From positions 1 through 64,000 of IMG/VR virus record IMGVR_UViG_3300031787_000001: a stretch of DNA of 64,000 bases; one strand, given 5' to 3'. This document shows, piece by piece, positions 1 to 64,000 of the stretch; the first letter of the stretch is position 1; each line of letters starts with the position of its first letter. A model generated the notes under the pieces. That model saw only the letters and a list, made by a program, of their open reading frames with translations. It ran no database searches and was not told the origin of the DNA. The translations under genes were made by a program, and so were the position numbers.

Positions 1-3000
1 TTTTAGGGTTTATAAATTTAGCATTTGCGGTAATAATTTTAGATCCACTAATAACATTAGGTGTTTGAAATCTAGTACCATAAAAATATGAAGTACTACT
101 ACTATCTTTTATTTCACCCCATAATAATGGTTTTGGTTTAGGATCTGTTTTAATGTTATTGATAACACCCATTGTCATATCATCATCAATTTTATATATC
201 CCTCCACCCATTTTAACTACCGCCGCTCTTAACCATTCATAATTCTTATCAGGAGATGAATAGTTTTTATTTTCAATTAATTGTATATATTTTTCACCAG
301 TTGTTTTATTATCACTAAATCCATTATACGGTACACCAAAAATATTAACACCCGACCTGTGTACTAATGTTTCACCATTAAATGATTTACCAGATAAGTC
401 TACTGTCACTGTCCTTCCATCTTGTACTGTTAATGATATTTCACTTTCAGGTCTCTTTATTAATGATTCTTTAACCTTTATTTGTGCTTTATTTACTATG
501 GACTCAAATAAAGGTCTATAGGTTGCCATAGTGGCCTCTTTTGGATCAGGTAAAGACGCGTATGGTATTCTTGTTCCCGTAAAATTTGTTGTTATATTAT
601 TATTTCTTATAGAATGTGTAACCTCCGTAATCCAATACGTACCTTTAAACATTGGAATATTTTTAAGATAAAAATACATTGTTGGTTGTATCATGACGTT
701 ACCCATAGAACTAACTTGACATGTATATGAAGATTGTCTGTATATGTCATATAACCCAATATCTACTTGATATGCATTTGCACCTGATTCAGATCTACCT
801 AAATTTTCCATTGCAATAAATGATTCGGTAGTATTTTTTAATGATGATTGGTCAAGTTGTACTCCTTTAAAAATGCCTTGATTTTGATCACCAAAACTTA
901 CCTCGAATGCAACGACTCTATTTGATTTTGATAATTCAGCATTATCAAATACAGCAGGTGCGGTTATTATTAATGGATTTCTATTTTGATCTTGTATATT
1001 AAAACTGTCATCAATAAATTTATAATCTTTATTATATTTGTTAAGATCCAAATGTTTTGATGTTGGTCCAGTATATTGTAAAATTACTTTGGGTGACGAT
1101 TCTTGATAATCAACTTCTAAAAACGTACCAAACAAATTTTTGGCTAATTTTTTGGAAGGAATCAATTTAACTTTATTACTATAATTTGCACCATAAAAAT
1201 TTATATATGAGGGAAGTACTCTCATATCAAATCCGGTACCTTGTATTAAAACAGAAATAACACTGTATAAATTTAATTTTTGATTTTTTGTGTCACCTAA
1301 TGGTATTAATTTTTGTATATTAAAATACGCATCAGAACCAATATCTTTGTTTGCCTTATCTAAAAATAAAAATTCTTCAAATAATAATCTTTGACCGATT
1401 GAATTACCTCCAATCCACTTATCATTAAATGACTTGAAAAAATTATATGTTTCTAGTTTTAATATTTCATCACCAAAACCACTAACTGGTGTCATTCTTT
1501 GTGCATCTGTTGTTTTTGTTAACTTACTAAACTGTGAAATTAAATTTTGTAAAAATTCGGTATGTCTTTTTGTTAAAGTTGTTGTTGAATCAATTACTAA
1601 AACATTTTTTCTAATATAATCTATAAAATCAGGTTTAGTTGGTGATGCGGTGTTTAAATAATGTCCAGCAAATATTTGTGCTAACGATCTAAACTGAATT
1701 ACATTGTCCTCACTTAACTCAATATCATTTGTTGCAAAAAATTGTAAATATTTATTATCAATATCTTCACCTAAATAAAGATCAATATATTTTGAATTGG
1801 GCGATACTTGAGCAATATTAAATGTATTATAACTAAATGTACTTCCAGAATTTATATTTGCAAACCCATTAACAACATATGAATCAATTTCTTTAGGGTT
1901 TCCGTTTGTAAATTTTATTAAATTATCTTTACTTAATAATTTTGTATGTATGTTCTGTATCTTGTCTTTTTGTCTATTTTTTATATCAATAATAATTTGA
2001 TCTGTTCTACCAGTATCTGTTGATATTTTTTCTACACTACACAAATCTTTTAAAATAGATTGAAACTTATCATAAAAAACACTTTCAAATTTTTTATAAG
2101 GTAATTCTTCTTTTACTGTCGACGTTGCAAAATTTATGAACATTTCTTCCATTTCGTTCAGAATATCTGGATTAAATGTTGCAATTAAATCGATAACTTT
2201 TCTATAGTTTGTGTCCATAGAAAATATATTATCATTAGTTGTGGAACCACTATTATAATTTCTGGTATATTGGTATGGGGAAGCAAATGTTAATCCACTA
2301 AAATTTTTAAATAAACCCTCATCCTCCCAAATTATTCTTGTGTATTTTTGTTCTTGTTCAAAAAAATTATTTTGTGGTATATATGAATTACCCCCATCTG
2401 ATGGTAATACAGTAAATCTGAGATCTTTCGGGTCGTATTTGGAATTATCAACAAATGTTGTCCAATATCTCATTCCGTTTGTCACAACTCGAGCATTACC
2501 TATAATCCCACCTGCAACAACATTTACATCAAAAGAAGGACTACCTGAAAATACATCATAATGATTATAACCATTAACTACTTGGTGAAATATAGCATCA
2601 TAATATGGATGAATACCTACATCAGAATTATTAGAATATGTCACACCACTACCATTTAATGTAAATGTAAATCCAGAATTATTATCAAAAAACTCACTAC
2701 CATTAAAATTTGTGGTTATATTTGATGTACTTAAAAAACCATCTAATATATCATTATTGTCTAAAATTTTCTTTTTATATCTGTGATATATTGATCCCCA
2801 TTTTAATAGTAAATGATATGGTATAAAATGTGTTGAACCTATTTCTCTAAATAAAGAAGATACTTTTATGTTATTTGAAAATCTATCTTCCAAATCTTTA
2901 AAAGGTAATGAATTAAGTAATAAATATGCAGAACCCACATACTTACCAACTCTTCCTGATTTGAAGAAATCGGAATATAATTGTTTGTGGAAATATGGTG

Positions 3001-5614
3001 TATTTAAAATATTGACTTTAGTATCTAAACCGAATGTTTGTACCGTACCAGGTACTGGTACTGTAGTGGTACCTAAATACAATTTATTTGAAAATATATT
3101 ATTCTTAAAATTATCTTTAACCCATAATTCGGGATTCACCTCTGTTGAAATAAATCCTTCCGATGTATTGACTTTTAAAGTGTTACCAAATTTAAACTCA
3201 TTATCAGTAAAACTATTTTGTTTTAAATAAGACAAATATGTTTTTGAATTAAATGGATATATTTCTGTTCTATATGTATCTGACTGATATCTTAATAAAT
3301 CATCACTTAATTTAACATATAAAGAATCATTATTAACAGGTTTAGGGTTAGTATTATTATTAGAATTCCTGTTAGGGTCGTAATATTGTTCAAAAATGTG
3401 TGGACTATCTATTATGCTAGAAATATAACCTACTGTTGGTAGTCTATCAACGTAATATGGATATCTATCAAATGGTGATAGACTTCTCATTAAGTTTAAT
3501 AAGTCAGGAAAACTTTTAACACTGTCTCTTAATATATCAATAACATCATTGTCATGTTTTATCGACTCGCTTAAGTTTTCAAATTCAAAATTAGATAATT
3601 CTCTTATTGTATTTGAATTAAAAGAATCAAATAATGTTATATAATATGATCTTTCAAATATTTCATATAATATAGAAACTAATGTTTTTTCTGTATAAGG
3701 AATTACACCTAAAGATTTACCAAAACCATTTATTAGTGTGTCAAGTGTACTTATCTTTTTTATTTTACCCTCATCTAAATTATCTTCAAAAACGTAATCT
3801 ATTTTACCAATACCACCTTCCTTTTCTGATAATGGGTCATATTTTTTAGTTGTTACCGCAATATAGTCTTCAACAAAATCAATTTCTGGCCACAATTTCT
3901 TATCATTAGTTTTCAATTTTTGTAATAGATCTTTATCACCAGGATATGCCACTACTTTACTTTTACTACCTGAACCTGTACTTTTTTTAACTTCCGGCCA
4001 AGGATATACCGCACCACCACCAGGTGTTTCATCGGAAAATCCGACTAATAAATTTTTTCTAGTTTCGGCATCTTGAAATGCCTTATTATGTGTATCTTTT
4101 AATAGTCTAATGTAAACTTCTGCATTAGCAAGAACCACAGCAAATATGTTTCTTATTGTTGGTTCAAACCCAATACCCTTTTTAGGGTCTCTTAAAATTG
4201 TATTTATTTCTTTTTCAACATCTTTTTGTAGTGCATCTTTTTGTTTTAAAAATTCATTTACCATTTTTTTATAATCCTCACCAAGTAAATCAATATTCAA
4301 CCCAACTTGTTTGTCTTTATAACCAATATAATCATCGATATTTTTAATATCGTTACTTTTCTTTAATTTAGTAAAATCACTACTTGTCTTGTTTATTACA
4401 TTATTGGCAAATAAATTAGTTTTAGATAAAAGTTCTTTATACCTATTTAAACCCTTTTCAAGAGTATCGTCTGAATCTCCTTTTATTTTTGATTTATCTG
4501 TTTTATCGGATATATTTAATAAATAAAATAATTCATCCCCCCTTGTTCCGCCAGTGAAACTAACAGTAGATAAATTTTTCTTTGTCCATATGTTTATGTA
4601 TTCACCTAATTTTGATAAACCATCTTCATATTCAACTATACCTGCGAAAACCTTAAAATCTACTTTTTGAAATATTTCGTTTTCCAGTATTTTATCTAAA
4701 CTTTCTGAAATTGTAATAAGTTCTTTAAGTGTTTTTACGGGAAAATTTGGATCAATTAATTTTTTTTGTTTTAGTTCATTATAAACAGATCTTAAAATTG
4801 CATATCCTCTAGATGATTTTGAAATCTTTTTTTCAAAAGTACCACTACCTTCATTAAATGTTGGTCTTGTACTATTTTCAACTCTAAACATATAAGGACA
4901 ATTTAACATACCATTTAATGGTATATCAGAAATGTGTGCAAATGTTGCACCAACGAATGTTGCCATACTTTCAAAATTACCAGACCCTTCGTTAAATTTT
5001 GTTGTAAATTTTACTAAATGTAATCTATATCTAATTGCCTTCCCATAATAACCTTTAACTGTCAAATAAAATATCGGCCAAGGTAAATGAAAAAATGCTT
5101 TATATGGTGAGTTTTCGGGAGACTCAAATAATGTTTTACCTCTAACATCTATAAAGTTTATTGTAACTTGTGGAATTGAGTTCAAACCTTTGGTTGTTAT
5201 TGTTATACTATCAATACCAAAACTTTGTCCGGTTCCATCCGATTGAAAAAATTCACCAGTACCTACATTTATTTTATTACCATTTATGTCGGTACTTTTT
5301 TTTGTAATTTCTGTTTTTTCTAAAAATGCATTTGTCCATGACGTATCAAAATCATCACCATTTTGATTTCTTAAAAAATTAAGAGTACCTTTTGCTATAG
5401 ATATTAAAGTATTTTTATCATTACTAGAAACTAAAATAGATCTGGGAATAATATCCGCCTCCAAATTAACATACATCATCAAATTTTCAGGACGAATAGA
5501 TCTAGGTTCTATTTCACCATCCACAACAACACTGTTAGGGTCGACATAAATTAAATTATTTACATCTGATTTAACAAGAATGTCCTCACTATTTGAAATA
5601 TCTTTATTCCCCAT
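1..5614 (-). CDS. Giant baseplate hub-like virion protein (>1870 aa), partial; the 3' end lies beyond the left edge of the window
   Basis: ATG at 5614 (MGNKDISNSEDILVKSDVNNLIYVDPNS...) overlaps the end of the upstream gene. The same frame reads through at about 690 (QVSSMGNVMIQPTMYFYLKNIPMFKGTYWITEVTHSIRNNNITTNFTGTR, resembling a gp27/gpD-type hub C-terminus) and at the window edge. It is absent from the ORF track, consistent with no in-window stop. Confidence 0.8.
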   Translation of the reverse strand, partial: MGNKDISNSEDILVKSDVNNLIYVDPNSVVVDGEIEPRSIRPENLMMYVNLEADIIPRSILVSSNDKNTLISIAKGTLNFLRNQNGDDFDTSWTNAFLEKTEITKKSTDINGNKINVGTGEFFQSDGTGQSFGIDSITITTKGLNSIPQVTINFIDVRGKTLFESPENSPYKAFFHLPWPIFYLTVKGYYGKAIRYRLHLVKFTTKFNEGSGNFESMATFVGATFAHISDIPLNGMLNCPYMFRVENSTRPTFNEGSGTFEKKISKSSRGYAILRSVYNELKQKKLIDPNFPVKTLKELITISESLDKILENEIFQKVDFKVFAGIVEYEDGLSKLGEYINIWTKKNLSTVSFTGGTRGDELFYLLNISDKTDKSKIKGDSDDTLEKGLNRYKELLSKTNLFANNVINKTSSDFTKLKKSNDIKNIDDYIGYKDKQVGLNIDLLGEDYKKMVNEFLKQKDALQKDVEKEINTILRDPKKGIGFEPTIRNIFAVVLANAEVYIRLLKDTHNKAFQDAETRKNLLVGFSDETPGGGAVYPWPEVKKSTGSGSKSKVVAYPGDKDLLQKLKTNDKKLWPEIDFVEDYIAVTTKKYDPLSEKEGGIGKIDYVFEDNLDEGKIKKISTLDTLINGFGKSLGVIPYTEKTLVSILYEIFERSYYITLFDSFNSNTIRELSNFEFENLSESIKHDNDVIDILRDSVKSFPDLLNLMRSLSPFDRYPYYVDRLPTVGYISSIIDSPHIFEQYYDPNRNSNNNTNPKPVNNDSLYVKLSDDLLRYQSDTYRTEIYPFNSKTYLSYLKQNSFTDNEFKFGNTLKVNTSEGFISTEVNPELWVKDNFKNNIFSNKLYLGTTTVPVPGTVQTFGLDTKVNILNTPYFHKQLYSDFFKSGRVGKYVGSAYLLLNSLPFKDLEDRFSNNIKVSSLFREIGSTHFIPYHLLLKWGSIYHRYKKKILDNNDILDGFLSTSNITTNFNGSEFFDNNSGFTFTLNGSGVTYSNNSDVGIHPYYDAIFHQVVNGYNHYDVFSGSPSFDVNVVAGGIIGNARVVTNGMRYWTTFVDNSKYDPKDLRFTVLPSDGGNSYIPQNNFFEQEQKYTRIIWEDEGLFKNFSGLTFASPYQYTRNYNSGSTTNDNIFSMDTNYRKVIDLIATFNPDILNEMEEMFINFATSTVKEELPYKKFESVFYDKFQSILKDLCSVEKISTDTGRTDQIIIDIKNRQKDKIQNIHTKLLSKDNLIKFTNGNPKEIDSYVVNGFANINSGSTFSYNTFNIAQVSPNSKYIDLYLGEDIDNKYLQFFATNDIELSEDNVIQFRSLAQIFAGHYLNTASPTKPDFIDYIRKNVLVIDSTTTLTKRHTEFLQNLISQFSKLTKTTDAQRMTPVSGFGDEILKLETYNFFKSFNDKWIGGNSIGQRLLFEEFLFLDKANKDIGSDAYFNIQKLIPLGDTKNQKLNLYSVISVLIQGTGFDMRVLPSYINFYGANYSNKVKLIPSKKLAKNLFGTFLEVDYQESSPKVILQYTGPTSKHLDLNKYNKDYKFIDDSFNIQDQNRNPLIITAPAVFDNAELSKSNRVVAFEVSFGDQNQGIFKGVQLDQSSLKNTTESFIAMENLGRSESGANAYQVDIGLYDIYRQSSYTCQVSSMGNVMIQPTMYFYLKNIPMFKGTYWITEVTHSIRNNNITTNFTGTRIPYASLPDPKEATMATYRPLFESIVNKAQIKVKESLIKRPESEISLTVQDGRTVTVDLSGKSFNGETLVHRSGVNIFGVPYNGFSDNKTTGEKYIQLIENKNYSSPDKNYEWLRAAVVKMGGGIYKIDDDMTMGVINNIKTDPKPKPLLWGEIKDSSSTSYFYGTRFQTPNVISGSKIITANAKFINPK

Positions 5615-5927
5615 AATATAATTTATACAATTCTACGTTTCTTTTGTAATCTTGTAAAGAGGTAACTAGTGGAAATGGTACTCTAACTACAAAATTATCA
5701 GGTATTTCGAATTCAATACTACCCGCTAATGGGTTGGCCAATAATATTAACCACCCGAAGACAGGAGTACCATAATATTGATCTGAAATTTTATCTAATC
5801 TAGTTTGATTTTTTTTAAAAAAAACATACTTATCTGTCTTTTTTATAGGTATTTCTATGCCAGGTACTATTCTAAACTCACCATCAATAAGAAATTCGTC
5901 ATATCTATCATAATAACTTCTACTCAT
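5604..5927 (-). CDS. LysM-like baseplate wedge / tail protein X-like (T4 gp53 / P2 gpX type)
   Basis: RLDKISDQYYGTPVFGWLILLANP is the typical LysM-like baseplate motif; the gene lies between large baseplate genes. Confidence 0.7.
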   Translation of the reverse strand: MSRSYYDRYDEFLIDGEFRIVPGIEIPIKKTDKYVFFKKNQTRLDKISDQYYGTPVFGWLILLANPLAGSIEFEIPDNFVVRVPFPLVTSLQDYKRNVELYKLYYGE

Positions 5928-8900
5928 TTCTAAAATAATTTAGTTTTTTATCTACAGGTTGTTTTGTAGAATTTATTTTTGTAAGTATATCTTTTTCATT
6001 GGTGTCGGTAATATCTGATTGTGTACCTGTTTTAAACTTAATTTTTAATGTGTCTTTTCTTTTTGGGTATTTTTTTAATTTAAATTTAATATCATCAGGT
6101 TTTTCTAAAAATTTATCTAACGACTTGGATAATTTTTCTTTTTCAACATTAGGTCTGAAAACAAGTACATCAGTATATTGATTTAATATATTATTTTTAT
6201 AATCACTTAATAAATTTGAAATCATTTTTATAACTTGTGCGTCTGTTATTGATTGTGGATTATTAAAATTAACTGTGTTAGAAATTTTATTAGTTAATCT
6301 TACATGGTTATCACTAATATAATCAACGCACGATGAATATTTGTCCAATAAAATATCATATGTAAATCCAGATAAATCAACCTTTGTGAATTTTTCATTT
6401 TCTATTTTTCCATCATGTATATAATAGATTAAATAGTTTAACCCATCTAATGTTTTTATAATTTCATTTCTAGCCAATATTAGATCTTTTTCAATTGCCC
6501 CAAATTTTTCTGGAATTTCATCAAATATTTTTTTAATTTCTGAACTTAAATATGGTTTTAAAATTTGATCTGAATTTGGGACTTTAGCATCCGGTATTTT
6601 TGCGTCTAATAGGTCTTTTGTTAAACTTGGTATTTTATTTTCAATAACATCAACAAATCTTTCTCTAACGTCTCTCAATATTATTGGTAATTCTTTACTT
6701 TTTTTGTATTCACCTACTAAATCTAAAACAACAGTTTGAGCACCATTTGGTTGTGTATAAACATCATATTTTGTTATTGGTCTATATGTTTCAGAAAAGA
6801 ATAAACTTGTAATATCTTCACCATATTTTAATAAAGATGTGTTATAAGCACTCTTATATTTTTCAAAATAATTCTCAACTTGTTTAAATAATCCGTTGAC
6901 TAAATCATCGTAACTTATTTCTTCACCTTCAGGTTTACCTATAAATTTACCATTAACAATATTATTTCCATTATTAACATCGTCTTGTCTTTCAGGTGTT
7001 TTTGGTGCGTTTTTTTGTATCTTTTCTAAAAAATCTTTTGTAAACTGTTCCGCATCAACACCAGCAATTTTTGTATTTGTTGGTATGGATCTCTCATCGT
7101 ACATTTCGGTATTAGCATAAAAATTAGATGATAGTGCGTTCTGTAATTTTTCAACTGGTTTTTCTAATCCATGTCCACCAATGAAACTTAATTGTAATGT
7201 GACAGACGCAATCATCGGTTGTACACCAATACCTTCAGGATTAAAATCCCAAACAGCATCATCAAAATTTATACTTATATCTTTTATGGCAACTTTTGAA
7301 TGATAAAAATCCCCAATTCTTATTATACAAATTGGTGGTGGTCCAAATGTTGTGTTTCTGGCATTTAAATCGGCTTCATCTGATAATCCTTTTATTGGTA
7401 ATGTGTCGCCAGGTCTAATACATTGATGTAAAAATGTTAATCTAGCATTTAAACCTTCCGGTGTCATTGAATGAAATGCGGGATGAAAATATTTTAATTT
7501 TTCTTTTAAAGATGAAAATTGTATTGGTGAATCCTCCTCTAATTTTTTGAAATAAAAACACTCCGATAATGTTTTCATTATCAATCTTTTCATAACATCA
7601 ATAGGTGGTTTCTTTATTTCTTTTTTAATTTCAATTTTACCATCTTCTTCTAATGATGTCTTTGGTAAAACAGGTGGATTTGGTGGTGGTGGAGGTGGTG
7701 TTGGTTGTACCTGTTGTTTAATATATCCTATCTTTACTTTTGATTGTCTACAATTAACCGCAACTGGTGCTACAACATCTAATTTTTCACCTGCAGATAC
7801 ATTTAGCGGATATAAAAAATCTTGTGTTGTACACGAAACACTAGATCCATTTTCTTCTACATTACCATATTCACCATAGTTTGTTACTTTTATTTTAAAT
7901 TTACCATCTATCTCGTATCCAATGTCTCTAAATGTAACAATATCATTAACCCATTGTATTGGGGACTTAGTGTCTTTAATATTATTGGTGGTTGGATCTG
8001 TTGGAAATACATATTTTAATCTTGTTGTTCTAAACTTTTCCATATCAAACGAAGGATCATTTGCTATTTTTTCAAAAATGTCCTTTAAGATTGAATATGT
8101 TCTTCTAAAAGATAAATTAAGGTTATATTCATTATTTGTTAACGCGGATGTTGATGATCCTATTTCAATTGTAACTTCTTGTACCGTACCTCCAGATATG
8201 TCTACTTTTAATTGATCAATTGTTTTTCTATATGTACTATAATTCTCATCTAATTTACTAAAAATATCTGTTAATCTATTTAAAGATATTTGTATTAAAC
8301 TACTTTTACTTGTACCTCTAACATCTGTCTTACCATATAATAATTTTATATCGTTTAACATGTTTTTATCAGGATTTGTTGTTGCACTATATGCGGTTAA
8401 CAAAAGATTTAAATTTTTTTGTAAAGCATTTTTCTGTTTGTCATAATCTCCAGTTTGTTGTGTGGGTGACGATCCTTTATAATAAGAATATGCAGTTTCA
8501 TAACTTTCCGCAGTTATATAATTCTTAGTACTCATTTTTGGATAATCGTTCTCAAATTTTAGATTAACATCTAAATTAATATTTTGTGGTTGAGTACCTC
8601 CACCGCTAGGTGATGTGTTTGGTTCATCTTGTTTAATATCTTCAGTTACTACTTTATATTTTTGTATTAATTCAGTTGATACACCCGCATTCAAATATCT
8701 TTGAATTAGTTTTATATCATCTTCATTTAATGTTGCGTACTTTTTAACTAAATCATATAAGTCAACATCTTGACATCCAGCAAAAAAGGCATTTATATAA
8801 TTGTCCGCCTCTTCATCTGACATATCCTTAAAGACTTCTCTAACCAATAAGTTCATTATACTTGGATGGTCGACAATTACTTTAAATGAAATTGTACCTG

Positions 8901-10773
8901 ATCTTGATGTATTTTGATAAGTATAGATTGGTTCAGGTCTACCTAAAAATAAGTTTTCTTCCCATCTTGCATTGTTTGTTTCATTTACTTTTAAATCATA
9001 TGGTGGAAACCACATAACTCTACCACCGTTTGGTCCTCTTTCGCAATATGGTAAATCTTGAACTGTAAATCCTTCTCTATTAGATGTTTTCCATGCCAAG
9101 TTCTCAATTGAAAACATATATTTTTTAGCATAAAATCCACCACCATACGGGTAATTTGGAAATATATTTGACGATCCTTCAAAACTTTTATTACCATCGG
9201 ACATAGGTGCAATATTCAAATTATAAGGTGTTGTTAAAACACTACCTTCAAATTTTCTAATATTAGTCCCTCTTTTCATGGTATCTGACCTTGTCATGTA
9301 TGGTCTATCTTTTGTCCACACTCTACAATACTCAACACCACTTTCTTCTCCTGTAAATTTATCTGTATATTTAACTGCAGAACCTCTAGATATTCTAATA
9401 TCACCTTCACCAAAAACTCTACTTGTTTGGTCAATAACATTTGCCACATGTGAACGGGCTTCACCACCATTTGTTGGTAATGTATTTAATAGTTCTTGTG
9501 TTACTCCTAAAATAGAATCTTCTCTAAAATCAAAACCACTCGATAGAGACTGATCGTAATTTGATTTTTGTAAATTAAAAAACTCGTTGTTCGCACCTAT
9601 TTTATTTTTTGAATTTTTACTTATCCAAGTTAATTTATTTGAAATCTGTCCTCCCTCACCGATATTTTTTGTTCTTTGAAATAGAGTTGCTTGTATCTCA
9701 TCAAACATTAAAGTTAAATAAAAATTACTTTTAACAGGTCTATCATTAAAATCACTCATCGCGTATTTTACATCATTTCCTCTGTCATCACCGATATATG
9801 CGATACCTGCCGGTGCTTCAACACCTAAAACATTTTTAACACCTTGTGCAACATTATCAACAAAATTAAATAATTTAGATGAATTTTGTGATCTTGCTGT
9901 TGTGGTATAATTTGGTGCATATTTTGAAAAAGATAAGTTGTCAAATAATCTTTGTTTCTGACCCTGACCCATATACTCAATAAAAAGATCAGAAGGTTTC
10001 CTGTCTCTTTGTGGTCTTCTTTGAATACCGATTAAAGAACCTAAAGCACCTGTGACATCCTGAAGTATCGCACCTAATTCAGTTCTTGTATCAGGTCTAA
10101 CATTTACAGGATTCGCCGGATTACTTAAATAATCACCAGGTATTTCTGTAAATGGGAATTCCACACCGGCAACAGATTGTAAAAAATCAATGGCTTTACC
10201 GGGTAATGTTTTTGCAACAGTAATTTGATAGTTTGGATCAACTAACGGTTCTCTACCTGTTATTAGATTTATTGCTGTGGTATTATTACCTCTTATTGCA
10301 TCTAATAATCTAACCCTACCTTCTGTTACTCTTTTAAGATTTTGTTCTATTCTAGAATACACGGGACCCTTTTGATCTTTATCCCTAATATATGATGCCG
10401 CAAATTTAAATAATTCAGATTCATTATCGTAATTTGATGTGGTCATTATACCAACTAAATTATAGTTACCACTTCTAAAATATGGTGTTCCATTATAATA
10501 TAATAATAAATTTGCTCTTCTTGGAATTGTATCTATCCTATCTTTAACAAAATATTGTAACGGTTTAAATGTGTTAGAATTTTGATGTTGTTGTAAATCA
10601 TTTGCTCTATTTGTATCTACCGCACCCGGATCTACATTTGAAAAATCACTTAGATTTTGTACTGTATAGTTACTTGCATTAAATGTCTGTGGACCATTTG
10701 GTTGTTGTAGTGTTCTAACAATTAACGCATCCCTAAATGTTCTTGTTGTATTAAAATCTAAATATGTTGGCAT
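5920..10773 (-). CDS. 1617-aa baseplate / tail-tube-initiator-like protein with two tube-fold-like segments and an OmpA-C-like segment
   Basis: Follows the tape measure gene. Segments FPPYDLKVNETNNARWEENLFLGRPEPIYTYQNTSRSGTISFKVIVD and PPICIIRIGDFYHSKVAIKDISINFDD...PMIASVTLQLSF resemble gp48/gp54/CIS-tube folds; IEIGSSTS...YNLNLSFRRTYSI resembles OmpA-C. Confidence 0.55.
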   Translation of the reverse strand: MPTYLDFNTTRTFRDALIVRTLQQPNGPQTFNASNYTVQNLSDFSNVDPGAVDTNRANDLQQHQNSNTFKPLQYFVKDRIDTIPRRANLLLYYNGTPYFRSGNYNLVGIMTTSNYDNESELFKFAASYIRDKDQKGPVYSRIEQNLKRVTEGRVRLLDAIRGNNTTAINLITGREPLVDPNYQITVAKTLPGKAIDFLQSVAGVEFPFTEIPGDYLSNPANPVNVRPDTRTELGAILQDVTGALGSLIGIQRRPQRDRKPSDLFIEYMGQGQKQRLFDNLSFSKYAPNYTTTARSQNSSKLFNFVDNVAQGVKNVLGVEAPAGIAYIGDDRGNDVKYAMSDFNDRPVKSNFYLTLMFDEIQATLFQRTKNIGEGGQISNKLTWISKNSKNKIGANNEFFNLQKSNYDQSLSSGFDFREDSILGVTQELLNTLPTNGGEARSHVANVIDQTSRVFGEGDIRISRGSAVKYTDKFTGEESGVEYCRVWTKDRPYMTRSDTMKRGTNIRKFEGSVLTTPYNLNIAPMSDGNKSFEGSSNIFPNYPYGGGFYAKKYMFSIENLAWKTSNREGFTVQDLPYCERGPNGGRVMWFPPYDLKVNETNNARWEENLFLGRPEPIYTYQNTSRSGTISFKVIVDHPSIMNLLVREVFKDMSDEEADNYINAFFAGCQDVDLYDLVKKYATLNEDDIKLIQRYLNAGVSTELIQKYKVVTEDIKQDEPNTSPSGGGTQPQNINLDVNLKFENDYPKMSTKNYITAESYETAYSYYKGSSPTQQTGDYDKQKNALQKNLNLLLTAYSATTNPDKNMLNDIKLLYGKTDVRGTSKSSLIQISLNRLTDIFSKLDENYSTYRKTIDQLKVDISGGTVQEVTIEIGSSTSALTNNEYNLNLSFRRTYSILKDIFEKIANDPSFDMEKFRTTRLKYVFPTDPTTNNIKDTKSPIQWVNDIVTFRDIGYEIDGKFKIKVTNYGEYGNVEENGSSVSCTTQDFLYPLNVSAGEKLDVVAPVAVNCRQSKVKIGYIKQQVQPTPPPPPPNPPVLPKTSLEEDGKIEIKKEIKKPPIDVMKRLIMKTLSECFYFKKLEEDSPIQFSSLKEKLKYFHPAFHSMTPEGLNARLTFLHQCIRPGDTLPIKGLSDEADLNARNTTFGPPPICIIRIGDFYHSKVAIKDISINFDDAVWDFNPEGIGVQPMIASVTLQLSFIGGHGLEKPVEKLQNALSSNFYANTEMYDERSIPTNTKIAGVDAEQFTKDFLEKIQKNAPKTPERQDDVNNGNNIVNGKFIGKPEGEEISYDDLVNGLFKQVENYFEKYKSAYNTSLLKYGEDITSLFFSETYRPITKYDVYTQPNGAQTVVLDLVGEYKKSKELPIILRDVRERFVDVIENKIPSLTKDLLDAKIPDAKVPNSDQILKPYLSSEIKKIFDEIPEKFGAIEKDLILARNEIIKTLDGLNYLIYYIHDGKIENEKFTKVDLSGFTYDILLDKYSSCVDYISDNHVRLTNKISNTVNFNNPQSITDAQVIKMISNLLSDYKNNILNQYTDVLVFRPNVEKEKLSKSLDKFLEKPDDIKFKLKKYPKRKDTLKIKFKTGTQSDITDTNEKDILTKINSTKQPVDKKLNYFRNE

Positions 10774-10810
10774 CTATAATTTATATTATAAATAGGTTTT
10801 AATTAAAAAA

Positions 10811-12727
10811 TTATTCATCTACCACTAGATAACTATTTTTTGTTGGTGATACAACTGTAGGTTCAATTTTTATTCTTTTTATTATATTACCAAATTTATC
10901 GTAATCAAATACTATATTATTATTTGTTTGTGGTGCATTATTTGATGTTGTTGCGGTTGTTTTTGTGTTTGATGCTTCTTTGTTTTCTTTGTTCATATTT
11001 TGAGCCTTAAGTCCATCCCTAATTATCTTTTGACCTTCTTTTAACTGATTATCTACACTATTACCCATTTTATCAACAAAGTCTGTAACCAATTTACCTC
11101 CTGCAACCGATTCGGTTTTAGTTGATTGTGCTAATTTAGCTTGTGCTGTTGGTCCAAATCCTAATGTTTCCGCAAGTTGAGTTCCTTTTTTACCCGCCTG
11201 ATTCATACCCAATAACGCAATGTAATTGACATCTCTTTTTATGTTTTCAATATTTGAAGCCTGTCCCCTCGCAATGTCTTCTGTTGTTTTTTCTTTTAAT
11301 TGGTCTTGGTATTGTAATAATTCTTTTGCTTGTTGGTCTGTTAACTCATCTAATGCAACTTCTTGTTTACCAAAATATTTTTGTAAATCTGGTGATTTTC
11401 CTAAATCGATGGTCATCTTACCATCTTTCATTCTCGCTATGTTTGTTAAAAATTCCGTTTGGTCAGGATCTAAAGTTAAACCTCTAGCCAATAAATCAGA
11501 AGCCGCCGATGATTTTTCAGCCGCTGCCAAAGCACCTTGTGCGAGTTCTTTGTATGAAATACCCATTTGAGCGGCCATTTCTTTTGCTCTACGTAAATTA
11601 ACACCAGTTATTTCAAATCTACCTTGTTCAGAATTATATGTTGCCAAACCTTTTGCAGCACCAATTAATGCGTCCTGTAGTCCCTCAACATTGTTTGTTG
11701 ACATGTACATTAATTTAAGTGGATCATTAAAATCACCTATTGCACCACCTAATACTTGTAAATTAGCGGATAATTCTAACGCACCTTCAGGATTCATAAC
11801 TTTATCCGCTATTTGGAAAACTTCATTCATACTCATTCTAAATTCAGTTGCCTTTCTTGCCATAGTTGCCAATCCATCAATACCGTTTTTAAAACCATAC
11901 GAATTTATTTTGTCCATATTTTGTGCTAAGTCACCAATTACTTTTTTAGATTGTAAACCGAGTTCCATAGAACGTTTACCCGCTCTTTCTATTGCTGAAT
12001 TTGCTTCTTGTGCACCTATACCTATTTTTTCAAAATCATCATATAAGCTAACCATGTCTTGCATTGAACCTAAATATGCCTTACCAACCTCTCCCGCCTT
12101 TTCTAATGTTTGTTGATTGACCAATGCAAATCTACCACTTTCATTTACAATTGAAATTGCAGCATCTGCCACCTCCGCAAAACTAATACCAAGTTGAACT
12201 AATCTTGGGTTGGCGTCTGTTATTGTTTCTCTAAAATCTCTAGAAAGATCACCTGTTAAAAGTGCTTTGGAGTTAACTTCTTCTAATAATTTTGTCTGTC
12301 GTGCATAATAACTTTCCATTCCCTTGGCCACCATTTCGACAAGTGTTTTACCCATACCTTGTAAAGTAAAAGTTCCTGTCTTAATTTTTTCCATTAGATC
12401 ATCTATACCCACCAATTGATCTTGTAAATTAGGTAAATAAGTATTTGATTGTGATTCTTGAGTTTTTAATAAACCCATAACAGCGTTCAAAGATGCTGTA
12501 CCAACATCCTTAATTGCACTACCGGTACTAACAGTACCTGTACCACTTGTGCTAGATGAACTTGATCCAGAGTTAGATTGTTTTTGTACCTTATTCCATT
12601 CATCCATTAATCTTCTTTTTTCATCGGAAGTTAATGGATTACCACCATTTTGTCTTAAAGCTTCATTAAATACGTCAGTATAATCATTTGAAAATCTTGC
12701 TAACGCTGAATAATTTAAATTTGGCAT
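10811..12727 (-). CDS. Tape measure protein
   Basis: 638 aa, Ala/Gly/Leu-rich and helical in composition; canonical position after tube and chaperone and before the baseplate genes. Confidence 0.75.
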   Translation of the reverse strand: MPNLNYSALARFSNDYTDVFNEALRQNGGNPLTSDEKRRLMDEWNKVQKQSNSGSSSSSTSGTGTVSTGSAIKDVGTASLNAVMGLLKTQESQSNTYLPNLQDQLVGIDDLMEKIKTGTFTLQGMGKTLVEMVAKGMESYYARQTKLLEEVNSKALLTGDLSRDFRETITDANPRLVQLGISFAEVADAAISIVNESGRFALVNQQTLEKAGEVGKAYLGSMQDMVSLYDDFEKIGIGAQEANSAIERAGKRSMELGLQSKKVIGDLAQNMDKINSYGFKNGIDGLATMARKATEFRMSMNEVFQIADKVMNPEGALELSANLQVLGGAIGDFNDPLKLMYMSTNNVEGLQDALIGAAKGLATYNSEQGRFEITGVNLRRAKEMAAQMGISYKELAQGALAAAEKSSAASDLLARGLTLDPDQTEFLTNIARMKDGKMTIDLGKSPDLQKYFGKQEVALDELTDQQAKELLQYQDQLKEKTTEDIARGQASNIENIKRDVNYIALLGMNQAGKKGTQLAETLGFGPTAQAKLAQSTKTESVAGGKLVTDFVDKMGNSVDNQLKEGQKIIRDGLKAQNMNKENKEASNTKTTATTSNNAPQTNNNIVFDYDKFGNIIKRIKIEPTVVSPTKNSYLVVDE

Positions 12728-12731
12728 TATT

Positions 12732-12881
12732 TTAACCTTTTTCTAATTCTATTATATAATTTATGAAATATCTTCTTATATAAATAGGCATGGACAAAAT
12801 ATCCGAATAGGTAAAACCTTTTTTAACCAAAAATAATATCTCTGAAAGTTGATCCTTTCTATATTCCGTAGAAAGGGCGAA
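12732..12881 (-). CDS. Start-less C-terminal extension of the tail assembly chaperone (G-T-like product reached by +1/-2 frameshift)
   Basis: The frame shifted +1 from 12859..13608 reads (F)ALSTEYRKDQLSEILFLVKKGFTYSDILSMPIYIRRYFINYIIELEKG* to TAA at 12732-12734. It has no start codon before residue 30 and an upstream in-frame TAG; it overlaps TTT TTT CGC at 12877-12885. Confidence 0.7.
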   Translation of the reverse strand, partial: FALSTEYRKDQLSEILFLVKKGFTYSDILSMPIYIRRYFINYIIELEKG

Positions 12882-13608
12882 AAAAGTCCACCCCGAAACC
12901 TATAACAAATAGGACTTCTTCTCCTGATGGGGCGATTGTTTTTTGTGTTAAATCTAAACCTGGTTTGTTATCGTTTATAAATTTTCTAAAGTCCTGAGCA
13001 TCTTTAATTGGTAATCTATCAATAAAATTTTTAATATTCATCATATCTTTATTACCTGCAACAGATTTAATCATAAATTCAAGCCTTTTTGTCATAATCG
13101 GTGGTACACCTAAACCATTCCAACTTTTTTGAATTTCGTCTATTTCACTTTCTTGTTTTTTTGTTAAAAATTTAAAAGTAACATCTACCTTAGATTTTTC
13201 CATAAAATATTTGTATTCACCATTTGAATCTGGTGTTAAAGTGAAATCTTTCATTTTTAATGTACCTAAGTCAACGGTTACATTAAAATCTTTATTTGTT
13301 TTCGGATCAGTTAATGTTACTTTATATTCTGAACCAAAAGCAGTGTTTCTAAGAAAAATTAAAATCGCTTGAATATCTTCATCAATTAATTCGTCAATAG
13401 TTATGTCTCTGTCTAAAACTTTTCTTTTTAATAATTCATTAACAACACCATTCGTATTAACAATATTAGGTGCGGCTAATATATTTTCATCTGTTGCTGT
13501 TAGATATGCGACTCTTACTGATTTTTTATTGTTTGGGTAGTGTATTCCTCTTGATGGTAATTCTACCACATCGTATGCGATTGTTGGGTCTATTCTTAAT
13601 TCTTCCAT
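12859..13608 (-). CDS. Tail assembly chaperone / T4 gp26-like baseplate hub assembly protein
   Basis: VELPSRG...MT(A)xDE(N)IL-type N-terminus and a C-terminal GVDFFRP motif; lies between the tube and tape measure genes. Confidence 0.7.
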   Translation of the reverse strand: MEELRIDPTIAYDVVELPSRGIHYPNNKKSVRVAYLTATDENILAAPNIVNTNGVVNELLKRKVLDRDITIDELIDEDIQAILIFLRNTAFGSEYKVTLTDPKTNKDFNVTVDLGTLKMKDFTLTPDSNGEYKYFMEKSKVDVTFKFLTKKQESEIDEIQKSWNGLGVPPIMTKRLEFMIKSVAGNKDMMNIKNFIDRLPIKDAQDFRKFINDNKPGLDLTQKTIAPSGEEVLFVIGFGVDFFRPFYGI

Positions 13609-13659
13609 AATAAGTTAATTTAATAAATAACTATGTTAAAGTAAAGTTTTTAAAATAAA

Positions 13660-13689
13660 AAAACCAATAGAAAAATATCTATTGGTTTT
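13660..13689 (-). terminator. Intrinsic terminator after the tail tube gene
   Basis: AAAACCAATAG-8 nt-CTATTGGTTTT inverted repeat with A/T tracts. Confidence 0.65.
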
Positions 13690-13710
13690 AAAAATAAAAA
13701 ATTTATAGTA

Positions 13711-14199
13711 TTAATAAACAAGAATACAACGATCTGGTCTTAATCCACAATCAATTGATGCAATTTCATCTTGTTTGTAATCAAGTGAACCAAAATTTAA
13801 ACTTGTTATAAATGTACCTTGAAGAATCCATTTTTCAACAACAACACCTGTTGGGTCCAACATTTCTAATTCAATATCTTTTTTATAACCAGCAGCATAA
13901 CCCATACGACCTGTAACTGATTCTGCATGTAAACGGAACCACTCCATTAACGCCTGTGCGGCAGAAGGACCAATTGGGTCTTTAAATGTTACTTTCATCT
14001 CATCCCATGTAAATCTACCAGCAACATATGTTGAGGTATTTAAAAAAGGAATCTCAGTTGCATTTATTTTTGCTGATGGTCTCTGTGTTGATATTACATA
14101 CCATTCGTTAATTCCCAAAGACGAAGGGAAACGAAGGATAAACCTGTTCTGTCTTTTCGGTTCGTAAGGAACCGGCATTTTCATTAGTAAATCTGCCAT
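13711..14199 (-). CDS. gp19: Tail tube protein (T4 gp19-like)
   Basis: EPKRQNRF...QRPS...YVAGRFTWDEMKVTFKDP...EWF...GYKKDIELEMLDPTGVVVEKWILQG; directly downstream of the sheath gene. Confidence 0.9.
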   Translation of the reverse strand: MADLLMKMPVPYEPKRQNRFILRFPSSLGINEWYVISTQRPSAKINATEIPFLNTSTYVAGRFTWDEMKVTFKDPIGPSAAQALMEWFRLHAESVTGRMGYAAGYKKDIELEMLDPTGVVVEKWILQGTFITSLNFGSLDYKQDEIASIDCGLRPDRCILVY

Positions 14200-14229
14200 T
14201 GTAGATTATTTTGTTTTTTTTATCTTTAT

Positions 14230-14237
14230 TATAAATA
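14230..14237 (-). promoter_or_regulatory. Putative late promoter TATTTATA (tail tube); further copies at 14325-14332 and 14354-14361
   Basis: Same motif recurs upstream of about 19 structural genes in the window. Confidence 0.6.
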
Positions 14238-14429
14238 TGTCGTAAATCAAAAAATATTTTTAGATATTATTGATTTTATCAAATATTTTTCGTAGTTTTT
14301 TACTACTAGTATATCTGGTCCCAGTATAAATATTACAATAAATAAAATAAGTTTATAAATAATATAAAACTAGAATACTGGATCTAGTATACTGGGTGAA
14401 ATATAAAAATATAATCTTTATAAAATAAA

Positions 14430-14445
14430 TGTTTCTCGTGAAACA
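14430..14445. promoter_or_regulatory. parS-like palindrome TGTTTCTCGTGAAACA
   Basis: 15/16 match to the bacterial parS consensus TGTTTCACGTGAAACA; intergenic; the palindrome extends into the AAA/TTT flanks. Confidence 0.6.
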
Positions 14446-14459
14446 TTTTTTAGAATAAA

Positions 14460-14484
14460 AAAGGTGGTCAACTAGACCACCTTT
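14460..14484 (-). terminator. Intrinsic terminator after the tail sheath gene
   Basis: AAAGGTGGTC-AACTA-GACCACCTTT perfect stem, followed by a T-run on the minus strand. Confidence 0.8.
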
Positions 14485-14503
14485 ATTTTTATCTCCTTTT
14501 AGA

Positions 14504-17335
14504 TTATATATTATCAAATGAAGCACCTGTTGGTGTTATAATGAACTCTAAATCAATAAATTCAAGAGAACGAGTAGGTTTAATATAGATTTTACCTCTC
14601 AATGTGTTAGCGTCAATATCTTCAGGGGCATTTGATACCGTAACACGGAAATCATAAAGACCTCTTTCTTTCTTGATTGCTTCCATTATTGGATTAACCA
14701 ATCTTAAGAATTCATTTCTTACCTGATCATCATTTTGTTCAAACAATAATCTAACGGCTACCGCAGATATTAATTTTCTTGCTCTTAATAATAATCTTCT
14801 TACGTTAATTCTATCAAGTGCAGATTCTCTAACTTGTAAGGTTTTATTACCCCAAATTATTGTACCTGTATCTGAGAAAGTCGCAATTGGGTTTATTCTA
14901 CCTTTGTAAAGAATGTCTCTTTCGTCCAATGTTAATTTCTTAACAGCTTTAATTGATTTAACTAAACCTCTTGAATAACCCGCAACCGCGAACCATGGAT
15001 AAGAAACATTATCAGTTAATGCTACATTTCTTAATACCTCACCTGTTGGTGGTATGTAAAGTTGTGTTGCATTATCACCATCTCTTACCTGTATCCAAGG
15101 CCAGTATGTAGCTGAATAGTTACTATCATAACCTAAATCATCTAACATACCAACAACTTCTTCGGCATCATCTACATTTGGTGAATTTATAATATATAAT
15201 GAATCGGCTCTTTCTTCTTCAACCATATCAATTGCTTGATTAGTTAATGAATTGTGATCATAAAAGTTTAGACCAGGCGTTGCGAATACATTTATATTTA
15301 CCGCCTCAGGATTTGAGAATGTTTCAATACCTTTTAGAAAAGCATAATAATCTGAGTTACCTTCAGTAGAACTGAAAACACCACCATTACTTTCCCAGTT
15401 TGACACATATGTATTTTTTCCAAATATGTATTGATCGGTGTTTGTTTTTACATTTCTGTAAATGTCCCAACCATCAAATCCACCATAAGCCGCGAATGTG
15501 AACTTACGGAAAGTTATATTTTCTAACTTATCTTTATTTAAACCTTCTAAATCATATGGGGTTGTTTTATATGTTATACCCGTAATTGACGCGGCGTTAA
15601 CAGATAAGTGGAATGCATATGTTGTTGTATCTTCTGAACTTAAACCTTTATATTTTAAAAGATCGTTATCATACTTGAACCCTTCTTGAGTTGAAAAACC
15701 TAAAGATACTTTTCTTGGTTTATCTCCATTTGTTGTGATTGGAGATCCGTCGGATTCATAACCAACGATATCACCCGCATCGAAGTATTCTGTTTTATAC
15801 ATTAAACTACCCAATATTGAATTTGTTCCGAAACTTGTGTTACTTGAAAAACCTTTGAAACCTGCGGGAATTGCATCTGCCGGTGCGTTTTCTTTCATCT
15901 CCAACATAATGAATTTTGATTTTAATTCATATTCACCATCACTCGTACCTAATTTTTTAGCAATATATCCCGGAACTTCAGGGTCCATAGAACATCTTGA
16001 ATATTTTTCAAGAGCCACTACATTTTCATCGGTATCATTAAAATCACGAACAAGTAAATCAAATTCTTTTGTATCTAAATTAATGTTAGCAATTGTAATT
16101 TTTACTTGTTGATTAGACGCTTCACCATCAGATATTGTGATAACATCAAAAAGATCTGCAACTTTACCACCACGAACTTCAGATACTACTGTTGGTGACA
16201 ATGCAGTACTCCATCTTTCCGCGAAATCGAGTTGGTCTAAATTATAAACATTACTAGTACTTAAACCTCTAATTAAACCTTGTTTATATAAATTTTTAAC
16301 TAAATTAGGATAAGACTCGTGAAGATATAAAGGGAATTCAACATAAGATTTATCAAATACAGAATTACCAATTACTTTACCAATATATTTTGAAGATGTT
16401 AAATCCATACTACATTGATATGATTTAAGACCACCGGTTAATCCATTAACACTTAATTTGAATTCACTTAAAGGATCAGAATCTAATGTAGAAGATGTGA
16501 TATTAACATTTGAAGAATTTGTCACTTCTAATGTTAAAGATTGACCAACATATCTACCTCTAGATCTTAATGCCGCAACAATAACATTCGAATAATCCGT
16601 ATTTAAAGAAGCAGGATACTTGAATCTAGTTACGGTAAATGTATTTCCTGTATCGGGATAAACAAATAAATAAGAATAAACACCATCAATTGTTGTATCT
16701 ACACCTGGAGTTGATTCAGTATAATAAACATTATACCAATTTTTACCATTGTTTGTACCTATTGGTGATGATATTGTTGTACCAGTTAAACCAGATACTG
16801 ATGAATTAGGAACAGGTCCAACTGTAAACCAGTTACCACCATTAAATGTTGTTCCACTTATATACTCAGGTATTGTAGTACCATCTGTTGTTAACTTATC
16901 TGATAGTTCAGTATAAAACGCACTTAATGTAACTGCTGTTGTTGACATTCCACCATTTGTGGTTGTAGGAGTTGCGGTTGTATCTACAGTAACACCACCT
17001 AATGTTCTAATACCAAAAGTGTTAAAAGGTCTGTAACCTGTTAAACCTAAAACTCTTGTTACAAATAATTGATTAGATTCTTCTAAATATGATTTTGCAA
17101 CATATCCTAATTCATATTTTGGATTACCATTACCATCTTTTTCAGGTGATGTTGTTCCGAAATATGTTCTAAACTCATCAAAACTTGTAATTAATACTGG
17201 TTCGAAAGCAGGTCCTTTTAATGTCTCCCCAACCAAACCCAATGTAGTTACACCAACACTTTGTGCAACAAATGTTAAATCTAATTCAGATGTGTACACA
17301 CCTGGTGACACGAATACTCTGTTTGAAGTTGCCAT
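14504..17335 (-). CDS. gp18: Contractile tail sheath protein (T4 gp18-like, 943 aa)
   Basis: FVSPGVYTSELD N-terminus; PWFAVAGYSRG, LYKGRINPI, IWGNKTLQ...SALDRINVRRLLL, IYIKPTRSLEFI C-terminal motifs. Confidence 0.93.
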   Translation of the reverse strand: MATSNRVFVSPGVYTSELDLTFVAQSVGVTTLGLVGETLKGPAFEPVLITSFDEFRTYFGTTSPEKDGNGNPKYELGYVAKSYLEESNQLFVTRVLGLTGYRPFNTFGIRTLGGVTVDTTATPTTTNGGMSTTAVTLSAFYTELSDKLTTDGTTIPEYISGTTFNGGNWFTVGPVPNSSVSGLTGTTISSPIGTNNGKNWYNVYYTESTPGVDTTIDGVYSYLFVYPDTGNTFTVTRFKYPASLNTDYSNVIVAALRSRGRYVGQSLTLEVTNSSNVNITSSTLDSDPLSEFKLSVNGLTGGLKSYQCSMDLTSSKYIGKVIGNSVFDKSYVEFPLYLHESYPNLVKNLYKQGLIRGLSTSNVYNLDQLDFAERWSTALSPTVVSEVRGGKVADLFDVITISDGEASNQQVKITIANINLDTKEFDLLVRDFNDTDENVVALEKYSRCSMDPEVPGYIAKKLGTSDGEYELKSKFIMLEMKENAPADAIPAGFKGFSSNTSFGTNSILGSLMYKTEYFDAGDIVGYESDGSPITTNGDKPRKVSLGFSTQEGFKYDNDLLKYKGLSSEDTTTYAFHLSVNAASITGITYKTTPYDLEGLNKDKLENITFRKFTFAAYGGFDGWDIYRNVKTNTDQYIFGKNTYVSNWESNGGVFSSTEGNSDYYAFLKGIETFSNPEAVNINVFATPGLNFYDHNSLTNQAIDMVEEERADSLYIINSPNVDDAEEVVGMLDDLGYDSNYSATYWPWIQVRDGDNATQLYIPPTGEVLRNVALTDNVSYPWFAVAGYSRGLVKSIKAVKKLTLDERDILYKGRINPIATFSDTGTIIWGNKTLQVRESALDRINVRRLLLRARKLISAVAVRLLFEQNDDQVRNEFLRLVNPIMEAIKKERGLYDFRVTVSNAPEDIDANTLRGKIYIKPTRSLEFIDLEFIITPTGASFDNI

Positions 17336-17375
17336 TGATTTTTCTTTTGATTAAAATATTTTTATTACTTTTATT

Positions 17376-17383
17376 TATAAATA
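17376..17383 (-). promoter_or_regulatory. Putative late promoter (AAAGA)TATTTATA of the sheath gene
   Basis: Recurrent motif, 40 nt upstream of the ATG. Confidence 0.6.
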
Positions 17384-17460
17384 TCTTTATTTTTACCAAA
17401 GATTTTTTTATCTTCAACATAAAAGATAGTATTCTATCCTTTATTATCTTTATTTATCTT
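17382..17460 (+). repeat. Array of TATCTT hexamers upstream of the RHH gene
   Basis: TATCTT at 17382, 17409, 17445 and 17455; TATCCT at 17435; inverted AAGATA at 17423. The last three direct copies are spaced exactly 10 bp apart. Confidence 0.5.
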
Positions 17461-17465
17461 TAGAT

Positions 17466-17624
17466 ATGGAAAAGAAAATAAAAAACATAAAAATTAGTGA
17501 TATTCACCACGAAATGTTAAAAAAACACTGTGATAAAAATGGTTTAAAAATTCATAAGGTCGTGGAAAAAATGATAGAAGAATTATGTAAACCAAAGAAA
17601 AAAGATTTATATGGTGAAACTTAA
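17466..17624 (+). CDS. 52-aa ribbon-helix-helix-like DNA-binding protein (below the ORF-track cutoff)
   Basis: MEKKIKNIKISDIHHEMLKKHCDKNGLKIHKVVEKMIEELCKPKKKDLYGET*: alternating beta-strand, helix, G-L-K turn and second helix. Its stop overlaps the stop of the convergent gene (TTAA 17621-17624). Confidence 0.7.
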   Translation: MEKKIKNIKISDIHHEMLKKHCDKNGLKIHKVVEKMIEELCKPKKKDLYGET

Positions 17625-18862
17625 TATGTGTAAGTTATACCAATTTTAGACCCAACAATAGGTGTAAAACTTAGTTCTACTGTATTTGTACCGGTAACAC
17701 TAAAACTTATATCATCACTTTCAATAAGTCCATTTATTGTAAATGTAACAATATCGTTAATTGGGTTAGATGTTGTAAAAATTAATGACGATCCGTCATA
17801 TGTGAAATTTTCAGTGGTAACTTGTAAAACAAAACCTTGATTGTTAACTAAAATTGCGTTAGATGTTCCTTTATAGTATGTTATTGTTATTACACTACCT
17901 GGTGGAGGCGGTGTAACAAAGGTTACTTTAGATGTTCCCGCAATATGGTAATAATCAACACCTAATTGTTGAATCAGACCGTTTATTGCAACATTAAATA
18001 ATATATCCATAGGTTCACCAACACCAAATATAGTCTGAATACCATTACCATATAATGTTGTGATTATTATGTCTATATTTTTTGGTACCACTTTTTTACT
18101 CATTTTTTTCGTATCAACAAATTCGGTTAATAAAATTGTTCTGTTAACCGCTGGCTTAACTTCAAATTCTTCAGCATCAATTAAAAATCCAAGTAAAATA
18201 AATTGATAGTTTTGAACATAAAATCTCCTACCATCAATTGTATCCATAGGTGTATTGTCTTCAATTCTTTCAAGAATTAATGGTACGTAATGTCCCTTTA
18301 TTGTTGTGTAATCTTGTCTTGAACTAAAATTTTGCATAACCATCTTATTAAATCTGTTCAAGTCTCTGAATTTATTACAAACAATTGTAACGTCATAACT
18401 AATATCTACAGGTATTGGTTGTGGTATTTTATATACATCAGCACCTAACATACCATTAGCATCTTGTTTTTTAACTGTAGAATAATGAAATCTATGTCTA
18501 TCGGGAATAGTCCTTAATACGGATGGATTTGTACCTGGCTGAACATCTGGTTTCCTAACTACAGAAATAAAAGGTAAATTTATGTTTCCCTCCTCATCAC
18601 TATATTCCCACGTATTTTGTAATTCCGCCCATCTTTGTATTGTTAAAATTCTTGGGATCATGGGTATTTTTTTACCATCAGAAACAACAACAAAATTCTT
18701 TTCAACATAATCTAACATACCTCTATCCAAATCATCATGTAAAATAGAATCGGGTAAGTATGGATCTGATTTAGTAATAAAATCTAACAACTCCTGTCTT
18801 CTCGGTAATAATTCTTTACCGAGATAAACTTGAATATTATTTTTCTTTTTAGGTATACCCAT
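17621..18862 (-). CDS. Tail terminator / sheath stabiliser (gp15-like) with two C-terminal beta-rich decoration domains
   Basis: Position between neck and sheath genes; PIPVDISYDVTIVCNKFRDLNRF core; likely start MGIPKK at 18862, just after the upstream stop. Confidence 0.55.
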   Translation of the reverse strand: MGIPKKKNNIQVYLGKELLPRRQELLDFITKSDPYLPDSILHDDLDRGMLDYVEKNFVVVSDGKKIPMIPRILTIQRWAELQNTWEYSDEEGNINLPFISVVRKPDVQPGTNPSVLRTIPDRHRFHYSTVKKQDANGMLGADVYKIPQPIPVDISYDVTIVCNKFRDLNRFNKMVMQNFSSRQDYTTIKGHYVPLILERIEDNTPMDTIDGRRFYVQNYQFILLGFLIDAEEFEVKPAVNRTILLTEFVDTKKMSKKVVPKNIDIIITTLYGNGIQTIFGVGEPMDILFNVAINGLIQQLGVDYYHIAGTSKVTFVTPPPPGSVITITYYKGTSNAILVNNQGFVLQVTTENFTYDGSSLIFTTSNPINDIVTFTINGLIESDDISFSVTGTNTVELSFTPIVGSKIGITYTY

Positions 18863-18863
18863 T

Positions 18864-19376
18864 TTAAACTCCTCTAAATTGACCTTCTTGTACAAATGCA
18901 CAAGTTATTGTTCTATAATGTGGTTTATAACCGAACATTTTATGTTTACCATCAGATGTCACTCTACCGTCATTTGTCACTTGATAGTATCTCATTTTAG
19001 TTTCAGATTCGGGATACCCCACATAATCACCATATTTTATATCTATTTTTAATTCGTCTAAATGTTTGATGTATACAGAAATTGTCATATTCCCGTGTTC
19101 ACTATAACGAATCAAACCCCCTTTATATGAATTATTTTTTGGTTCTTCTATTTTTACCAAAGCATTTATTTCAACAGGAGGAAAAAATTTTATTTCGTCC
19201 ATACCAACCTCACCATAAACATTGTCATTATCTGTTTTTTGTCTATCAACACGATATACAACTACTTTCATGTTCACATCACCATGTAAGTATTCCTGAC
19301 CCAATTCTAAATTGAAATCAAAATCTTCTTGAGAGAAAAACTTGGATAGTCTTGTTATAGGTAATTTATTGTCCAT
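18864..19376 (-). CDS. Neck / head-closure protein (gp14-like)
   Basis: VVVYRVDRQKTDNDNVYGE...KFFPPVEINALV...GDYV pattern typical of T4-like neck proteins; late motif TATTTATT at 19381-19388. Confidence 0.6.
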   Translation of the reverse strand: MDNKLPITRLSKFFSQEDFDFNLELGQEYLHGDVNMKVVVYRVDRQKTDNDNVYGEVGMDEIKFFPPVEINALVKIEEPKNNSYKGGLIRYSEHGNMTISVYIKHLDELKIDIKYGDYVGYPESETKMRYYQVTNDGRVTSDGKHKMFGYKPHYRTITCAFVQEGQFRGV

Positions 19377-19389
19377 ACCTAATAAATAG

Positions 19390-19420
19390 TTTAAAAATAC
19401 ATTCTATTTACTTATATTAG
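19390..19420 (+). promoter_or_regulatory. Bacteroidota-type early promoter candidate TTTA-N19-TATATTAG (helicase)
   Basis: Variant of TTTG-N19-21-TAnnTTTG; ends 5 nt before the ATG. Confidence 0.4.
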
Positions 19421-19425
19421 TTAAT

Positions 19426-21177
19426 ATGCAGAAAAATATACCAGAAGTAGAAGCCAGAGAAATATTATCTGTTTATGATGGGTTTAATAACCAACTTTTA
19501 GAGTGGAAAGATAAATTTGTAAATGTTAAAAATTTCAAATTAACTAGACCACAATCTGATTATGTATTAAAATATCATACGGTTAAACCTAAAGTTGCTA
19601 GAAAATATCTGAATTTAGTACCAAGTTTTGGTGAAAAAATCAGAGAAGATAAATTATTACCAAAAGTACCTGAAAAGATTTGGTGTGAAAAATTATTGTG
19701 TGAGACAGATAAAGCATATCACATTTGGGGTAAGATTTTAGACACTGAACAAAACCACGCAATGTGGTTACCAAAAGGGGCAATACTACAAGAAGAGAAA
19801 AAATTAGATAGAATCATTGATTACTCAAAATATGAAAAAAGACCACCATTAGAACATCAAAAAGTGGCGATCGAAAAATTATTGGCCAACAATAAATTTA
19901 TTCTTGCGGATGATATGGGATTAGGTAAAACAACATCTGCTGTCATCGCTTCTTTGGAGTCTGAAGCAAAAAAGATTTTAATTGTTTGTCCGGCTTCACT
20001 TAAAATAAATTGGGAGAGAGAAATAAGAAATTATAGTGATAGAAAAATATTAATTGTTGAGGGTAGGAAGTGGGGTTCTACTTTTGATTATTATATTATA
20101 AATTACGATATAATCAAAAACTATCACACAACGGATAATAGTGAAGATAGTGAAGATTATAAATTATTGGTTAACGCAGGATTTGACCTTGCAATCGTCG
20201 ATGAAGCACACTATATTTCAAACAATACAGCACAAAGAACAAGATTGTTAAATGACGTTTTAAGTAAGATACCTAAAGTATGGTTATTAACAGGCACACC
20301 AATGACATCAAGACCAATTAACTATTATAATCTTTTAAAGATTGTGGAATCCCCATTAACTTTAAATTGGCAACATTATGTTTACAGATATTGTAAGGGG
20401 TATCAATTCAGGGTTGGTAATAGAAAAGTGTGGAATACAAGTGGCGCTAGTAATTTAGACGAATTACGTGAAAGAACTAAGAATATTGTTTTAAGAAGAA
20501 TGAAAACCGATATTCTTGATCTACCTGAAAAGATAATAACACCCGTTTTCTTGGATTTAAAAAGTACTTTTTATAATGAAGAGTTAGAAGAATTCATGAG
20601 AATATCTAAAGAAAATAAAAAAGAAGAAAGTCTGAGTGTCACGATTAATCGTCTAATGAAAGTTAGACAAATTATCGCACAAGAAAAAGTACCATACACT
20701 TGTGAGTTAATTGACAAATTTATTGAACAAGATAAGAAAGTAATTGTCTTTACTAATTTCACAAGTACATTAGAACTGTTACAAGAAAAATACAAGAAAA
20801 ATTCTGTAATATTAGACGGTCGTATGTCTAAACAAAAAAGACAGGAAAGTGTGGATAGATTTCAAAATGAAAGTAAAATAAAAGTTTTTATTTCTAACAT
20901 TGTTGCCGGTGGTGTTGGGATCACATTAACTGCGGCTGAAGGGGTTATTATGAATGATCTTTCTTTTGTTCCCGCTCACCATTCACAGGCGGAAGATAGG
21001 GCGTACAGATACGGACAAAAAAATAGTGTTCTCGTATATTATCCAATATTTGAAAACACTATTGAAATGATAATATATAATATCTTAAATAAAAAGAAGG
21101 GTATTATTGATCAGGTAATGGGTGACGGTGAATATTCTGAAAACTTCAGTACTGAATTATTGAATAATATTCTTTAA
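19426..21177 (+). CDS. SNF2-family (SMARCAL1/HARP-like) helicase/translocase
   Basis: ILADDMGLGKT, IVCPASLKINW, IVDEAH, LLTGTP, RRMKTDIL, GGVGITLTAA, HSQAEDRAYRYGQ. Confidence 0.92.
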   Translation: MQKNIPEVEAREILSVYDGFNNQLLEWKDKFVNVKNFKLTRPQSDYVLKYHTVKPKVARKYLNLVPSFGEKIREDKLLPKVPEKIWCEKLLCETDKAYHIWGKILDTEQNHAMWLPKGAILQEEKKLDRIIDYSKYEKRPPLEHQKVAIEKLLANNKFILADDMGLGKTTSAVIASLESEAKKILIVCPASLKINWEREIRNYSDRKILIVEGRKWGSTFDYYIINYDIIKNYHTTDNSEDSEDYKLLVNAGFDLAIVDEAHYISNNTAQRTRLLNDVLSKIPKVWLLTGTPMTSRPINYYNLLKIVESPLTLNWQHYVYRYCKGYQFRVGNRKVWNTSGASNLDELRERTKNIVLRRMKTDILDLPEKIITPVFLDLKSTFYNEELEEFMRISKENKKEESLSVTINRLMKVRQIIAQEKVPYTCELIDKFIEQDKKVIVFTNFTSTLELLQEKYKKNSVILDGRMSKQKRQESVDRFQNESKIKVFISNIVAGGVGITLTAAEGVIMNDLSFVPAHHSQAEDRAYRYGQKNSVLVYYPIFENTIEMIIYNILNKKKGIIDQVMGDGEYSENFSTELLNNIL

Positions 21178-21366
21178 TTCTTCAATTTTTTCATCTAACA
21201 ATTTTACAAAGTTTTTATCTTCATTATTTGAAAAATTTACAATAATTTCTTTTTTAGGTTCTAAAGTGTGATTTATAAAATTATTCTCACCTTCTCTTTG
21301 TAAAATAAAATCAAAATTATTTATTACACATATCCTAAATAGTTCGTCTATTTTTTTATCTATCAT
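21157..21366 (-). CDS. Hypothetical protein (69 aa)
   Basis: Start MIDKKIDELF overlaps the stop of the upstream gene (translational coupling). Confidence 0.55.
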   Translation of the reverse strand: MIDKKIDELFRICVINNFDFILQREGENNFINHTLEPKKEIIVNFSNNEDKNFVKLLDEKIEELKNIIQ

Positions 21367-22246
21367 ATATTTTTTCTTTATATAATAATTTTTTAGGAAA
21401 ATAAACACCATTGTTTTTTATTTCAATTTTTGATTTATTATTTTCAAAAATAACAATTCTTTTACCGATACATACGAAAACGTAATAGTTACATTTTGAT
21501 GTCTGACTTACACTAACATCAAGAAAATAATAATCGTCATGTTCCTCAATATTACATATACTTTTTATTTGATGTGTTGTTTTTTTTGATTGATGATTTA
21601 ACCACAGATCAATACCTTCTTTTCTATCATTATAATCACCTCTACCTTTTGTTGAAACATAATTTACGATATCGTCAAAAAAATCATTAATGTTTTCTTC
21701 ATAAAATTTTTGTGCTTTATCACCAATACCCATCGTTTTATTAAATAATTCAATCAATTCATGGTACATAGGAGAACCTATAAGAAAAATATCGTTTTTC
21801 TTATATTTAACAATTTTTAAAAATTTTTTTATTTTTTCTATAGTTTCACTTTCAGTGTCGTTAATATTAAAAATTATTTGATTTTTATATGAAAAAATCT
21901 CATTATCAATTATAATTTCTTCAATACCTTTTACCCTATAAAGATTAACTAAAAATTTATTACACCTATTAGCAATTATTGTATGACAACTGTAATTTGT
22001 ATCTGCTTGCATTAATGGCGACCATTCATTATTTATTATAACACCAATATCTTTTTTTTCTGATTTCGGGTTCTGTTTCCACATACCCAATGGTTCATAA
22101 ATTTCTCTTAAAATTTTATTTATCTCCTCTCTTAAAAATAATTTTATTCTATTATTTCTTTGCCAACTTTTAGAAATTTCGTCATTTAATGACATTTTTA
22201 AAAGAGGATCGATTTTTAATGTTTTTAATCTTTCTTGTAATGTCAT
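21356..22246 (-). CDS. Hypothetical protein (296 aa), possible PD-(D/E)xK-fold nuclease
   Basis: Likely start MTLQERLK at 22246 behind a host-type promoter; C-terminal GRGDYNDRKEGIDLW...TTHQIKS resembles a D-x-Q-x-K nuclease motif. Confidence 0.5.
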   Translation of the reverse strand: MTLQERLKTLKIDPLLKMSLNDEISKSWQRNNRIKLFLREEINKILREIYEPLGMWKQNPKSEKKDIGVIINNEWSPLMQADTNYSCHTIIANRCNKFLVNLYRVKGIEEIIIDNEIFSYKNQIIFNINDTESETIEKIKKFLKIVKYKKNDIFLIGSPMYHELIELFNKTMGIGDKAQKFYEENINDFFDDIVNYVSTKGRGDYNDRKEGIDLWLNHQSKKTTHQIKSICNIEEHDDYYFLDVSVSQTSKCNYYVFVCIGKRIVIFENNKSKIEIKNNGVYFPKKLLYKEKIYDR

Positions 22247-22252
22247 AATACC

Positions 22253-22284
22253 GAAATATAAGATATTTATAGTAAATAAACAAA
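22253..22284 (-). promoter_or_regulatory. Bacteroidota-type promoter TTTG-N20-TATATTTC
   Basis: One mismatch to TAnnTTTG with correct spacing; 6 nt before the ATG at 22246. Confidence 0.55.
22264..22271 (+). promoter_or_regulatory. Putative late promoter TATTTATA (neck gene)
   Basis: Recurrent motif, 15 nt before the ATG at 22287. Confidence 0.6.
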
Positions 22285-22286
22285 TT

Positions 22287-23405
22287 ATGGCGGCGACTAT
22301 TATAACACCGGAAGAAAAAGACAAATTATTTACCCAAGTTTTACACCTTTTAGGTATGCCAGTTAGAGGAGTAGAGTTAACTGAAGAACAAATGGATAGT
22401 TTTTTACAGCTGGCGATATCAGAATATGAGCAATATGTAAACGATTGGTTAATCGAATCACAATGGTCTGCATTGGCTAATTTGGACGTTGATAACAACT
22501 CATTAACAAGGGCATTTACAAATAGAAGTTTAGATTATGAAACTCAATACACTTACGCATATTCAAAGATAGTGGGGTTACAAGCAAACGGTCCATGGGA
22601 ACTTAAAAAAGATTATTTTGATTTAGTACAAAATCAACAAACATATGTAATCCCCGCAGGACGTGAAATTAATGAATTATTATGGTTTACAAGGGCCACA
22701 TTAACCGACTCTATTGTTGACCCATTTTTAGGTGGTTTTGGTGGTCTTGGGGGTGTTGCATTTGGTGGTGTCGGGGGTTTCGCACAAGTAGGTGCGTCAG
22801 GTTCTTATTTCTTATTACCCGCGTTTGACCTATTATTAAGAATGGGTGATAGGAATTTAAAAAATAGATTAATTGGTGGTGATTTAACATATAGAATAAC
22901 TGCAGGTCCAAATGGAACTAAAATAGTACACTTACTTAATGTACCGGGTGGTAAATTTGATTTTGGATCAATAAATAAAAATACAAGAGTTTGGTATTGG
23001 TATTATGATGCCGGTGACAATAGAGATGAATGTTTAGAGAAAAACAAAGATATTATCAGATTACCTTCAGATGTTATGACCGATCCATTAACTTGGGATG
23101 ATCTTAATAAACCTTCACAAAACTGGGTTAGAAAATATTTTATTGGTTATTGTAAAGAAGGTTTGGCAAGAATTTGGGGTAAATTCTCAGGTGACCTTAA
23201 AGTTCCTGATAGTGAGGTTAAATTAGATTACTCTTCATTACTTACAGAAGGTAAAGACGAAAGATTAAAACTTGTTGAAGAATTAATGGCACGTTTAGAA
23301 AGACTCCGCCCCGAAAAACTTTTAGAAAGAAAGAAAAACGAGGCGGAATTCCTTAATGGTTCATTGAAATTTAGAGCAATGCCAAGTCCGATCAATATTA
23401 TCTAA
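22287..23405 (+). CDS. Neck / head-tail adaptor protein (gp13-like)
   Basis: LGMPVRGVELTEEQMD N-terminus; NWVRKYFIGYCKEGLARIWGKFSG...LDYSSLLTEGKDE C-terminus, typical of gp13-family adaptors. Confidence 0.75.
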   Translation: MAATIITPEEKDKLFTQVLHLLGMPVRGVELTEEQMDSFLQLAISEYEQYVNDWLIESQWSALANLDVDNNSLTRAFTNRSLDYETQYTYAYSKIVGLQANGPWELKKDYFDLVQNQQTYVIPAGREINELLWFTRATLTDSIVDPFLGGFGGLGGVAFGGVGGFAQVGASGSYFLLPAFDLLLRMGDRNLKNRLIGGDLTYRITAGPNGTKIVHLLNVPGGKFDFGSINKNTRVWYWYYDAGDNRDECLEKNKDIIRLPSDVMTDPLTWDDLNKPSQNWVRKYFIGYCKEGLARIWGKFSGDLKVPDSEVKLDYSSLLTEGKDERLKLVEELMARLERLRPEKLLERKKNEAEFLNGSLKFRAMPSPINII

Positions 23406-26299
23406 ACATGATCTGCGTGGTATGCAAAATCATTACCATTCGTTTCAATTATTTCATCTTCATTACTTATAACAGAGTTTTCTTGTAATGAAACAACTTT
23501 TCTATTGTGATCAACCCAATATTGATCAACTAAACTTAAACTATCTTCCACATACATAAAATAAGGGTCACGATTAACTCTATTCCAAAATATCACCTCA
23601 CTATCTGAAAGTGTCATAACTTCATCAAAATTATCTTGACCACCTTCTTTTAATGGATGTCCACTGATTAATTCACATTGTGATTTTGTAAAGTATTGAC
23701 GATCTTTTGGGTCTTCTATTAATATATCTTCCCTTATCTCAGGTTTAAACACAACTAATAAAGGTTCTATTCTTTTATTAAAATTATTAAGATAACGAGG
23801 CACATTATAATCACCGGTCATGTCGGGATTATTTTGAATATCTTTTTCTGATATCATGTAGCAATTAACTTCTATGAAATCGTTCGGCATTTCTACACCA
23901 TGTTTTTGTAGGTATTCTTCTTGTTGTTTTTTAGTTGGTTTACTTATTTTTTGTACATCACCCGAAGACTTTTTAAGACCATTGTTGATGTAATATATTG
24001 TTTCACCCAAACCGGCAGGATAGTTATTTTGAATAACTAATTCCATATGAGCTTGTCTTGACATCAGTGATCCTGCCTTAGTTGTTTTCTTTATGTGTTT
24101 TTTATAATCTTCCACATTTTGTTTTACACGTGATTTGTTTGCTATTTTAGATAGTGGAATTTCTTTATTATATATCTTTTCAACGTATGAATAGTATAAT
24201 TCAACAAATGAATGTCCATCACCATTTAACAAATATTTTAAACCTTCATCTAAAAACTCAACAATATACTGTTGTAATTTTTTTGATTTAATCGTATTAC
24301 CTGTTAATTTTATTTTTTCCTTACCTTTCTTAATTAATTTAATGATGTAATTCTTTCTTGAAACATTGATACAAGATGGGGCAACATAATCAATATCTAA
24401 CCCCATCTCATTTCTCATAAAAATATCATTAAACTCGGCAGTATCCGCTTCAATACCTTTATACTCTTTTCCTTCTGTAACTAATTCATTTAATCCTTTA
24501 CCGACATAAATATGTTTGTCAATATCTTCAGGTGTTTCAAAGTTAACACCATCAGTGTCCATTACAAGTGGTTTATAACCTTTCTTCATAAAGAACATAA
24601 TCATCATACGAAGACATTGTCTACCCACACATGTAATAGTTTCACCCATATTCATATCACCCCACGGAAATACTTGTGGTGCAGATAATGAACCAAAATA
24701 TGCATTGATGAAAATTTTAATAGGTAATTGTTTCCTATCATACATTTCCGCCTCAACAGGATTTGTTTTAGAAAGTTCACCGGCAAGTCTTTTATATTTG
24801 ATACGAATATTACGGAAATATTTCAACATTGATTTCTGTACACCCATAACATCGCAATCGGGAAACACATCATATACAAGTTGAATTGATGGATAAAGAG
24901 ATGCATAGTCAAATTTAACAATGTTCTTCGCATAACCTACATTTAATAATCTTGATAACCCACCTGTAATTGCCCTCTTTTCATCTTTTTCAGGTATTGC
25001 CAAATTATTTTCATAAGACCATGCCAACATTATTATTTTCCATAATGTTGCTGTACCCATTGTTGCAACTCTCTCATAAGTGGTAGGTACTAATTTAGAA
25101 AGTAAAAATGTAGACTGACTAAAAGAATCATCAACAATCATCGTTTCATAAAGATCATCATCCAAGTATTGTTCTACAATTCTTTTACCTGACCATATTT
25201 CATATTTACCAGGATATTTTTCCAATAGTCCTTCAGTACCTTTCTCACCAATTTTTTTATATTTTCCCGTTTTTGGATTTACGTAGTATAATTCATTATC
25301 TAAGTAAATTTTGGAAATAAATGGACCGTCAACATAAACACGATTTTCTTTTTCCTTTTCGAGATATTTTGTTATATATTTTAAACCCCAAGATTTGATT
25401 TCTGAGTTTATCGCCTGAGCTCTTCTTACAGAATGTGCAATATCAATAATATTGAAACCCCAAATGATATGTTGGGTATATGGTTCGATTTCATTAGCGA
25501 GTTTTAATATACCTTCTTTTTCTTTTATTCCCTGTGAGGTTAAAATACTTGTCAACCCTTCAACATTAACACCAAGTATTTCCGCCCTTTTAAGTATAAA
25601 CGGAAAGTCAAATGAAGCTGAATTGTATCCACCAATTATTGTTGGTTTTAATTCTTTTATTGTTTTAAAAAACTCTTCGATACATCTTTTCTCACCATCA
25701 TCACCGAAAGCGTCGATTGTTTTAACTAAACCACGATTATCCTTCATACCAATTAAGATTATCTTATTGGTTTCAGGTTCAAGACCTGTGGTTTCAATAT
25801 CAAATACAAGTCTATGTACACCACTATAATCATCGATACCCTTAAACAATCTTTTTTTCTTTTGAATAAGATATTGTTCAACAGGTGATAATATTGTGAA
25901 ATATTTTTTAGTTTCATCACCCCAAGGATTTAACCCACCAAACCTAAAAAAATTAATTAATTCTGTATAACCTTTAATACTCTTAACAAGAAACTTCATT
26001 CCGTTTTCTAATCGTTCATTACCGTGAGTTTCTAATTTTTCGATAATAATACCAAATTCACCCATTTTTTTCTTTTGAGTCATTTTACTATTACCGTAAA
26101 AATTTAATCCATTTAGATCTGAAACCCACAAAAATGGTGTGAACGTGTCGGGAACAACAACTTTACCCTTTTGGGGGTCTTGTATAATTTTATAAATTTT
26201 ATTTGTGGGATAATCGTATTCTACACCAACGATAAATTCTTCGGGATCTGCACCGTTTAGGAAGCTCTCGATAACTTCCTGAGAGATAACATCTTTCAT
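23402..26299 (-). CDS. Family B DNA polymerase with 3'-5' exonuclease domain
   Basis: FDIETTG, GYNSASFDFPFI, YLDDDL (exonuclease); FDYASLYPSI, KIFINAYFG, MDTDG, RKNY (polymerase). Confidence 0.95.
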   Translation of the reverse strand: MKDVISQEVIESFLNGADPEEFIVGVEYDYPTNKIYKIIQDPQKGKVVVPDTFTPFLWVSDLNGLNFYGNSKMTQKKKMGEFGIIIEKLETHGNERLENGMKFLVKSIKGYTELINFFRFGGLNPWGDETKKYFTILSPVEQYLIQKKKRLFKGIDDYSGVHRLVFDIETTGLEPETNKIILIGMKDNRGLVKTIDAFGDDGEKRCIEEFFKTIKELKPTIIGGYNSASFDFPFILKRAEILGVNVEGLTSILTSQGIKEKEGILKLANEIEPYTQHIIWGFNIIDIAHSVRRAQAINSEIKSWGLKYITKYLEKEKENRVYVDGPFISKIYLDNELYYVNPKTGKYKKIGEKGTEGLLEKYPGKYEIWSGKRIVEQYLDDDLYETMIVDDSFSQSTFLLSKLVPTTYERVATMGTATLWKIIMLAWSYENNLAIPEKDEKRAITGGLSRLLNVGYAKNIVKFDYASLYPSIQLVYDVFPDCDVMGVQKSMLKYFRNIRIKYKRLAGELSKTNPVEAEMYDRKQLPIKIFINAYFGSLSAPQVFPWGDMNMGETITCVGRQCLRMMIMFFMKKGYKPLVMDTDGVNFETPEDIDKHIYVGKGLNELVTEGKEYKGIEADTAEFNDIFMRNEMGLDIDYVAPSCINVSRKNYIIKLIKKGKEKIKLTGNTIKSKKLQQYIVEFLDEGLKYLLNGDGHSFVELYYSYVEKIYNKEIPLSKIANKSRVKQNVEDYKKHIKKTTKAGSLMSRQAHMELVIQNNYPAGLGETIYYINNGLKKSSGDVQKISKPTKKQQEEYLQKHGVEMPNDFIEVNCYMISEKDIQNNPDMTGDYNVPRYLNNFNKRIEPLLVVFKPEIREDILIEDPKDRQYFTKSQCELISGHPLKEGGQDNFDEVMTLSDSEVIFWNRVNRDPYFMYVEDSLSLVDQYWVDHNRKVVSLQENSVISNEDEIIETNGNDFAYHADHV

Positions 26300-26361
26300 T
26301 ATTATATTTTTAAATGTGACACATTAGCTTACCGAAAATCGGTAGTTTGTCTTAACATTAA

Positions 26362-26393
26362 TAAATATAATAAAAATTTTACCCTAAATCAAA
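26362..26393 (-). promoter_or_regulatory. Bacteroidota-type promoter TTTG-N20-TATATTTA of the DNA polymerase, overlapping a late-type TATTTATT (26360-26367)
   Basis: Spacing and motif match; followed by a roughly 60-nt leader containing two inverted repeats. Confidence 0.55.
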
Positions 26394-26757
26394 AAATGTT
26401 GATAAATAGTTTTTCTTTTAACGGAACAATTAATTTTGTTGTTGGATTCGAATTTGTGTCTAAAAATTGAATGGTAACAATTCCTTCAAATTTACCTTTT
26501 ACAGATGTACCTTCTTCTGTAAATCTATATGTAATATAATATTCATCGGTTGTTTGGTCGTATTTCTTGGTTCTTGTGGTTATTAAACACTGACCATTTA
26601 AAATTTGAGGTTCTTCTGTTTTAAAATCATACATATCAAATGTGATATTTGAATTTTCTAACATATCATTAAAAGATGACTTGTCGTTTTTACCATCATC
26701 AATTAATCTTAATTTTAAAATTGGTTCAGTTGCTCCCTGTCTTATATTAAATTCCAT
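26389..26757 (-). CDS. Small Ig-like virion protein (BppU N-terminal-like)
   Basis: FNIRQGATEPILKLRL...YYITYRFTEEGTSVKGKFEGIVTIQF...LIVP; late motif at 26770-26777. Confidence 0.5.
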   Translation of the reverse strand: MEFNIRQGATEPILKLRLIDDGKNDKSSFNDMLENSNITFDMYDFKTEEPQILNGQCLITTRTKKYDQTTDEYYITYRFTEEGTSVKGKFEGIVTIQFLDTNSNPTTKLIVPLKEKLFINIF

Positions 26758-26779
26758 ATAGGTTTATTTTATAAATATT

Positions 26780-27409
26780 TTACTTTTGAAAGTATTTCTC
26801 AATTCTTTTACTTAATCTAACTCTCGGGTCGTTTATATTTCTACCAAGATCCTCATATTTCAAAATAAATCCGAAACTCAAAAAAACTCTTCTTGAATTA
26901 AATTCATTTGTCCAGTGTTTATAAAGAGAAGCTTCAAATCCATATAAATCTGTTTCTTGAATTTTTATTGATTCCCTATCAATAAAAAAATCATAATCCT
27001 CAGATAATACACTTATATTACATTTGTAATTAACATAACCATCAATTGACGCATCATAATGTGGATTTATTTTTCCACCTTTATTCATGTCTACAGCCTG
27101 TAAAAAAATATTGTCTTTTGGGAAATTAAATTCTTCAGATATTCTATCTATTATTTTATAGATAAAATCAGGTAAAGGTTCTTTTGAAACGTCAGATATT
27201 GATTGAAATTTTGTGATGTAATTTGTTAAATAGGTATTTGAAATATCGAATATACAAGATTTACCCTTTAATGTTTTTGAAAGTTCAGTGAGATGGTAAT
27301 TACTATCATTACCTATATGATTGACAGAATCCAACCAGTTAATTATCTGATTGGATTCGTCCTTTGTGATAAAGTTTTTTTTTATTTTATAACAATCCGT
27401 ATTTTCCAA
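26780..27409 (-). CDS. 2OG-Fe(II) oxygenase
   Basis: GGKINPHYD (HxD), distal H in LYKHWTN and R in SRRVFLSFGF. Confidence 0.8.
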   Translation of the reverse strand: MENTDCYKIKKNFITKDESNQIINWLDSVNHIGNDSNYHLTELSKTLKGKSCIFDISNTYLTNYITKFQSISDVSKEPLPDFIYKIIDRISEEFNFPKDNIFLQAVDMNKGGKINPHYDASIDGYVNYKCNISVLSEDYDFFIDRESIKIQETDLYGFEASLYKHWTNEFNSRRVFLSFGFILKYEDLGRNINDPRVRLSKRIEKYFQK

Positions 27410-27647
27410 TTTTTTTAAGATTATGTTTTTCCAAAAATTCTTTTGGATTCATCGCTTCAATTATTGTTAATTCAGCAGAACTAATCATTTCTTGTGCTTT
27501 ATTTTCGGGTATCGCCATAACACACATTTTATGTGTTGCGGGTGATTCTCCGGTTGGTGATAAATCTATGTTTAAGATGTTATCATTTTTCATTTTTTCT
27601 CTAACTTGTGAAAGTTTAGATACTTCACATAATATACAGATTCTCAT
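27387..27647 (-). CDS. Hypothetical protein (86 aa)
   Basis: Co-oriented ORF that fills the gap and overlaps the oxygenase start. Confidence 0.6.
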   Translation of the reverse strand: MRICILCEVSKLSQVREKMKNDNILNIDLSPTGESPATHKMCVMAIPENKAQEMISSAELTIIEAMNPKEFLEKHNLKKIGKYGLL

Positions 27648-27673
27648 ATTATTTATTTTTTATTTTTTATTTC

Positions 27674-28831
27674 TTAATTATACACTCTTATTTCTATTGA
27701 TTCTATCGCATCTTGACCAATATCAATATAGTCTCCAACATTTACAATTCCATCATTAAAGACTAACTGAACTTCGTTATTTGATATTCTAACTCCTCCA
27801 GGAAATCCTGTATTTCCATTAAGACCATCATGAGTATAAATTATGAATGTTTTATTCTCAGGAAAAGCGTTACTTAAAGTACCCAAATAATATCCGACAT
27901 TATTTCTTGTCCAAACTATATCACCAATAGTATTTTCTAAAACAGTAACAACAGGGTCAGTTATTCCAGATTGTCTTAATAAAGCAGTGTACACTTTATA
28001 TTTAGGTCCATATGCCGTTGATTGTACCGTATCATCAGGGAAGGTTAGACCTGTAGTAGAAAAACTCCAAGCCGTCCCAACTCCATCTGAGAAGTTAATG
28101 TTTACGTTTGTCGGATTGGCAACCACTGCACTACCTGGTGCGGATGGTCCACTACTTATTAAGTCGGGAATTGCGGTAGTCTGAATAGATCCGTCGGGAA
28201 ACTCTAAAGATCCGTCTGCACCGAAGGTCCAGTTACTAGCAGTTATTGCTCCGCCAATATAAGTTGATGAAGTTGTTAAAAAATCACCTCCTGGTAGAAA
28301 GTAGTTACCTACTCCTCCATCTCCTTGTGGTGTTAGTACAGTACCAAATTGTAAAGTATAACCGCCAAGTATTCCAGGACCGTATATTGTCATACCATCT
28401 GTAATCGTACCGTTAATCATATCGGTAACATGTAGTGTTGCTCCTGGACCATCACCATATCCATTATCAATGTATCCTATAAATTCAACTTCTGCATCGG
28501 TTGTTTTTATTTGTACCTTATTTAATGAATCGCTTATTAATAGATTATTATTTTCACCACCAATTATTAAATCAGCGTTACTCTGATCAATAGTACCTCC
28601 GGCTCTAATGTGAATGTGATTAGGACCGGTTGGATCTAAAACAACGTAACGATTATCATCGGTACTTGCGTCAGGTTTTAGGATAAGTGTAGTCAATCCT
28701 GAACCATCACCCGAACTTTCAGGTATTGATTCTATTTGACTACCTTCAGGAAAATTAAGAGGACTTGTTAAATTTATTTGAGGTATTGTTTGTCCCGATA
28801 CGTTATTTACAATATATTTTGTTGTTGCCAT
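27674..28831 (-). CDS. Tail fibre / virion adhesin-like protein
   Basis: Gly/Thr/Asp-rich; repeated WTFGADGSLEFPDGSIQTTA and WSFSTTGLTFPDDTVQSTA fibre-shaft motifs. Confidence 0.6.
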   Translation of the reverse strand: MATTKYIVNNVSGQTIPQINLTSPLNFPEGSQIESIPESSGDGSGLTTLILKPDASTDDNRYVVLDPTGPNHIHIRAGGTIDQSNADLIIGGENNNLLISDSLNKVQIKTTDAEVEFIGYIDNGYGDGPGATLHVTDMINGTITDGMTIYGPGILGGYTLQFGTVLTPQGDGGVGNYFLPGGDFLTTSSTYIGGAITASNWTFGADGSLEFPDGSIQTTAIPDLISSGPSAPGSAVVANPTNVNINFSDGVGTAWSFSTTGLTFPDDTVQSTAYGPKYKVYTALLRQSGITDPVVTVLENTIGDIVWTRNNVGYYLGTLSNAFPENKTFIIYTHDGLNGNTGFPGGVRISNNEVQLVFNDGIVNVGDYIDIGQDAIESIEIRVYN

Positions 28832-28833
28832 TT

Positions 28834-31362
28834 TTATTCGTTTATATCTTTAATTGTTAATATATCACTTGAATCGTAATATGATAATCTTTTATTTCCA
28901 CCTTGTCTTTCAAAAATATGACAAGTATATGATTCATATACAGATGGATTAGGACTTACGCCGGTTATTGTTATTACAATGTCACCATCACCGTCAGAAC
29001 CACCAATAGCGGAACCTAATATAGTAATTGTGTCTCCAACATTGAAAGACGTTCCTGATGAAACAAGTGACATACTTGTAACCTCACCACCAACAGGTGT
29101 AAACTGAAAGTCAGAACCAACACCGTTTCCACTATTTATAAATTTAGTAGGTTCAAAAAGTTCAATAATCTGTGTTGACCATGGATTATCCGTTCTATTA
29201 GTTCCTAAAGCAGTATACGTAAATGATGTTATAATACCATAATTAGTTGTAAAATCAGTCCCACTAACGTCTGTATCAATAACATTCCATTGGAAGTAAT
29301 CACCAATAGTGTTATTTTGGAAGTAATTACCAACTCTATTATTGTAAAAGTATTCTCCAATAATATTATTTTGGAAAATATCACCAATGTAGTTTTTCTG
29401 TGAGTTAAATCCTCCAAATCCGAAACCTTCATCAATTATATTATTTTGGAAGAAACTACCAATTTCATTATGTTGGAAATTTTGTGCAATTGTATTTCCT
29501 TGAAAAGCAGAACCTATGTTGTTACCAACAAATCCGTCACCGATAATATTACTTGTAAATCCATCCTTAATTATATTTGCAAAAACATTACCAAAAAAGT
29601 CATTACCTAAGAAAAATGAACCGAAAGAATTATCGGCACAAATCCCACTAAATTCATTTCCTGAAACACCCCAACCTGTTTTATTGGTGTAAAACTCTTG
29701 ATATATTATATTACCTTTAAATTCATTGAATATTTGGTTATCGTAGAAATGACCATATATTGTGTTATTTTCAAATCGTTCTCCAATGATATTGGTATAA
29801 AAATCTGAGTTTATTGTGTTATTATAAAAATCATGATCAATTTGGTTTTTATAAATCGATTCGTTAATTGTATTGTTAGAGAATCTAGTACCTATTCTAT
29901 TTTCATAAAAATCTCTACTAGAAGGATTCAAAATATCACCTAATGTGTTATTCTCAAAATATTCACCGATAACATTATCATAAAACACACAATAAAGGTT
30001 ATTATTGTTAAATCCGTTACCAATTAAATTTCCATTACCTCCCCAATAAATTTCATTATTATAAAATCCATTACCAATATCGTTTTTATAAAATTGTTGT
30101 TTAATTTTATTATTATTGAACTGACTACCTATTTCGTTATTTTGAAAGTCTCCTCCACTTATTTCATTATCTCGGAAATCATTCATAATATTATTTCTAT
30201 AAAAACTATTTTGGACTATATAGTTGTTATAAAAGTTTTCACCAATTCTATTATATTGGAAATTTGAGGTAATTCTATTATTAAAAAACTCATTTCCGAT
30301 AACATTAGCATCAAAGTCATCATCAGTAATGTTGTTAAAGAAATAGTTTCCAATGTTATTATCATAACAATCATCAAAAAATGTGTTATTATAACAACTA
30401 TGACCAAATTTATTACCTATAAATCTATTATGAAAAACATTATTAGCTAAAATAAAGTCATTTTCATTCTCTTGATATAAATTGGCATGATTACCAATAT
30501 AATTGTTATAATTACCAGTACCGTCAAAAGTATAATACTCTCCAAATAAAGAAGGGTCATCTACATTGTTTTGATAATAACTACCATATTCGTCCCAAAA
30601 GGTACCATACATTTTAGTATTTGGACCTAAAGTTACGGTTGTTAATCCTGTAATAGCCATTTCGGTATCACTTACAATATTTGTTACTTCAAAAACCCTA
30701 AAATCATTATTAACCGATTCAAAACCAATCTTATCGCCCACTATAAGAGTACTTAAGAAAATAGTATCAGTACCAAAAACTGTCATTTCTGTTGAAGAAA
30801 TATCCGCAACACTAACAGTTCCTTGATATGGATTGTTTAGTGAAACTTCATAGTATCTATATCTTTTGAATAAAATTGTTCTATGATCGTAATCAGTTCT
30901 GTTATTAAACTCATCAATTCTTTCTGTTATTCTACCTTTAGCTGGTGATCCAGTTCTTTCTGTCACATTAAATGTTATATCATACTTAATACTATCTTTT
31001 GGATAAGAAGGTTGATATGCGTTTTCAGATAAAGTTGAATTTGATGTTGCAAACACAATTATTGAGTCAATATCCGCAACTTTATAGTTATTTCCGACTA
31101 TGGAATTTTTATTGTAATCATAATCAGGTTGATCATAACAAGTTTGGAAATCTGTTATTCTATAATAAGAACCGGCAACAAATGTTGCACCTGTATATTT
31201 GTCATATAACTCTGAGTAAGTAATATCCTCAAATGTTAGATTATTAGTTATAGATGAAAAATCTATATGATATGTTGACCCACTTAATTCTACCGGAAAT
31301 AATGTGTCCGAAGTGGGATTTGCTAGATTAGTTAATTGACCGATGGTTTTTCCTGTTAACAT
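28834..31362 (-). CDS. Fibre/adhesin with a long N-x-I-G-x-x-F beta-solenoid
   Basis: Dozens of 9-10 aa Asn/Phe-rich repeats; N-terminus MLTGKTIGQLTNL is shared with the neighbouring gene; late motif at 31379-31386. Confidence 0.65.
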   Translation of the reverse strand: MLTGKTIGQLTNLANPTSDTLFPVELSGSTYHIDFSSITNNLTFEDITYSELYDKYTGATFVAGSYYRITDFQTCYDQPDYDYNKNSIVGNNYKVADIDSIIVFATSNSTLSENAYQPSYPKDSIKYDITFNVTERTGSPAKGRITERIDEFNNRTDYDHRTILFKRYRYYEVSLNNPYQGTVSVADISSTEMTVFGTDTIFLSTLIVGDKIGFESVNNDFRVFEVTNIVSDTEMAITGLTTVTLGPNTKMYGTFWDEYGSYYQNNVDDPSLFGEYYTFDGTGNYNNYIGNHANLYQENENDFILANNVFHNRFIGNKFGHSCYNNTFFDDCYDNNIGNYFFNNITDDDFDANVIGNEFFNNRITSNFQYNRIGENFYNNYIVQNSFYRNNIMNDFRDNEISGGDFQNNEIGSQFNNNKIKQQFYKNDIGNGFYNNEIYWGGNGNLIGNGFNNNNLYCVFYDNVIGEYFENNTLGDILNPSSRDFYENRIGTRFSNNTINESIYKNQIDHDFYNNTINSDFYTNIIGERFENNTIYGHFYDNQIFNEFKGNIIYQEFYTNKTGWGVSGNEFSGICADNSFGSFFLGNDFFGNVFANIIKDGFTSNIIGDGFVGNNIGSAFQGNTIAQNFQHNEIGSFFQNNIIDEGFGFGGFNSQKNYIGDIFQNNIIGEYFYNNRVGNYFQNNTIGDYFQWNVIDTDVSGTDFTTNYGIITSFTYTALGTNRTDNPWSTQIIELFEPTKFINSGNGVGSDFQFTPVGGEVTSMSLVSSGTSFNVGDTITILGSAIGGSDGDGDIVITITGVSPNPSVYESYTCHIFERQGGNKRLSYYDSSDILTIKDINE

Positions 31363-31400
31363 GATTTTTTCTTTTTAATATAAATATCTTTTTAAATGAA

Positions 31401-31423
31401 AAACCCTCTAATTTAGAGGGTTT
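31401..31423 (-). terminator. Intrinsic terminator
   Basis: AAACCCTCTA-ATT-TAGAGGGTTT stem with T/A tracts on both sides. Confidence 0.75.
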
Positions 31424-31428
31424 GTTTT

Positions 31429-32472
31429 TTATACTGTTTCAGCAACAAATTTAAATTTATATGTTTTACTTGGATATGTTGCAGGTATTATAATACCAAA
31501 ACCATAATATTCATTACTGTACGGGTTAAACACCGCATCAATTGGACCGGCATATGTTGGACCATTTGGATTAAGACTCAAATCAAGAACTGCACCGAGT
31601 GTATTTGAATCACCTATCTGAGTTGGATTATTAACAACAGAAGATCCTGGAGTTACTCTAGTTGTATATGTGTATGGATACCATTCAATACCAACGAGAT
31701 CACCACCAATATCAACCCCACCACCTTGAAGACCTGAAGAAGATCCGTTAGGAGAAACTTTTAATGCTTTATATATACCAACAAATAATCCATACTTACC
31801 ATCGGCTTCAGTGTCCAATATATTTGTTGTTACCGTTAATTTACTAATTGATTGTGGTGTTGAAAAACTGTGCCAATATTGACTATCAGGATATAAAATT
31901 AAACTTGTATCAACATTTATACCTGAACCAATACCTATTGATGGTGCTTGAAAATAATCGTATACACCGAAAGCCTTTGTTTCTGTTCCACCAGTATGAC
32001 TAATCTCAAAAATTGGATAATCCGCCACATTTGAACTTAATGGTGTTACAGTTGTTGACCAACCGCCAGGTAATGGATTTTCATAACATACAAAATCATA
32101 TGATATACCATCGTTAGGTACTCTAAAAAATCCGTCTACTATACCATTAATATCACCACCACCATTTGATGGGAATACTCTAATTGATCTATCGGATTTA
32201 TTAACAACACTAACTCTCTTACCTTTAATTGGTGTTGTGGGTAATTTTACTGCAAAATTTTCAGTTGTTGCTGTTGTTATTACATTAATACCGTAAACCA
32301 ACACCGCGGTTGTACCACTATCAACACCTTGTGGTATCAAATCTGAAACCTGTTCAACAAATCCTGAATATATCACATGATATGTTTGACCATCAAGTTG
32401 TACTGGTATAAGTGAATCTTGTGTGATTCTGTTTAAATTCGTTAATTGACCAATTGTTTTTCCTGTTAACAT
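31429..32472 (-). CDS. Fibre/adhesin-like virion protein
   Basis: MLTGKTIGQLTNL anchor; AVKLPTTPIKGKRVSVVNKSDRSIRVFPSNGGDIN resembles phage fibre domains. Confidence 0.6.
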   Translation of the reverse strand: MLTGKTIGQLTNLNRITQDSLIPVQLDGQTYHVIYSGFVEQVSDLIPQGVDSGTTAVLVYGINVITTATTENFAVKLPTTPIKGKRVSVVNKSDRSIRVFPSNGGGDINGIVDGFFRVPNDGISYDFVCYENPLPGGWSTTVTPLSSNVADYPIFEISHTGGTETKAFGVYDYFQAPSIGIGSGINVDTSLILYPDSQYWHSFSTPQSISKLTVTTNILDTEADGKYGLFVGIYKALKVSPNGSSSGLQGGGVDIGGDLVGIEWYPYTYTTRVTPGSSVVNNPTQIGDSNTLGAVLDLSLNPNGPTYAGPIDAVFNPYSNEYYGFGIIIPATYPSKTYKFKFVAETV

Positions 32473-32499
32473 TTTATTTTTTTTTATTTTTTTATACTT

Positions 32500-33681
32500 T
32501 TATTCAATAAATTGAAGATAAAATCCCTCACCGATTGAAATATATTCATTATTATCTGTTATTATTGGATCTACTAGAACTTCATCTAATGGTGGACACT
32601 GACAATCACCAACATAAGTTATAGTGTAACTTGGGAATAAATCTAAATAAAAAGTTCCACCTGATATACAACTATTATCAAAAGGTGTATATTCTGTAAC
32701 ACCAGAATTTATGAGATCATTTTTTTGTTGTCCTGTACAACAATCAGTCCAAAATACATATGTAGAATCTGTAGTTACATCAAATTGAACTGATGTATAA
32801 CAACCTGAAATCGGTGACAGACACGTACCTGATGTAACTATTGGTAAAGGATTTTGTCCCGGACCAGTTAATTCCCACGTAGTAACTAAATCAGGTGTTG
32901 CAACATTGTCGCTACTAAAATAATAACTAGTTCCTATATTTTTTATAAACCAAAATCCTCCAAATCCTGGCTCCCAAACTATAAAATTATTTTCATTTGA
33001 ATATGAATTTTTACCATCTACAATTCCCACAAATGTGTATGTACCATTAACAATAGATGATCCCGCATCGGACACACAAATTGGTCCAAATGGATCAATT
33101 GTAGGCGTTGGCGTTGGTGTTGGTGTATCTGTTGGTGTTGGTGTAGGTGTATCTGTTGGCGTTGGTGTTGGGGCATTAATTAAAAAGATTTCTGCAATAG
33201 AACCAAGAGGTGCCCCCGATAAAATCGGTTGACCAAATAAAACTTCACCGGTCAAATTACTATATTCTTCATTTATTGTGACAATTGTTTGTCCTGTTAA
33301 GTTTGAGTGATTTATTGTAACACCAGTAGAAATAGTCACCGAACCACCTGAAAATAAACTTAAAAACATTTCAAAATATAAAGTAACGTTACCACTAACT
33401 CTACGATTAGAAATTAAGTTAAATTTACCAATTATTGAACCGGGTAAAATTTCTGTTTCTAAACTTAATTCTAATGGTGTTGGATCGGGTACCAATAAAG
33501 AATATGTGTGATCATATTCCCCAAAGTACAAATCATATATACCATATGGGTTTGTGTCATAATAATTAAATGGAACTGTTTTGACACCCAAATTAAACGA
33601 TCCACCGGAAGTTGGATTAAAAGTAACATTTGTTGTTTTACCACTCAAATTATTACTTAATATTCTTGCACCTATTGCCAT
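32500..33681 (-). CDS. Virion surface protein with a short Pro/Thr linker
   Basis: [24 protein letters not shown] linker and Cys-containing C-terminal modules; late motif at 33695-33702. Confidence 0.6.
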   Translation of the reverse strand: MAIGARILSNNLSGKTTNVTFNPTSGGSFNLGVKTVPFNYYDTNPYGIYDLYFGEYDHTYSLLVPDPTPLELSLETEILPGSIIGKFNLISNRRVSGNVTLYFEMFLSLFSGGSVTISTGVTINHSNLTGQTIVTINEEYSNLTGEVLFGQPILSGAPLGSIAEIFLINAPTPTPTDTPTPTPTDTPTPTPTPTIDPFGPICVSDAGSSIVNGTYTFVGIVDGKNSYSNENNFIVWEPGFGGFWFIKNIGTSYYFSSDNVATPDLVTTWELTGPGQNPLPIVTSGTCLSPISGCYTSVQFDVTTDSTYVFWTDCCTGQQKNDLINSGVTEYTPFDNSCISGGTFYLDLFPSYTITYVGDCQCPPLDEVLVDPIITDNNEYISIGEGFYLQFIE

Positions 33682-33736
33682 TTTTTATTTTATTTATAAA
33701 TATCTTTAATTTACTATTTATTTTTTCATATTAAAT

Positions 33737-35203
33737 TTATTCCAAAATTTCGTGATTCAGATCACCGGTTGGTATTATCAAATAAGACAATTCTCCGTTA
33801 GGTATAATTGTATATATTGTATCGTTATTTGGGATTATTAAGTGTGTTAAGTTATTAGGTATTATTAAATAAGACAAATCCCCGTTAGGTAATATATTAT
33901 AATTTATATCGTTATTTGGAATTATTAGATATGTTAAATCATTTTTTGGTGCAAATATAAATTCATAATTTATTGTATATTGAGCATTAATTGTATTTGG
34001 AACAACATTTAATTGATCATAAGATGCTGTGGCATTTAATAAATTGTAATCATCATTCAAATTAACAATCGTACTTCCACTAGTACCATTTTGCTCTATT
34101 GATACTGAATTTGTTATTGTTATTGGTGATCCCGATATCACACCAAGATTATTAACAAAATTTAATGTTATAGATTCAAATAATGGTTTATCTGACGTTA
34201 ATATATATTTTGATTTAATAGATCCTGGAGTGAAAATTGCCTTAAGATTTAAATTAAAATTCGTACCTGAACCAATTAAATTATCATCACATTTAACACC
34301 ACAAATTTCAAAATCAAACTCATTCAGTCTGGTCATAAAATTATGATAAACCTGAACAAAATTTAACGGTTCTTCATAATATTTTATTGTTTTTATATTA
34401 AATTCAGAAACACCTTCGTGAATACCCATCATTAATGGTGTACCACCTCCCCATGATTGTATGAATGGTTGAACACCTCTATTTGAAGGTATTACCTCTT
34501 CAAAATCTTTTATTTTTGCAATAGGTCTACCATTTAAATATATTTTTAAAATACCCAATCTGTTTTTTCTTTCATTCGCCCATTTTCTGTTTAAAACTTC
34601 AGGATACGAATAATCGGGAGTGGCCCCCGTCATAACATCAAGAGGATTGTTATTTAATGTTCTACCGGTAATTAAATCATTCCAACCACCATCATTTTCT
34701 AAATTACAATCTGTTAATCTTTTATATCGGTCAAATGTTATTGTAATATTAAAATCTTTATTTAGATCTGTAACACATAATGGGTCCGTTTGACCATTTG
34801 TAACATAATAAGATTCGGTATACCCACTATTTGTTTGACATATACCCAAATAACGAATTGCAGACCATTTTATTCTACCATCATTTGTAAAACCAAAAGA
34901 TAGGTTATTGTCTGCATAATTTTTAATGTTGTCATCACCCCTAACACCAATATAATAAAAAATACTACCTTGTGACCAATTTAAACCCTCTCTATTGAAT
35001 ACAAAGTCAAGGGTCCATCCTTTTTCTGGTCTTCTTTTTATTATACCATCACAATTATCGGGACCGGCACCACTATCAATTTTAAACGCCCAAGGTTTTA
35101 CACCCGTTTTTGGGGCTTGTGAACAACAATTATCAGGATCAGATAATTTTTCCACACAATCAATAATAGAAACCGAAAATCCCGAAATATTTAATATTGA
35201 CAT
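33737..35203 (-). CDS. Virion protein, possibly LamG/ConA-like, with C-terminal 10-aa repeats
   Basis: GWTLDFVF...LKIYLNG...IKTIKYYEEPL pattern; C-terminal (L/I)xYxIIPNxD repeats; late motif at 35215-35222. Confidence 0.5.
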   Translation of the reverse strand: MSILNISGFSVSIIDCVEKLSDPDNCCSQAPKTGVKPWAFKIDSGAGPDNCDGIIKRRPEKGWTLDFVFNREGLNWSQGSIFYYIGVRGDDNIKNYADNNLSFGFTNDGRIKWSAIRYLGICQTNSGYTESYYVTNGQTDPLCVTDLNKDFNITITFDRYKRLTDCNLENDGGWNDLITGRTLNNNPLDVMTGATPDYSYPEVLNRKWANERKNRLGILKIYLNGRPIAKIKDFEEVIPSNRGVQPFIQSWGGGTPLMMGIHEGVSEFNIKTIKYYEEPLNFVQVYHNFMTRLNEFDFEICGVKCDDNLIGSGTNFNLNLKAIFTPGSIKSKYILTSDKPLFESITLNFVNNLGVISGSPITITNSVSIEQNGTSGSTIVNLNDDYNLLNATASYDQLNVVPNTINAQYTINYEFIFAPKNDLTYLIIPNNDINYNILPNGDLSYLIIPNNLTHLIIPNNDTIYTIIPNGELSYLIIPTGDLNHEILE

Positions 35204-35249
35204 TACATTTTTTATATAAATATCAATGAAATAAAAGATTTGATAATAA

Positions 35250-35278
35250 AAAACCCCACATAATACATGTGGGGTTTT
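35250..35278 (-). terminator. Intrinsic terminator
   Basis: AAAACCCCACAT-AATAC-ATGTGGGGTTTT perfect 12-bp stem. Confidence 0.8.
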
Positions 35279-35300
35279 ATTTTTGATTTTTAATCAAATC

Positions 35301-35891
35301 TTATACTGCTAATTTTTTAACATATATTGTTGTTGGGGCACCGTTACTATTTGACGGGAATGGTGCATTTATTGATGGATTTATTGAAACTGTATAATAT
35401 GTTGGTGAAGTAATGTTAACAATTGTATGACCATATATTATTTGATCGTCCGAAGTCTCTGTACTTGAATAATCTGAAATCATATTACCTACAGTCATTG
35501 CACCGTTAGATGTTGTTGAACTATTTAATCTAACACTAACGTCGATACTATTGAATAAGTCAAAAATATGTACACTTGAAGTTATTTCATAAAATCCAGG
35601 TTCTTTAAAAAATATTCTAGCACCTGTATTACCTGCTTGTGTTGAGTTAACTAATTCAAAAATATCGGTATTACTATTAAGAATGGTAGTGTCCCATCTA
35701 GGATAGTTTTCAACACCATTTGTTAAGTTAGCATAGTTTGTTGTCCAAGAAAAAGATGCAACTGCGGAATCTAAAAAAACAGATCTGGTTACTTTAAATG
35801 TTTCTGTTTCACCACTATTATTCATCACCACGTATGAACCAGTGGTGTCCCCTGTAAATAAGGGTAATTGACTTATTTTAACGTTAGCCAT
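35301..35891 (-). CDS. Virion protein with a C-terminal jelly-roll (C1q/BclA-like) domain
   Basis: MANVKISQLP anchor-type start; FFKEPGFYEITSSVHI...YYTVS; late motif at 35904-35911. Confidence 0.5.
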   Translation of the reverse strand: MANVKISQLPLFTGDTTGSYVVMNNSGETETFKVTRSVFLDSAVASFSWTTNYANLTNGVENYPRWDTTILNSNTDIFELVNSTQAGNTGARIFFKEPGFYEITSSVHIFDLFNSIDVSVRLNSSTTSNGAMTVGNMISDYSSTETSDDQIIYGHTIVNITSPTYYTVSINPSINAPFPSNSNGAPTTIYVKKLAV

Positions 35892-35939
35892 ATTCTTTTT
35901 TTATATAAATATCATAGATTTATGTTTTTTCAATTTTTT

Positions 35940-37166
35940 TTAATACAAACCTACTTGATAAAATGTTTTACCTGATAAAATTAATTTTTCGGTAGAACTT
36001 CTACCTAAAACAATATGTGTTTCGGTAATACCTGTATTTGAATAATTAACAGTTTGTCCTGTCCAAGGAGAAATATTTATGGCGTCTACAACATCATCTA
36101 TTCTATTGGCGTATCCAAAATATGTAACACCACCAATTAGTCCACCAGCAAATACCAACCCAACAATTTTTCTTGTTCCTGAAATATCAGCAACAAGAGC
36201 GGATCCCGAATCACCACCATTTATTGGATATGAACATATACTACCATTCGGTGTTGTAGTTGCACTCGCAATAAATTGTATACATCTACCAAATTGAACC
36301 ACAGTGTCGTTCCCCTGCTTAGTATATGCAATATTAATTGTTACAGGATATGAATTTGTTAAAAGTTTCATTTCACCTTCACCTTTAGATCCGGTCGTTC
36401 TACCCGCACTAAATAAATTGTTTTTATTTGTTAATAATCCGTCAATTTCAGAAGAAGTTGCAAATTCGAGTGGTTGCGTCCATCCGGTAACACCTTCCAT
36501 TAAATAAGAAGTACTTATGTTAATATCTGAAGAATTAATGGTTGTTAATGCAACATCTGCATAGTTTATTGAACCACTTGAAATTGGTTTATATTTTTTT
36601 ACTTTACCAATTGCATTATTTAAACTTGAATTACCCGATTCATTTGGTTGTGTAACAAAATCATTAAGTATTGATGTTTTTATTCCACCTAAACTTCTAT
36701 CTGAATTTAAAAATGCATCGTAAACTAAAACATGATTATTTGATACACCCACCAATGAATTTGTCTCGTTGTCAACAGCCAAAAACCCCATCGTCCCAAC
36801 AAACCCACTTAAATCACTAAAATTTGTTACAGATATACCACATTTTAAAGGTCTTATTTTATTTCTATTGGATGGAGGTGTTGTTTGCCAATTATAAAAA
36901 TCAGAAGGACATGTTAATGGTTTTATTTCCAATTCTACCACATCTGTTTTAAATGTCTCACCAGAATATGTTATGGTATTTGGGATTAAATCTTTTTCAT
37001 CCACTTGTTCTATCGGTAATTTTTTCGACACACTGAAAATCAATGATTTTTCTGTTGTTAATAAACCATTTTTTGTTTTATATCCATATCCAACACCAAT
37101 AACATTATCTGAAGTCTCTTGTTGATATTTTATTGTCAATTCATCCAATAATTTCATGTCTTCCAT
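35940..37166 (-). CDS. Trypsin-like serine protease (Nal1-like) with N-terminal prodomain
   Basis: Catalytic triad motifs SNNHVL, YADVAL and GDSGSAL, plus GRTTG and VGLVFAG. Confidence 0.82.
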   Translation of the reverse strand: MEDMKLLDELTIKYQQETSDNVIGVGYGYKTKNGLLTTEKSLIFSVSKKLPIEQVDEKDLIPNTITYSGETFKTDVVELEIKPLTCPSDFYNWQTTPPSNRNKIRPLKCGISVTNFSDLSGFVGTMGFLAVDNETNSLVGVSNNHVLVYDAFLNSDRSLGGIKTSILNDFVTQPNESGNSSLNNAIGKVKKYKPISSGSINYADVALTTINSSDINISTSYLMEGVTGWTQPLEFATSSEIDGLLTNKNNLFSAGRTTGSKGEGEMKLLTNSYPVTINIAYTKQGNDTVVQFGRCIQFIASATTTPNGSICSYPINGGDSGSALVADISGTRKIVGLVFAGGLIGGVTYFGYANRIDDVVDAINISPWTGQTVNYSNTGITETHIVLGRSSTEKLILSGKTFYQVGLY

Positions 37167-37169
37167 ATG

Positions 37170-40100
37170 TTATAAATTTGGTATAAAGATAAATAATGTG
37201 TTGACTGTTGAATCAATTATTAAAAAATCAGAATTTTCTGTTAATATATTATCCGAACCTTCCGTTGATAAATAATCTTCAGGGACACTTGTCGATGTTG
37301 GCGTTGGTGTAGGTGTTGGAGTTGGCGTCTCAGTTGGTGTAGGTGTACTAGTTTCAGTTGGTGTAGGTGTACTAGTTTCTGTTGGTGTAGGTGTACTAGT
37401 TTCTGTTGGCGTTTCTGTTGGTGTAGGTGTACTAGTTTCTGTTGGTGTAGGTGTACTAGTTTCTGTTGGCGTTTCTGTTGGTGTAGGTGTACTAGTTTCT
37501 GTTGGCGTTTCTGTTGGTGTAGGTGTACTAGTTTCTGTTGGTGTTGGCGTCTCCGTAGGAGTTGGCGTTTCTGTTGGCGTAGGTGTACTAGTTTCAGTTG
37601 GTGTTGGCGTACTAGTCTCCGTAGGAGTTGGTGTCTCGGTTGGCGTAGGTGTACTAGTTTCTGTTGGTGTTGGCGTTTCTGTTGGTGTCTCGGTTGGCGT
37701 TGGTGTACTAGTTTCAGTTGGTGTTGGTGACGGTGTTGGGTCAGGACACTCATCCTGTTCTAATGAAATATAATCACTATTCTCAGTTAATACATAAAAC
37801 CCATCTTCTTTTGTTAATAATTTTTCACAAGTTTCTATTGGTGTTGGTGTTGGCGTTTCAGTTGGTGTTGGCGTACTAGTCTCCGTAGGAGTTGGTGTCT
37901 CGGTTGGTGTTGGTGTTTCTGTTGCAGTTGGCGTAGGTGTTTCTGTTGCGGTTGGTGTAGGTGTACTAGTTTCTGTTGGTGTTGGCGTTGGTGTACTAGT
38001 TTCAGTTGGCGTTGGTGTACTAGTTTCTGTTGGTGTAGGTGTACTAGTTTCTGTTGGTGTTGGCGTTGGTGTACTAGTTTCTGTTGGTGTTGGCGTTGGT
38101 GTACTAGTTTCTGTTGGTGTTGGCGTCTCCGTAGGAGTTGGCGTTTCAGTTGGCGTTGGTGTACTAGTTTCTGTTGGTGTTGGCGTCTCCGTAGGAGTTG
38201 GCGTTTCAGTTGGTGTTGGCGTACTAGTCTCCGTAGGAGTTGGTGTCTCGGTTGGCGTTGGCGTAATAGTTTCAGTTGGTGTTGGGGACGGTGTTGGGGT
38301 CGGTGTTGCTGTAGGTGTAGGAGTAGGTATTGTCACATACACATAGTTAGTTGAAATTGTGAAACCACTTAAAGTTCCTCCTGTTGTATTAACAGTAATA
38401 TTTTCAAATTGAGATTCTAGTGTTAGTTCATTATAATTACCATTTGTTACGATTTGTGTCGTTCCACTTGTTGTACCACTTGATAATAATAATGTAACAT
38501 TATTAATTATCGGACTTCCAGTTGTGGTATATAATACCTCATCAAAATTTAAAGAAATGTCAAAATCATATTGTTGAAATATATATGTATTATAATTACT
38601 GATTATTGAACCTTCAGTATGTTCAGATTCAATAATTATTGTACCACAATTTCCATCTTCAAATATTATATAATCACCATTTTCAGTTGTTATTAAATTA
38701 CCATTTTCACCTTCAACTATTATTTCACATAATGGTAATGTAGGTGTTGGTGTTGGAGTTGGTGTTTCTGTTGGAGTTGGAGTCTCAGTTGGTGTAGGCG
38801 TTGGCGTACTAGTTTCAGTTGGTGTAGGCGTTGGCGTACTAGTTTCAGTTGGTGTAGGCGTTGGTGTTTCTGTTGCAGTTGGCGTTGGCGTACTAGTTTC
38901 AGTTGGTGTAGGCGTTGGTGTTTCTGTTGCAGTTGGCGTTGGGGTTGATGTTGCGGTTGGTGTAGGCGTTGGAATAGGTCCGGGTTCCGCACCAAAAATA
39001 CCCCATAAAAGATTTGTTCTAAATTCTATACCAGTAAATGTTAATGTTATTTGACTATGTGTACCTGGGAATCTTATAACACCATATCCTTCATTTGATG
39101 ATATTTTTTTATTTATTGGATCAACTATTAGTCCATTAAAACATGTCGGATAACATGGATCAAAATTAACAAAATCAACATCGGTAAAGAATGTTTGAGT
39201 TTGTGTCGGCGAACCTAAAGACCAAACACCTAATAATGCGTCTGTTATTTGAGGATTAAATGTAAAGGTTAATTGATTTGGACCCTCAACTAAATAGGTT
39301 ATACCAGTACTCGGTTGTGTAACATCAGTACATGTTAAACAATCTGTAAATTGTGCACTTTCTTTACTTACAATTCCCGATCCACTATAACTCACTGAAA
39401 CATCATGAGATTGTGTTGTTGTTATAATTTGACCTTCAGTAACACCTGTATTTATAAAATATTCCCAAACAATATTTTGAATACTTGGTGTTGGTGGAAG
39501 TGTAGGTGTTGGAGGAGTACAATCGTTTATCTCGGTATATATTATACTACCATCTTCTGTTGTTATAATGATATCATTTTCACCTGACACAACACCAATA
39601 CAAGTACCTATATTAGTGGTTATACCACCTTCATCATCAATAACACTTGATGCACAGAAATAAACCTGACTATTACCCGAAACTTCAATTGTGATAGGTG
39701 AAGAAGTTAAACAATCCAAATATGTTACAAAACTTGAACTTGGGAAAGTGTTATTTGCTAAATAACAATAACAATTAAGTATAGTAGGTGTTGGCGTTGG
39801 TGTAGGTGTACTAGTTTCTGTTGGTGTAGGTGTACTAGTTTCTGTTGGTGTAGGTGTACTAGTTTCAGTTGGTGTTGGTGTACTAGTTTCTGTTGGTGTA
39901 GGTGTACTAGTTTCAGTTGGCGTTGGTGTACTAGTTTCAGTTGGTGTAGGTGTACTAGTTTCTGTTGGTGTTGGTGTACTAGTTTCAGTTGGCGTTGGGG
40001 TTGATGTTGCGGTTGGAGTACTAGTTGCAGTTGGAGTACTAGTTGCAGTTGGAGTACTAGTTGCAGTTGGAGTACTAGTTGCAGTTGGAGTACTAGTTGC

Positions 40101-40622
40101 AGTTGGTGTTGGAGTACTAGTTGCAGTTGGTGTTGGAGTACTAGTTGCTGTTGGAGTACTAGTTGCGGTTGGGGTTGGTGTAATTGTGGGTGTTGGGGTT
40201 AATGTCGGGCTAGGTGTTGGTGTCGGAATGGCAATACTTAAATAATGAGTTTCTCCCGATATTCCAACATATGTATATATATGATTACTTAGTATTATAT
40301 GAGAATAGATATATTCAGGAACATTAAAATGTGTTACAAATTCATTGTAGTTAAATGTTACAGATAAACCGGAATATATATAATTAGGATTATTTATCGT
40401 ATTATCTATCTCAACAAGTGTTATTGTTAAGGTATTACTACTAAAATTTTCTAAACTATCGTCTATTTTTAATGAATTATAAAAAATTGGACCACTAAAA
40501 TCAAGTACCTCTTTATTGTAATCATTACCTATTTTTGATAATTCATAATCGTAATATTCTGAGCTATCCAATTTAACATCTAATCTAGACCCAAAAAACT
40601 TTAAAATGTTCTGATTATTCAT
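37170..40622 (-). CDS. 1150-aa mucin-like virion protein with four Pro/Thr(Glu/Ser) tracts separating small beta domains
   Basis: Translation shows (TPTPTETS)n tracts; late motif TATTTATT at 40628-40635. Confidence 0.8.
37285..37742 (-). repeat. PT tract 4 (18/24-nt degenerate coding repeats)
   Basis: Repeats of GGTGTACTAGTTTCTGTT / GGTGTAGGT units; boundaries approximate. Confidence 0.85.
37835..38330 (-). repeat. PT tract 3
   Basis: Same repeat family; boundaries approximate. Confidence 0.85.
38737..38975 (-). repeat. PT tract 2
   Basis: Same repeat family; boundaries approximate. Confidence 0.85.
39782..40230 (-). repeat. PT tract 1
   Basis: TATSTP and TETSTPTP units; boundaries approximate. 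Confidence 0.85.
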
Positions 40623-40652
40623 ATTTTAATAAATATCTTTCGAAACGTTTGA

Positions 40653-40660
40653 TATTTATA
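40653..40660 (+). promoter_or_regulatory. Putative late promoter TATTTATA, back to back with TATTTATT (40628-40635) on the minus strand
   Basis: Divergent pair inside a 50-bp intergenic region. Confidence 0.6.
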
Positions 40661-40672
40661 TAAAAAACTGTA

Positions 40673-41422
40673 TTGATGAATAATTTTATAAAACAAGTTA
40701 TTGAAGAGAAATTTCTGTCTAAAAAACAACAAAGATTTTTTTATGCAAAAACTTCCGATAAATCTTTACCAAAGAAAGAAAGAAAGAAATGGTCAAAGTG
40801 GGCTAAAGAGTTTTCAGATAAGACAGATTTCAAAAAACTACCTGATGAAGTAAAAGAAAAGGACATCGAAGAAATCGTTGATGGGTTAGGTAATATTGGT
40901 AGAAGTAAAAAATCTAATAATTTTAATACCAAAGGTATCACATCAAATTCAATAACAGATAAAGTGGTTAAAATGGGTGCAGGTACAATGGGTACACATG
41001 GTGTACATGGTACACACACATCTTTAAGATATTGGGCCGAATCTGATATGAGTAAATCACTTGGATTTGATAAAACCATGGGAGTAGACGCATCATATGA
41101 AGACGCTGAAGACCACTTTGAAGATGAATTAGGTTTAGAACCAGAAGAGGCAAAAGATAGATTAGACCAAATGGGTTATGATAAAAAATTAAAAGACGAT
41201 AAAGTAAGATTGGTTGAAAACCCTAAAAAATTTATTGAGGAGTATATTGATAATATTTTAAGTAAAAAAAACCAATCAAATGATATCCTTTCAAATAAAG
41301 AAATTAATCCTATTATTTTAAAACAAATAAAAGCTTTAAAAAATAGTATGAATAGTAATAATTTATCGATGGAAACAATTGTAAAATATCTATCCGATGA
41401 TGTTGTTAACTTTAAAAAATAA
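40673..41422 (+). CDS. Hypothetical protein, probably head-internal
   Basis: IKQVIEEKFLSKKQQRFFYAK N-terminus; preceded by the late motif. Confidence 0.65.
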   Translation: MMNNFIKQVIEEKFLSKKQQRFFYAKTSDKSLPKKERKKWSKWAKEFSDKTDFKKLPDEVKEKDIEEIVDGLGNIGRSKKSNNFNTKGITSNSITDKVVKMGAGTMGTHGVHGTHTSLRYWAESDMSKSLGFDKTMGVDASYEDAEDHFEDELGLEPEEAKDRLDQMGYDKKLKDDKVRLVENPKKFIEEYIDNILSKKNQSNDILSNKEINPIILKQIKALKNSMNSNNLSMETIVKYLSDDVVNFKK

Positions 41423-41916
41423 TGAATAAAGATCTAAAAGGTAGGATATTTGATATACCACAAAATATTTTAGATAAGATTAATCACACAATTGTTGGTC
41501 TTAATGGTAAACATGCACATGGATTAAATAGGGCAAAAAAGTTACTTTCAGATAAAAAAGTAAAATATGGTCAATTAAAAAGAATAATACACGATATTCA
41601 AAATACAGATAAAATAAAAGATAGAACTAAATATGATTTATGTGGTGGTGACTTGATGAAAGAATGGAGTAGAAAATTTTTAGATGGTGAAAGAGATTTA
41701 GTGGGTAAAAGAAAAGATTCTAAAAAAAGAGCGGACGATATAGGTGGTCTAACTGGAAGTAGAAAAAATAGTCATTTAAAGAAACATACTAAAAGATTTG
41801 GGTTCAAAATCCCTGTAAATTTAATAAAAAGTAATTCAAATAAAAGTTCAATTTCACCAATAACATCTTTAAAGTTATTTGAAGAAATTGAAAAAATAAA
41901 AAAATTAATGTTATAA
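41422..41916 (+). CDS. Hypothetical basic protein, probably head-internal
   Basis: Coupled start and stop; ends LFEEIEKIKKLML. Confidence 0.65.
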   Translation: MNKDLKGRIFDIPQNILDKINHTIVGLNGKHAHGLNRAKKLLSDKKVKYGQLKRIIHDIQNTDKIKDRTKYDLCGGDLMKEWSRKFLDGERDLVGKRKDSKKRADDIGGLTGSRKNSHLKKHTKRFGFKIPVNLIKSNSNKSSISPITSLKLFEEIEKIKKLML

Positions 41917-41917
41917 T

Positions 41918-42577
41918 ATGCCAACACAATTAGAAATTATCGCAAACCAACAAAGAGTTGAACATTTGGCAAGAAATGAATACAACTATTCAGACTTATA
42001 TTCTTCAGTAAACACGAGAGCTTTATCTGATGGTGATGAAGCGGGTAAAGGTGAAAATAATGGTTCTATTGGTTCTTTGACAGACATCAACACAAGAAAC
42101 GATTTAAAAGGTAGAAACATATATAATGAAAACAATGGTTATTCATCGGTAAACACAAGAGCATTATCCGATGGTGATGAACCAGGTAAAGGAGAGAATA
42201 ATGGTAATGTTGGTGGACAAACAGATATATTAACAAGGGTCGATAACACCGGTAGAAATTTATATTCACCTAATAATCAATATTCTTCAGTAAACACGAG
42301 GGCTTTATCTGATGGTGACGAAGCGGGTAAAGGTGAAAACAACGGTTCTATCGGGGGTCAAACAGATATTTTCACAAGAGTTGATAATACTGGCAGAAAC
42401 TTATATTCCCCTAATAATCAATATTCTTCAGTAAACACAAGAGCATTATCTGATGGTGACGAAGCGGGTAAGGGGGAGAATAATGGATCTGTAGGTTCAT
42501 TAACAGATATAAACATAAGAGTAGATAATACAGGTAGGAACATTTACGGACTAACAAGACAATATCCTGATTTCTAA
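41918..42577 (+). CDS. Protein built from four 47-aa repeats
   Basis: YSSVNTRALSDGDExGKGENNGxxGxxTDIxTRxDxxGRNxY four times. Confidence 0.8.
   Translation: MPTQLEIIANQQRVEHLARNEYNYSDLYSSVNTRALSDGDEAGKGENNGSIGSLTDINTRNDLKGRNIYNENNGYSSVNTRALSDGDEPGKGENNGNVGGQTDILTRVDNTGRNLYSPNNQYSSVNTRALSDGDEAGKGENNGSIGGQTDIFTRVDNTGRNLYSPNNQYSSVNTRALSDGDEAGKGENNGSVGSLTDINIRVDNTGRNIYGLTRQYPDF
41999..42548 (+). repeat. Four tandem 141-bp coding repeats
   Basis: Units start at 41999, 42140, 42281 and 42422 (TATTC[T/A]TC[A/G]GTAAACAC...). Confidence 0.9.
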
Positions 42578-43464
42578 TGAAAATAAAAAAAATATTATTT
42601 AATCTTTTAAATGAACAGGTCGTTCTTCAAAGTACAAGAACGAAACCAATTGTTAATGCAATTAAAAATAGGAATCCGATTACATTTTATTATTCTGGAC
42701 CAAGAAAACCTAAAAAAGATAGTGTAAAACCAGGTAACAGAATAAAAGGTGAGGCAGTCGCAATAGGGTTAAATAAAAAAGGTAATTTAGTTATTAGAAT
42801 GTGGGTCCAACCCCCATCAGTATCAAAAAGAGGATTTGAGGAACATGGTTGGAGAACATTTATGGTTTCAAGAATGAGTAATATACAAATATTAACAAAC
42901 GAAAAGTTTGACACAAAAAGACCACAATATAAAGAAGGTGATGACGGTAGTATGAGTGTCACATATGTTACATCCGATTGGACATCAACACCACCAGTAT
43001 CTAAAAAACCAGAAATAAAACAACCCCAACAACCAACTAATTTACCACAACCTAAACCAGAAGAAAAACCAACTAAAAAACCTGAACAATTACCACAACC
43101 TAAACCAGAAGAAAAACCAACTAAAGAACCTGAAATAGTTAGTACAACAAAATATGACGTTGATGTTTATACTACACTAAAACCGAAAATAAAAGATATT
43201 AATGGTAAAAAAGTGGTTTCAACACAAGATTATCAAAATTCATTAAATGATCTTTATAAGAAAAAAGAAACAGAATGGATTGATAATCAGAAAAAAATTG
43301 GCGGGAACATAAGGCCAGGTGAGGGAACAAGAAATAAATTTAAAAAAGATTCTAAATTCGAATTAGATAAGTTATTGTCTAATGACAAGATAGAAGTTTC
43401 GGACGAACAAGAAACACAACTTAATGAAACTATAAAAAGATTTAAATCTTTAATTTTTTATTAA
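42577..43464 (+). CDS. Stand-alone WYL-domain protein with a Pro/Lys-rich linker
   Basis: IVNAIKNRNPITFYY...GNRIKGEAVAIG...LVIRMW...GWRTFMVSRMSNIQIL matches the WYL pattern; no HTH is present. Confidence 0.7.
   Translation: MKIKKILFNLLNEQVVLQSTRTKPIVNAIKNRNPITFYYSGPRKPKKDSVKPGNRIKGEAVAIGLNKKGNLVIRMWVQPPSVSKRGFEEHGWRTFMVSRMSNIQILTNEKFDTKRPQYKEGDDGSMSVTYVTSDWTSTPPVSKKPEIKQPQQPTNLPQPKPEEKPTKKPEQLPQPKPEEKPTKEPEIVSTTKYDVDVYTTLKPKIKDINGKKVVSTQDYQNSLNDLYKKKETEWIDNQKKIGGNIRPGEGTRNKFKKDSKFELDKLLSNDKIEVSDEQETQLNETIKRFKSLIFY
43042..43134 (+). repeat. 48-bp-period duplication (LPQPKPEEKPTK twice)
   Basis: 36 identical nt at 43042 and 43090. Confidence 0.85.
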
Positions 43465-43496
43465 AAAATAATATATTATATAAAATATTTAATATT

Positions 43497-44096
43497 ATGT
43501 CAGGGAGAGGAACAGTATCGGAAAACGATTTAATGTATAAATTGGTTAACGCCAAAAAAGTAATGAATAAAGTAGAGACAGGATCTTATCAAAGAGGTAA
43601 TGTAAATGAAGAAATTTTAAGATCTTCACCAGAAGAAATAATTTCAAATAAACAAATGACGAATCAACCAATATCTAATCAATCTCATTTGAAACCTGTT
43701 AACTCAAATTTGAATGTTGATAAAATCAACCAATCCAAATTACCTGATGCAATTAAAAAAGCAATGATTGAAAATCCAATACCTCAAATATCTTTAAACG
43801 ACACGATAGATATGAATTTTGTTCAAGGAGCAAAAAGATTAATGGAACGTGAAGGTATGATATCAAAAAAACCAAAATCACAACCACAACAAGTGATTAA
43901 TGAATCATATGTGTCTTCAGATTTAATATCACAATTAACACCAATAATTGAAAATACAATTAGAAAAGTTTTAGACGAAAAATTAAATCAATTACTTACA
44001 GCACAACAAACAGCAAGTATTAATGAAAACTTGGTATTAAAAGTAGGTGACTCCATTTTTAAAGGAAAAATAACTGGAGTAAATAAGTCAAAATAA
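43497..44096 (+). CDS. Hypothetical protein
   Basis: 199-aa co-oriented ORF; SKLPDAIKKAMIENPI core. Confidence 0.7.
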   Translation: MSGRGTVSENDLMYKLVNAKKVMNKVETGSYQRGNVNEEILRSSPEEIISNKQMTNQPISNQSHLKPVNSNLNVDKINQSKLPDAIKKAMIENPIPQISLNDTIDMNFVQGAKRLMEREGMISKKPKSQPQQVINESYVSSDLISQLTPIIENTIRKVLDEKLNQLLTAQQTASINENLVLKVGDSIFKGKITGVNKSK

Positions 44097-44129
44097 TTTG
44101 TTTTTTCATTTTTTTTTCGTATAATTTAG
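44097..44129 (+). promoter_or_regulatory. Bacteroidota-type promoter TTTG-N21-TAATTTAG
   Basis: One mismatch to TAnnTTTG; lies upstream of the glycosyltransferase-dUTPase operon. Confidence 0.45.
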
Positions 44130-44144
44130 ACATATAATATTAAT

Positions 44145-45365
44145 ATGTCAAAAATTAAAATTTTAGCAATTCCATCCGATTCATTTGGTGTAGGTAAATT
44201 CAGGATGTTAGATCCATATAAATTTATTGGTGATAATTATACAGATGAGATACATGTAGACATCGTATATAATGTTCAAAACATTGACGACGCTTTCAAA
44301 GATTACAATATTGTTATTTTCCACTCTTTTATTCACCAATTACCACATGAAGTCAATATTGCAAGAATTAATTGGTTAAAACAAAGAGGTGTAAAAGTTA
44401 TAATGGATATTGATGATTTATGGTATGTTGATCATAGACATCCTTTATATTATCACATAATGAAAGAAAAGATCGGTGATAAAAAAATTCAGATGTTAAA
44501 ATTGGTTGACTATGTGACAACAACAACACCAATTTTTGCTAAAACAATAAAAGAAAAATTAGGTATTAAAAATGTAGAAATTTTTCCAAACGCAGTTAAC
44601 CCAGAAGAAAAACAATTTCAACCAAATCCAATATCATCAGATAAAATAAAGTTTGGTTGGCTCGGAGGATCAACACACTTACACGATTTAGATTTATTAA
44701 GAAATGGTATATCAAGTTTACATTATTCACATAGAGGAAAAGTACAATTTGTTTTGTGTGGATTTGACTTGAGGGGTACAATGACCGAAGTAAATAAAAT
44801 GACAGGGGAAGTTGTTAGGAGAGACATCAAACCAATGGAAACGGTTTGGTATGAATATGAAAAAATATTCACAGACAATTATACAATATTAGATGAACAA
44901 TATAAAAACTTTTTATTAACATTTGTTAAAACAGATCAGTATTTTTCTGAGATGCCTTATATTAGAAGGTGGACAGAAGATGTTAGTGAGTATGGTAAAA
45001 ATTATAACTATTTTGACGTTTCTTTAGTACCTTTAGTTGAAAATGTTTTTAACACAAACAAATCACAACTTAAAGTTATTGAGGCGGGATTTCACAAAAA
45101 AGCAATCATTGCAAATGAAAGTTTACCATATACATTAGATTTAAAATCGGCCTTTAATGATGGTAAGTTTAATGAAACGGGAAATGCTCTTTTTGTGTCT
45201 CAAAACAAAAATCACAAACAATGGGCACAACAAATGAAAAGATTGGCCGATAATCCAAATATGATTACAGATTTAGGTGAAAAATTATATGAAACAGTTA
45301 AAGACAAATATTCATTACAGAAAGTTTCTAAAGATAGAGTTGAGTTCTTAAAATCAATAATATAA
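44145..45365 (+). CDS. GT-B fold glycosyltransferase
   Basis: IMDIDDLW, IFPNAVN, KFGWLGGSTHLHDL, SLVPLVENVFNTNKSQLKVIEAG. Confidence 0.85.
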   Translation: MSKIKILAIPSDSFGVGKFRMLDPYKFIGDNYTDEIHVDIVYNVQNIDDAFKDYNIVIFHSFIHQLPHEVNIARINWLKQRGVKVIMDIDDLWYVDHRHPLYYHIMKEKIGDKKIQMLKLVDYVTTTTPIFAKTIKEKLGIKNVEIFPNAVNPEEKQFQPNPISSDKIKFGWLGGSTHLHDLDLLRNGISSLHYSHRGKVQFVLCGFDLRGTMTEVNKMTGEVVRRDIKPMETVWYEYEKIFTDNYTILDEQYKNFLLTFVKTDQYFSEMPYIRRWTEDVSEYGKNYNYFDVSLVPLVENVFNTNKSQLKVIEAGFHKKAIIANESLPYTLDLKSAFNDGKFNETGNALFVSQNKNHKQWAQQMKRLADNPNMITDLGEKLYETVKDKYSLQKVSKDRVEFLKSII

Positions 45366-45384
45366 AAATTAAAATTAAAAAAAC

Positions 45385-45615
45385 ATGCATTATTTAGTAA
45401 CTATCGGTTATGAAACCGAACAAATGGACAGAAACGGAAATCCAAGACTTCAAAAATTGAAATACATTGTTGAAGCAGAATCAGTTGAAGAGGCTACTCT
45501 CGTTGCTTCAAAGTATAGATCGGGAGATGTTAGATCTAGTGAAAGTATTTCAATTGTAAAAATGCCAATTGAATGTATTATCGACAAGAAAAACACACCT
45601 GAATACTATAAATAA
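45385..45615 (+). CDS. Hypothetical protein (76 aa)
   Basis: In-operon ORF; KYIVEAESVEEA. Confidence 0.7.
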   Translation: MHYLVTIGYETEQMDRNGNPRLQKLKYIVEAESVEEATLVASKYRSGDVRSSESISIVKMPIECIIDKKNTPEYYK

Positions 45616-45621
45616 AATATA

Positions 45622-45864
45622 ATGGAATTTTATAGTAAAGATATCCAAATTTTGAGACAGTCTCAAAGTAAACTTGCTTTGGAGTATTTTAATTCTATGG
45701 GTATAATATTATCTGTTGAAGAGTTACAAAGAGTTACAGATGTATTTGTTGAATGTTGTTTAAGACCGTCAGATAATGATTTAAAAAATAGAATCAAATT
45801 ACTTGATAAATGGATATTAGATAAACAACAACAAATGAAATTATTATTAGAAGAAAAAAAATAA
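45622..45864 (+). CDS. Hypothetical protein (80 aa)
   Basis: In-operon ORF. Confidence 0.7.
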   Translation: MEFYSKDIQILRQSQSKLALEYFNSMGIILSVEELQRVTDVFVECCLRPSDNDLKNRIKLLDKWILDKQQQMKLLLEEKK

Positions 45865-45869
45865 ATTAT

Positions 45870-46472
45870 ATGGAAAAACAACAAATTGAAGACTATATTA
45901 AAAGATTACAACAATTAGAGTCTGACATGAGTGGTGGTGAAGAAGATATAGATCACGATTTTATACAGGATTTAGATAAATTATTAAAAAATCTAAGTAC
46001 AGATATCGGATCTTCTTTTGGTCCACAATCATTAAAAATTCCTGTTAGGTTTAAAAAATTACACAATTTGGCAGTCACCCCTAGATATTCTAAAGATGGT
46101 GATGCTGGCATGGACCTAACAATTACCGATATTATATCAGAAACAAAAAGTGATGTAACATACGGATTCGGAATTGCAATAGAAATCCCAAAAGGATATG
46201 TCGGATTATTATTTCCGAGATCGTCAATTCGTAAATACGATTTAGCATTAACTAATTGTGTTGGTGTTATTGATAGTGGGTATAGGGGTGAAATACAAGC
46301 AACTTTTAAAAAAACAAGTTGGTTAAAAGGTGAATCATCAGAAAAATACAATGTGGGTGAAAGAGGTGCTCAAATTATTATATTACCGTATCCACAAATA
46401 GAGTTTATTGAAACCGATAATTTATCGGAAACTGAAAGAGGTGGAGGTGGATTTGGTAGTTCAGGATTGTAG
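45870..46472 (+). CDS. dut: Trimeric dUTPase with an acidic N-terminal extension
   Basis: All five motifs present: AGMDL, PRSS, GVIDSGYRGEI, AQIII, RGGGGFGSSG. Confidence 0.95.
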   Translation: MEKQQIEDYIKRLQQLESDMSGGEEDIDHDFIQDLDKLLKNLSTDIGSSFGPQSLKIPVRFKKLHNLAVTPRYSKDGDAGMDLTITDIISETKSDVTYGFGIAIEIPKGYVGLLFPRSSIRKYDLALTNCVGVIDSGYRGEIQATFKKTSWLKGESSEKYNVGERGAQIIILPYPQIEFIETDNLSETERGGGGFGSSGL

Positions 46473-46511
46473 TATATTTATAATTAAAATAAATAATTTA
46501 AAACTAAAAAA

Positions 46512-47234
46512 TTGACAGTTAAAAAAAACACGAGAGCAAAATCAGAACCTCTTATTGAAAAAAAATTAACAGCAAAAGAAAAAATAAGATCTTTGGTTAA
46601 AAAACCAAAAGAAAAGTTTTTAACCAAATCTCAGGAAGAATATTGGAATATTTTAGGTAATAACCAAATAACCTTTTGTTTTGGTCCTGCGGGTGTTGGT
46701 AAATCATATATCGCAATGAAAAGAGCAGTTGATTTACTTTGGGAAGAAGACAACAAATATGAAAAAATAATAATTGTTAGACCCGCAGTTGAAGCTGAAG
46801 AAAAATTAGGTTCATTACCTGGTGGTATGGAGGAAAAATTAGATCCATATATCTATCCTTCATATTATCTTTTAAATAAAATAATCGGTAAAGAAGCAAG
46901 GGAAAAATTAAAAGACGAAGGTATAATTGAAGTTGCTGCTCTTGCTTATATGAGAGGATGGAATGTTGATAACACGATCTTAGTTTTTGAGGAGGCACAA
47001 AACGCAACACCGTCTCAAATAAAGTTGTTAATCACTCGTATCGGTTATAATTCCAAATTTTTTATATCTGGAGATCTTGAACAATCCGACAAATATAAAG
47101 ATAAAACAAAATCAGGATTGTACGATGCTAAAAGAAGATTGGAAGGTGTAAAAGATATTGGACTATATGAATTCGGTAAAGAAGACATTGTTAGAAATCC
47201 ATTAATTGGTGAAATATTAAAAAGATACGACTAA
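46512..47234 (+). CDS. phoH: PhoH-family ATPase
   Basis: GPAGVGKS, RPAVEAEEKLGSLPG, AYMRG, EEAQN, SGDLEQSD, DIVRNPLI; TTG start. Confidence 0.95.
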   Translation: MTVKKNTRAKSEPLIEKKLTAKEKIRSLVKKPKEKFLTKSQEEYWNILGNNQITFCFGPAGVGKSYIAMKRAVDLLWEEDNKYEKIIIVRPAVEAEEKLGSLPGGMEEKLDPYIYPSYYLLNKIIGKEAREKLKDEGIIEVAALAYMRGWNVDNTILVFEEAQNATPSQIKLLITRIGYNSKFFISGDLEQSDKYKDKTKSGLYDAKRRLEGVKDIGLYEFGKEDIVRNPLIGEILKRYD

Positions 47235-47294
47235 CAATAAAGTCGTTTTTGCACAATAAACCCATACTCTTTATTATAAAAGTATGGGTTTATT
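47227..47294. terminator. Two tandem hairpins after phoH
   Basis: ACGACT-N8-AGTCGT-TTTT (47227-47250) and AATAAACCCATACT...AGTATGGGTTTATT (47255-47294). Confidence 0.65.
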
Positions 47295-47295
47295 A

Positions 47296-47326
47296 TTTAC
47301 TTAAAAAAATTTTATTATTATATTTT
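47296..47326 (+). promoter_or_regulatory. Early promoter candidate TTTA-N19-TATATTTT
   Basis: Same geometry as the other candidates; 4 nt before the ATG at 47331. Confidence 0.4.
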
Positions 47327-47330
47327 AAGT

Positions 47331-47978
47331 ATGGAAATATTTGTAAGTGTTGATGGTGTATTAAGAAACACAATTCAAAAATTGGATTACCATTATAAAG
47401 ATTTTTATTTTGATTCTGATGTAGAAAATACCGAAAACACAACAGAATTCAAATACGATGTTATTGAACCAGTTTATAATGATAATTTATTAAATCATTA
47501 TAAATTTCAATCTAAAGAAGAATTTGAACATTTTCTTTTTATTGAATTTCCAATAGAAATTTTCGGTCACGCATCCACAAGTTATCAAGGTGTTTTTACG
47601 GATTTAAATAAAATTATTTATGAAAATAAAGAACATAATATAACAATTGTCGGACTTGATGAATTAGGTAAATCTAAACCCGGAACTTTATTCTTTTTAT
47701 CTAAAAATGGATTTATGGGTAATAACATAAAATTCATAAGGAGTGAAGACATTAAAGATATGTGGGAAAAATGTGATTATTGGATCACAGACAATGAAAA
47801 AATTATTATAGAATGTCCAAAAGAAAAAACCGTAATTAAATTTAACACATCTTACAATCAATACTTTACAAATAAAAAAGAAATAACTAAATTAATACAA
47901 ATCGAAGAATTATGCTCGAAATTTTTGGAAAAGAATACTACATCGACATTGATAGAATCACAGAAGAATGTAGAATAG
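47331..47978 (+). CDS. HAD-superfamily 5'(3')-deoxyribonucleotidase-like protein with a degenerate motif I
   Basis: VSVDGVLRN (DxDGVL-like) and CDYWITDN (motif IV-like). Confidence 0.55.
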   Translation: MEIFVSVDGVLRNTIQKLDYHYKDFYFDSDVENTENTTEFKYDVIEPVYNDNLLNHYKFQSKEEFEHFLFIEFPIEIFGHASTSYQGVFTDLNKIIYENKEHNITIVGLDELGKSKPGTLFFLSKNGFMGNNIKFIRSEDIKDMWEKCDYWITDNEKIIIECPKEKTVIKFNTSYNQYFTNKKEITKLIQIEELCSKFLEKNTTSTLIESQKNVE

Positions 47979-48211
47979 AAGTTAAAGAAAATTCAAATCA
48001 GAATGATGAAAATTCTGAAGAAGATACACAAACAATAAATATTTTTAAATATGAACTTTTAAAAATATTCATTGAGAGAATATTAGGCGAGAATTTTGAA
48101 GATGATGAAACAATTGGATCATTTGGGTCGGAAACCACAACATTATCATTTAAAATAGCTTTTAACACTTTAATAAAAAATCAAATTTTAATCGAAAACG
48201 AAGATGAGTAA
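47912..48211 (+). CDS. Hypothetical acidic protein
   Basis: Coupled to both neighbours; GKEYYIDIDRI...FKIAFNTLIKNQIL. Confidence 0.7.
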   Translation: MLEIFGKEYYIDIDRITEECRIEVKENSNQNDENSEEDTQTINIFKYELLKIFIERILGENFEDDETIGSFGSETTTLSFKIAFNTLIKNQILIENEDE

Positions 48212-49268
48212 CAAAGAGAACATTGAAAATTTAGAAATCGCCTTGTCAAGGCTAGAGTCAAATAAACAAATTTTTTATTTTTTGACGTATGACACAAAAA
48301 ATAACCCAAGAGCGTCGGTAAAGTATATCTACGACTTGGCACTAACACTAAATAAACAGGGATATATTTCCAAGATTTTAGTGGAAGATAAGACATATAC
48401 TGGCGTTGAACATTGGTTAGGTGACAAATACAAAGATTTACCCGTCGTGTCGATAAAAGAAGATAAAATAGAAATTAATATTGACGATGTAATTGTTGTA
48501 CCCGAATATTATTCAAATGTTTTAGAACAATTGTCTAATATAAAATGTGTAAAAGTAATGTTAGTACAACAAAAAGATTACATGTTTGAAACATTGTCTA
48601 TTGGTAGTAGATGGAGTAATTTTGGTTTCGATAAGGTAATCACAACAACTAATAATACTAAAAAATATATTTCAGAATATTTTCCTGAAGTTTTAGTACA
48701 CGTTATTCCACCAATTATCGGTGAAAATTTTAAACCATATGAGAAACCAATTAAACCATATATTGCAATAAGTTGTAGAAATAGATCTAAAAGTAGAAAA
48801 CTAATATCTGAATTTTATTTAAAATTCCCACAATTAAGGTGGATTACTTTTAGAGACATGGTTCAAATGACTTATGATGAATTTGCATCTTCATTAAAAG
48901 AATGTTTTGTTTCAGTATGGGTTGATGAAGAAAGTACTTTTGGTACGTTTCCATTAGAGTCTATGAAATGTGGTGTACCTGTTGTCGGTAAAATACCAAA
49001 TAATGAACCAGATTGGTTAAGTGAAAATGGTATGTGGACATATGATGAAAGTAAGTTAGTTGAAATATTGGGTACATATGTTTTGGCTTGGTTGGAAGGT
49101 GTTGAATTAACAGATGATGTTAAAACAAAAATGAAAGATACACTGTTACCTTATGACTCCACTATTACAGAAAATAACATAATAAGTATTTTTAATTCTT
49201 TTAAAGATAGAAGAGAAGAACAAATTAAAAATGCATTACAAAAATTAAAAACAGAAGAAACAGTATGA
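48204..49268 (+). CDS. GT-B fold (GT4-like) glycosyltransferase
   Basis: DVIVVPEYY; VWVDEESTFGTFPLESMKCGVPVVG matches E-x-F-G-x-x-x-x-E-A-M-x-x-G. Confidence 0.85.
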   Translation: MSNKENIENLEIALSRLESNKQIFYFLTYDTKNNPRASVKYIYDLALTLNKQGYISKILVEDKTYTGVEHWLGDKYKDLPVVSIKEDKIEINIDDVIVVPEYYSNVLEQLSNIKCVKVMLVQQKDYMFETLSIGSRWSNFGFDKVITTTNNTKKYISEYFPEVLVHVIPPIIGENFKPYEKPIKPYIAISCRNRSKSRKLISEFYLKFPQLRWITFRDMVQMTYDEFASSLKECFVSVWVDEESTFGTFPLESMKCGVPVVGKIPNNEPDWLSENGMWTYDESKLVEILGTYVLAWLEGVELTDDVKTKMKDTLLPYDSTITENNIISIFNSFKDRREEQIKNALQKLKTEETV

Positions 49269-50056
49269 AAAATATAACAGTAATTTTACCAGTACATAAA
49301 TTAAACGAAGAGTACATTGTAATGTTAACAAATTCAATAAAATCGGTTGAATTATTTTATGAAGATGTTAAATTATTAATTGTACATCCAACTGAAATTT
49401 CAGGTGATTTGAAAAAAATTCTTTCCACATTAAATCAAAAATTAGAGATAAAATGTCTTGAAAATAAAAAGAATAGTGGTTTTACCTCACAAGTAAATTT
49501 AGGTATAGAACAATGTGATACCGAATGGTTTTCAATATTGGAGGTTGATGATGAGTATAAACCTATATGGTTAAAATCAATAATGGAATATAAAAACGAA
49601 TATACCGATGTTGATGTGTTTTTACCAATTATAAAAGATGTAAATGTGGAAGGTAATTTTCTATCTTTTACAAATGAATCTACATGGGCATATGGGTTCT
49701 CAGAAAAACAAGGATTCCTCGATAATGAAGTTTTATTAGAATATCAAAACTACCAAACAAGTGGTGGATTATTTAAAACTGAAGTAATAAAAGAAAATGG
49801 ATTGTTTAAAGAAAATTTTAAATTAACGTTTATTTATGAACTATTACTAAGATTAACACATAATAAAGTAAAAATTATGACTGTACCAAAAATAGGGTAC
49901 CAACATGTTAATTTTAGAGAAGACTCTTTATTTTGGAATTATAAAAATGACGAATCCTCTAAATTATCAGAAAATGAAGTTAAGTTTTGGTTAGATGCCG
50001 CAAAAAAAGAATATTTCTTTAAAAATAATAGAGACCTAAACTATGTTGAGTCTTAA
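49265..50056 (+). CDS. GT-A fold (GT2) glycosyltransferase
   Basis: ITVILPVH, QVNLGIEQCDTEWFSILEVDDEY, FIYELLLRL. Confidence 0.85.
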   Translation: MKNITVILPVHKLNEEYIVMLTNSIKSVELFYEDVKLLIVHPTEISGDLKKILSTLNQKLEIKCLENKKNSGFTSQVNLGIEQCDTEWFSILEVDDEYKPIWLKSIMEYKNEYTDVDVFLPIIKDVNVEGNFLSFTNESTWAYGFSEKQGFLDNEVLLEYQNYQTSGGLFKTEVIKENGLFKENFKLTFIYELLLRLTHNKVKIMTVPKIGYQHVNFREDSLFWNYKNDESSKLSENEVKFWLDAAKKEYFFKNNRDLNYVES

Positions 50057-50754
50057 TGCCAAAAAAAAGAACCCAAAAAATCTATTTTGGGGATGATCAA
50101 GAAAAAGCGGTAATAAGATATTTGGAATCTGAAACCGAAGAAGAAAAGAACAAGATATTCAATGAATATTTAAGAGAACCCCTCATTATAATGGTCGAAA
50201 GTATTATCCGCCGTTATAAATTATATAGAAAAGACTTAGAATTTGAAGAAATTCATAATGACACAATGTCTTTTCTAATGACAAAGATTAATAAATTCGA
50301 TCATACTAAAAATCATAAGGCGTATTCTTACTTTGGTACAATATGTAAGAATTATCTTATGGGGGCAATTCAAAAAGACACTAAAGAATTAAAAAGAAAT
50401 GTGTCATATGAAGATGTAACAAGTGAACTCGAAAATAGACCAGATTTGGTTTACACTATTGATGCATATGAAATAGATTATTCCGAAGTATTGGTTAAGT
50501 TAGTAACTTCTTTAGAAGAGTTTATTGAAAATGAAGAATTAAACGAAAACGAAAAAAAATTAGGTTACGCGTTAATAGAAATATTTACAAATTTTGATAA
50601 AATATTTCAAATAGGAGATGGTAATAAATTTAATAAAAACCTAATATTACTCTCACTTAGAGAAATGACATCCTTGTCCACTAAAGAAATTAGGATTTCT
50701 CTAAAAAAATTCAAGAAAACATATAACGGGATAATGTTAGGATTTTTAAACTAA
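50056..50754 (+). CDS. Phage sigma factor, T4 gp55-like (late)
   Basis: KINKFDHTKNHKAYSYFGTICKNYL aligns with the gp55/sigma region 2 pattern FDPEKxxNPFAYFTQIxxN; YFGDDQEKAV N-terminus. Confidence 0.72.
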   Translation: MPKKRTQKIYFGDDQEKAVIRYLESETEEEKNKIFNEYLREPLIIMVESIIRRYKLYRKDLEFEEIHNDTMSFLMTKINKFDHTKNHKAYSYFGTICKNYLMGAIQKDTKELKRNVSYEDVTSELENRPDLVYTIDAYEIDYSEVLVKLVTSLEEFIENEELNENEKKLGYALIEIFTNFDKIFQIGDGNKFNKNLILLSLREMTSLSTKEIRISLKKFKKTYNGIMLGFLN

Positions 50755-50769
50755 AATCTATTTATTGTT

Positions 50770-51147
50770 ATGAAAAACAGAAACAATATAACATTAGACG
50801 TAGATTCTGCAATATCGTTAATGCAAGAAATTTACAATGATGTCGTGGAACAAAAAAACACAGCATCGTTGATAATGAAAAAAATGCTTTCCTTTATGAA
50901 AGATGCTGAAGATATGAGCGTAATTGGTCCGGTAATAAAAGAACAACAAAAAATACTAAACGAATGTACCGAAAAGAAAATTTCTTTGGTAAAATTACAA
51001 GGTGCCCTATTAAAACAAACACAAGGTGGAGGAGGTAAAAACTTACCAATGGGTAAGTTAAGTCTTTCTGATGAAGATAGAGAATTACTTGATAAGTTGG
51101 TCAATGAAGAGGGAAATAATAATAATTCTGAAAATTATCAACTATAA
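50770..51147 (+). CDS. Helical protein, candidate small terminase subunit
   Basis: 125 aa with two long amphipathic helices and a C-terminal LSDEDRELLDKL; late motif 3 nt upstream. The function is inferred only. Confidence 0.35.
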   Translation: MKNRNNITLDVDSAISLMQEIYNDVVEQKNTASLIMKKMLSFMKDAEDMSVIGPVIKEQQKILNECTEKKISLVKLQGALLKQTQGGGGKNLPMGKLSLSDEDRELLDKLVNEEGNNNNSENYQL

Positions 51148-53054
51148 TGAGTAAAACTAAAAAATTAAAAAAAGAAATAAAATCAAAATTAGAGGTCATC
51201 AAAAAAATAAATGATGACCCTAAAAAAGTATCCGACGATTTATATGATGCGTATTTAAAAGATTTACCATCAACAGATAAACTATTTGGTAAAAAATTTG
51301 GTGATTTTTTAGATAAAAGAAGAAAAAAAAAGGAAAACAATAAGGACATATTCTCAGATATTTTAGAAATAGCCGAAAGTTTTTTAAATAAAAAAAATCC
51401 AAAAGGTGGTACAGATAAATTATTTTCTAAAAATAGGTTAAAAAAACACGGATTAGACTCAACGATTGTTACATTGAGGTCTTCAAAAGAAATAATTTCC
51501 AAAAGAGTAAAAGAAGTTTTTTTTGTGTCTGATGGTATATGTGGTGTTGACTCTACTTTAAAAATTGACACAATAACATTAAAACCAAGTGAATTTGATT
51601 TTTTAAATCTTTTAACCGTCGATCCAAATAGTGATGTTGGTAAAGTGGCATATGAACCAATAAAACCAGTTCCTGGTAAAGAAAAAGTAAATAGGAAATT
51701 ATATGAGACATTCGGTGGAACCCCGTATCAATTTGATTCACAAAATAATAATACATTATTCACATTAAATTGGGACGCACCAAATCAACAATATATTGTT
51801 AACGGTTTAACACAAGGACTACCTGGTGTAATAAAAGTAGAAGATTTTTTTAATGATTATTATTCAACAGTAGAATTACCTGATATTGAACAAATAATTA
51901 AAAACGCCATGTATTTGAGTTTAGGTGGAGGTGGAGGTGACAACCCTTCTTTTCAAAAGGGAGTAGATTTTTTAAATAGACTTATAGCAAAATTATTTGC
52001 GGTTTGTGGATCACCAAAAGAAGGACAAAATCTAAAACAAAATGCGGTAGACATGTTTAATGAAAATGACGAAGATATTGAAAGTTATTTTGATTTTACA
52101 AACACGGAAGGTATTGATTTAGATGATGAAAATAATAGATTTAGGAGAGTTCTTAAATTTACTGATTGTAATAATTTTGAAATACCTGTTGATGACAAAA
52201 TATTAGAAGATTTTGTTTATTTAACAAATAGTAAATCGATAAATGATGTAATTAATGACGCATTAAATGATGCTGCCACAGCCGCTTTTGATAGGTCGGA
52301 TGGAACAATACCACAGATAAATTTTAATTTAAATTTAATGAATGATTTCATTATAAATTTACCAAAAGCTTTAATAATGTCGATATTAACACCTAAAGTA
52401 TTTTTACCGATTTTAATAATATATAAATTATTTAAATCATTGTTAAATATTAGAATTGATGTTAAAGAAATAATGAAAAAATTAAGTAAATTATTTAATG
52501 CTATTATTAAAGATTTATTTTGGCTTTTTATTAGAGAATTTTGGAGATTATTAAAAATAGATTTATTGGAATTCGTTTATCAAATTGCGGCTAAAATATT
52601 AAAAAACAAATATAAAAGATACTTAACAATTATTAGATCAATAATCTCAATACTACAACAAATAGTTGTTAATCCACCTGATAATTGTTTTGATATTTTT
52701 AATCTAATATTGACAACAATCACCAGTGCACTTAGGGGAGGTATTTCAAATGCAATTCCTGCAATTTTATTATCATTCGCAGATAAATTACCTGGTTATA
52801 GTCAGGATAGAGCATATATGAATATTGCCGAAAGATTAGAAGCGGCTGGTATCCCAATGGGACCACTGTATGGTGCATCAAATGATTTACCGGCATTAGT
52901 TAAATCAATAATTGATGGCCACACTGAAGAAGAAGATAAAAACGGATTTATTGCCGGAGGAAATCAATTCTTTACTGTACCTATTCCACCTATGGGTGCA
53001 GGACCATTAATTGTTCCACCCGGTATGATAAGAGTTTTTGGTAAAAAACAATAA
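51147..53054 (+). CDS. Hypothetical virion/baseplate protein (635 aa)
   Basis: Coupled between late genes, upstream of the spike gene. Confidence 0.6.
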   Translation: MSKTKKLKKEIKSKLEVIKKINDDPKKVSDDLYDAYLKDLPSTDKLFGKKFGDFLDKRRKKKENNKDIFSDILEIAESFLNKKNPKGGTDKLFSKNRLKKHGLDSTIVTLRSSKEIISKRVKEVFFVSDGICGVDSTLKIDTITLKPSEFDFLNLLTVDPNSDVGKVAYEPIKPVPGKEKVNRKLYETFGGTPYQFDSQNNNTLFTLNWDAPNQQYIVNGLTQGLPGVIKVEDFFNDYYSTVELPDIEQIIKNAMYLSLGGGGGDNPSFQKGVDFLNRLIAKLFAVCGSPKEGQNLKQNAVDMFNENDEDIESYFDFTNTEGIDLDDENNRFRRVLKFTDCNNFEIPVDDKILEDFVYLTNSKSINDVINDALNDAATAAFDRSDGTIPQINFNLNLMNDFIINLPKALIMSILTPKVFLPILIIYKLFKSLLNIRIDVKEIMKKLSKLFNAIIKDLFWLFIREFWRLLKIDLLEFVYQIAAKILKNKYKRYLTIIRSIISILQQIVVNPPDNCFDIFNLILTTITSALRGGISNAIPAILLSFADKLPGYSQDRAYMNIAERLEAAGIPMGPLYGASNDLPALVKSIIDGHTEEEDKNGFIAGGNQFFTVPIPPMGAGPLIVPPGMIRVFGKKQ

Positions 53055-53055
53055 T

Positions 53056-53256
53056 ATGGATATAAATAAAATAATTGAAATATCTGAAAATGCCGAAAAT
53101 AAACCAAACAAAGATTTAATTTCTGCCAGAGATATTTTAATTGAAGAATTTGAAAAAACAAAAGATTTAATAATAAATCTAACAAAACATCTTGAAGGTG
53201 TTGAAGAAATGTACGACAAAGTAAATAACGAAATAAAGAAAAGAATTATTAACTAA
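53056..53256 (+). CDS. Small coiled-coil protein (66 aa)
   Basis: Start MDINKIIE follows the upstream stop and is coupled to the next gene. Confidence 0.6.
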   Translation: MDINKIIEISENAENKPNKDLISARDILIEEFEKTKDLIINLTKHLEGVEEMYDKVNNEIKKRIIN

Positions 53257-54764
53257 TGAAAATAATTGATATTGCGGTATGTGACGATAATAAAGACCCT
53301 AAAGGTTTGGGTAGAATAAGATATAAATTACATAGTTCAGGTGGTGGTGCAAAAGAAAAGGCTGTTGATTATGAAAAATGGGGTGAAACAGATTTGTTTG
53401 TTGCTCAACCATTTTTACCATTAAATATAAATTTTATACCAGAGATTGGACAGGCGGTCAAAATAATAAGATATGATGTTAATAAAGAGAGTGTAAATCA
53501 GGAATACATTGCAGGACCATTTGGAAATCCCTATGATTTTAATAATACAGTGTTGTCGTCACAATTACAAAACACTACTTATGGTTCAATTGCCAAAAAA
53601 TCACCAGACATATATAAAAACGGTGAAATAGATGAAAGATATAAGGCGGCATTTACTGAAATAAATCATTATGGAGTTTATGGTAAATATGGTTCGGATT
53701 TAATTTTTACTGACAATGGATTACAGTTAAGAGGAGGTAAACTTTTATCAAAAGAAGCTGCAAGTTCAAAAAATAGGGAAACACTTATCAATTTTCCGAT
53801 AATGTCGAAAAAATCATCTAGAATTTATTTAAAAAAATTTCCTAAAGTAATGGAGTTAAAACCGGTGGAAGAAAAGACGGAAAAAGTACAATTTGCGGTT
53901 TTAAAGACAATAATTGAATATAGTTTAGATAGTCTAACAAATCCACAATTTGTAAACATATATATGTATGATGTTGAAAAACCATATGGGAATTTATACA
54001 ATACAAATTCATTTAACGAACATACTGAATTAGATTTTAATTATTTAAAATTGTATACATTATCAGGTAATACACCAACACTAACATTACCAATACCTCC
54101 ATCCCCACCATCATTAACACCAACTATTAATGATGCATATCTTTTTCTAAGAGACGGATTTAAAAAGATAATTGAAAATGGTCCCTTTTCTTTAAACCCA
54201 TTGTATAGAAAAACCACAGATTTATACCCATTATATTTTAGACCAACTAAAGAATTTAGAGAAAGAGTGGGTAATAATACAGAAAAACTAAAATTTTTAG
54301 ATAATGTTTTTATAAGAAATAAAAAAACATCTGGTTTAATATGGTCATTCACACAAGTCGATCCACAAGTGATCCCAAATGTTGAAATAAAATTAAAACC
54401 ATTTGTAAATGAAAATTCATCAGAACAAACTTTTGGTTCTATTTTATCTGATAAAATATTTTTATTATCTACAGAATATTCTTTAGGAACACCTGGTGGA
54501 TCACCAAATATTAATTTTGAGGGATTAAGTAAATATGATTTAACTCAAGAGGATTACATATCAAAAATAGAACCTAGTACCTATGCAACAGTAAGGGGTG
54601 AAAAATTATTGGAATTCCTATTTGCATTGAAGGAAGTTTTATATGGTCACGTGCATAATATTAATAAAACATATATTAAGGAATGGGACGAACATGAAAA
54701 TTTAGATAGATTATATCAATCTTTAGCAAATGACTTATTAAATACCTCAATTAGAATAAACTAA
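53256..54764 (+). CDS. Baseplate central spike (gp5/VgrG-like OB-fold, C-terminal HxH)
   Basis: DDNKDPKGLGRIRY...PFLP...FIPEIGQAVKII OB-fold; RGEKLLEFL...GHVH tip motif. Confidence 0.7.
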   Translation: MKIIDIAVCDDNKDPKGLGRIRYKLHSSGGGAKEKAVDYEKWGETDLFVAQPFLPLNINFIPEIGQAVKIIRYDVNKESVNQEYIAGPFGNPYDFNNTVLSSQLQNTTYGSIAKKSPDIYKNGEIDERYKAAFTEINHYGVYGKYGSDLIFTDNGLQLRGGKLLSKEAASSKNRETLINFPIMSKKSSRIYLKKFPKVMELKPVEEKTEKVQFAVLKTIIEYSLDSLTNPQFVNIYMYDVEKPYGNLYNTNSFNEHTELDFNYLKLYTLSGNTPTLTLPIPPSPPSLTPTINDAYLFLRDGFKKIIENGPFSLNPLYRKTTDLYPLYFRPTKEFRERVGNNTEKLKFLDNVFIRNKKTSGLIWSFTQVDPQVIPNVEIKLKPFVNENSSEQTFGSILSDKIFLLSTEYSLGTPGGSPNINFEGLSKYDLTQEDYISKIEPSTYATVRGEKLLEFLFALKEVLYGHVHNINKTYIKEWDEHENLDRLYQSLANDLLNTSIRIN

Positions 54765-54786
54765 TTGATATTTATAAAATAAAAAG

Positions 54787-56157
54787 ATGTCATATTTTCG
54801 TTCTTATTTTGAAAAAAATAATACTATACTTAAAAATTCTAGTATTAATACTGCCAAAAATCCGAATACCGAGATAATATACGGCACCACATTCTCAAAA
54901 TATCTGTTTAAGATAGATTTATCAACTTTACAACAAAAAATCGATTCCGGTGAGTATGTTATTGATGAAAACACAAAACACACTTTACATTTAACAAATA
55001 CTATTTTTGGTGATGAGGCCCTATTGGGTGATGATAGGGGTAATAGTAATAGAAGAGCAACTTCTTTTGATTTGATATTATTTAGGGTTAATGAATTTTG
55101 GGACGAAGGTGTTGGTTTTGATTATGATAAAGTATATGATTTAGCAACTGGAGAACAGTTATTTGACGTTAGACCATCAAATTGGTTTAATAGAACAAGT
55201 GTTGATACATGGGGGGAAGAAGGTGTTTATTCAACTTCACCCGATATAATTGAAACAATACATTTTGATAATGGTAATGAAGATATTAATATAGATCTAA
55301 CAGATTATGTTAACGGTATTTTAGAAAATGGTGACGATAATTATGGTCTTGGTTTGGCGTTTTCTGTTATATATCAGGATGTAACGACGGATGTTGGTCA
55401 AAGTGTTTCATTTTTTTCAAAGTATACACAGACGTTTTTCGAACCATATCTTGAGACTTATTTCCATGACGTAATAGAAGATGATAGACAAAATTTTGTA
55501 CATGGTGTTGAACAAAATCTATATCTGTATGTGACAAAGGGTACAAATTTTTATGATTTAGATTCATTACCATCTGTAGATATATTAGATAGTACAAAAA
55601 CACCGATAGCGGGATTAGAAAATCTAACACCAGTAAAAGTTAAAAAGGGTGTTTACAAGGTTACATTTGGTATTGAGGGTATTTTATGTGATGGTAAAAA
55701 GTTTTTTTATGATAAATGGAAAAATATAGAAATTGATGGAGTATCAATTGATGATATACTACAAAAGTTCGTACCAAAACCATATACTTCACAATATACA
55801 ATAGGTGAAAATCCAACAGAATTACAGAGATATGCAATACAATATTTTGGTATTAAACTTAATGAAAAAATAAATAGAGGAGAAAAAAGAAAAGTTGTGG
55901 TAACTTTCAGATCAATCGATTATCCAAAAACAGTTTTATTTGATGAGGTATATTATAGAATATATATAAGGGAAGGTAGAACACAAGTAAATGTATTTGA
56001 TTGGACTAAATTAGATAGGACAAATGAGAATTCTTTTGTTTTTGACACATCCTACATGATACCGAGAGAATATTATTTGGAGATAAAAGGTAAAACACAT
56101 TCTGAAGAAATTTTTTACAAAGAAAATATAAACTTTGAGATTGTGTCAGAAAAGTAA
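54787..56157 (+). CDS. Virion protein with a DNRLRE/CBM96-like domain
   Basis: FDLILFRVNEFWDEG, SNWFNRTSVDTW, INIDLTDYVNG...NYGLGL, EPYLETY; late motif at 54769-54776. Confidence 0.5.
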   Translation: MSYFRSYFEKNNTILKNSSINTAKNPNTEIIYGTTFSKYLFKIDLSTLQQKIDSGEYVIDENTKHTLHLTNTIFGDEALLGDDRGNSNRRATSFDLILFRVNEFWDEGVGFDYDKVYDLATGEQLFDVRPSNWFNRTSVDTWGEEGVYSTSPDIIETIHFDNGNEDINIDLTDYVNGILENGDDNYGLGLAFSVIYQDVTTDVGQSVSFFSKYTQTFFEPYLETYFHDVIEDDRQNFVHGVEQNLYLYVTKGTNFYDLDSLPSVDILDSTKTPIAGLENLTPVKVKKGVYKVTFGIEGILCDGKKFFYDKWKNIEIDGVSIDDILQKFVPKPYTSQYTIGENPTELQRYAIQYFGIKLNEKINRGEKRKVVVTFRSIDYPKTVLFDEVYYRIYIREGRTQVNVFDWTKLDRTNENSFVFDTSYMIPREYYLEIKGKTHSEEIFYKENINFEIVSEK

Positions 56158-56170
56158 AATATTTATAAAT

Positions 56171-56626
56171 ATGAAAAATTTAAATCAAATTATAAGAAAA
56201 CACCTCAGAGTTATATCTGAAAATGATGGAAAACCTGAACAGGAAAATTATATGTTTTTTGGTAACATAGAACAAATGAAAAGACAATGTGAACTATTAA
56301 TGGGGGAAGATAAAAACCAAATAGATTCAATTTTAAAGGAACACGATTGGGCACAAGATCATATTTCTGAGGCAAAAAGTTTACTAGACCAAGTTTTTGA
56401 TTTTTTAATGAATCAAACAAAAGGAGAACAATATGAAGATGAAATGATTAATGAAGAAAGTCAAATTGATGAGGGAAAAAACAAACCAACAAATCCTAAA
56501 TTATGGGCAAGAGCTAAATCTATGGCAAAATCCAAATTTAAGGTTTATCCAAGTGCATATGCAAATGGTTGGGCGGCAAAATGGTATAAAAAACATGGTG
56601 GTGGTTGGAGAAAAACTAAAAAATAA
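56171..56626 (+). CDS. Probable head-internal protein; acidic module plus basic KPTNPKLWARAK...YPSAYANGWAAKWYKKHGGGWR module
   Basis: Start at 56171 lies 3 nt after TATTTATA; ISE, INE and IDE motifs. Confidence 0.65.
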   Translation: MKNLNQIIRKHLRVISENDGKPEQENYMFFGNIEQMKRQCELLMGEDKNQIDSILKEHDWAQDHISEAKSLLDQVFDFLMNQTKGEQYEDEMINEESQIDEGKNKPTNPKLWARAKSMAKSKFKVYPSAYANGWAAKWYKKHGGGWRKTKK

Positions 56627-56638
56627 ATTTTATTACAA

Positions 56639-57934
56639 ATGAATCAATTGGGTATAATAGTATCAAAAGAGGATAAAGAATACATCGAAGAATGTATACA
56701 ATCTGGCGAGGTACTAAAGGAGGATTTAAGAAGGTGGTTTAAGGAAAAGTGGGTTGATGTAAGTAGAAAAGTTGATGGTAAACATCCACCATGTGGACGT
56801 AAAAAAGCAACAGGTAAAGGTTATCCAAAATGTCGACCAAAAAAGAAAGTATCAAAAGAAACACCTAAAACCGCGGGATCATATTCTAAAAAAGAAAAAA
56901 AGGCAATGACTTCTCAAAAAAGAAGAGCAGAAAAAAAAGACCCGAAACCCGGTAAAGGAAATAAACCAACATTTACGAGATATGTAAATGAGGCCTTCGA
57001 TGTTGATCCGAATGAATATAAAAAAATACTACAAACTAAAGATTTTTTATTAGTTGTTCCATTTACACATAAAGCATCTTGTAAATATGGTGCTAATACT
57101 AAATGGTGTACAACTAAAAGACATGACGATGAGGATTTTGAAGATCATGTTTCATCGGGTGTATTAGCGTATTTAATAGTAAGAAACCCTGAATATAGAG
57201 ATAAATTAAATAATTCAAAATTTGCATTATTTAGATATAAAGGAGAAGAGGGTGATGAAGATGGTTTGGTTTACACTGAATTAAATAATGAATATCCAAT
57301 AAAGTGGTTTAAAAACTTAATGGGTAAAAATGGTTTAACAGATGATTATTCTGAAATAATTGAAAAATATAATAATTTTTATAAAAAATATACAAACATG
57401 GCGTTAAATGAAAATATAGTTAAAAAATTAACTAATTTAGTTATGGAAGAATTAAGTAATGAGATAACTTTTGAAGATTTAGAAACACTAAAAAAAATAA
57501 ATAAGTTCGTTAAAAAACAAGAAGTAATTGATTGGTTTAATGAAAACGATATTGAGTATTTTGACATGAATGATATGGAAATGTATATAATGTACATCGA
57601 AAAAAACATGGAGGATTCTGAAGATTTAGGATCAGTAGAAGAAACTGACTTTATTGCTGATGATTTATTAAATGAGGCAGAATATCAAGGACGTAAAGTT
57701 CAATTAGGTAAGATCATGCAAGGTGATATTAAGAAATTTAAAGTATACGTTAAAAACGATAAAGGAAAAGTTGTTAAAGTTAATTTCGGTTTCGGTGGTA
57801 AATCTGCCAAGGGAAAAAGAATGGTTATTAAAAAGAATAACCCTGAAAGAAGAAAATCATTTAGAGCAAGACATAATTGTGACAATCCAGGTCCTCGTTG
57901 GAAACCAAGATATTGGGCTTGTAGAACATGGTAA
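56639..57934 (+). CDS. Multi-module probable head-internal protein
   Basis: Modules EDLRRWFKEKWVD...PCGR...YPKCRP, PFTHKASCKYGANTKWCT and EAEYQGRKV...RKSFRARHNC...YWAC, each preceded by (L/V)xE. Confidence 0.7.
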   Translation: MNQLGIIVSKEDKEYIEECIQSGEVLKEDLRRWFKEKWVDVSRKVDGKHPPCGRKKATGKGYPKCRPKKKVSKETPKTAGSYSKKEKKAMTSQKRRAEKKDPKPGKGNKPTFTRYVNEAFDVDPNEYKKILQTKDFLLVVPFTHKASCKYGANTKWCTTKRHDDEDFEDHVSSGVLAYLIVRNPEYRDKLNNSKFALFRYKGEEGDEDGLVYTELNNEYPIKWFKNLMGKNGLTDDYSEIIEKYNNFYKKYTNMALNENIVKKLTNLVMEELSNEITFEDLETLKKINKFVKKQEVIDWFNENDIEYFDMNDMEMYIMYIEKNMEDSEDLGSVEETDFIADDLLNEAEYQGRKVQLGKIMQGDIKKFKVYVKNDKGKVVKVNFGFGGKSAKGKRMVIKKNNPERRKSFRARHNCDNPGPRWKPRYWACRTW

Positions 57935-58375
57935 TTAATAAAAGATAATTTTAATATCACATTCATTAAGGAGTTCTAAACTCCTTTTTTGTTGCTCTTC
58001 CCACATCTCTTTATTGTTTGTTGTACAAACCTCTTTACAATAAACTGTTTTTATACCCGAGTTAACAATACCCCTTGCACAATCCATACAAGGTAAACCC
58101 GACGTAAGATATATTGTTGAATTTTTTAATGAAACACCTATTCTTGCTGCGTTATATATGGCATTACGTTCCGCATGTTCAAACCAGAAGTATTTTTCGG
58201 GTCTTTCCTGACGTTCTTCTTTTGAATCATATAAACCCCTTGGGAATGAATTATAACCTGTAGAAAGGATCTCATTATCCTCACCAACTATAACTGCACC
58301 TATTTGGGTGTATTTGTCTTTTGACTTTAACTTAACCTGTTCTGCGATCCCCAAAAAATAGTCTTTCCAATCCAT
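57935..58375 (-). CDS. cd: dCMP deaminase
   Basis: STGYNSFPRG, EHAERNAI, PCMDCA; start MDWKDYF is coupled (TGATG) to the upstream stop. Confidence 0.92.
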   Translation of the reverse strand: MDWKDYFLGIAEQVKLKSKDKYTQIGAVIVGEDNEILSTGYNSFPRGLYDSKEERQERPEKYFWFEHAERNAIYNAARIGVSLKNSTIYLTSGLPCMDCARGIVNSGIKTVYCKEVCTTNNKEMWEEQQKRSLELLNECDIKIIFY

Positions 58376-58701
58376 CACATTAATTTTTGTGGAGACCAAT
58401 ATTGTAATCTATTATCTGAATACCTATCCAATCTACGAGCCTCTTTTTTCTCGATAAGTTTATTAATTTCTGTCATGTGTTTTTTATTTCTAATATCAAC
58501 ACCGACAATGTATCCTCCGTCCGATTTTTCATATGTTGTTTCAAATATGAATTTACCCTCATCATCTTTTTTTAATAGTTCAACAATACCATTTTTGGTA
58601 TCATTTTCTTTCTTATAAATTTTGTAGGGAATCGAACGTAATTCAATTAACTTTTGAAGAACGTCTAATCTTAGTTTTTCGTATTCATTTTCATCTGTCA
58701 T
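58375..58701 (-). CDS. Hypothetical protein with a possible HeH/SAP-like N-terminus
   Basis: YEKLRLDVLQKLIELRSI...TKNGIVELLKKDD. Confidence 0.5.
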   Translation of the reverse strand: MTDENEYEKLRLDVLQKLIELRSIPYKIYKKENDTKNGIVELLKKDDEGKFIFETTYEKSDGGYIVGVDIRNKKHMTEINKLIEKKEARRLDRYSDNRLQYWSPQKLM

Positions 58702-58705
58702 TTAA

Positions 58706-58737
58706 CAAATATAACGAATAAAACAATAAACACCAAA
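58706..58737 (-). promoter_or_regulatory. Perfect Bacteroidota primary-sigma promoter TTTG-N20-TATATTTG
   Basis: Exact TTTG / TAnnTTTG consensus; ends 4 nt before the ATG at 58701. Confidence 0.75.
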
Positions 58738-58738
58738 A

Positions 58739-58888
58739 TTAATTCACTTTAAGTAACCAAAATTTTCTATCATTTATTTTTACAAAGGTGGTATTTGATG
58801 TCATCCTATCAACATAAGTTTCTTTAACTCCATTTGTAAATGTGAGAACAAATCCTGTTTTTGTTGAATTCCATTTAATTTTATTCAT
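58739..58888 (-). CDS. 49-aa hypothetical protein (below the ORF-track cutoff)
   Basis: MNKIKWNSTKTGFVLTFTNGVKETYVDRMTSNTTFVKINDRKFWLLKVN*; fills the gap and has its own TTTA-N19-TATATTAA candidate at 58903-58933. Confidence 0.5.
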   Translation of the reverse strand: MNKIKWNSTKTGFVLTFTNGVKETYVDRMTSNTTFVKINDRKFWLLKVN

Positions 58889-58934
58889 ATAATGTATTTG
58901 AATTAATATAAGATTTTAACGGGATTATGTAAAC

Positions 58935-58963
58935 AAAAAACCCCCGATTTCTCGAGGGTTTTT
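58935..58963 (-). terminator. Intrinsic terminator after the major capsid gene
   Basis: Minus strand: AAAAACCCTCGA-GAAA-TCGGGGGTTTTTT. Confidence 0.85.
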
Positions 58964-58982
58964 ATATTGACATCAATTAAGA

Positions 58983-60722
58983 TTATCTTAATGTATCCAA
59001 GCTAAATGTAGTTAAACCATTTACTGTGATAGTACCGAAGTAACGGTTGTTAACCATTTTCTTCGCGTATCTTGTCATGATACCTTTGATAGGTGTCATT
59101 GTGAATGGATTATACATTGTTGGAGTCAACTGTAAAGGTACGTATGGAGCGTAGATGTAACCAGCGTCCAATAAAGATTTACCTTTATGACCAATCAAGA
59201 TCTTATTCGCAGGGAAGTAAGGATCACGATAAACTTGGTAACGACCAGCAAGTGAACCTACTTTTTCGATACCCATGTTATATTGATCTTGCTCAGGAGC
59301 TGCGTTTGATACGTGGAAATACTCTAAATCATCGAATACTGCAGAAACTTCTGAAGAAACAACGATCCAGTTAGCACCACCTCTCAAAGTAGTCTTGTGG
59401 ATTTGAGCAGAAATTTGGTTGATCTTGGTAACCAAAGTTTGGTTCCAGTCTTTCTGAGTGTAACCTTGAAGAGTTGCACCACCTGTTCCACCATATTTCC
59501 ATTCGTTATAGTCCCATTTAGCCGTCCAAGCTGCACCTTTTCTAAGGTCACGTAAGATTTCACGATCAACCTCAGCTGCGATTTGCTCAGATAACAATGC
59601 TGTTAACTCAGCTTCAGCGTCGATGTTGTGGAATGCACTTACGTCTTGAGCCAATTCAGGAGACCAAGTAGCTCTCAACTTTCTTTCAGTAACAGAAACT
59701 GTTACAGATTGAAGATCGAAAGAAACTTCACCAATTTCATCTTCGAATTCTAATGTTTCATACACTCTGAAGTGTAAAACGAAGTCAGCAAGAGCGAATG
59801 TACTATTAAGTGTTGTGTTAGAGTAACCGGACACAGAAGAATAGTTTTGTAAATCTACTTGAACATAAATTGTTCCTGTTTCATCACAAATGTCATTATA
59901 CTTAGCAGTACCACCCATAGCACCTGGGAAAGTAGCTGTTGATTTTTGACCGTATTCAACAATACCTTTACCGTATTTTTGAGTTACGATATTGAAGTTT
60001 TTAGAAACACCACTGAATTTAATTTCAGCAGATGCTAAAAATTCTTCAGTATCCATAATCTGACCGTTAGGTCCAATTAATTTACCTTGACCGTCTTTAG
60101 CGAATCCGGTGAACGTAAGAATTAATGAAGGAACGCTTTGACTATTTAATGAACTTAATGGACTTACAGGTGTAGCCACACCGTTACTGAAATTAACTAC
60201 ACTAGCAGCATTCATTGTGATAGCACTGAATCTACCTTTAGAATAATCGAAAAGTCCTGTGTCAGGTGCGTTACCGTCACCAGTCTCATAGAAACGATCA
60301 TAAAGGTTTACTCCAGTATATCCATCATCAGCAGAACCTGTTCCACCAGGAATACCATATGGTGTGTAGTGTGATCCACTGTTTCTTTCCTGAATTTTAG
60401 GAATGAAGTAGAATAATTTACCGATAGGTAAGTTCATAGCTTGTACAGACACGATGTCATTAGCTAATAATTTAGAGAATACACGTCTGATGATTGGGAA
60501 TACAACAGTTTCGAAAGAACCTGATGCATCCGCAACCGCAGCTTCGTTGATTAAGTATGAAGCTTGGTTTTCATACAATTGTGCAATGTTATCTTTTTGG
60601 TGACCATCAAGACCTTCTAAAAAGCCTAAGTCATCCCATTTTTTAATGGTATCTTCTTTGATAACACGAAGGTGCTTAAGACCGATGTTACCAACCATAC
60701 CTGATTCTAATAATGCTCCCAT
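58983..60722 (-). CDS. gp23: Major capsid protein (T4 gp23-like, 579 aa)
   Basis: PIIRRVF...IVSVQAMNLPIGKLFY; RKLRATWSPELAQDVSAFHNIDAEAELTALLSEQIAAEVDREIL; GYIYAPYVPL...PIKGIMTRY. Confidence 0.97.
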   Translation of the reverse strand: MGALLESGMVGNIGLKHLRVIKEDTIKKWDDLGFLEGLDGHQKDNIAQLYENQASYLINEAAVADASGSFETVVFPIIRRVFSKLLANDIVSVQAMNLPIGKLFYFIPKIQERNSGSHYTPYGIPGGTGSADDGYTGVNLYDRFYETGDGNAPDTGLFDYSKGRFSAITMNAASVVNFSNGVATPVSPLSSLNSQSVPSLILTFTGFAKDGQGKLIGPNGQIMDTEEFLASAEIKFSGVSKNFNIVTQKYGKGIVEYGQKSTATFPGAMGGTAKYNDICDETGTIYVQVDLQNYSSVSGYSNTTLNSTFALADFVLHFRVYETLEFEDEIGEVSFDLQSVTVSVTERKLRATWSPELAQDVSAFHNIDAEAELTALLSEQIAAEVDREILRDLRKGAAWTAKWDYNEWKYGGTGGATLQGYTQKDWNQTLVTKINQISAQIHKTTLRGGANWIVVSSEVSAVFDDLEYFHVSNAAPEQDQYNMGIEKVGSLAGRYQVYRDPYFPANKILIGHKGKSLLDAGYIYAPYVPLQLTPTMYNPFTMTPIKGIMTRYAKKMVNNRYFGTITVNGLTTFSLDTLR

Positions 60723-60750
60723 TTTAGTTTGTTTTTATTTTTTTGGTTTA

Positions 60751-62037
60751 TTATTTTATTTTACTCATCAAATCTTTCATTCTCTTGAACTGTGGATTTT
60801 CGTATGCTTTTGATTCCGACAATACATTTGAAGAAGATGTTGATGGAGTTGAAGTGATTTTTTCTGAAACTGTTTCGGTTACTGGTTTTTTAGTTCCCAA
60901 TTCAGATTTTATTGTGTTAAATAAGTTTTTAGACTCATTCATAGTAGAAATCGAATCAAATCTCTTCATAATATTCAATTTCTCCTGTTTTGTTGTTGAA
61001 TGTTCAGTGAACAAACGAGTAGCGTAAGCCAAATTAGCATTGAATACCGCAACTTCATTTAATTTTTCCTTAAAAAGAACTAAAGCCTTTTTGTATTCTG
61101 CGTTTTGTTTTCTTAATTTAGAAACTTCTTCATTAATACCAAAAACACCTGAACCTGCTTTATATTTTTTCTTACTTGGTAATCCGGATCTGTCTAAACC
61201 ACCTTTATTACCATGAGGATTTGATTTAGTTCTTGCGGCTTCAGTCGCCTCAATTGGTGTCCCATCTTCAGAACCTTCTGGTTCTTCGTATGTGAATGGT
61301 TCCTCTTCAGAAATATCTAATGTTGGATCTTCTTCATCAAGTGTTATTTCATAAACATTTTCTTCACCTAATTCAGGATCCATGTCCATTTCTTCTTCCA
61401 ATTCAGGTTCCATACCCATTTCTTCTTCCAATTCAGGTTCCATACCCATTTCTTCTTCCAATTCAGGATCCATGTCCATTTCTTCAGAAAGATCTTCTGT
61501 GTATGGTGATTCTTCTTCTAGATCTTCGTCACCTTCACCATCTAATTTAATGATATATTCATCACCGTCGATTTCAAGATCAAGTTCATCATCATCTTTT
61601 TTAACAATAATACCATCTTCAGGTTTCATTGCTTTAAAAACTTTAAGAACTTCATCGTGAGAAGCGCCTGTCATGTCCATAACACCACTATCGTCAGATG
61701 GTTCGTCTTCATATGATGTTTCGTCTTCATCATCAGAAGGTAATTCTTCATCATCAGAAGTCTCATCATCAGAAGGTAACTCTTCATCATCAGAAGTTTC
61801 ATCTTCATCGGAGGTTGTGTCATCACCAGCATCATCGGCTGTTACATCATCTTCCTCTTCTTCAGGATTGGGTTGTTCTTCAACATCCTTTTCCTCTTCT
61901 TCCAAACTTTCTTTAAGCAATTCGTTTAGTTCTTGTTTCATTGTTGAAGCAAGTATACCTTTTGCATTTGCTTTTACTGCTTCTTCAAGATTTTGTACTT
62001 GAAGTAACGCTTGTTCTAAAACTGATTTTTCGGTCAT
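60751..62037 (-). CDS. Prohead scaffold/core protein (gp22-like)
   Basis: Highly acidic middle and coiled-coil C-terminus; lies between the protease and capsid genes; late motif at 62056-62063. Confidence 0.8.
   Translation of the reverse strand: MTEKSVLEQALLQVQNLEEAVKANAKGILASTMKQELNELLKESLEEEEKDVEEQPNPEEEEDDVTADDAGDDTTSDEDETSDDEELPSDDETSDDEELPSDDEDETSYEDEPSDDSGVMDMTGASHDEVLKVFKAMKPEDGIIVKKDDDELDLEIDGDEYIIKLDGEGDEDLEEESPYTEDLSEEMDMDPELEEEMGMEPELEEEMGMEPELEEEMDMDPELGEENVYEITLDEEDPTLDISEEEPFTYEEPEGSEDGTPIEATEAARTKSNPHGNKGGLDRSGLPSKKKYKAGSGVFGINEEVSKLRKQNAEYKKALVLFKEKLNEVAVFNANLAYATRLFTEHSTTKQEKLNIMKRFDSISTMNESKNLFNTIKSELGTKKPVTETVSEKITSTPSTSSSNVLSESKAYENPQFKRMKDLMSKIK
61370..61495 (-). repeat. 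Four 30-bp repeats (EEM[D/G]M[D/E]PEL[E/G])
   Basis: Units start at 61370, 61400, 61430 and 61460. Confidence 0.85.
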
Positions 62038-62117
62038 TTGCGAATTTTATTTTTATATAAATACTTTGATTATATAGAAAATTTACTTTTAAGATATTAA
62101 TATCAATAAAAAATTTA

Positions 62118-62801
62118 CTATTTTGATAAAAATGTATCTAGTCTACCCATTAATTTTTTCATTCTATCATCAACAACAGGTTTTCTCTCAATTGTTTCTT
62201 GATATTGTTCTCTGTCTTTTAAATCACTAAACACATATGCTCCGGGAGTCGATGGTGAGGAGACTAAGTCAAAACACACTAATTCAAAATCATCTTGTAC
62301 TATGTTTTGTCCTTTTATATTTTTCAATGATCCTACACCTCTTGATGAAATACCTAAAGTGGCACCATTCATAATTAACATTGCCGCTTGATCACCTCTT
62401 GTACTTACGATACCCATTTTTTTCCAACCTGGTGATGTAAATAATTTAATTTTACCCATTAACATTTTACCATCCCACCATGTTTCAATGATTGAATGTG
62501 ATACTCTATCTAAATCAATTAATGAAGATGAGGGGTGATTTAATTCATTTAAAGCACCACCTTTTTTTATTAAAGATTGATATTTTTCATTTTCTCTTTT
62601 TAATAAAACTTCAGGATAAATTCTACCATTTTTGTTTGGGGTATCGTATTTCTGTAAAACAGCAAAAAGGATAAGGTCTTGCGAAAAGTCCATATCCTTC
62701 ATTTCTGAAATTATTTTTTTATTATCTTCTGGTGAGATATGGCCGGCATCATATTCTATTAATATACCATGTCCGGTTTCTTTTGGTCCTAATATCTTCA
62801 T
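62118..62801 (-). CDS. gp21: Prohead protease (T4 gp21-like)
   Basis: NKNGRIYP, NELNHP, GISSRGVGS, FDLVSSPSTPGA; late motif at 62817-62824. Confidence 0.93.
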   Translation of the reverse strand: MKILGPKETGHGILIEYDAGHISPEDNKKIISEMKDMDFSQDLILFAVLQKYDTPNKNGRIYPEVLLKRENEKYQSLIKKGGALNELNHPSSSLIDLDRVSHSIIETWWDGKMLMGKIKLFTSPGWKKMGIVSTRGDQAAMLIMNGATLGISSRGVGSLKNIKGQNIVQDDFELVCFDLVSSPSTPGAYVFSDLKDREQYQETIERKPVVDDRMKKLMGRLDTFLSK

Positions 62802-62837
62802 TTATAGTTTTTATACTATAAATACATCGATATCGTA

Positions 62838-63263
62838 CTATTTTTTTGTTTTATAAAAATTAAACAAGTTTTTATCTACCAATGATTCGTTAATTATTGT
62901 TTTTATAATATCCGTAATTATTCTTTTTGTGTCTTTAGATTTAACATCAAATTTATTTTCAACATATAATGTTATTTCTAAATTCATAAAAGATCTTTTT
63001 TCTTTTTTTATTCCTTTGGTTCTTATGTCTAAATCTACAATAGATTGTGGTTTAAAATTTTGATGATTTAAATCGTATATTAATCTTTTTATATCTCTCC
63101 TTGTTTTAAAAATCACACTATCAAAGTCATCATTTTCATTATTTGGTTGTAACCAAGAATTTAATTTTAAATAAATTGTTTTTAGATTTTTAAAATCTAC
63201 GGTTCCATATCCGATCTTAACATCATCGTATGTTCCCAAAGGAATAAACTTTCCTGTCTTCAT
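62838..63263 (-). CDS. Hypothetical protein (141 aa)
   Basis: Clean ORF; YGTVDFKNLKTIYL...IVDLDIRTKGI...SFMNLEITLY. Confidence 0.7.
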   Translation of the reverse strand: MKTGKFIPLGTYDDVKIGYGTVDFKNLKTIYLKLNSWLQPNNENDDFDSVIFKTRRDIKRLIYDLNHQNFKPQSIVDLDIRTKGIKKEKRSFMNLEITLYVENKFDVKSKDTKRIITDIIKTIINESLVDKNLFNFYKTKK

Positions 63264-63365
63264 TATTTTTTACATATTAAAAATATTTTATGGTGTAAAT
63301 AAAAAATATGAAAAATTATCCACAAAACCAAATTTTTTTTGTATATATGGGTATAATTATAAAAT

Positions 63366-63557
63366 ATGATTATTATTGATTTAACTAAAGAAAAAAATTT
63401 GGAGTCTGCGTTAAGAACCTATAAACATAAAGTTCAAAAAACAAAATTGATCCAAGAACTTAGAAAAAGAAAGGAGTTTGTAAAACCTTCGGTAGAAAAA
63501 AGAGATTTGAAATTAAAAGCAATCCACACCAGTAAAATTAAAAATGGTCTCGATTAA
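63366..63557 (+). CDS. rpsU: Phage-encoded 30S ribosomal protein bS21 (Bacteroidota type)
   Basis: NLESALRTYKHKVQKT...ELRKRKEFVKPSVEKR...KA matches the bS21 signature; 63 aa. Confidence 0.9.
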   Translation: MIIIDLTKEKNLESALRTYKHKVQKTKLIQELRKRKEFVKPSVEKRDLKLKAIHTSKIKNGLD

Positions 63558-63571
63558 TCAAGACCATTTTT
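63540..63571. terminator. 32-bp palindrome (one mismatch) spanning the overlapping stops of two convergent genes; candidate bidirectional terminator
   Basis: AAAAATGGTCTCGATTAATCAAGACCATTTTT. Confidence 0.65.
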
Positions 63572-64000
63572 TAATTCTTTAAGTTTATAGTAACCGTACT
63601 TTGTGGTTTCCGTTTTCATCACTTCAGTTTTCACATTATTTAATTTAGTTACTAATTCAACATCATCTTTTGATTCAAGAATAGTTGAATCTATTTTAGA
63701 TACTATGGATTCTTTTAAATTTTTAACTTTATCTTTAAGTTCATTTTCATTTAAAGAAACAATTTCTTTTAATTCTTTCTTTTCGTTTTCATTTAAAGAA
63801 TTGTCAAATATAGTGTTAAAATTATTTGTCAATACGGCGTGTAGTAAATTTTGATTTTTAATAAAAATGGAAGATTTATTTTCATTTACTGTTTTGTTTT
63901 TTTTTCCAGTTAAAAAATCAATTAATTTTTTCTTTGCGGATATTTTTTTGTCTATGTTTAATAGATTATCATTCTCAGACAATAGATCTAACATTTTATA
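63554..64000 (-). CDS. Probable prohead core-associated protein, partial (frame stays open to the right edge)
   Basis: The frame upstream of the M at 63994 stays open; many (L/I/V)xE motifs (LLSE, VNE, LNE, LKE, ILE); head-gene context. Confidence 0.65.
   Translation of the reverse strand, partial: YKMLDLLSENDNLLNIDKKISAKKKLIDFLTGKKNKTVNENKSSIFIKNQNLLHAVLTNNFNTIFDNSLNENEKKELKEIVSLNENELKDKVKNLKESIVSKIDSTILESKDDVELVTKLNNVKTEVMKTETTKYGYYKLKELKNGLD

What the first reader, a model, noticed from the sequence alone, without database searches (positions are those of the whole stretch)
17382..17624. Unannotated RHH protein with a helically phased TATCTT array, divergent from the sheath gene
Seen: a 52-aa RHH-like ORF preceded by six TATCTT-like hexamers, three of them at a 10-bp period plus one inverted pair. 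AAGATA (the reverse complement) also overlaps the late motif of the sheath, neck, 31362, 33681 and 40622 genes (AAGA-TATTTAT), and TATCTTTA lies beside the tube promoter. Established: RHH dimers bind arrays of short repeats cooperatively, both as autorepressors and as centromere adaptors. Inference: an autoregulated factor that tunes a subset of late promoters.
Basis: partly seen in the sequence, partly recalled or inferred. Interest (0 to 1): 0.6.

Follow-up and report, generated by a model that had tools for sequence, protein, structure and literature searches.

The report
Phage RHH repressor with operator array
A tiny, strongly conserved gene next to the tail-sheath gene of an uncultured freshwater jumbo phage encodes a ribbon-helix-helix DNA-binding protein, and the phased repeats in front of it are almost certainly its own binding sites; this is an ordinary kind of self-regulating switch, though well documented by comparison here.

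Summary
ORF 17466-17624 (+, 52 aa) is a real gene, with 40 protein clusters and more than 527 IMG/VR loci, always lying between the sheath gene and a convergent gene. All 41 family members tested give weak hits to RHH families (RepB-RCR_reg, ParG, omega). The AF2 model has the two RHH helices, and the top Foldseek hits are RHH proteins, though none is significant on its own.

Five exact TATCTT/AAGATA hexamers plus one TATCCT lie in 17382-17460. This is the densest cluster in the whole 286,785-bp phage record (0 of 200,000 simulations reach it).

The core array is AAGATA-N6-TATCCT-N4-TATCTT-N4-TATCTT (17423-17460). Among close relatives it keeps fixed spacing, with hexamers 94-98% conserved and spacers 70-80%. 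In two more distant clades every repeat in the array, including the inverted one, has changed together (TCTGCC/TCTACC; CATACT).

In some relatives a GIY-YIG homing endonuclease carrying a copy of this RHH domain is inserted exactly at the edge of the array.

Best reading: a self-repressing RHH bound to its own operator.

AAGATATTTAT is a common late-promoter variant even in genomes whose RHH has a different specificity, and no second array exists. Control of the divergent sheath promoter remains possible in this clade.

The parts
17466..17624 (+). Gene for a 52-aa ribbon-helix-helix protein. Predicted layout: strand about residues 5-11 (K-N-I-K-I-S), helix 12-25, helix 29-41, and a disordered conserved tail K-P-K-K-K-D-L-Y-G-E.
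   Evidence: ORF. 40 homologous clusters at 54-92% identity with invariant K6 N7 K9 H15 K19 C22 G26 K28 E34 D47 Y49. RHH family hits. AF2 model and Foldseek top hits.
17423..17428 (-). Inverted hexamer AAGATA, the first site of the core operator. It starts 43 nt before the ATG.
   Evidence: 98% conserved over 54 distinct loci of the clade, always 12 nt before the first direct repeat. In the other clades it is replaced by the reverse complement of that clade's own repeat.
17435..17440 (+). Direct repeat 1, TATCCT (one change from TATCTT).
   Evidence: TATCYT at this position in the clade, 94% conserved. TATCCT occurs here in 16 of 54 loci.
17445..17450 (+). Direct repeat 2, TATCTT, 10 bp after repeat 1.
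   Evidence: 96% conserved; the flanking spacers are 70-71%.
17455..17460 (+). Direct repeat 3, TATCTT, 10 bp after repeat 2. It ends 5 nt before the ATG.
   Evidence: 97% conserved where present. A subset of relatives lacks one 11-nt unit and has two direct repeats.
17409..17414 (+). Extra TATCTT copy, specific to this lineage.
   Evidence: Present in the window but not in related loci, which have an unrelated conserved stretch there.
17382..17387 (+). TATCTT that overlaps the upstream flank of the sheath late promoter. On the - strand the sequence reads AAAGATATTTATA.
   Evidence: TCTTTG or TCTTTA follows ATAAATA in 54 of 55 distinct loci of this clade, and the flank is variable in the other two clades.
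17376..17383 (-). Late-promoter motif TATTTATA of the sheath gene, 48 nt before its ATG.
   Evidence: (A)TATTTAT(A) is 8-fold enriched upstream of genes, mostly 11-25 nt from the ATG. Contigs from RNA libraries cover the sheath 5' part and stop at 17358 (contigs cannot prove a start).
17383..17403 (.). Inverted repeat ATCTTT(A)-N-(C)AAAGAT, upstream of the sheath late motif and overlapping it. It is ATCTTTG-N7-CAAAGAT in relatives, where TATCTTTG also fits the Bacteroidota sigma-A -7 box TAnnTTTG.
   Evidence: This is the most conserved block of the intergenic alignment, at least 95% in nearly every column. It is specific to this clade. Its function was not resolved.
14504..17335 (-). Tail sheath gene (943 aa), divergent neighbour.
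   Evidence: PHROG 23 tail sheath E=4.4e-61 and Pfam sheath domains. This synteny holds in all loci inspected.
17621..18901 (-). Convergent 426-aa gene of unknown function. Its stop codon overlaps the RHH stop codon, with 4 nt shared.
   Evidence: The same arrangement is seen in distant relatives.

Best explanation
The 52-aa protein is a minimal ribbon-helix-helix (RHH) DNA-binding protein of an uncultured freshwater jumbo myovirus. The host is probably a member of Bacteroidota.

Inferred mechanism:
- It dimerises through its N-terminal strand.
- One dimer binds each hexamer of the array AAGATA-N6-TATCCT-N4-TATCTT-N4-TATCTT (17423-17460).
- The 10-bp phasing puts neighbouring dimers on one face of the helix, so they can bind cooperatively.
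- Because the array fills the 43 nt directly before its own start codon, occupancy shuts off its own transcription (negative autoregulation).

Shown: the gene is real and conserved, it is RHH-like, and the array is non-random, conserved in register, and co-evolves with the locus.
Inferred: dimer-per-hexamer binding, cooperativity, and repression.

In this clade the nucleoprotein complex may also reach the sheath late promoter, which carries a further cognate hexamer 36 bp (edge to edge) upstream of the core array. I put this at about one chance in three.
For: Real gene:
- 40 clusters and more than 527 loci, length 49-54 aa, 11 invariant residues.
- Fixed synteny sheath(-)|RHH(+)|346-426-aa gene(-)|about 170-aa gene(-)|SNF2 helicase(+).

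RHH fold:
- All 41 members hit PF10723 RepB-RCR_reg (best E=4.9e-5), 14 hit ParG and 2 hit omega.
- PHROG Arc-like repressor, E=0.0013.
- A PDB profile search finds ParG (E=0.029 over the whole RHH domain) and the viral RHH repressor SvtR (E=0.072).
- AF2 gives helices 12-25 and 29-41.
- The top Foldseek hits are Arc, ParG, McdB, MatP, AvtR, NikA, omega and CopG.

Array:
- It is the unique maximum of the genome and is not reached in simulations.
- In 50 of 55 distinct loci of the clade the inverted-plus-direct layout is found, with offsets 12 and 10.
- Hexamers are 94-98% conserved against 70-80% for spacers, and the distance to the ATG is fixed.

Concerted change of all repeats, including the inverted one, in two other clades:
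- GGCAGA-N6-TCTGCC-N5-TCTACC.
- AGTATGA-N7-TCATACT-N3/4-TCATACT.
- The DNA-facing strand residues stay N-K-S or N-K-T, and the shared core of all repeats is CTT.

Promoter position: in those clades a late-type motif sits just upstream of the inverted repeat on the RHH strand. That holds for 11 of 16 loci in one clade and 10 of 49 in the other, so the array covers the expected start site.

Independent hint: in some relatives a GIY-YIG homing endonuclease is inserted exactly at the 3' edge of the array. Its C-terminal domain is 58% identical to the RHH and has the same strand residues.
Against: - No binding data exist.
- Every single similarity to RHH families is below curated thresholds (16.9 bits against a 21-bit cut-off for the window protein). 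No Foldseek hit has E below 0.4.
- The AF2 monomer shows no strand, and the dimer prediction gave no verdict.
- In the window's own clade no conserved promoter for the RHH gene could be identified. The candidates are a -7-like box at 17382-17389, which reads TATCTTTA here rather than TAnnTTTG, and non-conserved TATTTAT copies.
- No RNA contig covers the gene.
- The first 11 residues of the window protein are identical to those of P0040, whose array is built of CTACCT. The specificity determinants are therefore not explained by the strand alone.
- Self-regulation alone does not explain why the gene is kept at this place in hundreds of phages.
Confidence: 0.7

Rival explanations
1. Local dual regulator. 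Besides repressing itself, the RHH gates the divergent sheath late promoter, either delaying or damping it or activating it at low occupancy. It would do this by spreading from the core array over 17409 and 17399-17404 to the hexamer inside the promoter flank at 17382-17387, as described for the archaeal-virus RHH proteins SvtR and AvtR.
For: - The sheath late motif is flanked by the cognate hexamer in 54 of 55 distinct loci of this clade, while the same flank varies freely in the two clades with other specificities.
- The block 17377-17405 is the most conserved part of the intergenic region.
- The sheath motif lies unusually far from its ATG, at 48 nt against the usual 11-25 nt.
- The gene never leaves this position.
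- SvtR and AvtR repress their own gene and also regulate a structural gene, oligomerising along the DNA (PMC5569661).
Against: - The other two clades keep the RHH at the same place without any cognate site at the sheath promoter, so the ancestral role cannot depend on one.
- AAGATATTTAT is a common late-promoter variant in its own right.
- The hexamer in the promoter is 36 bp away from the core array, and the intervening copy at 17409 is not conserved.
Confidence: 0.3
2. One reading: the RHH tunes a genome-wide subset of late promoters that carry AAGATA fused to the late motif (sheath, and the genes at 22287, 31362, 33681, 40622 and others).
For: - There are 11 AAGATATTTAT sites in the genome against 1 for the reversed control. 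Most of them stand before genes, at late-promoter distance from the ATG.
- 11 of 26 GATATTTAT are preceded by AA, somewhat more than the pooled 20 of 98 in three genomes of another specificity group.
Against: - The same 11-mer is found at similar density in genomes whose RHH array is CATACT (0.022-0.024 per kb), in a second TATCTT-type genome (0.028 per kb) and here (0.038 per kb).
- Each promoter has a single hexamer, whereas RHH proteins need adjacent sub-sites for stable binding.
- No other locus has three phased sites.
- G at -2 and A at -1, -3 and -4 are general preferences of the late motif.
Confidence: 0.1
3. Non-transcriptional DNA anchor. The array is a unique cis site (centromere-like, or a packaging or positioning site), and the RHH is an adaptor whose conserved C-terminal peptide K-D-[LIVM]-Y-G-[ED] recruits a partner, as ParG and omega recruit ParA-type ATPases.
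For: - The array is unique in the genome.
- The best structure-database sequence match is ParG.
- The tail is disordered in the model yet D47, Y49 and G50 are invariant or nearly so. No other protein of the genome ends with this motif.
Against: - No ParA/CbiA-type ATPase is found in the 286-kb record, which is 86% complete.
- There is no T4-type clamp, and the DNA polymerase does not end in a similar peptide.
- The N-terminal arm that ParG and omega use to activate their ATPase is only 5 residues here.
- The array sits exactly on the gene's own leader, which is the classic autoregulatory position.
Confidence: 0.07
4. The repeats are not protein sites. They would be an RNA hairpin in the leader (AAGAUA pairing with UAUCUU), or a stack of promoter -7-like boxes (TAnnTTT).
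For: - The inverted element is complementary to the first direct repeat in all three clades, which would also look like compensatory change in a stem.
- TATCTTT resembles the Bacteroidota sigma-A -7 box TAnnTTTG (PMC9723704). TATCTTTG serves as the -7 box of some early promoters of this phage.
Against: - In 20 of 54 loci of the clade the six pairs are broken. Only one locus shows a possible compensating change (TAGATA with TATCTA), and it is not among those 20. This includes the window itself, which has an A-C mismatch.
- The leader folds no better than shuffles, z = -1.06.
- A stem does not explain the second and third phased direct repeats.
- The repeats of the other clades (TCTGCC, CATACT) do not resemble any promoter box of these phages.
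Confidence: 0.05

Closest known systems
Arc and Mnt repressors of Salmonella phage P22 (RHH, immI region)
   Same: Both are about 50-residue phage RHH proteins. Dimers bind adjacent sub-sites about one helical turn apart, giving cooperative, self-repressing control at a divergent promoter region. Arc is the top Foldseek hit, and PHROG 'Arc-like repressor' is the best PHROG hit.
   Different: No significant sequence similarity (E=0.0013 at best). Arc binds a 21-bp operator with two sub-sites. Here there are four hexamers (one inverted, three direct) lying on the gene's leader, inside the tail-gene block of a lytic-type jumbo phage. The conserved C-terminal tail has no counterpart in Arc.
SvtR (SIRV1 gp08) and AvtR (AFV6) RHH regulators of archaeal viruses
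   Same: These are small viral RHH proteins that repress their own gene and also act on a structural-protein gene, oligomerising along the DNA from high-affinity sites (PMC5569661). SvtR (2kel) is the third best PDB profile hit, and AvtR is among the top fold hits.
   Different: They work in the archaeal transcription system. Their sites are long imperfect inverted repeats, not phased hexamers. Similarity is marginal (E=0.072). A second target is not shown here.
RepB-RCR_reg (PF10723) and CopG-type plasmid copy-control RHH proteins
   Same: This is the only Pfam family hit by all 41 members. Size and beta-alpha-alpha layout match, and these proteins autoregulate by binding repeats at their own promoter.
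   Different: Scores are below the family's gathering threshold for the window protein (16.9 against 21 bits). There is no replication-initiator gene downstream: the gene is monocistronic and convergent with the next gene.
ParG (TP228) and omega (pSM19035) centromere-binding RHH proteins
   Same: They bind arrays of short direct and inverted repeats, each bound by one RHH dimer, and they double as autorepressors. ParG is the best PDB sequence match over the full RHH domain.
   Different: No ParA-type partner is encoded in the genome. There is no long flexible N-terminal arm. The repeat period is 10 bp with spacers, rather than omega's contiguous heptads.

Membership tests
Ribbon-helix-helix superfamily (Met_repress clan) | Beta-alpha-alpha topology in about 45 residues | tested here: met
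   AF2 (41-row alignment, pLDDT 74) gives helices 12-25 and 29-41 after an extended N-terminal segment. No strand is drawn, as expected for a monomer model. The first 16 ranked Foldseek hits are RHH chains, TM about 0.5, though all have E above 0.4.
Ribbon-helix-helix superfamily (Met_repress clan) | N-terminal strand with alternating hydrophobic (core) and polar (DNA-facing) residues | tested here: met
   K6-N7-I8-K9-I10-S11. N7 and K9 are invariant, I10 and S11 are at least 90% conserved in A1 (T at position 11 in one clade), and position 8 is always I, V or L.
Ribbon-helix-helix superfamily (Met_repress clan) | Conserved glycine turn between the helices (G-x-S/T/N), with the second helix N-terminus anchoring a phosphate | tested here: inconclusive
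   G26 is invariant at the turn, but it is followed by L/I-K (K28 invariant) rather than x-S/T/N. The motif itself is from my own knowledge of the family.
Ribbon-helix-helix superfamily (Met_repress clan) | Significant profile match to a member family | tested here: inconclusive
   PF10723 is hit by 41 of 41 members, with best E=4.9e-5; the window protein scores 16.9 bits against a 21-bit cut-off. ParG is hit by 14 members and omega by 2. PDB profile: ParG E=0.029, SvtR E=0.072.
Ribbon-helix-helix superfamily (Met_repress clan) | Obligate homodimer formed by strand pairing | tested here: inconclusive
   The two-copy complex prediction scored 0.39 against a mark of 0.42. The tool's verdict is 'no answer'.
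Autoregulatory phage/plasmid RHH repressors (Arc, Mnt, CopG, SvtR type) | Array of two or more phased sub-sites at the gene's own promoter or leader | tested here: met
   Four hexamers at offsets 12, 10 and 10 end 5 nt before the ATG. They are conserved in register and change together across clades.
Autoregulatory phage/plasmid RHH repressors (Arc, Mnt, CopG, SvtR type) | Sequence-specific binding and repression of its own transcription | not testable with these tools
   This needs EMSA or footprinting and reporter assays. RNA-library contigs do not cover the gene.
Type Ib partition centromere-binding proteins (ParG, omega) | Partner ParA-type ATPase encoded with it | tested here: not met
   No PF13614 or PF01656 match in the 286,785-bp record, while all 14 control genomes match. 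The record is 86% complete, so absence is not absolute.
Type Ib partition centromere-binding proteins (ParG, omega) | Flexible N-terminal arm that activates the ATPase | tested here: not met
   Only 5 residues precede the strand.
RHH antitoxins of type II toxin-antitoxin pairs | Toxin gene in the same operon, and a long C-terminal toxin-binding region | tested here: not met
   The gene is monocistronic, with the next gene convergent and overlapping its stop. The tail is 11 residues. There is no defence or toxin neighbour in any locus.

The most novel reading that the evidence does not exclude
The RHH would be a clade-wide, position-locked timing device of the tail-gene block in freshwater Bacteroidota jumbo phages. 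Bound to its array, it would use its invariant disordered C-terminal peptide (K-D-[LIVM]-Y-G-[ED]) to contact an unknown partner, for example the phage's late transcription machinery. In that way it would set when or how strongly the divergent sheath promoter fires. Its operator would be so dependable a landmark that a GIY-YIG homing endonuclease has copied the RHH domain to home to it.
Probability: 0.15. Interest if true: 0.6.

Novelty: new member of a known kind. Interest (0 to 1): 0.4.

Why it matters
- It gives a function to a small 'hypothetical protein' present in hundreds of uncultured freshwater jumbo-phage contigs.
- It marks a regulatory node beside the sheath gene.
- The three natural protein/operator specificity groups (TATCTT, TCTRCC, CATACT) have nearly identical DNA-reading strands. 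They make a ready-made set for asking how RHH proteins change specificity.
- The homing endonuclease that borrowed this domain would, if confirmed, be an unusual way of acquiring a target.
- The promoter motifs found on the way point to a Bacteroidota host and give a first map of early and late transcription for this phage group. These are Bacteroidota-type -33/-7 early promoters and a TATTTATA-type late motif.

Tried and rejected
- **Dimer prediction.** Score 0.39, below the 0.42 mark. The tool's verdict is 'no answer', so I do not use it either way.
- **Foldseek against PDB.** No hit with E below 0.001. I use only the nature of the top hits.
- **Searches of deposited phage genomes.** DNA of 14500-19400 and the 52-aa protein found nothing. 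The sheath protein finds only distant relatives, namely Microcystis phage Mel-JY01 at 32% and Flavobacterium phages at 38% over the C-terminus. No cultured relative exists for comparison.
- **Clamp-binding idea.** I considered that the C-terminal D-L-Y-G-E could be a sliding-clamp-binding peptide like those of T4 late-transcription proteins. This was a lead from memory. No T4-type clamp (PF02916) is in the genome, the DNA polymerase ends differently, and no other protein carries the motif. Dropped.
- **ParA-type partner.** None found.
- **RNA hairpin.** Rejected on uncompensated mismatches and z = -1.06.
- **Sigma-70 and terminator scan of 17200-17800.** Nothing above shuffles in the intergenic region. 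The scan does not cover Bacteroidota promoters.
- **RNA evidence.** Four metatranscriptome runs hold contigs only on the sheath 5' part (16644-17358), plus one on 17939-18151. None lies on the RHH gene or the array. Contigs cannot show starts, strands or absence.
- **My loose detector for the inverted-plus-direct layout.** It fires on 10% of shuffled sequences and 12% of other upstream regions. Only the identity of the repeat and the fixed offsets carry weight.
- **A second TATCTT-type genome for the AAGATATTTAT count.** Only one of four records was held.

Full report
**What is there**

The window is the first 64 kb of a 286,785-bp virus record, 30.5% G+C and estimated 86% complete. Around the finding lie these genes:
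- a tail tube gene at 13711-14199;
- a 943-aa tail sheath gene at 14504-17335 on the minus strand;
- a 130-bp intergenic region;
- the 52-aa ORF at 17466-17624 on the plus strand;
- a convergent 426-aa gene whose stop overlaps the ORF's stop;
- a 170-aa gene;
- an SNF2-type helicase gene on the plus strand.

TATCTT is at 17382, 17409, 17445 and 17455, AAGATA at 17423, and TATCCT at 17435.

**Is it more than chance?**

TATCTT is common in this genome, and its strand follows the direction of the genes. A count alone therefore means little. The cluster, however, is the single densest in the whole record: five copies in 80 bp, against three for the next best clusters, all of which lie inside genes.
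- In 200,000 simulated 130-nt sequences with the composition of this phage's intergenic DNA, none had five copies and two had four.
- Allowing any hexamer to be the repeated one, 13 of 20,000 simulations reached five.

**The gene is real and RHH-like**

A word-based search found 40 protein clusters of 49-54 residues at 54-92% identity. A scan of IMG/VR found more than 527 loci. Eleven positions are invariant in the 41-sequence alignment (K6 N7 K9 H15 K19 C22 G26 K28 E34 D47 Y49).

No single comparison with a known family is significant by curated thresholds, but all point the same way:
- Every one of the 41 members hits Pfam RepB-RCR_reg (best E=4.9e-5). Fourteen hit ParG and two hit the omega repressor.
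- The best PHROG is 'Arc-like repressor'.
- A profile search of PDB sequences finds ParG over the whole RHH domain (E=0.029) and the viral repressor SvtR (E=0.072).
- AlphaFold2 with the alignment gives two helices, 12-25 and 29-41, behind an extended N-terminus, with mean pLDDT 74.
- The top Foldseek hits are Arc, ParG, McdB, MatP, AvtR, NikA, omega, CopG, PutA and MazE, all RHH proteins, although none has E below 0.4.
- The strand K-N-I-K-I-S has the expected alternation of core and outward-facing residues.

A two-copy complex prediction fell just short of the tool's mark and counts for nothing either way.

**The array is conserved in register and co-evolves**

I collected 204 loci, which gave 120 distinct combinations of protein and upstream sequence.

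In the window's own clade the strand is K-N-[VI]-K-I-S followed by x-x-H-H, and there are 55 distinct loci:
- The layout AAGATA-N6-TATCYT-N4-TATCTT(-N4-TATCTT) is found in 50 loci, with offsets of 12 and 10 nt.
- The inverted hexamer starts 43 nt before the ATG when there are three direct repeats, and 32 nt when one 11-nt unit is missing.
- Hexamer positions are 94-98% conserved and the spacers between them 70-80%.

Two more distant clades keep the same layout but with other words:
- GGCAGA-N6-TCTGCC-N5-TCTACC.
- AGTATGA-N7-TCATACT-N3/4-TCATACT, with an 11-bp period.

In each clade the inverted element is the reverse complement of that clade's own direct repeat. All copies in a locus have therefore changed together. 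That is what one expects of sites read by one trans-acting factor. The three words share the core CTT, and the outward-facing strand residues stay N-K-S or N-K-T. This fits a conserved core contact with variable flank recognition.

One point is unexplained. The first eleven residues of the window protein and of P0040 (CTACCT array) are identical.

**An independent hint from a selfish element**

In some relatives of the CATACT clade (L126, L127, L168), a 149-154-aa ORF lies between the array and the RHH gene.
- Its N-terminal part is a GIY-YIG nuclease domain (PF01541, above the cut-off).
- Its C-terminal 40 residues are 58% identical to the neighbouring RHH (E=7e-16), including the strand, but without the C-terminal tail.
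- The inserted DNA begins immediately after the last repeat.
- L154 and L155 carry a decayed remnant, and L189 has a 19-residue remnant fused in frame to the RHH.

This looks like a free-standing homing endonuclease that copied the RHH as its DNA-binding module and sits next to the sequence that module would recognise. It is circumstantial, but it is the kind of evidence one would hope for if the RHH domain binds this array. I found no paper describing such an architecture in a limited search.

**Promoters, and what the RHH could regulate**

Two promoter types stand out in this genome.
- *Early type.* About 35 small genes at 140-167 kb are preceded by AAATTTGG, 20 nt, then TATATTTG. This is the -33 TTTG / -7 TAnnTTTG promoter of Bacteroidota sigma-A (PMC9723704). 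The host is therefore probably a member of that phylum; this is an inference.
- *Late type.* (A)TATTTAT(A) is 8-fold enriched upstream of genes and sits mostly 11-25 nt before the ATG.

The sheath gene has a late motif at 17376-17383 on the minus strand, unusually far (48 nt) from its ATG. Contigs from four RNA libraries cover the sheath 5' part and end at 17358. That is compatible with a start there, but contigs cannot prove it.

In the other two clades a late-type motif stands just upstream of the inverted repeat on the RHH strand. This holds for 11 of 16 loci in one clade and 10 of 49 in the other. The array would then cover the expected start site, which is the textbook geometry of autorepression.

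In the window's clade I could not identify a conserved promoter for the RHH gene. The candidates are:
- the -7-like box TATCTTTG at the sheath-proximal end, which reads TATCTTTA in the window;
- TATTTAT copies that are not conserved.

AAGATATTTAT does occur 11 times in the genome, against once for the reversed control. Several arguments count against it being an RHH target:
- G at -2 and A at -1, -3 and -4 are general preferences of the late motif.
- The 11-mer is found at similar density in three genomes whose RHH array is CATACT (7, 8 and 5 copies in 306, 362 and 206 kb) and in a second TATCTT-type genome (6 in 217 kb).
- Each such promoter has one hexamer only.
- A search for correctly spaced pairs found three consecutive pairs nowhere but at 17423-17455.

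I therefore regard a late-promoter regulon as unlikely (about 0.1).

The sheath promoter is a different matter. Its flank is the cognate hexamer in 54 of 55 distinct loci of this clade, and it is variable in the other two clades. It also lies in the most conserved block of the intergenic region. Local control of the sheath promoter is possible (about 0.3), in the manner of SvtR and AvtR (PMC5569661). It cannot be the ancestral reason for the gene's position, because the other clades lack such a site.

**Other rivals**

- *Centromere-type adaptor.* This role lacks its partner: no ParA/CbiA-type ATPase is in the record.
- *Antitoxin.* This role lacks a toxin gene and an operon.
- *RNA hairpin.* It is contradicted by 20 of 54 loci with broken pairs, only one locus with a possible compensating change, and an unremarkable folding energy.
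- *The invariant C-terminal peptide.* K-D-[LIVM]-Y-G-[ED] and the invariant H15, C22 and C41 remain unexplained. A clamp-binding idea found no support.

**Verdict**

The ORF is a new, widely distributed family of minimal RHH proteins in uncultured freshwater jumbo phages, and 17423-17460 is very probably its operator. This is a new member of a well-known kind of regulator, not a new mechanism.

Its interest lies in:
- the clean comparative evidence;
- the three natural specificity groups;
- the strict position beside the sheath gene;
- the homing endonuclease that has borrowed the domain.

Noticed in passing
L127:1042-1491 (also L126 and L168:1040-1504; remnants at L154/L155:1321-1428 and L189:1444-1653): There is a GIY-YIG nuclease domain fused to a copy of the RHH domain (58% identical, without the tail). 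It is inserted exactly between the repeat array and the RHH gene in some relatives, and decayed versions occur in others. It looks like a free-standing homing endonuclease that uses an RHH as its DNA-binding module.
   Followed up: partly
G000:C1:140900-167400 (outside the window); a window example lies upstream of 58375-58701: About 35 small genes are each preceded by AAATTTGG-N20-TATATTTG. This is the Bacteroidota sigma-A -33/-7 promoter, so this is an early-gene block and a pointer to the host phylum.
   Followed up: partly
window-wide, e.g. 31380-31390(-), 33696-33706(-), 40629-40639(-), 22260-22270(+): The late-type motif (A)TATTTAT(A) lies 11-25 nt before the ATG of roughly 60-100 genes of the genome. 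GATATTTAT and AAGATATTTAT are frequent extended variants of it.
   Followed up: yes
window 17336-17375: The sheath leader is unusually long (48 nt from the motif to the ATG). It contains blocks that are nearly invariant across the clade, such as TTGTTTGGTTAA on the plus strand. The purpose is unknown.
   Followed up: no
window 17383-17403: The inverted repeat ATCTTT-N9-AAAGAT (ATCTTTG-N7-CAAAGAT in relatives) overlaps the sheath late-motif flank. It is the most conserved part of the intergenic region in this clade and is absent from the other two clades.
   Followed up: partly
G000:C1:106194-106211 and 106495-106527 (outside the window): The only exact AAGATA-N6-TATCTT palindrome elsewhere in the genome lies inside an ORF. 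It is 300 bp from a back-to-back pair of AAGATATTTAT late motifs. It could be a second weak site or chance.
   Followed up: no
window 17621-17624: The RHH gene and the convergent 426-aa gene share 4 nt at their stops, so no terminator can lie between them. Transcripts of each would run antisense into the other. The arrangement is kept in distant relatives.
   Followed up: no
window 17466-17624 (protein residues 15, 22, 41, 42-52): H15, C22 and C41 are invariant or nearly so. There is also a disordered but conserved C-terminal peptide K-D-[LIVM]-Y-G-[ED], found in no other protein of the genome. This suggests a partner or a metal or redox feature not typical of minimal RHH proteins.
   Followed up: partly
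window 16644-17358 and 17939-18151: Contigs from four freshwater metatranscriptome libraries match the sheath 5' part, some exactly and some at 90-97% (relatives). The one reaching furthest upstream ends at 17358. The same DNA is held by metagenomes of 17 studies, labelled freshwater, lake water or, oddly, 'fungus metagenome'.
   Followed up: partly
G000:C1:86026-86545 (outside the window): The hexamer GTTCGA is repeated six times in a stretch without ORFs. It is likely a tRNA gene cluster (T-arm sequence). This was not checked.
   Followed up: no

What the first reader, a model, noticed from the sequence alone, without database searches (positions are those of the whole stretch)
37170..40622. 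Mucin-like virion protein plus three phage glycosyltransferases: candidate virion glycan shield
Seen: roughly half of the 1150-aa protein is Thr/Pro/Ser/Glu repeats in four tracts; a smaller PT linker occurs in 32500..33681; GT-B, GT4-like and GT2 enzymes lie 4-9 kb away. Established: PT linkers are typical O-glycosylation substrates, and some phages glycosylate their virion proteins with their own glycosyltransferases. Inference: a glycosylated flexible stalk for adhesion, protease resistance or spacing. The near-identical 18/24-nt units could also let the stalk length vary by slippage.
Basis: partly seen in the sequence, partly recalled or inferred. Interest (0 to 1): 0.6.

Follow-up and report, generated by a model that had tools for sequence, protein, structure and literature searches.

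The report
Thr/Pro-rich modular phage fibre protein
A giant freshwater T4-like phage encodes a 1150-residue protein, half of it threonine/proline spacer with small binding-type modules strung along it; it is probably a fast-evolving virion appendage, and although the phage has many sugar-transferring enzymes, nothing yet shows that they coat this protein.

Summary
ORF 37170-40622 (-) encodes 1150 aa, 47.8% of it in four Thr/Pro/Ser/Glu tracts. A second PT-linker gene lies at 32500-33681. Three soluble glycosyltransferases lie 3.5-9.4 kb away.

The window is part of a 287-kb T4-like jumbo phage from lake metagenomes. The protein is a string of small modules: a clade-wide N-terminal module, an all-beta domain also found in phage fibre-like proteins and Bacteroidota surface proteins, an Ig-like domain and four 28-aa mini-modules. 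PT spacers separate them.

The gene heads a hypervariable fibre-gene cassette. It carries the promoter-like motif seen before the tail tube, sheath and fibre genes. In distant relatives its counterparts sit directly upstream of the tail sheath. I read it as a virion, probably tail-associated, tether or adhesin. This is inferred, not shown.

The PT-coding DNA holds 120 exact in-frame repeats. One 60-nt unit differs between two otherwise identical assemblies, and close relatives have reshuffled the modules.

The glycan-shield idea is only partly supported. Prerequisites for DNA glycosylation are absent and a second glycan gene cluster exists. However, the three enzymes are core genes kept where the slot protein has no PT tract, and one enzyme family occurs in phages without PT tracts.

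The parts
37170..40622 (-). Gene for the 1150-aa PT-rich modular protein (P0001)
   Evidence: Open frame; no Pfam family; no TM or signal peptide; 99.96-100% identical copies in other lake metagenomes
40227..40622 (-). N-terminal domain, aa 1-132. Its first ~57 aa form a module that starts the first gene of this slot in every related locus fetched that reaches it
   Evidence: Alignment A1 of 30 sequences with 14 invariant columns in aa 1-51. AlphaFold2 leaves aa 1-41 disordered and gives a small alpha/beta domain for aa 60-133
39780..40226 (-). PT tract 1 (aa 133-281)
   Evidence: Sister contigs L006 and L018 break inside it
39519..39779 (-). Cys-rich segment plus first C-x26-C mini-module (aa 282-368)
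   Evidence: Cys positions; internal similarity of the mini-modules
38979..39482 (-). Central all-beta domain (aa 381-548)
   Evidence: 59% identical to the L008 950-aa protein. 39 representatives among 1.84 billion proteins, including PT-bearing phage-like proteins and Bacteroidota T9SS surface proteins. The fold model is of low confidence
38733..38978 (-). PT tract 2 (aa 549-630)
38334..38732 (-). Second C-x26-C mini-module (aa 632-659) plus an Ig-like domain (aa 660-763) shared weakly with other fibre-cluster proteins
   Evidence: Local blastp gives E 2e-6 to 33737-35203 and 7e-5 to 32500-33681
37830..38333 (-). PT tract 3 (aa 764-931)
   Evidence: Sister contig L007 breaks inside it
37746..37829 (-). 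Third C-x26-C mini-module (aa 932-959)
37278..37745 (-). PT tract 4 (aa 960-1115). It holds the 60-nt unit (about 37446-37505) that is missing in contig L006
   Evidence: Global alignment shows one 60-nt gap and 0 mismatches over 2852 nt. The longest exact repeat is 89 nt at a spacing of 60
37173..37277 (-). Fourth, Cys-less mini-module and a hydrophobic C-terminal tail that is conserved in the proteins lying just upstream of the protease gene in relatives
40623..40672 (.). Divergent intergenic region with the promoter-like motif GATATTTAT facing both ways
   Evidence: The motif lies upstream of 45 of 369 genes, against 5 for its reverse complement
35940..37166 (-). Trypsin-like serine protease homologue (GDSGS motif), next to PT genes even in relatives only 38% identical
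   Evidence: phrog_20754 at E 5e-23; synteny
27674..35891 (-). Fibre-like gene cluster: 196, 488 (lectin-like N-domain), 393 (PT linker), 347, 842 (repeat beta-helix-like) and 385 aa. It is replaced by other genes in a relative whose PolB is 97% identical
44145..45365 (+). Glycosyltransferase A: GT-B type, soluble
   Evidence: phrog_7162 at E 2e-37; 26% identical to phi92 gp164, annotated as GT-B fold; no TM
48204..49268 (+). Glycosyltransferase B: GT-B, related to the Agt/AmGGT alpha-glucosyltransferases, soluble
   Evidence: PDB 8xsg at E 1.5e-12 (PMC12159676); 70-77% identical in the 78 fetched loci from other phages, out of 153 relatives found
49265..50056 (+). GT2-family glycosyltransferase, soluble; its start overlaps the stop of the previous gene
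   Evidence: PF00535 at E 1.6e-11; no TM
12859..17335 (-). Tail module used as context: sheath 14504-17335, tube 13711-14199, baseplate hub 12859-13608
   Evidence: phrog_23 at 4e-61, phrog_4542 at 6e-27, phrog_150 at 2e-12

Best explanation
The gene encodes a late-expressed virion appendage of a T4-like jumbo phage, most likely attached to the tail. A conserved N-terminal module would anchor it. Four extended Thr/Pro spacers, up to roughly 150 nm in total if stretched, would then hold out small binding-type modules (a beta domain, an Ig-like domain and four 28-aa acidic mini-modules) as a flexible tether for first contact with the host surface. The spacer-coding DNA consists of long exact repeats, all in frame. 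Slippage or unequal recombination can therefore change spacer length, delete modules or swap them without breaking the frame, which would make this slot a rapidly evolving host-range cassette. Shown here: the architecture, the repeat structure, the module reshuffling between relatives, one repeat-unit length difference and the genomic context. Inferred: virion location, binding function and anchoring by the N-terminal module. Whether the spacers carry sugars is open, and I put that at about 0.3.
For: Genome type: Gp23-type capsid protein at E 3e-73 and tail sheath, tube and hub in a 286,785-bp record. Architecture and composition. No signal peptide or TM segment, so the protein is made in the cytoplasm, as virion parts are. 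A promoter-like motif is shared with the tail tube, sheath and all fibre-cluster genes and is orientation-specific, 45 against 5. Distant relatives have the order PT proteins, protease, tail sheath, tube. The slot between gene 40673 and PolB varies from one gene to about 14 kb, while PolB stays 97% identical in the closest relative. The first gene of the slot always starts with the same ~57-aa module, followed by a variable payload. Payloads in relatives include a ConA-like lectin domain (PF13385, 7e-9) and a cohesin domain (PF00963, 3e-7). Relatives of the central domain include a protein with a tail-fibre-type N-terminus and Bacteroidota T9SS surface proteins. Repeat DNA: 120 exact repeats of 24-89 nt, and all 1627 24-mer pairs are in frame. 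One clean 60-nt indel separates two assemblies. In relative L008 the same modules are spread over two genes of 844 and 950 aa with different PT units.
Against: No virion proteome, expression data or cultured relative exists (searches found nothing among 50,697 phage records). Both fold models are weak (pLDDT 62 and 47) and gave no significant structural match. The temporal class of the promoter-like motif is unknown, and it also precedes PhoH and gene 40673. The tail link comes from synteny in distant relatives; in this genome about 18 kb of replication and other genes lie between. Tract lengths, and so the 60-nt difference, could be assembly effects, because short-read contigs never bridge a tract.
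Confidence: 0.6

Rival explanations
1. The Thr residues of the PT tracts are O-glycosylated in the cytoplasm by the phage's own soluble glycosyltransferases. One GT-B enzyme would start the chain, and the Agt-like glucosyltransferase and the GT2 enzyme would extend it. The result would be a stiff, protease-resistant, glycan-coated stalk or shield.
For: All seven GT-type proteins checked (eight GT domains) and all six PT proteins lack TM segments and signal peptides. No phage protein has four or more TM segments, so the phage encodes no flippase, polymerase or oligosaccharyltransferase of its own. A second cluster at 208.5-217.7 kb holds FdtA, a DegT aminotransferase, two methyltransferases and four more GT-type proteins, headed by a gene with the same promoter-like motif. 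GT 48204 is related to Agt/AmGGT, enzymes that extend glucose chains. Routes to glycosylated DNA are not detected. Precedents are glycosylated mycobacteriophage capsids and glycosylated mimivirus fibrils made by viral enzymes.
Against: The three GTs are syntenic core genes in every one of the 80 loci that covers their position, including 12 loci (8 distinct slot proteins) with no PT tract. Because no fetched locus that covers them lacks the GTs, co-variation cannot be tested. GT-A family members (26-35% identity) occur in phi92 and in a 735-kb phage with no (TP)4 tract. GT 44145 has a TATAAT-like upstream element rather than the motif of the fibre genes. No enzyme here matches a known protein O-glycosyltransferase family.
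Confidence: 0.3
2. The glycosyltransferases act on host envelope glycans (lipid-linked O-antigen or capsule precursors at the inner face of the membrane), or on another acceptor such as the capsid protein. The PT tracts would then be plain unglycosylated spacers.
For: FdtA/DegT-type amino-sugar genes and GT2/GT4-like enzymes are typical of O-antigen and capsule loci (established knowledge; families found). The GTs are conserved independently of PT content. The GT trio sits among nucleotide-metabolism and regulatory genes (dUTPase, PhoH, a sigma-like gene), not among structural genes.
Against: The phage has no initiating phosphoglycosyltransferase, flippase or polymerase candidate, since nothing carries four or more TM segments. 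It would have to rely wholly on host machinery. A strictly lytic T4-like phage gains less from receptor conversion than a temperate one (inference).
Confidence: 0.3
3. The glycosyltransferases hypermodify the phage DNA, as in T-even phages, RB69 and DLP3.
For: The phage is T4-like. A ThyA homologue lies 3 kb from the second GT cluster. The GT trio flanks dUTPase-like and PhoH genes. Glycosylated cytosines are widespread in Straboviridae (PMC13326640).
Against: The ThyA homologue keeps the LPPCH motif and the residues matching E. coli D169 and N177. It is therefore a canonical dTMP synthase, not a hydroxymethylase or 5-hydroxy-dCMP synthase by the published diagnostic. There is no Tet/JBP dioxygenase and no T4 alpha- or beta-glucosyltransferase family.
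Confidence: 0.07
4. The protein is not part of the virion. It could be a soluble product released at lysis (a decoy, a matrix component, or a scaffoldin-like organiser of other proteins), or its length could be an assembly artefact.
For: No direct evidence places it in virions. A cohesin domain in a distant counterpart recalls scaffoldins. Contigs break in the tracts.
Against: The unique domains recur at 100% identity, in the same order, in independent metagenomes from at least 16 studies. Context and promoter motif match tail and fibre genes.
Confidence: 0.12

Closest known systems
Pro/Thr linkers of bacterial cellulases and cellulosomal scaffoldins
   Same: Long PT-rich extended spacers join small folded binding modules. 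A counterpart in a distant relative carries a true cohesin domain (PF00963) and another carries a ConA-like lectin domain. In bacteria such linkers are often O-glycosylated, which protects them from proteases (established knowledge).
   Different: Those proteins are secreted and carry signal peptides, whereas this one has none and is phage-encoded. No catalytic domain or dockerin was recognised. The spacers make up almost half of the chain.
Mycobacteriophage virion glycosylation (Che8-type; Freeman et al. 2023, cited through PMC11256854 and PMC12582341)
   Same: Phage-encoded glycosyltransferases, with the proposal that glycans on virion proteins form a shield.
   Different: There the acceptors are capsid and tail-tube subunits and the glycans were shown by mass spectrometry. 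Here the acceptor is unknown, the candidates are PT-rich fibre proteins, and the GT families were not shown to be related. The primary paper could not be read here.
Mimivirus glycosylated fibrils (PMC9614988)
   Same: A large virus with its own amino-sugar pathway (aminotransferase, tailoring enzymes, several GTs) and surface fibres. The fibrils carry virus-made glycans and mediate attachment.
   Different: That is a eukaryotic giant virus with unrelated fibril proteins and an unrelated capsid. No sequence relationship was tested or claimed.
Cytoplasmic glycosylation of bacterial adhesins: serine-rich repeat proteins with GtfA/GtfB, and HMW1-type adhesins with NGT plus Agt
   Same: Repeat-rich adhesins are modified in the cytoplasm by soluble GT-B enzymes and then extended by further GTs. 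GT 48204 is related to the Agt/AmGGT group.
   Different: The repeats here are Thr/Pro, not Ser-rich. No accessory Sec system and no NGT (GT41) was found. The match to AmGGT is moderate (E 1.5e-12) and says nothing about the acceptor.
Collagen-like repeats flanking the variable regions of Streptococcus thermophilus phage receptor-binding proteins (own knowledge, not checked here)
   Same: In-frame simple repeats inside a host-range gene serve as recombination joints for swapping modules.
   Different: The repeat chemistry differs (Gly-X-Y triple helix against a PT spacer), and so do the phage group and the scale.
T4 Hoc and other Ig-like phage decoration proteins
   Same: Dispensable surface modules proposed to give weak adherence to glycans.
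   Different: Hoc has no PT spacers and sits on the capsid hexamers. No homology was found.

Membership tests
Mucin-like (PTS-domain) glycoprotein | Long tandem repeats rich in Pro, Thr and Ser | tested here: met
   47.8% of residues lie in PT(S/E) tracts, with T 29.7% and P 15.8% overall
Mucin-like (PTS-domain) glycoprotein | Dense O-glycosylation of the repeats | not testable with these tools
   Needs glycoproteomics. No sequence-based evidence either way
Phage virion glycosylation system (Che8-type) | Phage-encoded glycosyltransferases | tested here: met
   Three GTs in the window and four more GT-type proteins plus sugar-tailoring genes at 208.5-217.7 kb
Phage virion glycosylation system (Che8-type) | Glycans covalently attached to virion structural proteins | not testable with these tools
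   No virions or mass spectra are available
Phage virion glycosylation system (Che8-type) | GT presence tracks presence of the acceptor | tested here: inconclusive
   The GT trio is present in all 80 loci where covered, including 12 loci (8 distinct slot proteins) without a PT tract. Both near-complete relatives do have PT tracts elsewhere. GT-A relatives occur in PT-free phages
Phage tail fibre / receptor-binding protein | Conserved N-terminal attachment part with a variable distal part | tested here: met
   The ~57-aa N-terminal module is invariant at 14 positions in all 30 aligned sequences, while payloads differ
Phage tail fibre / receptor-binding protein | Encoded with tail or fibre genes and co-regulated with them | tested here: inconclusive
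   The gene heads a cluster of fibre-like genes and shares their upstream motif with the tube and sheath genes. It is adjacent to the sheath only in distant relatives
Phage tail fibre / receptor-binding protein | Present in the virion; oligomeric fibre structure | not testable with these tools
   Fold models were weak.
T-even type DNA glycosylation | Enzyme that makes a hydroxylated or hydroxymethylated pyrimidine | tested here: not met
   The single ThyA homologue has canonical residues. No Tet/JBP
T-even type DNA glycosylation | T4 alpha- or beta-glucosyltransferase family | tested here: not met
   PF11440 and PF09198 are absent from the 287-kb genome
Serine-rich repeat adhesin / GtfAB system | Ser-rich repeats, GtfA/GtfB pair, accessory Sec export | tested here: not met
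   The repeats are Thr/Pro. No polytopic membrane protein exists in the genome. GT 44145 gave only a sub-threshold GT4 N-domain hit
Cellulosome-type scaffoldin | Cohesin modules joined by PT linkers, secreted, dockerin partners | tested here: not met
   The window protein has no cohesin; only a distant counterpart has one. No signal peptide. No dockerin recognised

The most novel reading that the evidence does not exclude
A whole clade of freshwater jumbo phages carries a self-contained cytoplasmic system for mucin-type O-glycosylation. It would consist of core soluble GTs plus an amino-sugar pathway and would coat PT-rich, bead-on-a-string virion fibres. This would be a 'phage mucin' whose spacer length and binding modules are reshuffled through in-frame repeat recombination. 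The 28-aa acidic mini-modules might act as docking knobs for cohesin-like partners.
Probability: 0.22. Interest if true: 0.8.

Novelty: new variant of a known kind. Interest (0 to 1): 0.55.

Why it matters
If the protein is a virion tether, it shows a design not described for cultured phages: disordered Thr/Pro spacers replace rigid trimeric shafts and carry interchangeable binding modules. The spacer DNA would double as in-frame recombination joints, giving a simple route to fast host-range change in an abundant, uncultured group of lake phages. If the spacers are also glycosylated by the phage's own enzymes, protein glycosylation of virions would extend from actinobacteriophages and giant viruses to T4-like phages. 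The core GT set of this clade would then have a function that can be tested by co-expression in E. coli.

Tried and rejected
- Word-index protein search of aa 281-550: no hit.
- tblastn of the N-domain, the central domain and the lectin-like domain against 50,697 phage records: no hit. Megablast of the locus: no hit. GT 48204 against phages: no hit.
- Pfam and NCBIfam gave nothing for the protein or most neighbours. The phrog_15511 hits map onto the PT tracts of several proteins, so they reflect composition only.
- AlphaFold2 of the N-domain (pLDDT 62) and the central domain (pLDDT 47) gave poor models. Foldseek against PDB returned no hit at E <= 0.001, only a non-significant flavour of carbohydrate-binding modules and adhesin domains. 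A second fold search was not accepted.
- ESM Atlas returned only unnamed clusters at 0.90-0.92 for the central domain and nothing for the N-domain.
- Read-level repeat polymorphism could not be tested. All runs are held as Logan contigs, none bridges a tract, and word depth in the tracts is up to 3800x against about 10x because many organisms share the same words.
Nothing is claimed from it.
- My first estimate of a 54-nt indel, taken from local alignments, was corrected to 60 nt by global alignment.
- Context look-up of a central-domain relative with a tail-fibre-type N-terminus gave only a 1.6-kb contig.
- The reverse-strand ORFs inside the gene (37241-37753 and 38720-38995) are Gly/Val read-throughs of the repeats, not genes.
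Full report
**What is there**

ORF 37170-40622 on the minus strand is open for 1150 codons. Thr makes up 29.7% of the protein, Pro 15.8%, Ser 9.0% and Glu 8.3%. In all, 550 residues (47.8%) lie in four long tracts at aa 133-281, 549-630, 764-931 and 960-1115, plus a 12-residue tract at 369-380.

At the DNA level, Tandem Repeats Finder reports units of 18 to 60 nt. The gene contains 120 maximal exact direct repeats of 24-89 nt, whereas the PolB gene used as control has none. All 1627 pairs of identical 24-mers are spaced by a multiple of three.

The shorter PT linker in 32500-33681 is real. So are the three glycosyltransferases at 44145-45365, 48204-49268 and 49265-50056.

One caveat applies. 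In four lake metagenomes the unique domains are covered by contigs identical to the window, but no contig bridges a tract. Sister contigs from other samples end inside tracts 1 and 3. The exact tract lengths therefore rest on this single assembly.

**The genome**

The window is the first 64 kb of a 286,785-bp IMG/VR virus record with 30% G+C. The last 126 bases of the record repeat bases 9-134, which is typical of a circularly closed assembly.

It is a distant T4-like myovirus:
- Gp23-type major capsid protein at E 3e-73.
- Tail sheath, tube and baseplate hub.
- PolB, PhoH and dUTPase.
- 23 tRNAs.

No cultured relative is close; the best capsid identity is about 41%. Near-identical DNA occurs in lake and freshwater metagenomes from at least 16 studies.

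**Anatomy of the protein**

From N to C terminus the parts are:
- An N-terminal domain, aa 1-132.
- PT tract 1.
- A Cys-rich segment ending in a 28-residue module bracketed by two cysteines (C-x26-C, aa 341-368).
- An all-beta central domain, aa 381-548.
- PT tract 2.
- A second C-x26-C module (aa 632-659), followed by an Ig-like domain (aa 660-763) weakly similar to domains in other fibre-cluster proteins.
- PT tract 3.
- A third C-x26-C module (aa 932-959).
- PT tract 4.
- A fourth, Cys-less copy of the module and a short hydrophobic tail.

There is no signal peptide and no membrane segment. Pfam gives nothing. The phrog_15511 hit maps onto PT tracts in this and other proteins, so it reflects composition only.

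**Comparative evidence**

Using the neighbouring protease gene and GT 48204 as handles, I fetched 91 related loci.

In all loci that reach it, the first gene of the slot between gene 40673 and PolB begins with the same ~57-residue module. In the 30 aligned sequences, 14 of its columns are invariant. What follows differs widely. It may be an extra beta domain, a lectin-like domain (the homologue of the N-domain of 33737-35203), or PT tracts from zero to more than 500 residues. There may also be a ConA-like lectin domain (PF13385), the acidic mini-modules, or simply a 207-aa minimal form. The slot ranges from one gene to about 14 kb.

In the closest distinct relative (PolB 97% identical, protease 84%), the modules of the window protein are spread over two genes of 844 and 950 aa. 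These use different PT units. One of them begins with the lectin-like domain that in the window belongs to a separate gene.

More distant relatives (protease 38% identical) show the order PT-rich proteins, protease, tail sheath, tube. One of those PT-rich proteins carries a cohesin domain (PF00963).

The central domain is rare: 39 representatives at E <= 1e-3 among 1.84 billion proteins. Many of these are PT-bearing, phage-like proteins. One has a tail-fibre-type N-terminus. Several bacterial ones carry the Bacteroidota type IX secretion signal.

**Regulatory context**

A motif, ATATTTAT followed by A or T, lies 5-45 nt upstream of 45 of 369 genes. Its reverse complement does so for only 5. 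The 45 genes include the tail tube, all five large fibre-cluster genes, this gene, another PT protein at 250.8 kb, and the small gene that heads the second glycan cluster. The sheath gene carries the motif at -50. It also precedes PhoH and gene 40673, so its temporal class is not established. GT 44145 instead has a TATAAT-like element.

**Interpretation of the protein**

Several lines point to a virion appendage, most likely associated with the tail:
- Synthesis in the cytoplasm.
- A conserved N-terminal module with a variable payload.
- A position at the head of a hypervariable fibre cassette.
- Tail synteny in distant relatives.
- A shared upstream motif with tail and fibre genes.
- Binding-type domains with relatives in adhesins.

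In this reading the PT tracts act as long flexible spacers, of order 150 nm if fully extended. That figure is my estimate from about 0.3 nm per residue. None of this is shown directly, and I give it 0.6.

**Repeat instability**

Contig L006, from another metagenome, matches the window over 2852 nt with no mismatch. The only difference is one 60-nt in-frame gap at about 37446-37505. That equals the spacing of the longest exact repeat, which is 89 nt.

Thirty-three exact repeats link tract 4 with tract 1 across 2.4 kb, always in frame. Recombination between tracts would therefore remove or exchange whole modules cleanly. This matches the differences seen between relatives. Slippage is thus plausible, but short-read assembly cannot exclude a collapsed repeat.

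**The glycosylation question**

In favour of a protein acceptor:
- All seven GT-type proteins checked (eight GT domains) are soluble, and no phage protein has four or more membrane segments. The phage therefore encodes no flippase, polymerase or oligosaccharyltransferase of its own.
- A second cluster at 208.5-217.7 kb encodes FdtA, a DegT aminotransferase, two methyltransferases, a dual GT2, another GT2, a GT8-like protein and a TOD1/MUCI70-like protein.
- GT 48204 is related to the Agt/AmGGT glucosyltransferases.
- The DNA rival is weak. The single ThyA homologue keeps the residues of a normal dTMP synthase by the published diagnostic. There is no Tet/JBP enzyme and no T4-type DNA glucosyltransferase.

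Against a specific link between the GTs and the PT tracts:
- The three GTs are syntenic core genes in every fetched locus that covers them, including 12 loci (8 distinct slot proteins) with no PT tract.
- Both near-complete relatives do hold PT tracts elsewhere in their genomes, so profiling has no contrast to work with.
- Relatives of GT 44145 occur in phi92-like phages and in a 735-kb phage, and neither has a (TP)4 tract.

I put glycosylated PT spacers at about 0.3. Action of the GTs on host envelope precursors or on another acceptor is about equally likely. DNA modification is below 0.1.

**Comparison with known systems and verdict**

The nearest analogues in how it would work are the PT linkers of cellulases and scaffoldins, glycosylated mycobacteriophage virions, glycosylated mimivirus fibrils, and the cytoplasmic glycosylation of repeat-rich bacterial adhesins. 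The protein is not a demonstrated member of any of these. Literature searches found no phage protein described with PT spacers of this kind.

I rate it a new variant of a known kind, with moderate interest. The architecture and its evolutionary behaviour are well documented here. The glycan shield remains a testable hypothesis.

Noticed in passing
window 35940-37166 (-): A trypsin-like serine protease homologue (GDSGS motif, phrog_20754) stays next to PT-rich genes even in relatives only 38% identical. The proteins just upstream of it share a short hydrophobic C-terminal tail. This could mean a processing or docking relationship.
   Followed up: partly
own genome 208521-217681 (locus L097 10521-19681): A second glycan cluster lies outside the window: FdtA ketoisomerase, DegT aminotransferase, two methyltransferases, a dual GT2, a GT2, a GT8-like protein and a TOD1/MUCI70-like protein. 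This suggests synthesis of a methylated 3-amino-3,6-dideoxyhexose glycan.
   Followed up: partly
own genome 250765-264883 (locus L098): Four more PT-linker proteins (695, 315, 779 and 2329 aa) form a second cluster. Two of them share an N-terminal ~60-aa domain with window gene 32500-33681. No family annotation was found beyond composition-driven hits.
   Followed up: partly
window-wide, e.g. 40623-40672, and upstream of 13711-14199, 28834-31362, 32500-33681, 33737-35203, 35301-35891: An orientation-specific promoter-like motif, ATATTTAT[AT], lies upstream of 45 of 369 genes against 5 for its reverse complement. Before the sheath gene and 32500-33681 it overlaps the T4 late-promoter word TATAAATA.
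   Followed up: partly
window 33771-33937 (C-terminus of 33737-35203): An 87-nt tandem repeat encodes about six copies of a ~10-residue motif ending in Ile-Pro-Asn. It resembles the C-terminal tail of the PT protein and may be a fibre-shaft-like repeat.
   Followed up: no
window 28834-31362 (-) and 31429-32472 (-): The two genes share their first ~13 residues, a fibre-type N-terminus. The 842-aa protein has a long run of Asn/Gly/Phe-rich short repeats that suggests a beta-helix.
   Followed up: no
own genome 81744-88990: There are 23 tRNA genes, including Thr(UGU), Pro(UGG) and Glu(UUC). These read ACA, CCA and GAA, the dominant Thr, Pro and Glu codons of the PT tracts.
   Followed up: no
window gene starts in general: Gene starts lack Shine-Dalgarno-like sequences. 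Together with 30% G+C and central-domain relatives carrying the Bacteroidota T9SS signal, this hints at a Bacteroidota host.
   Followed up: no
window 56135-57934 (+): The DUF5872 match is split over two adjacent ORFs: profile positions 1-39 at the end of 56135-56626 and 39-115 at the start of 56639-57934. This could be a split gene, a frameshift or an intervening element.
   Followed up: no
window 50056-50754 (+): A 232-aa protein just downstream of the GT2 gene has a weak sigma-70 region 2 match (E 2e-4). It may be a phage sigma factor.
   Followed up: no
locus L099 (phage phi92, record positions 102200-105376): phi92 has four adjacent glycosyltransferase genes. One is annotated with a polypeptide GalNAc-transferase-like fold and one is related to window GT 44145. 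Their acceptor appears to be unknown.
   Followed up: no
own genome ends (1-134 and 286660-286785): The last 126 bases equal bases 9-134. This suggests a circularly closed assembly, although the record is classed as linear and 86% complete.
   Followed up: partly
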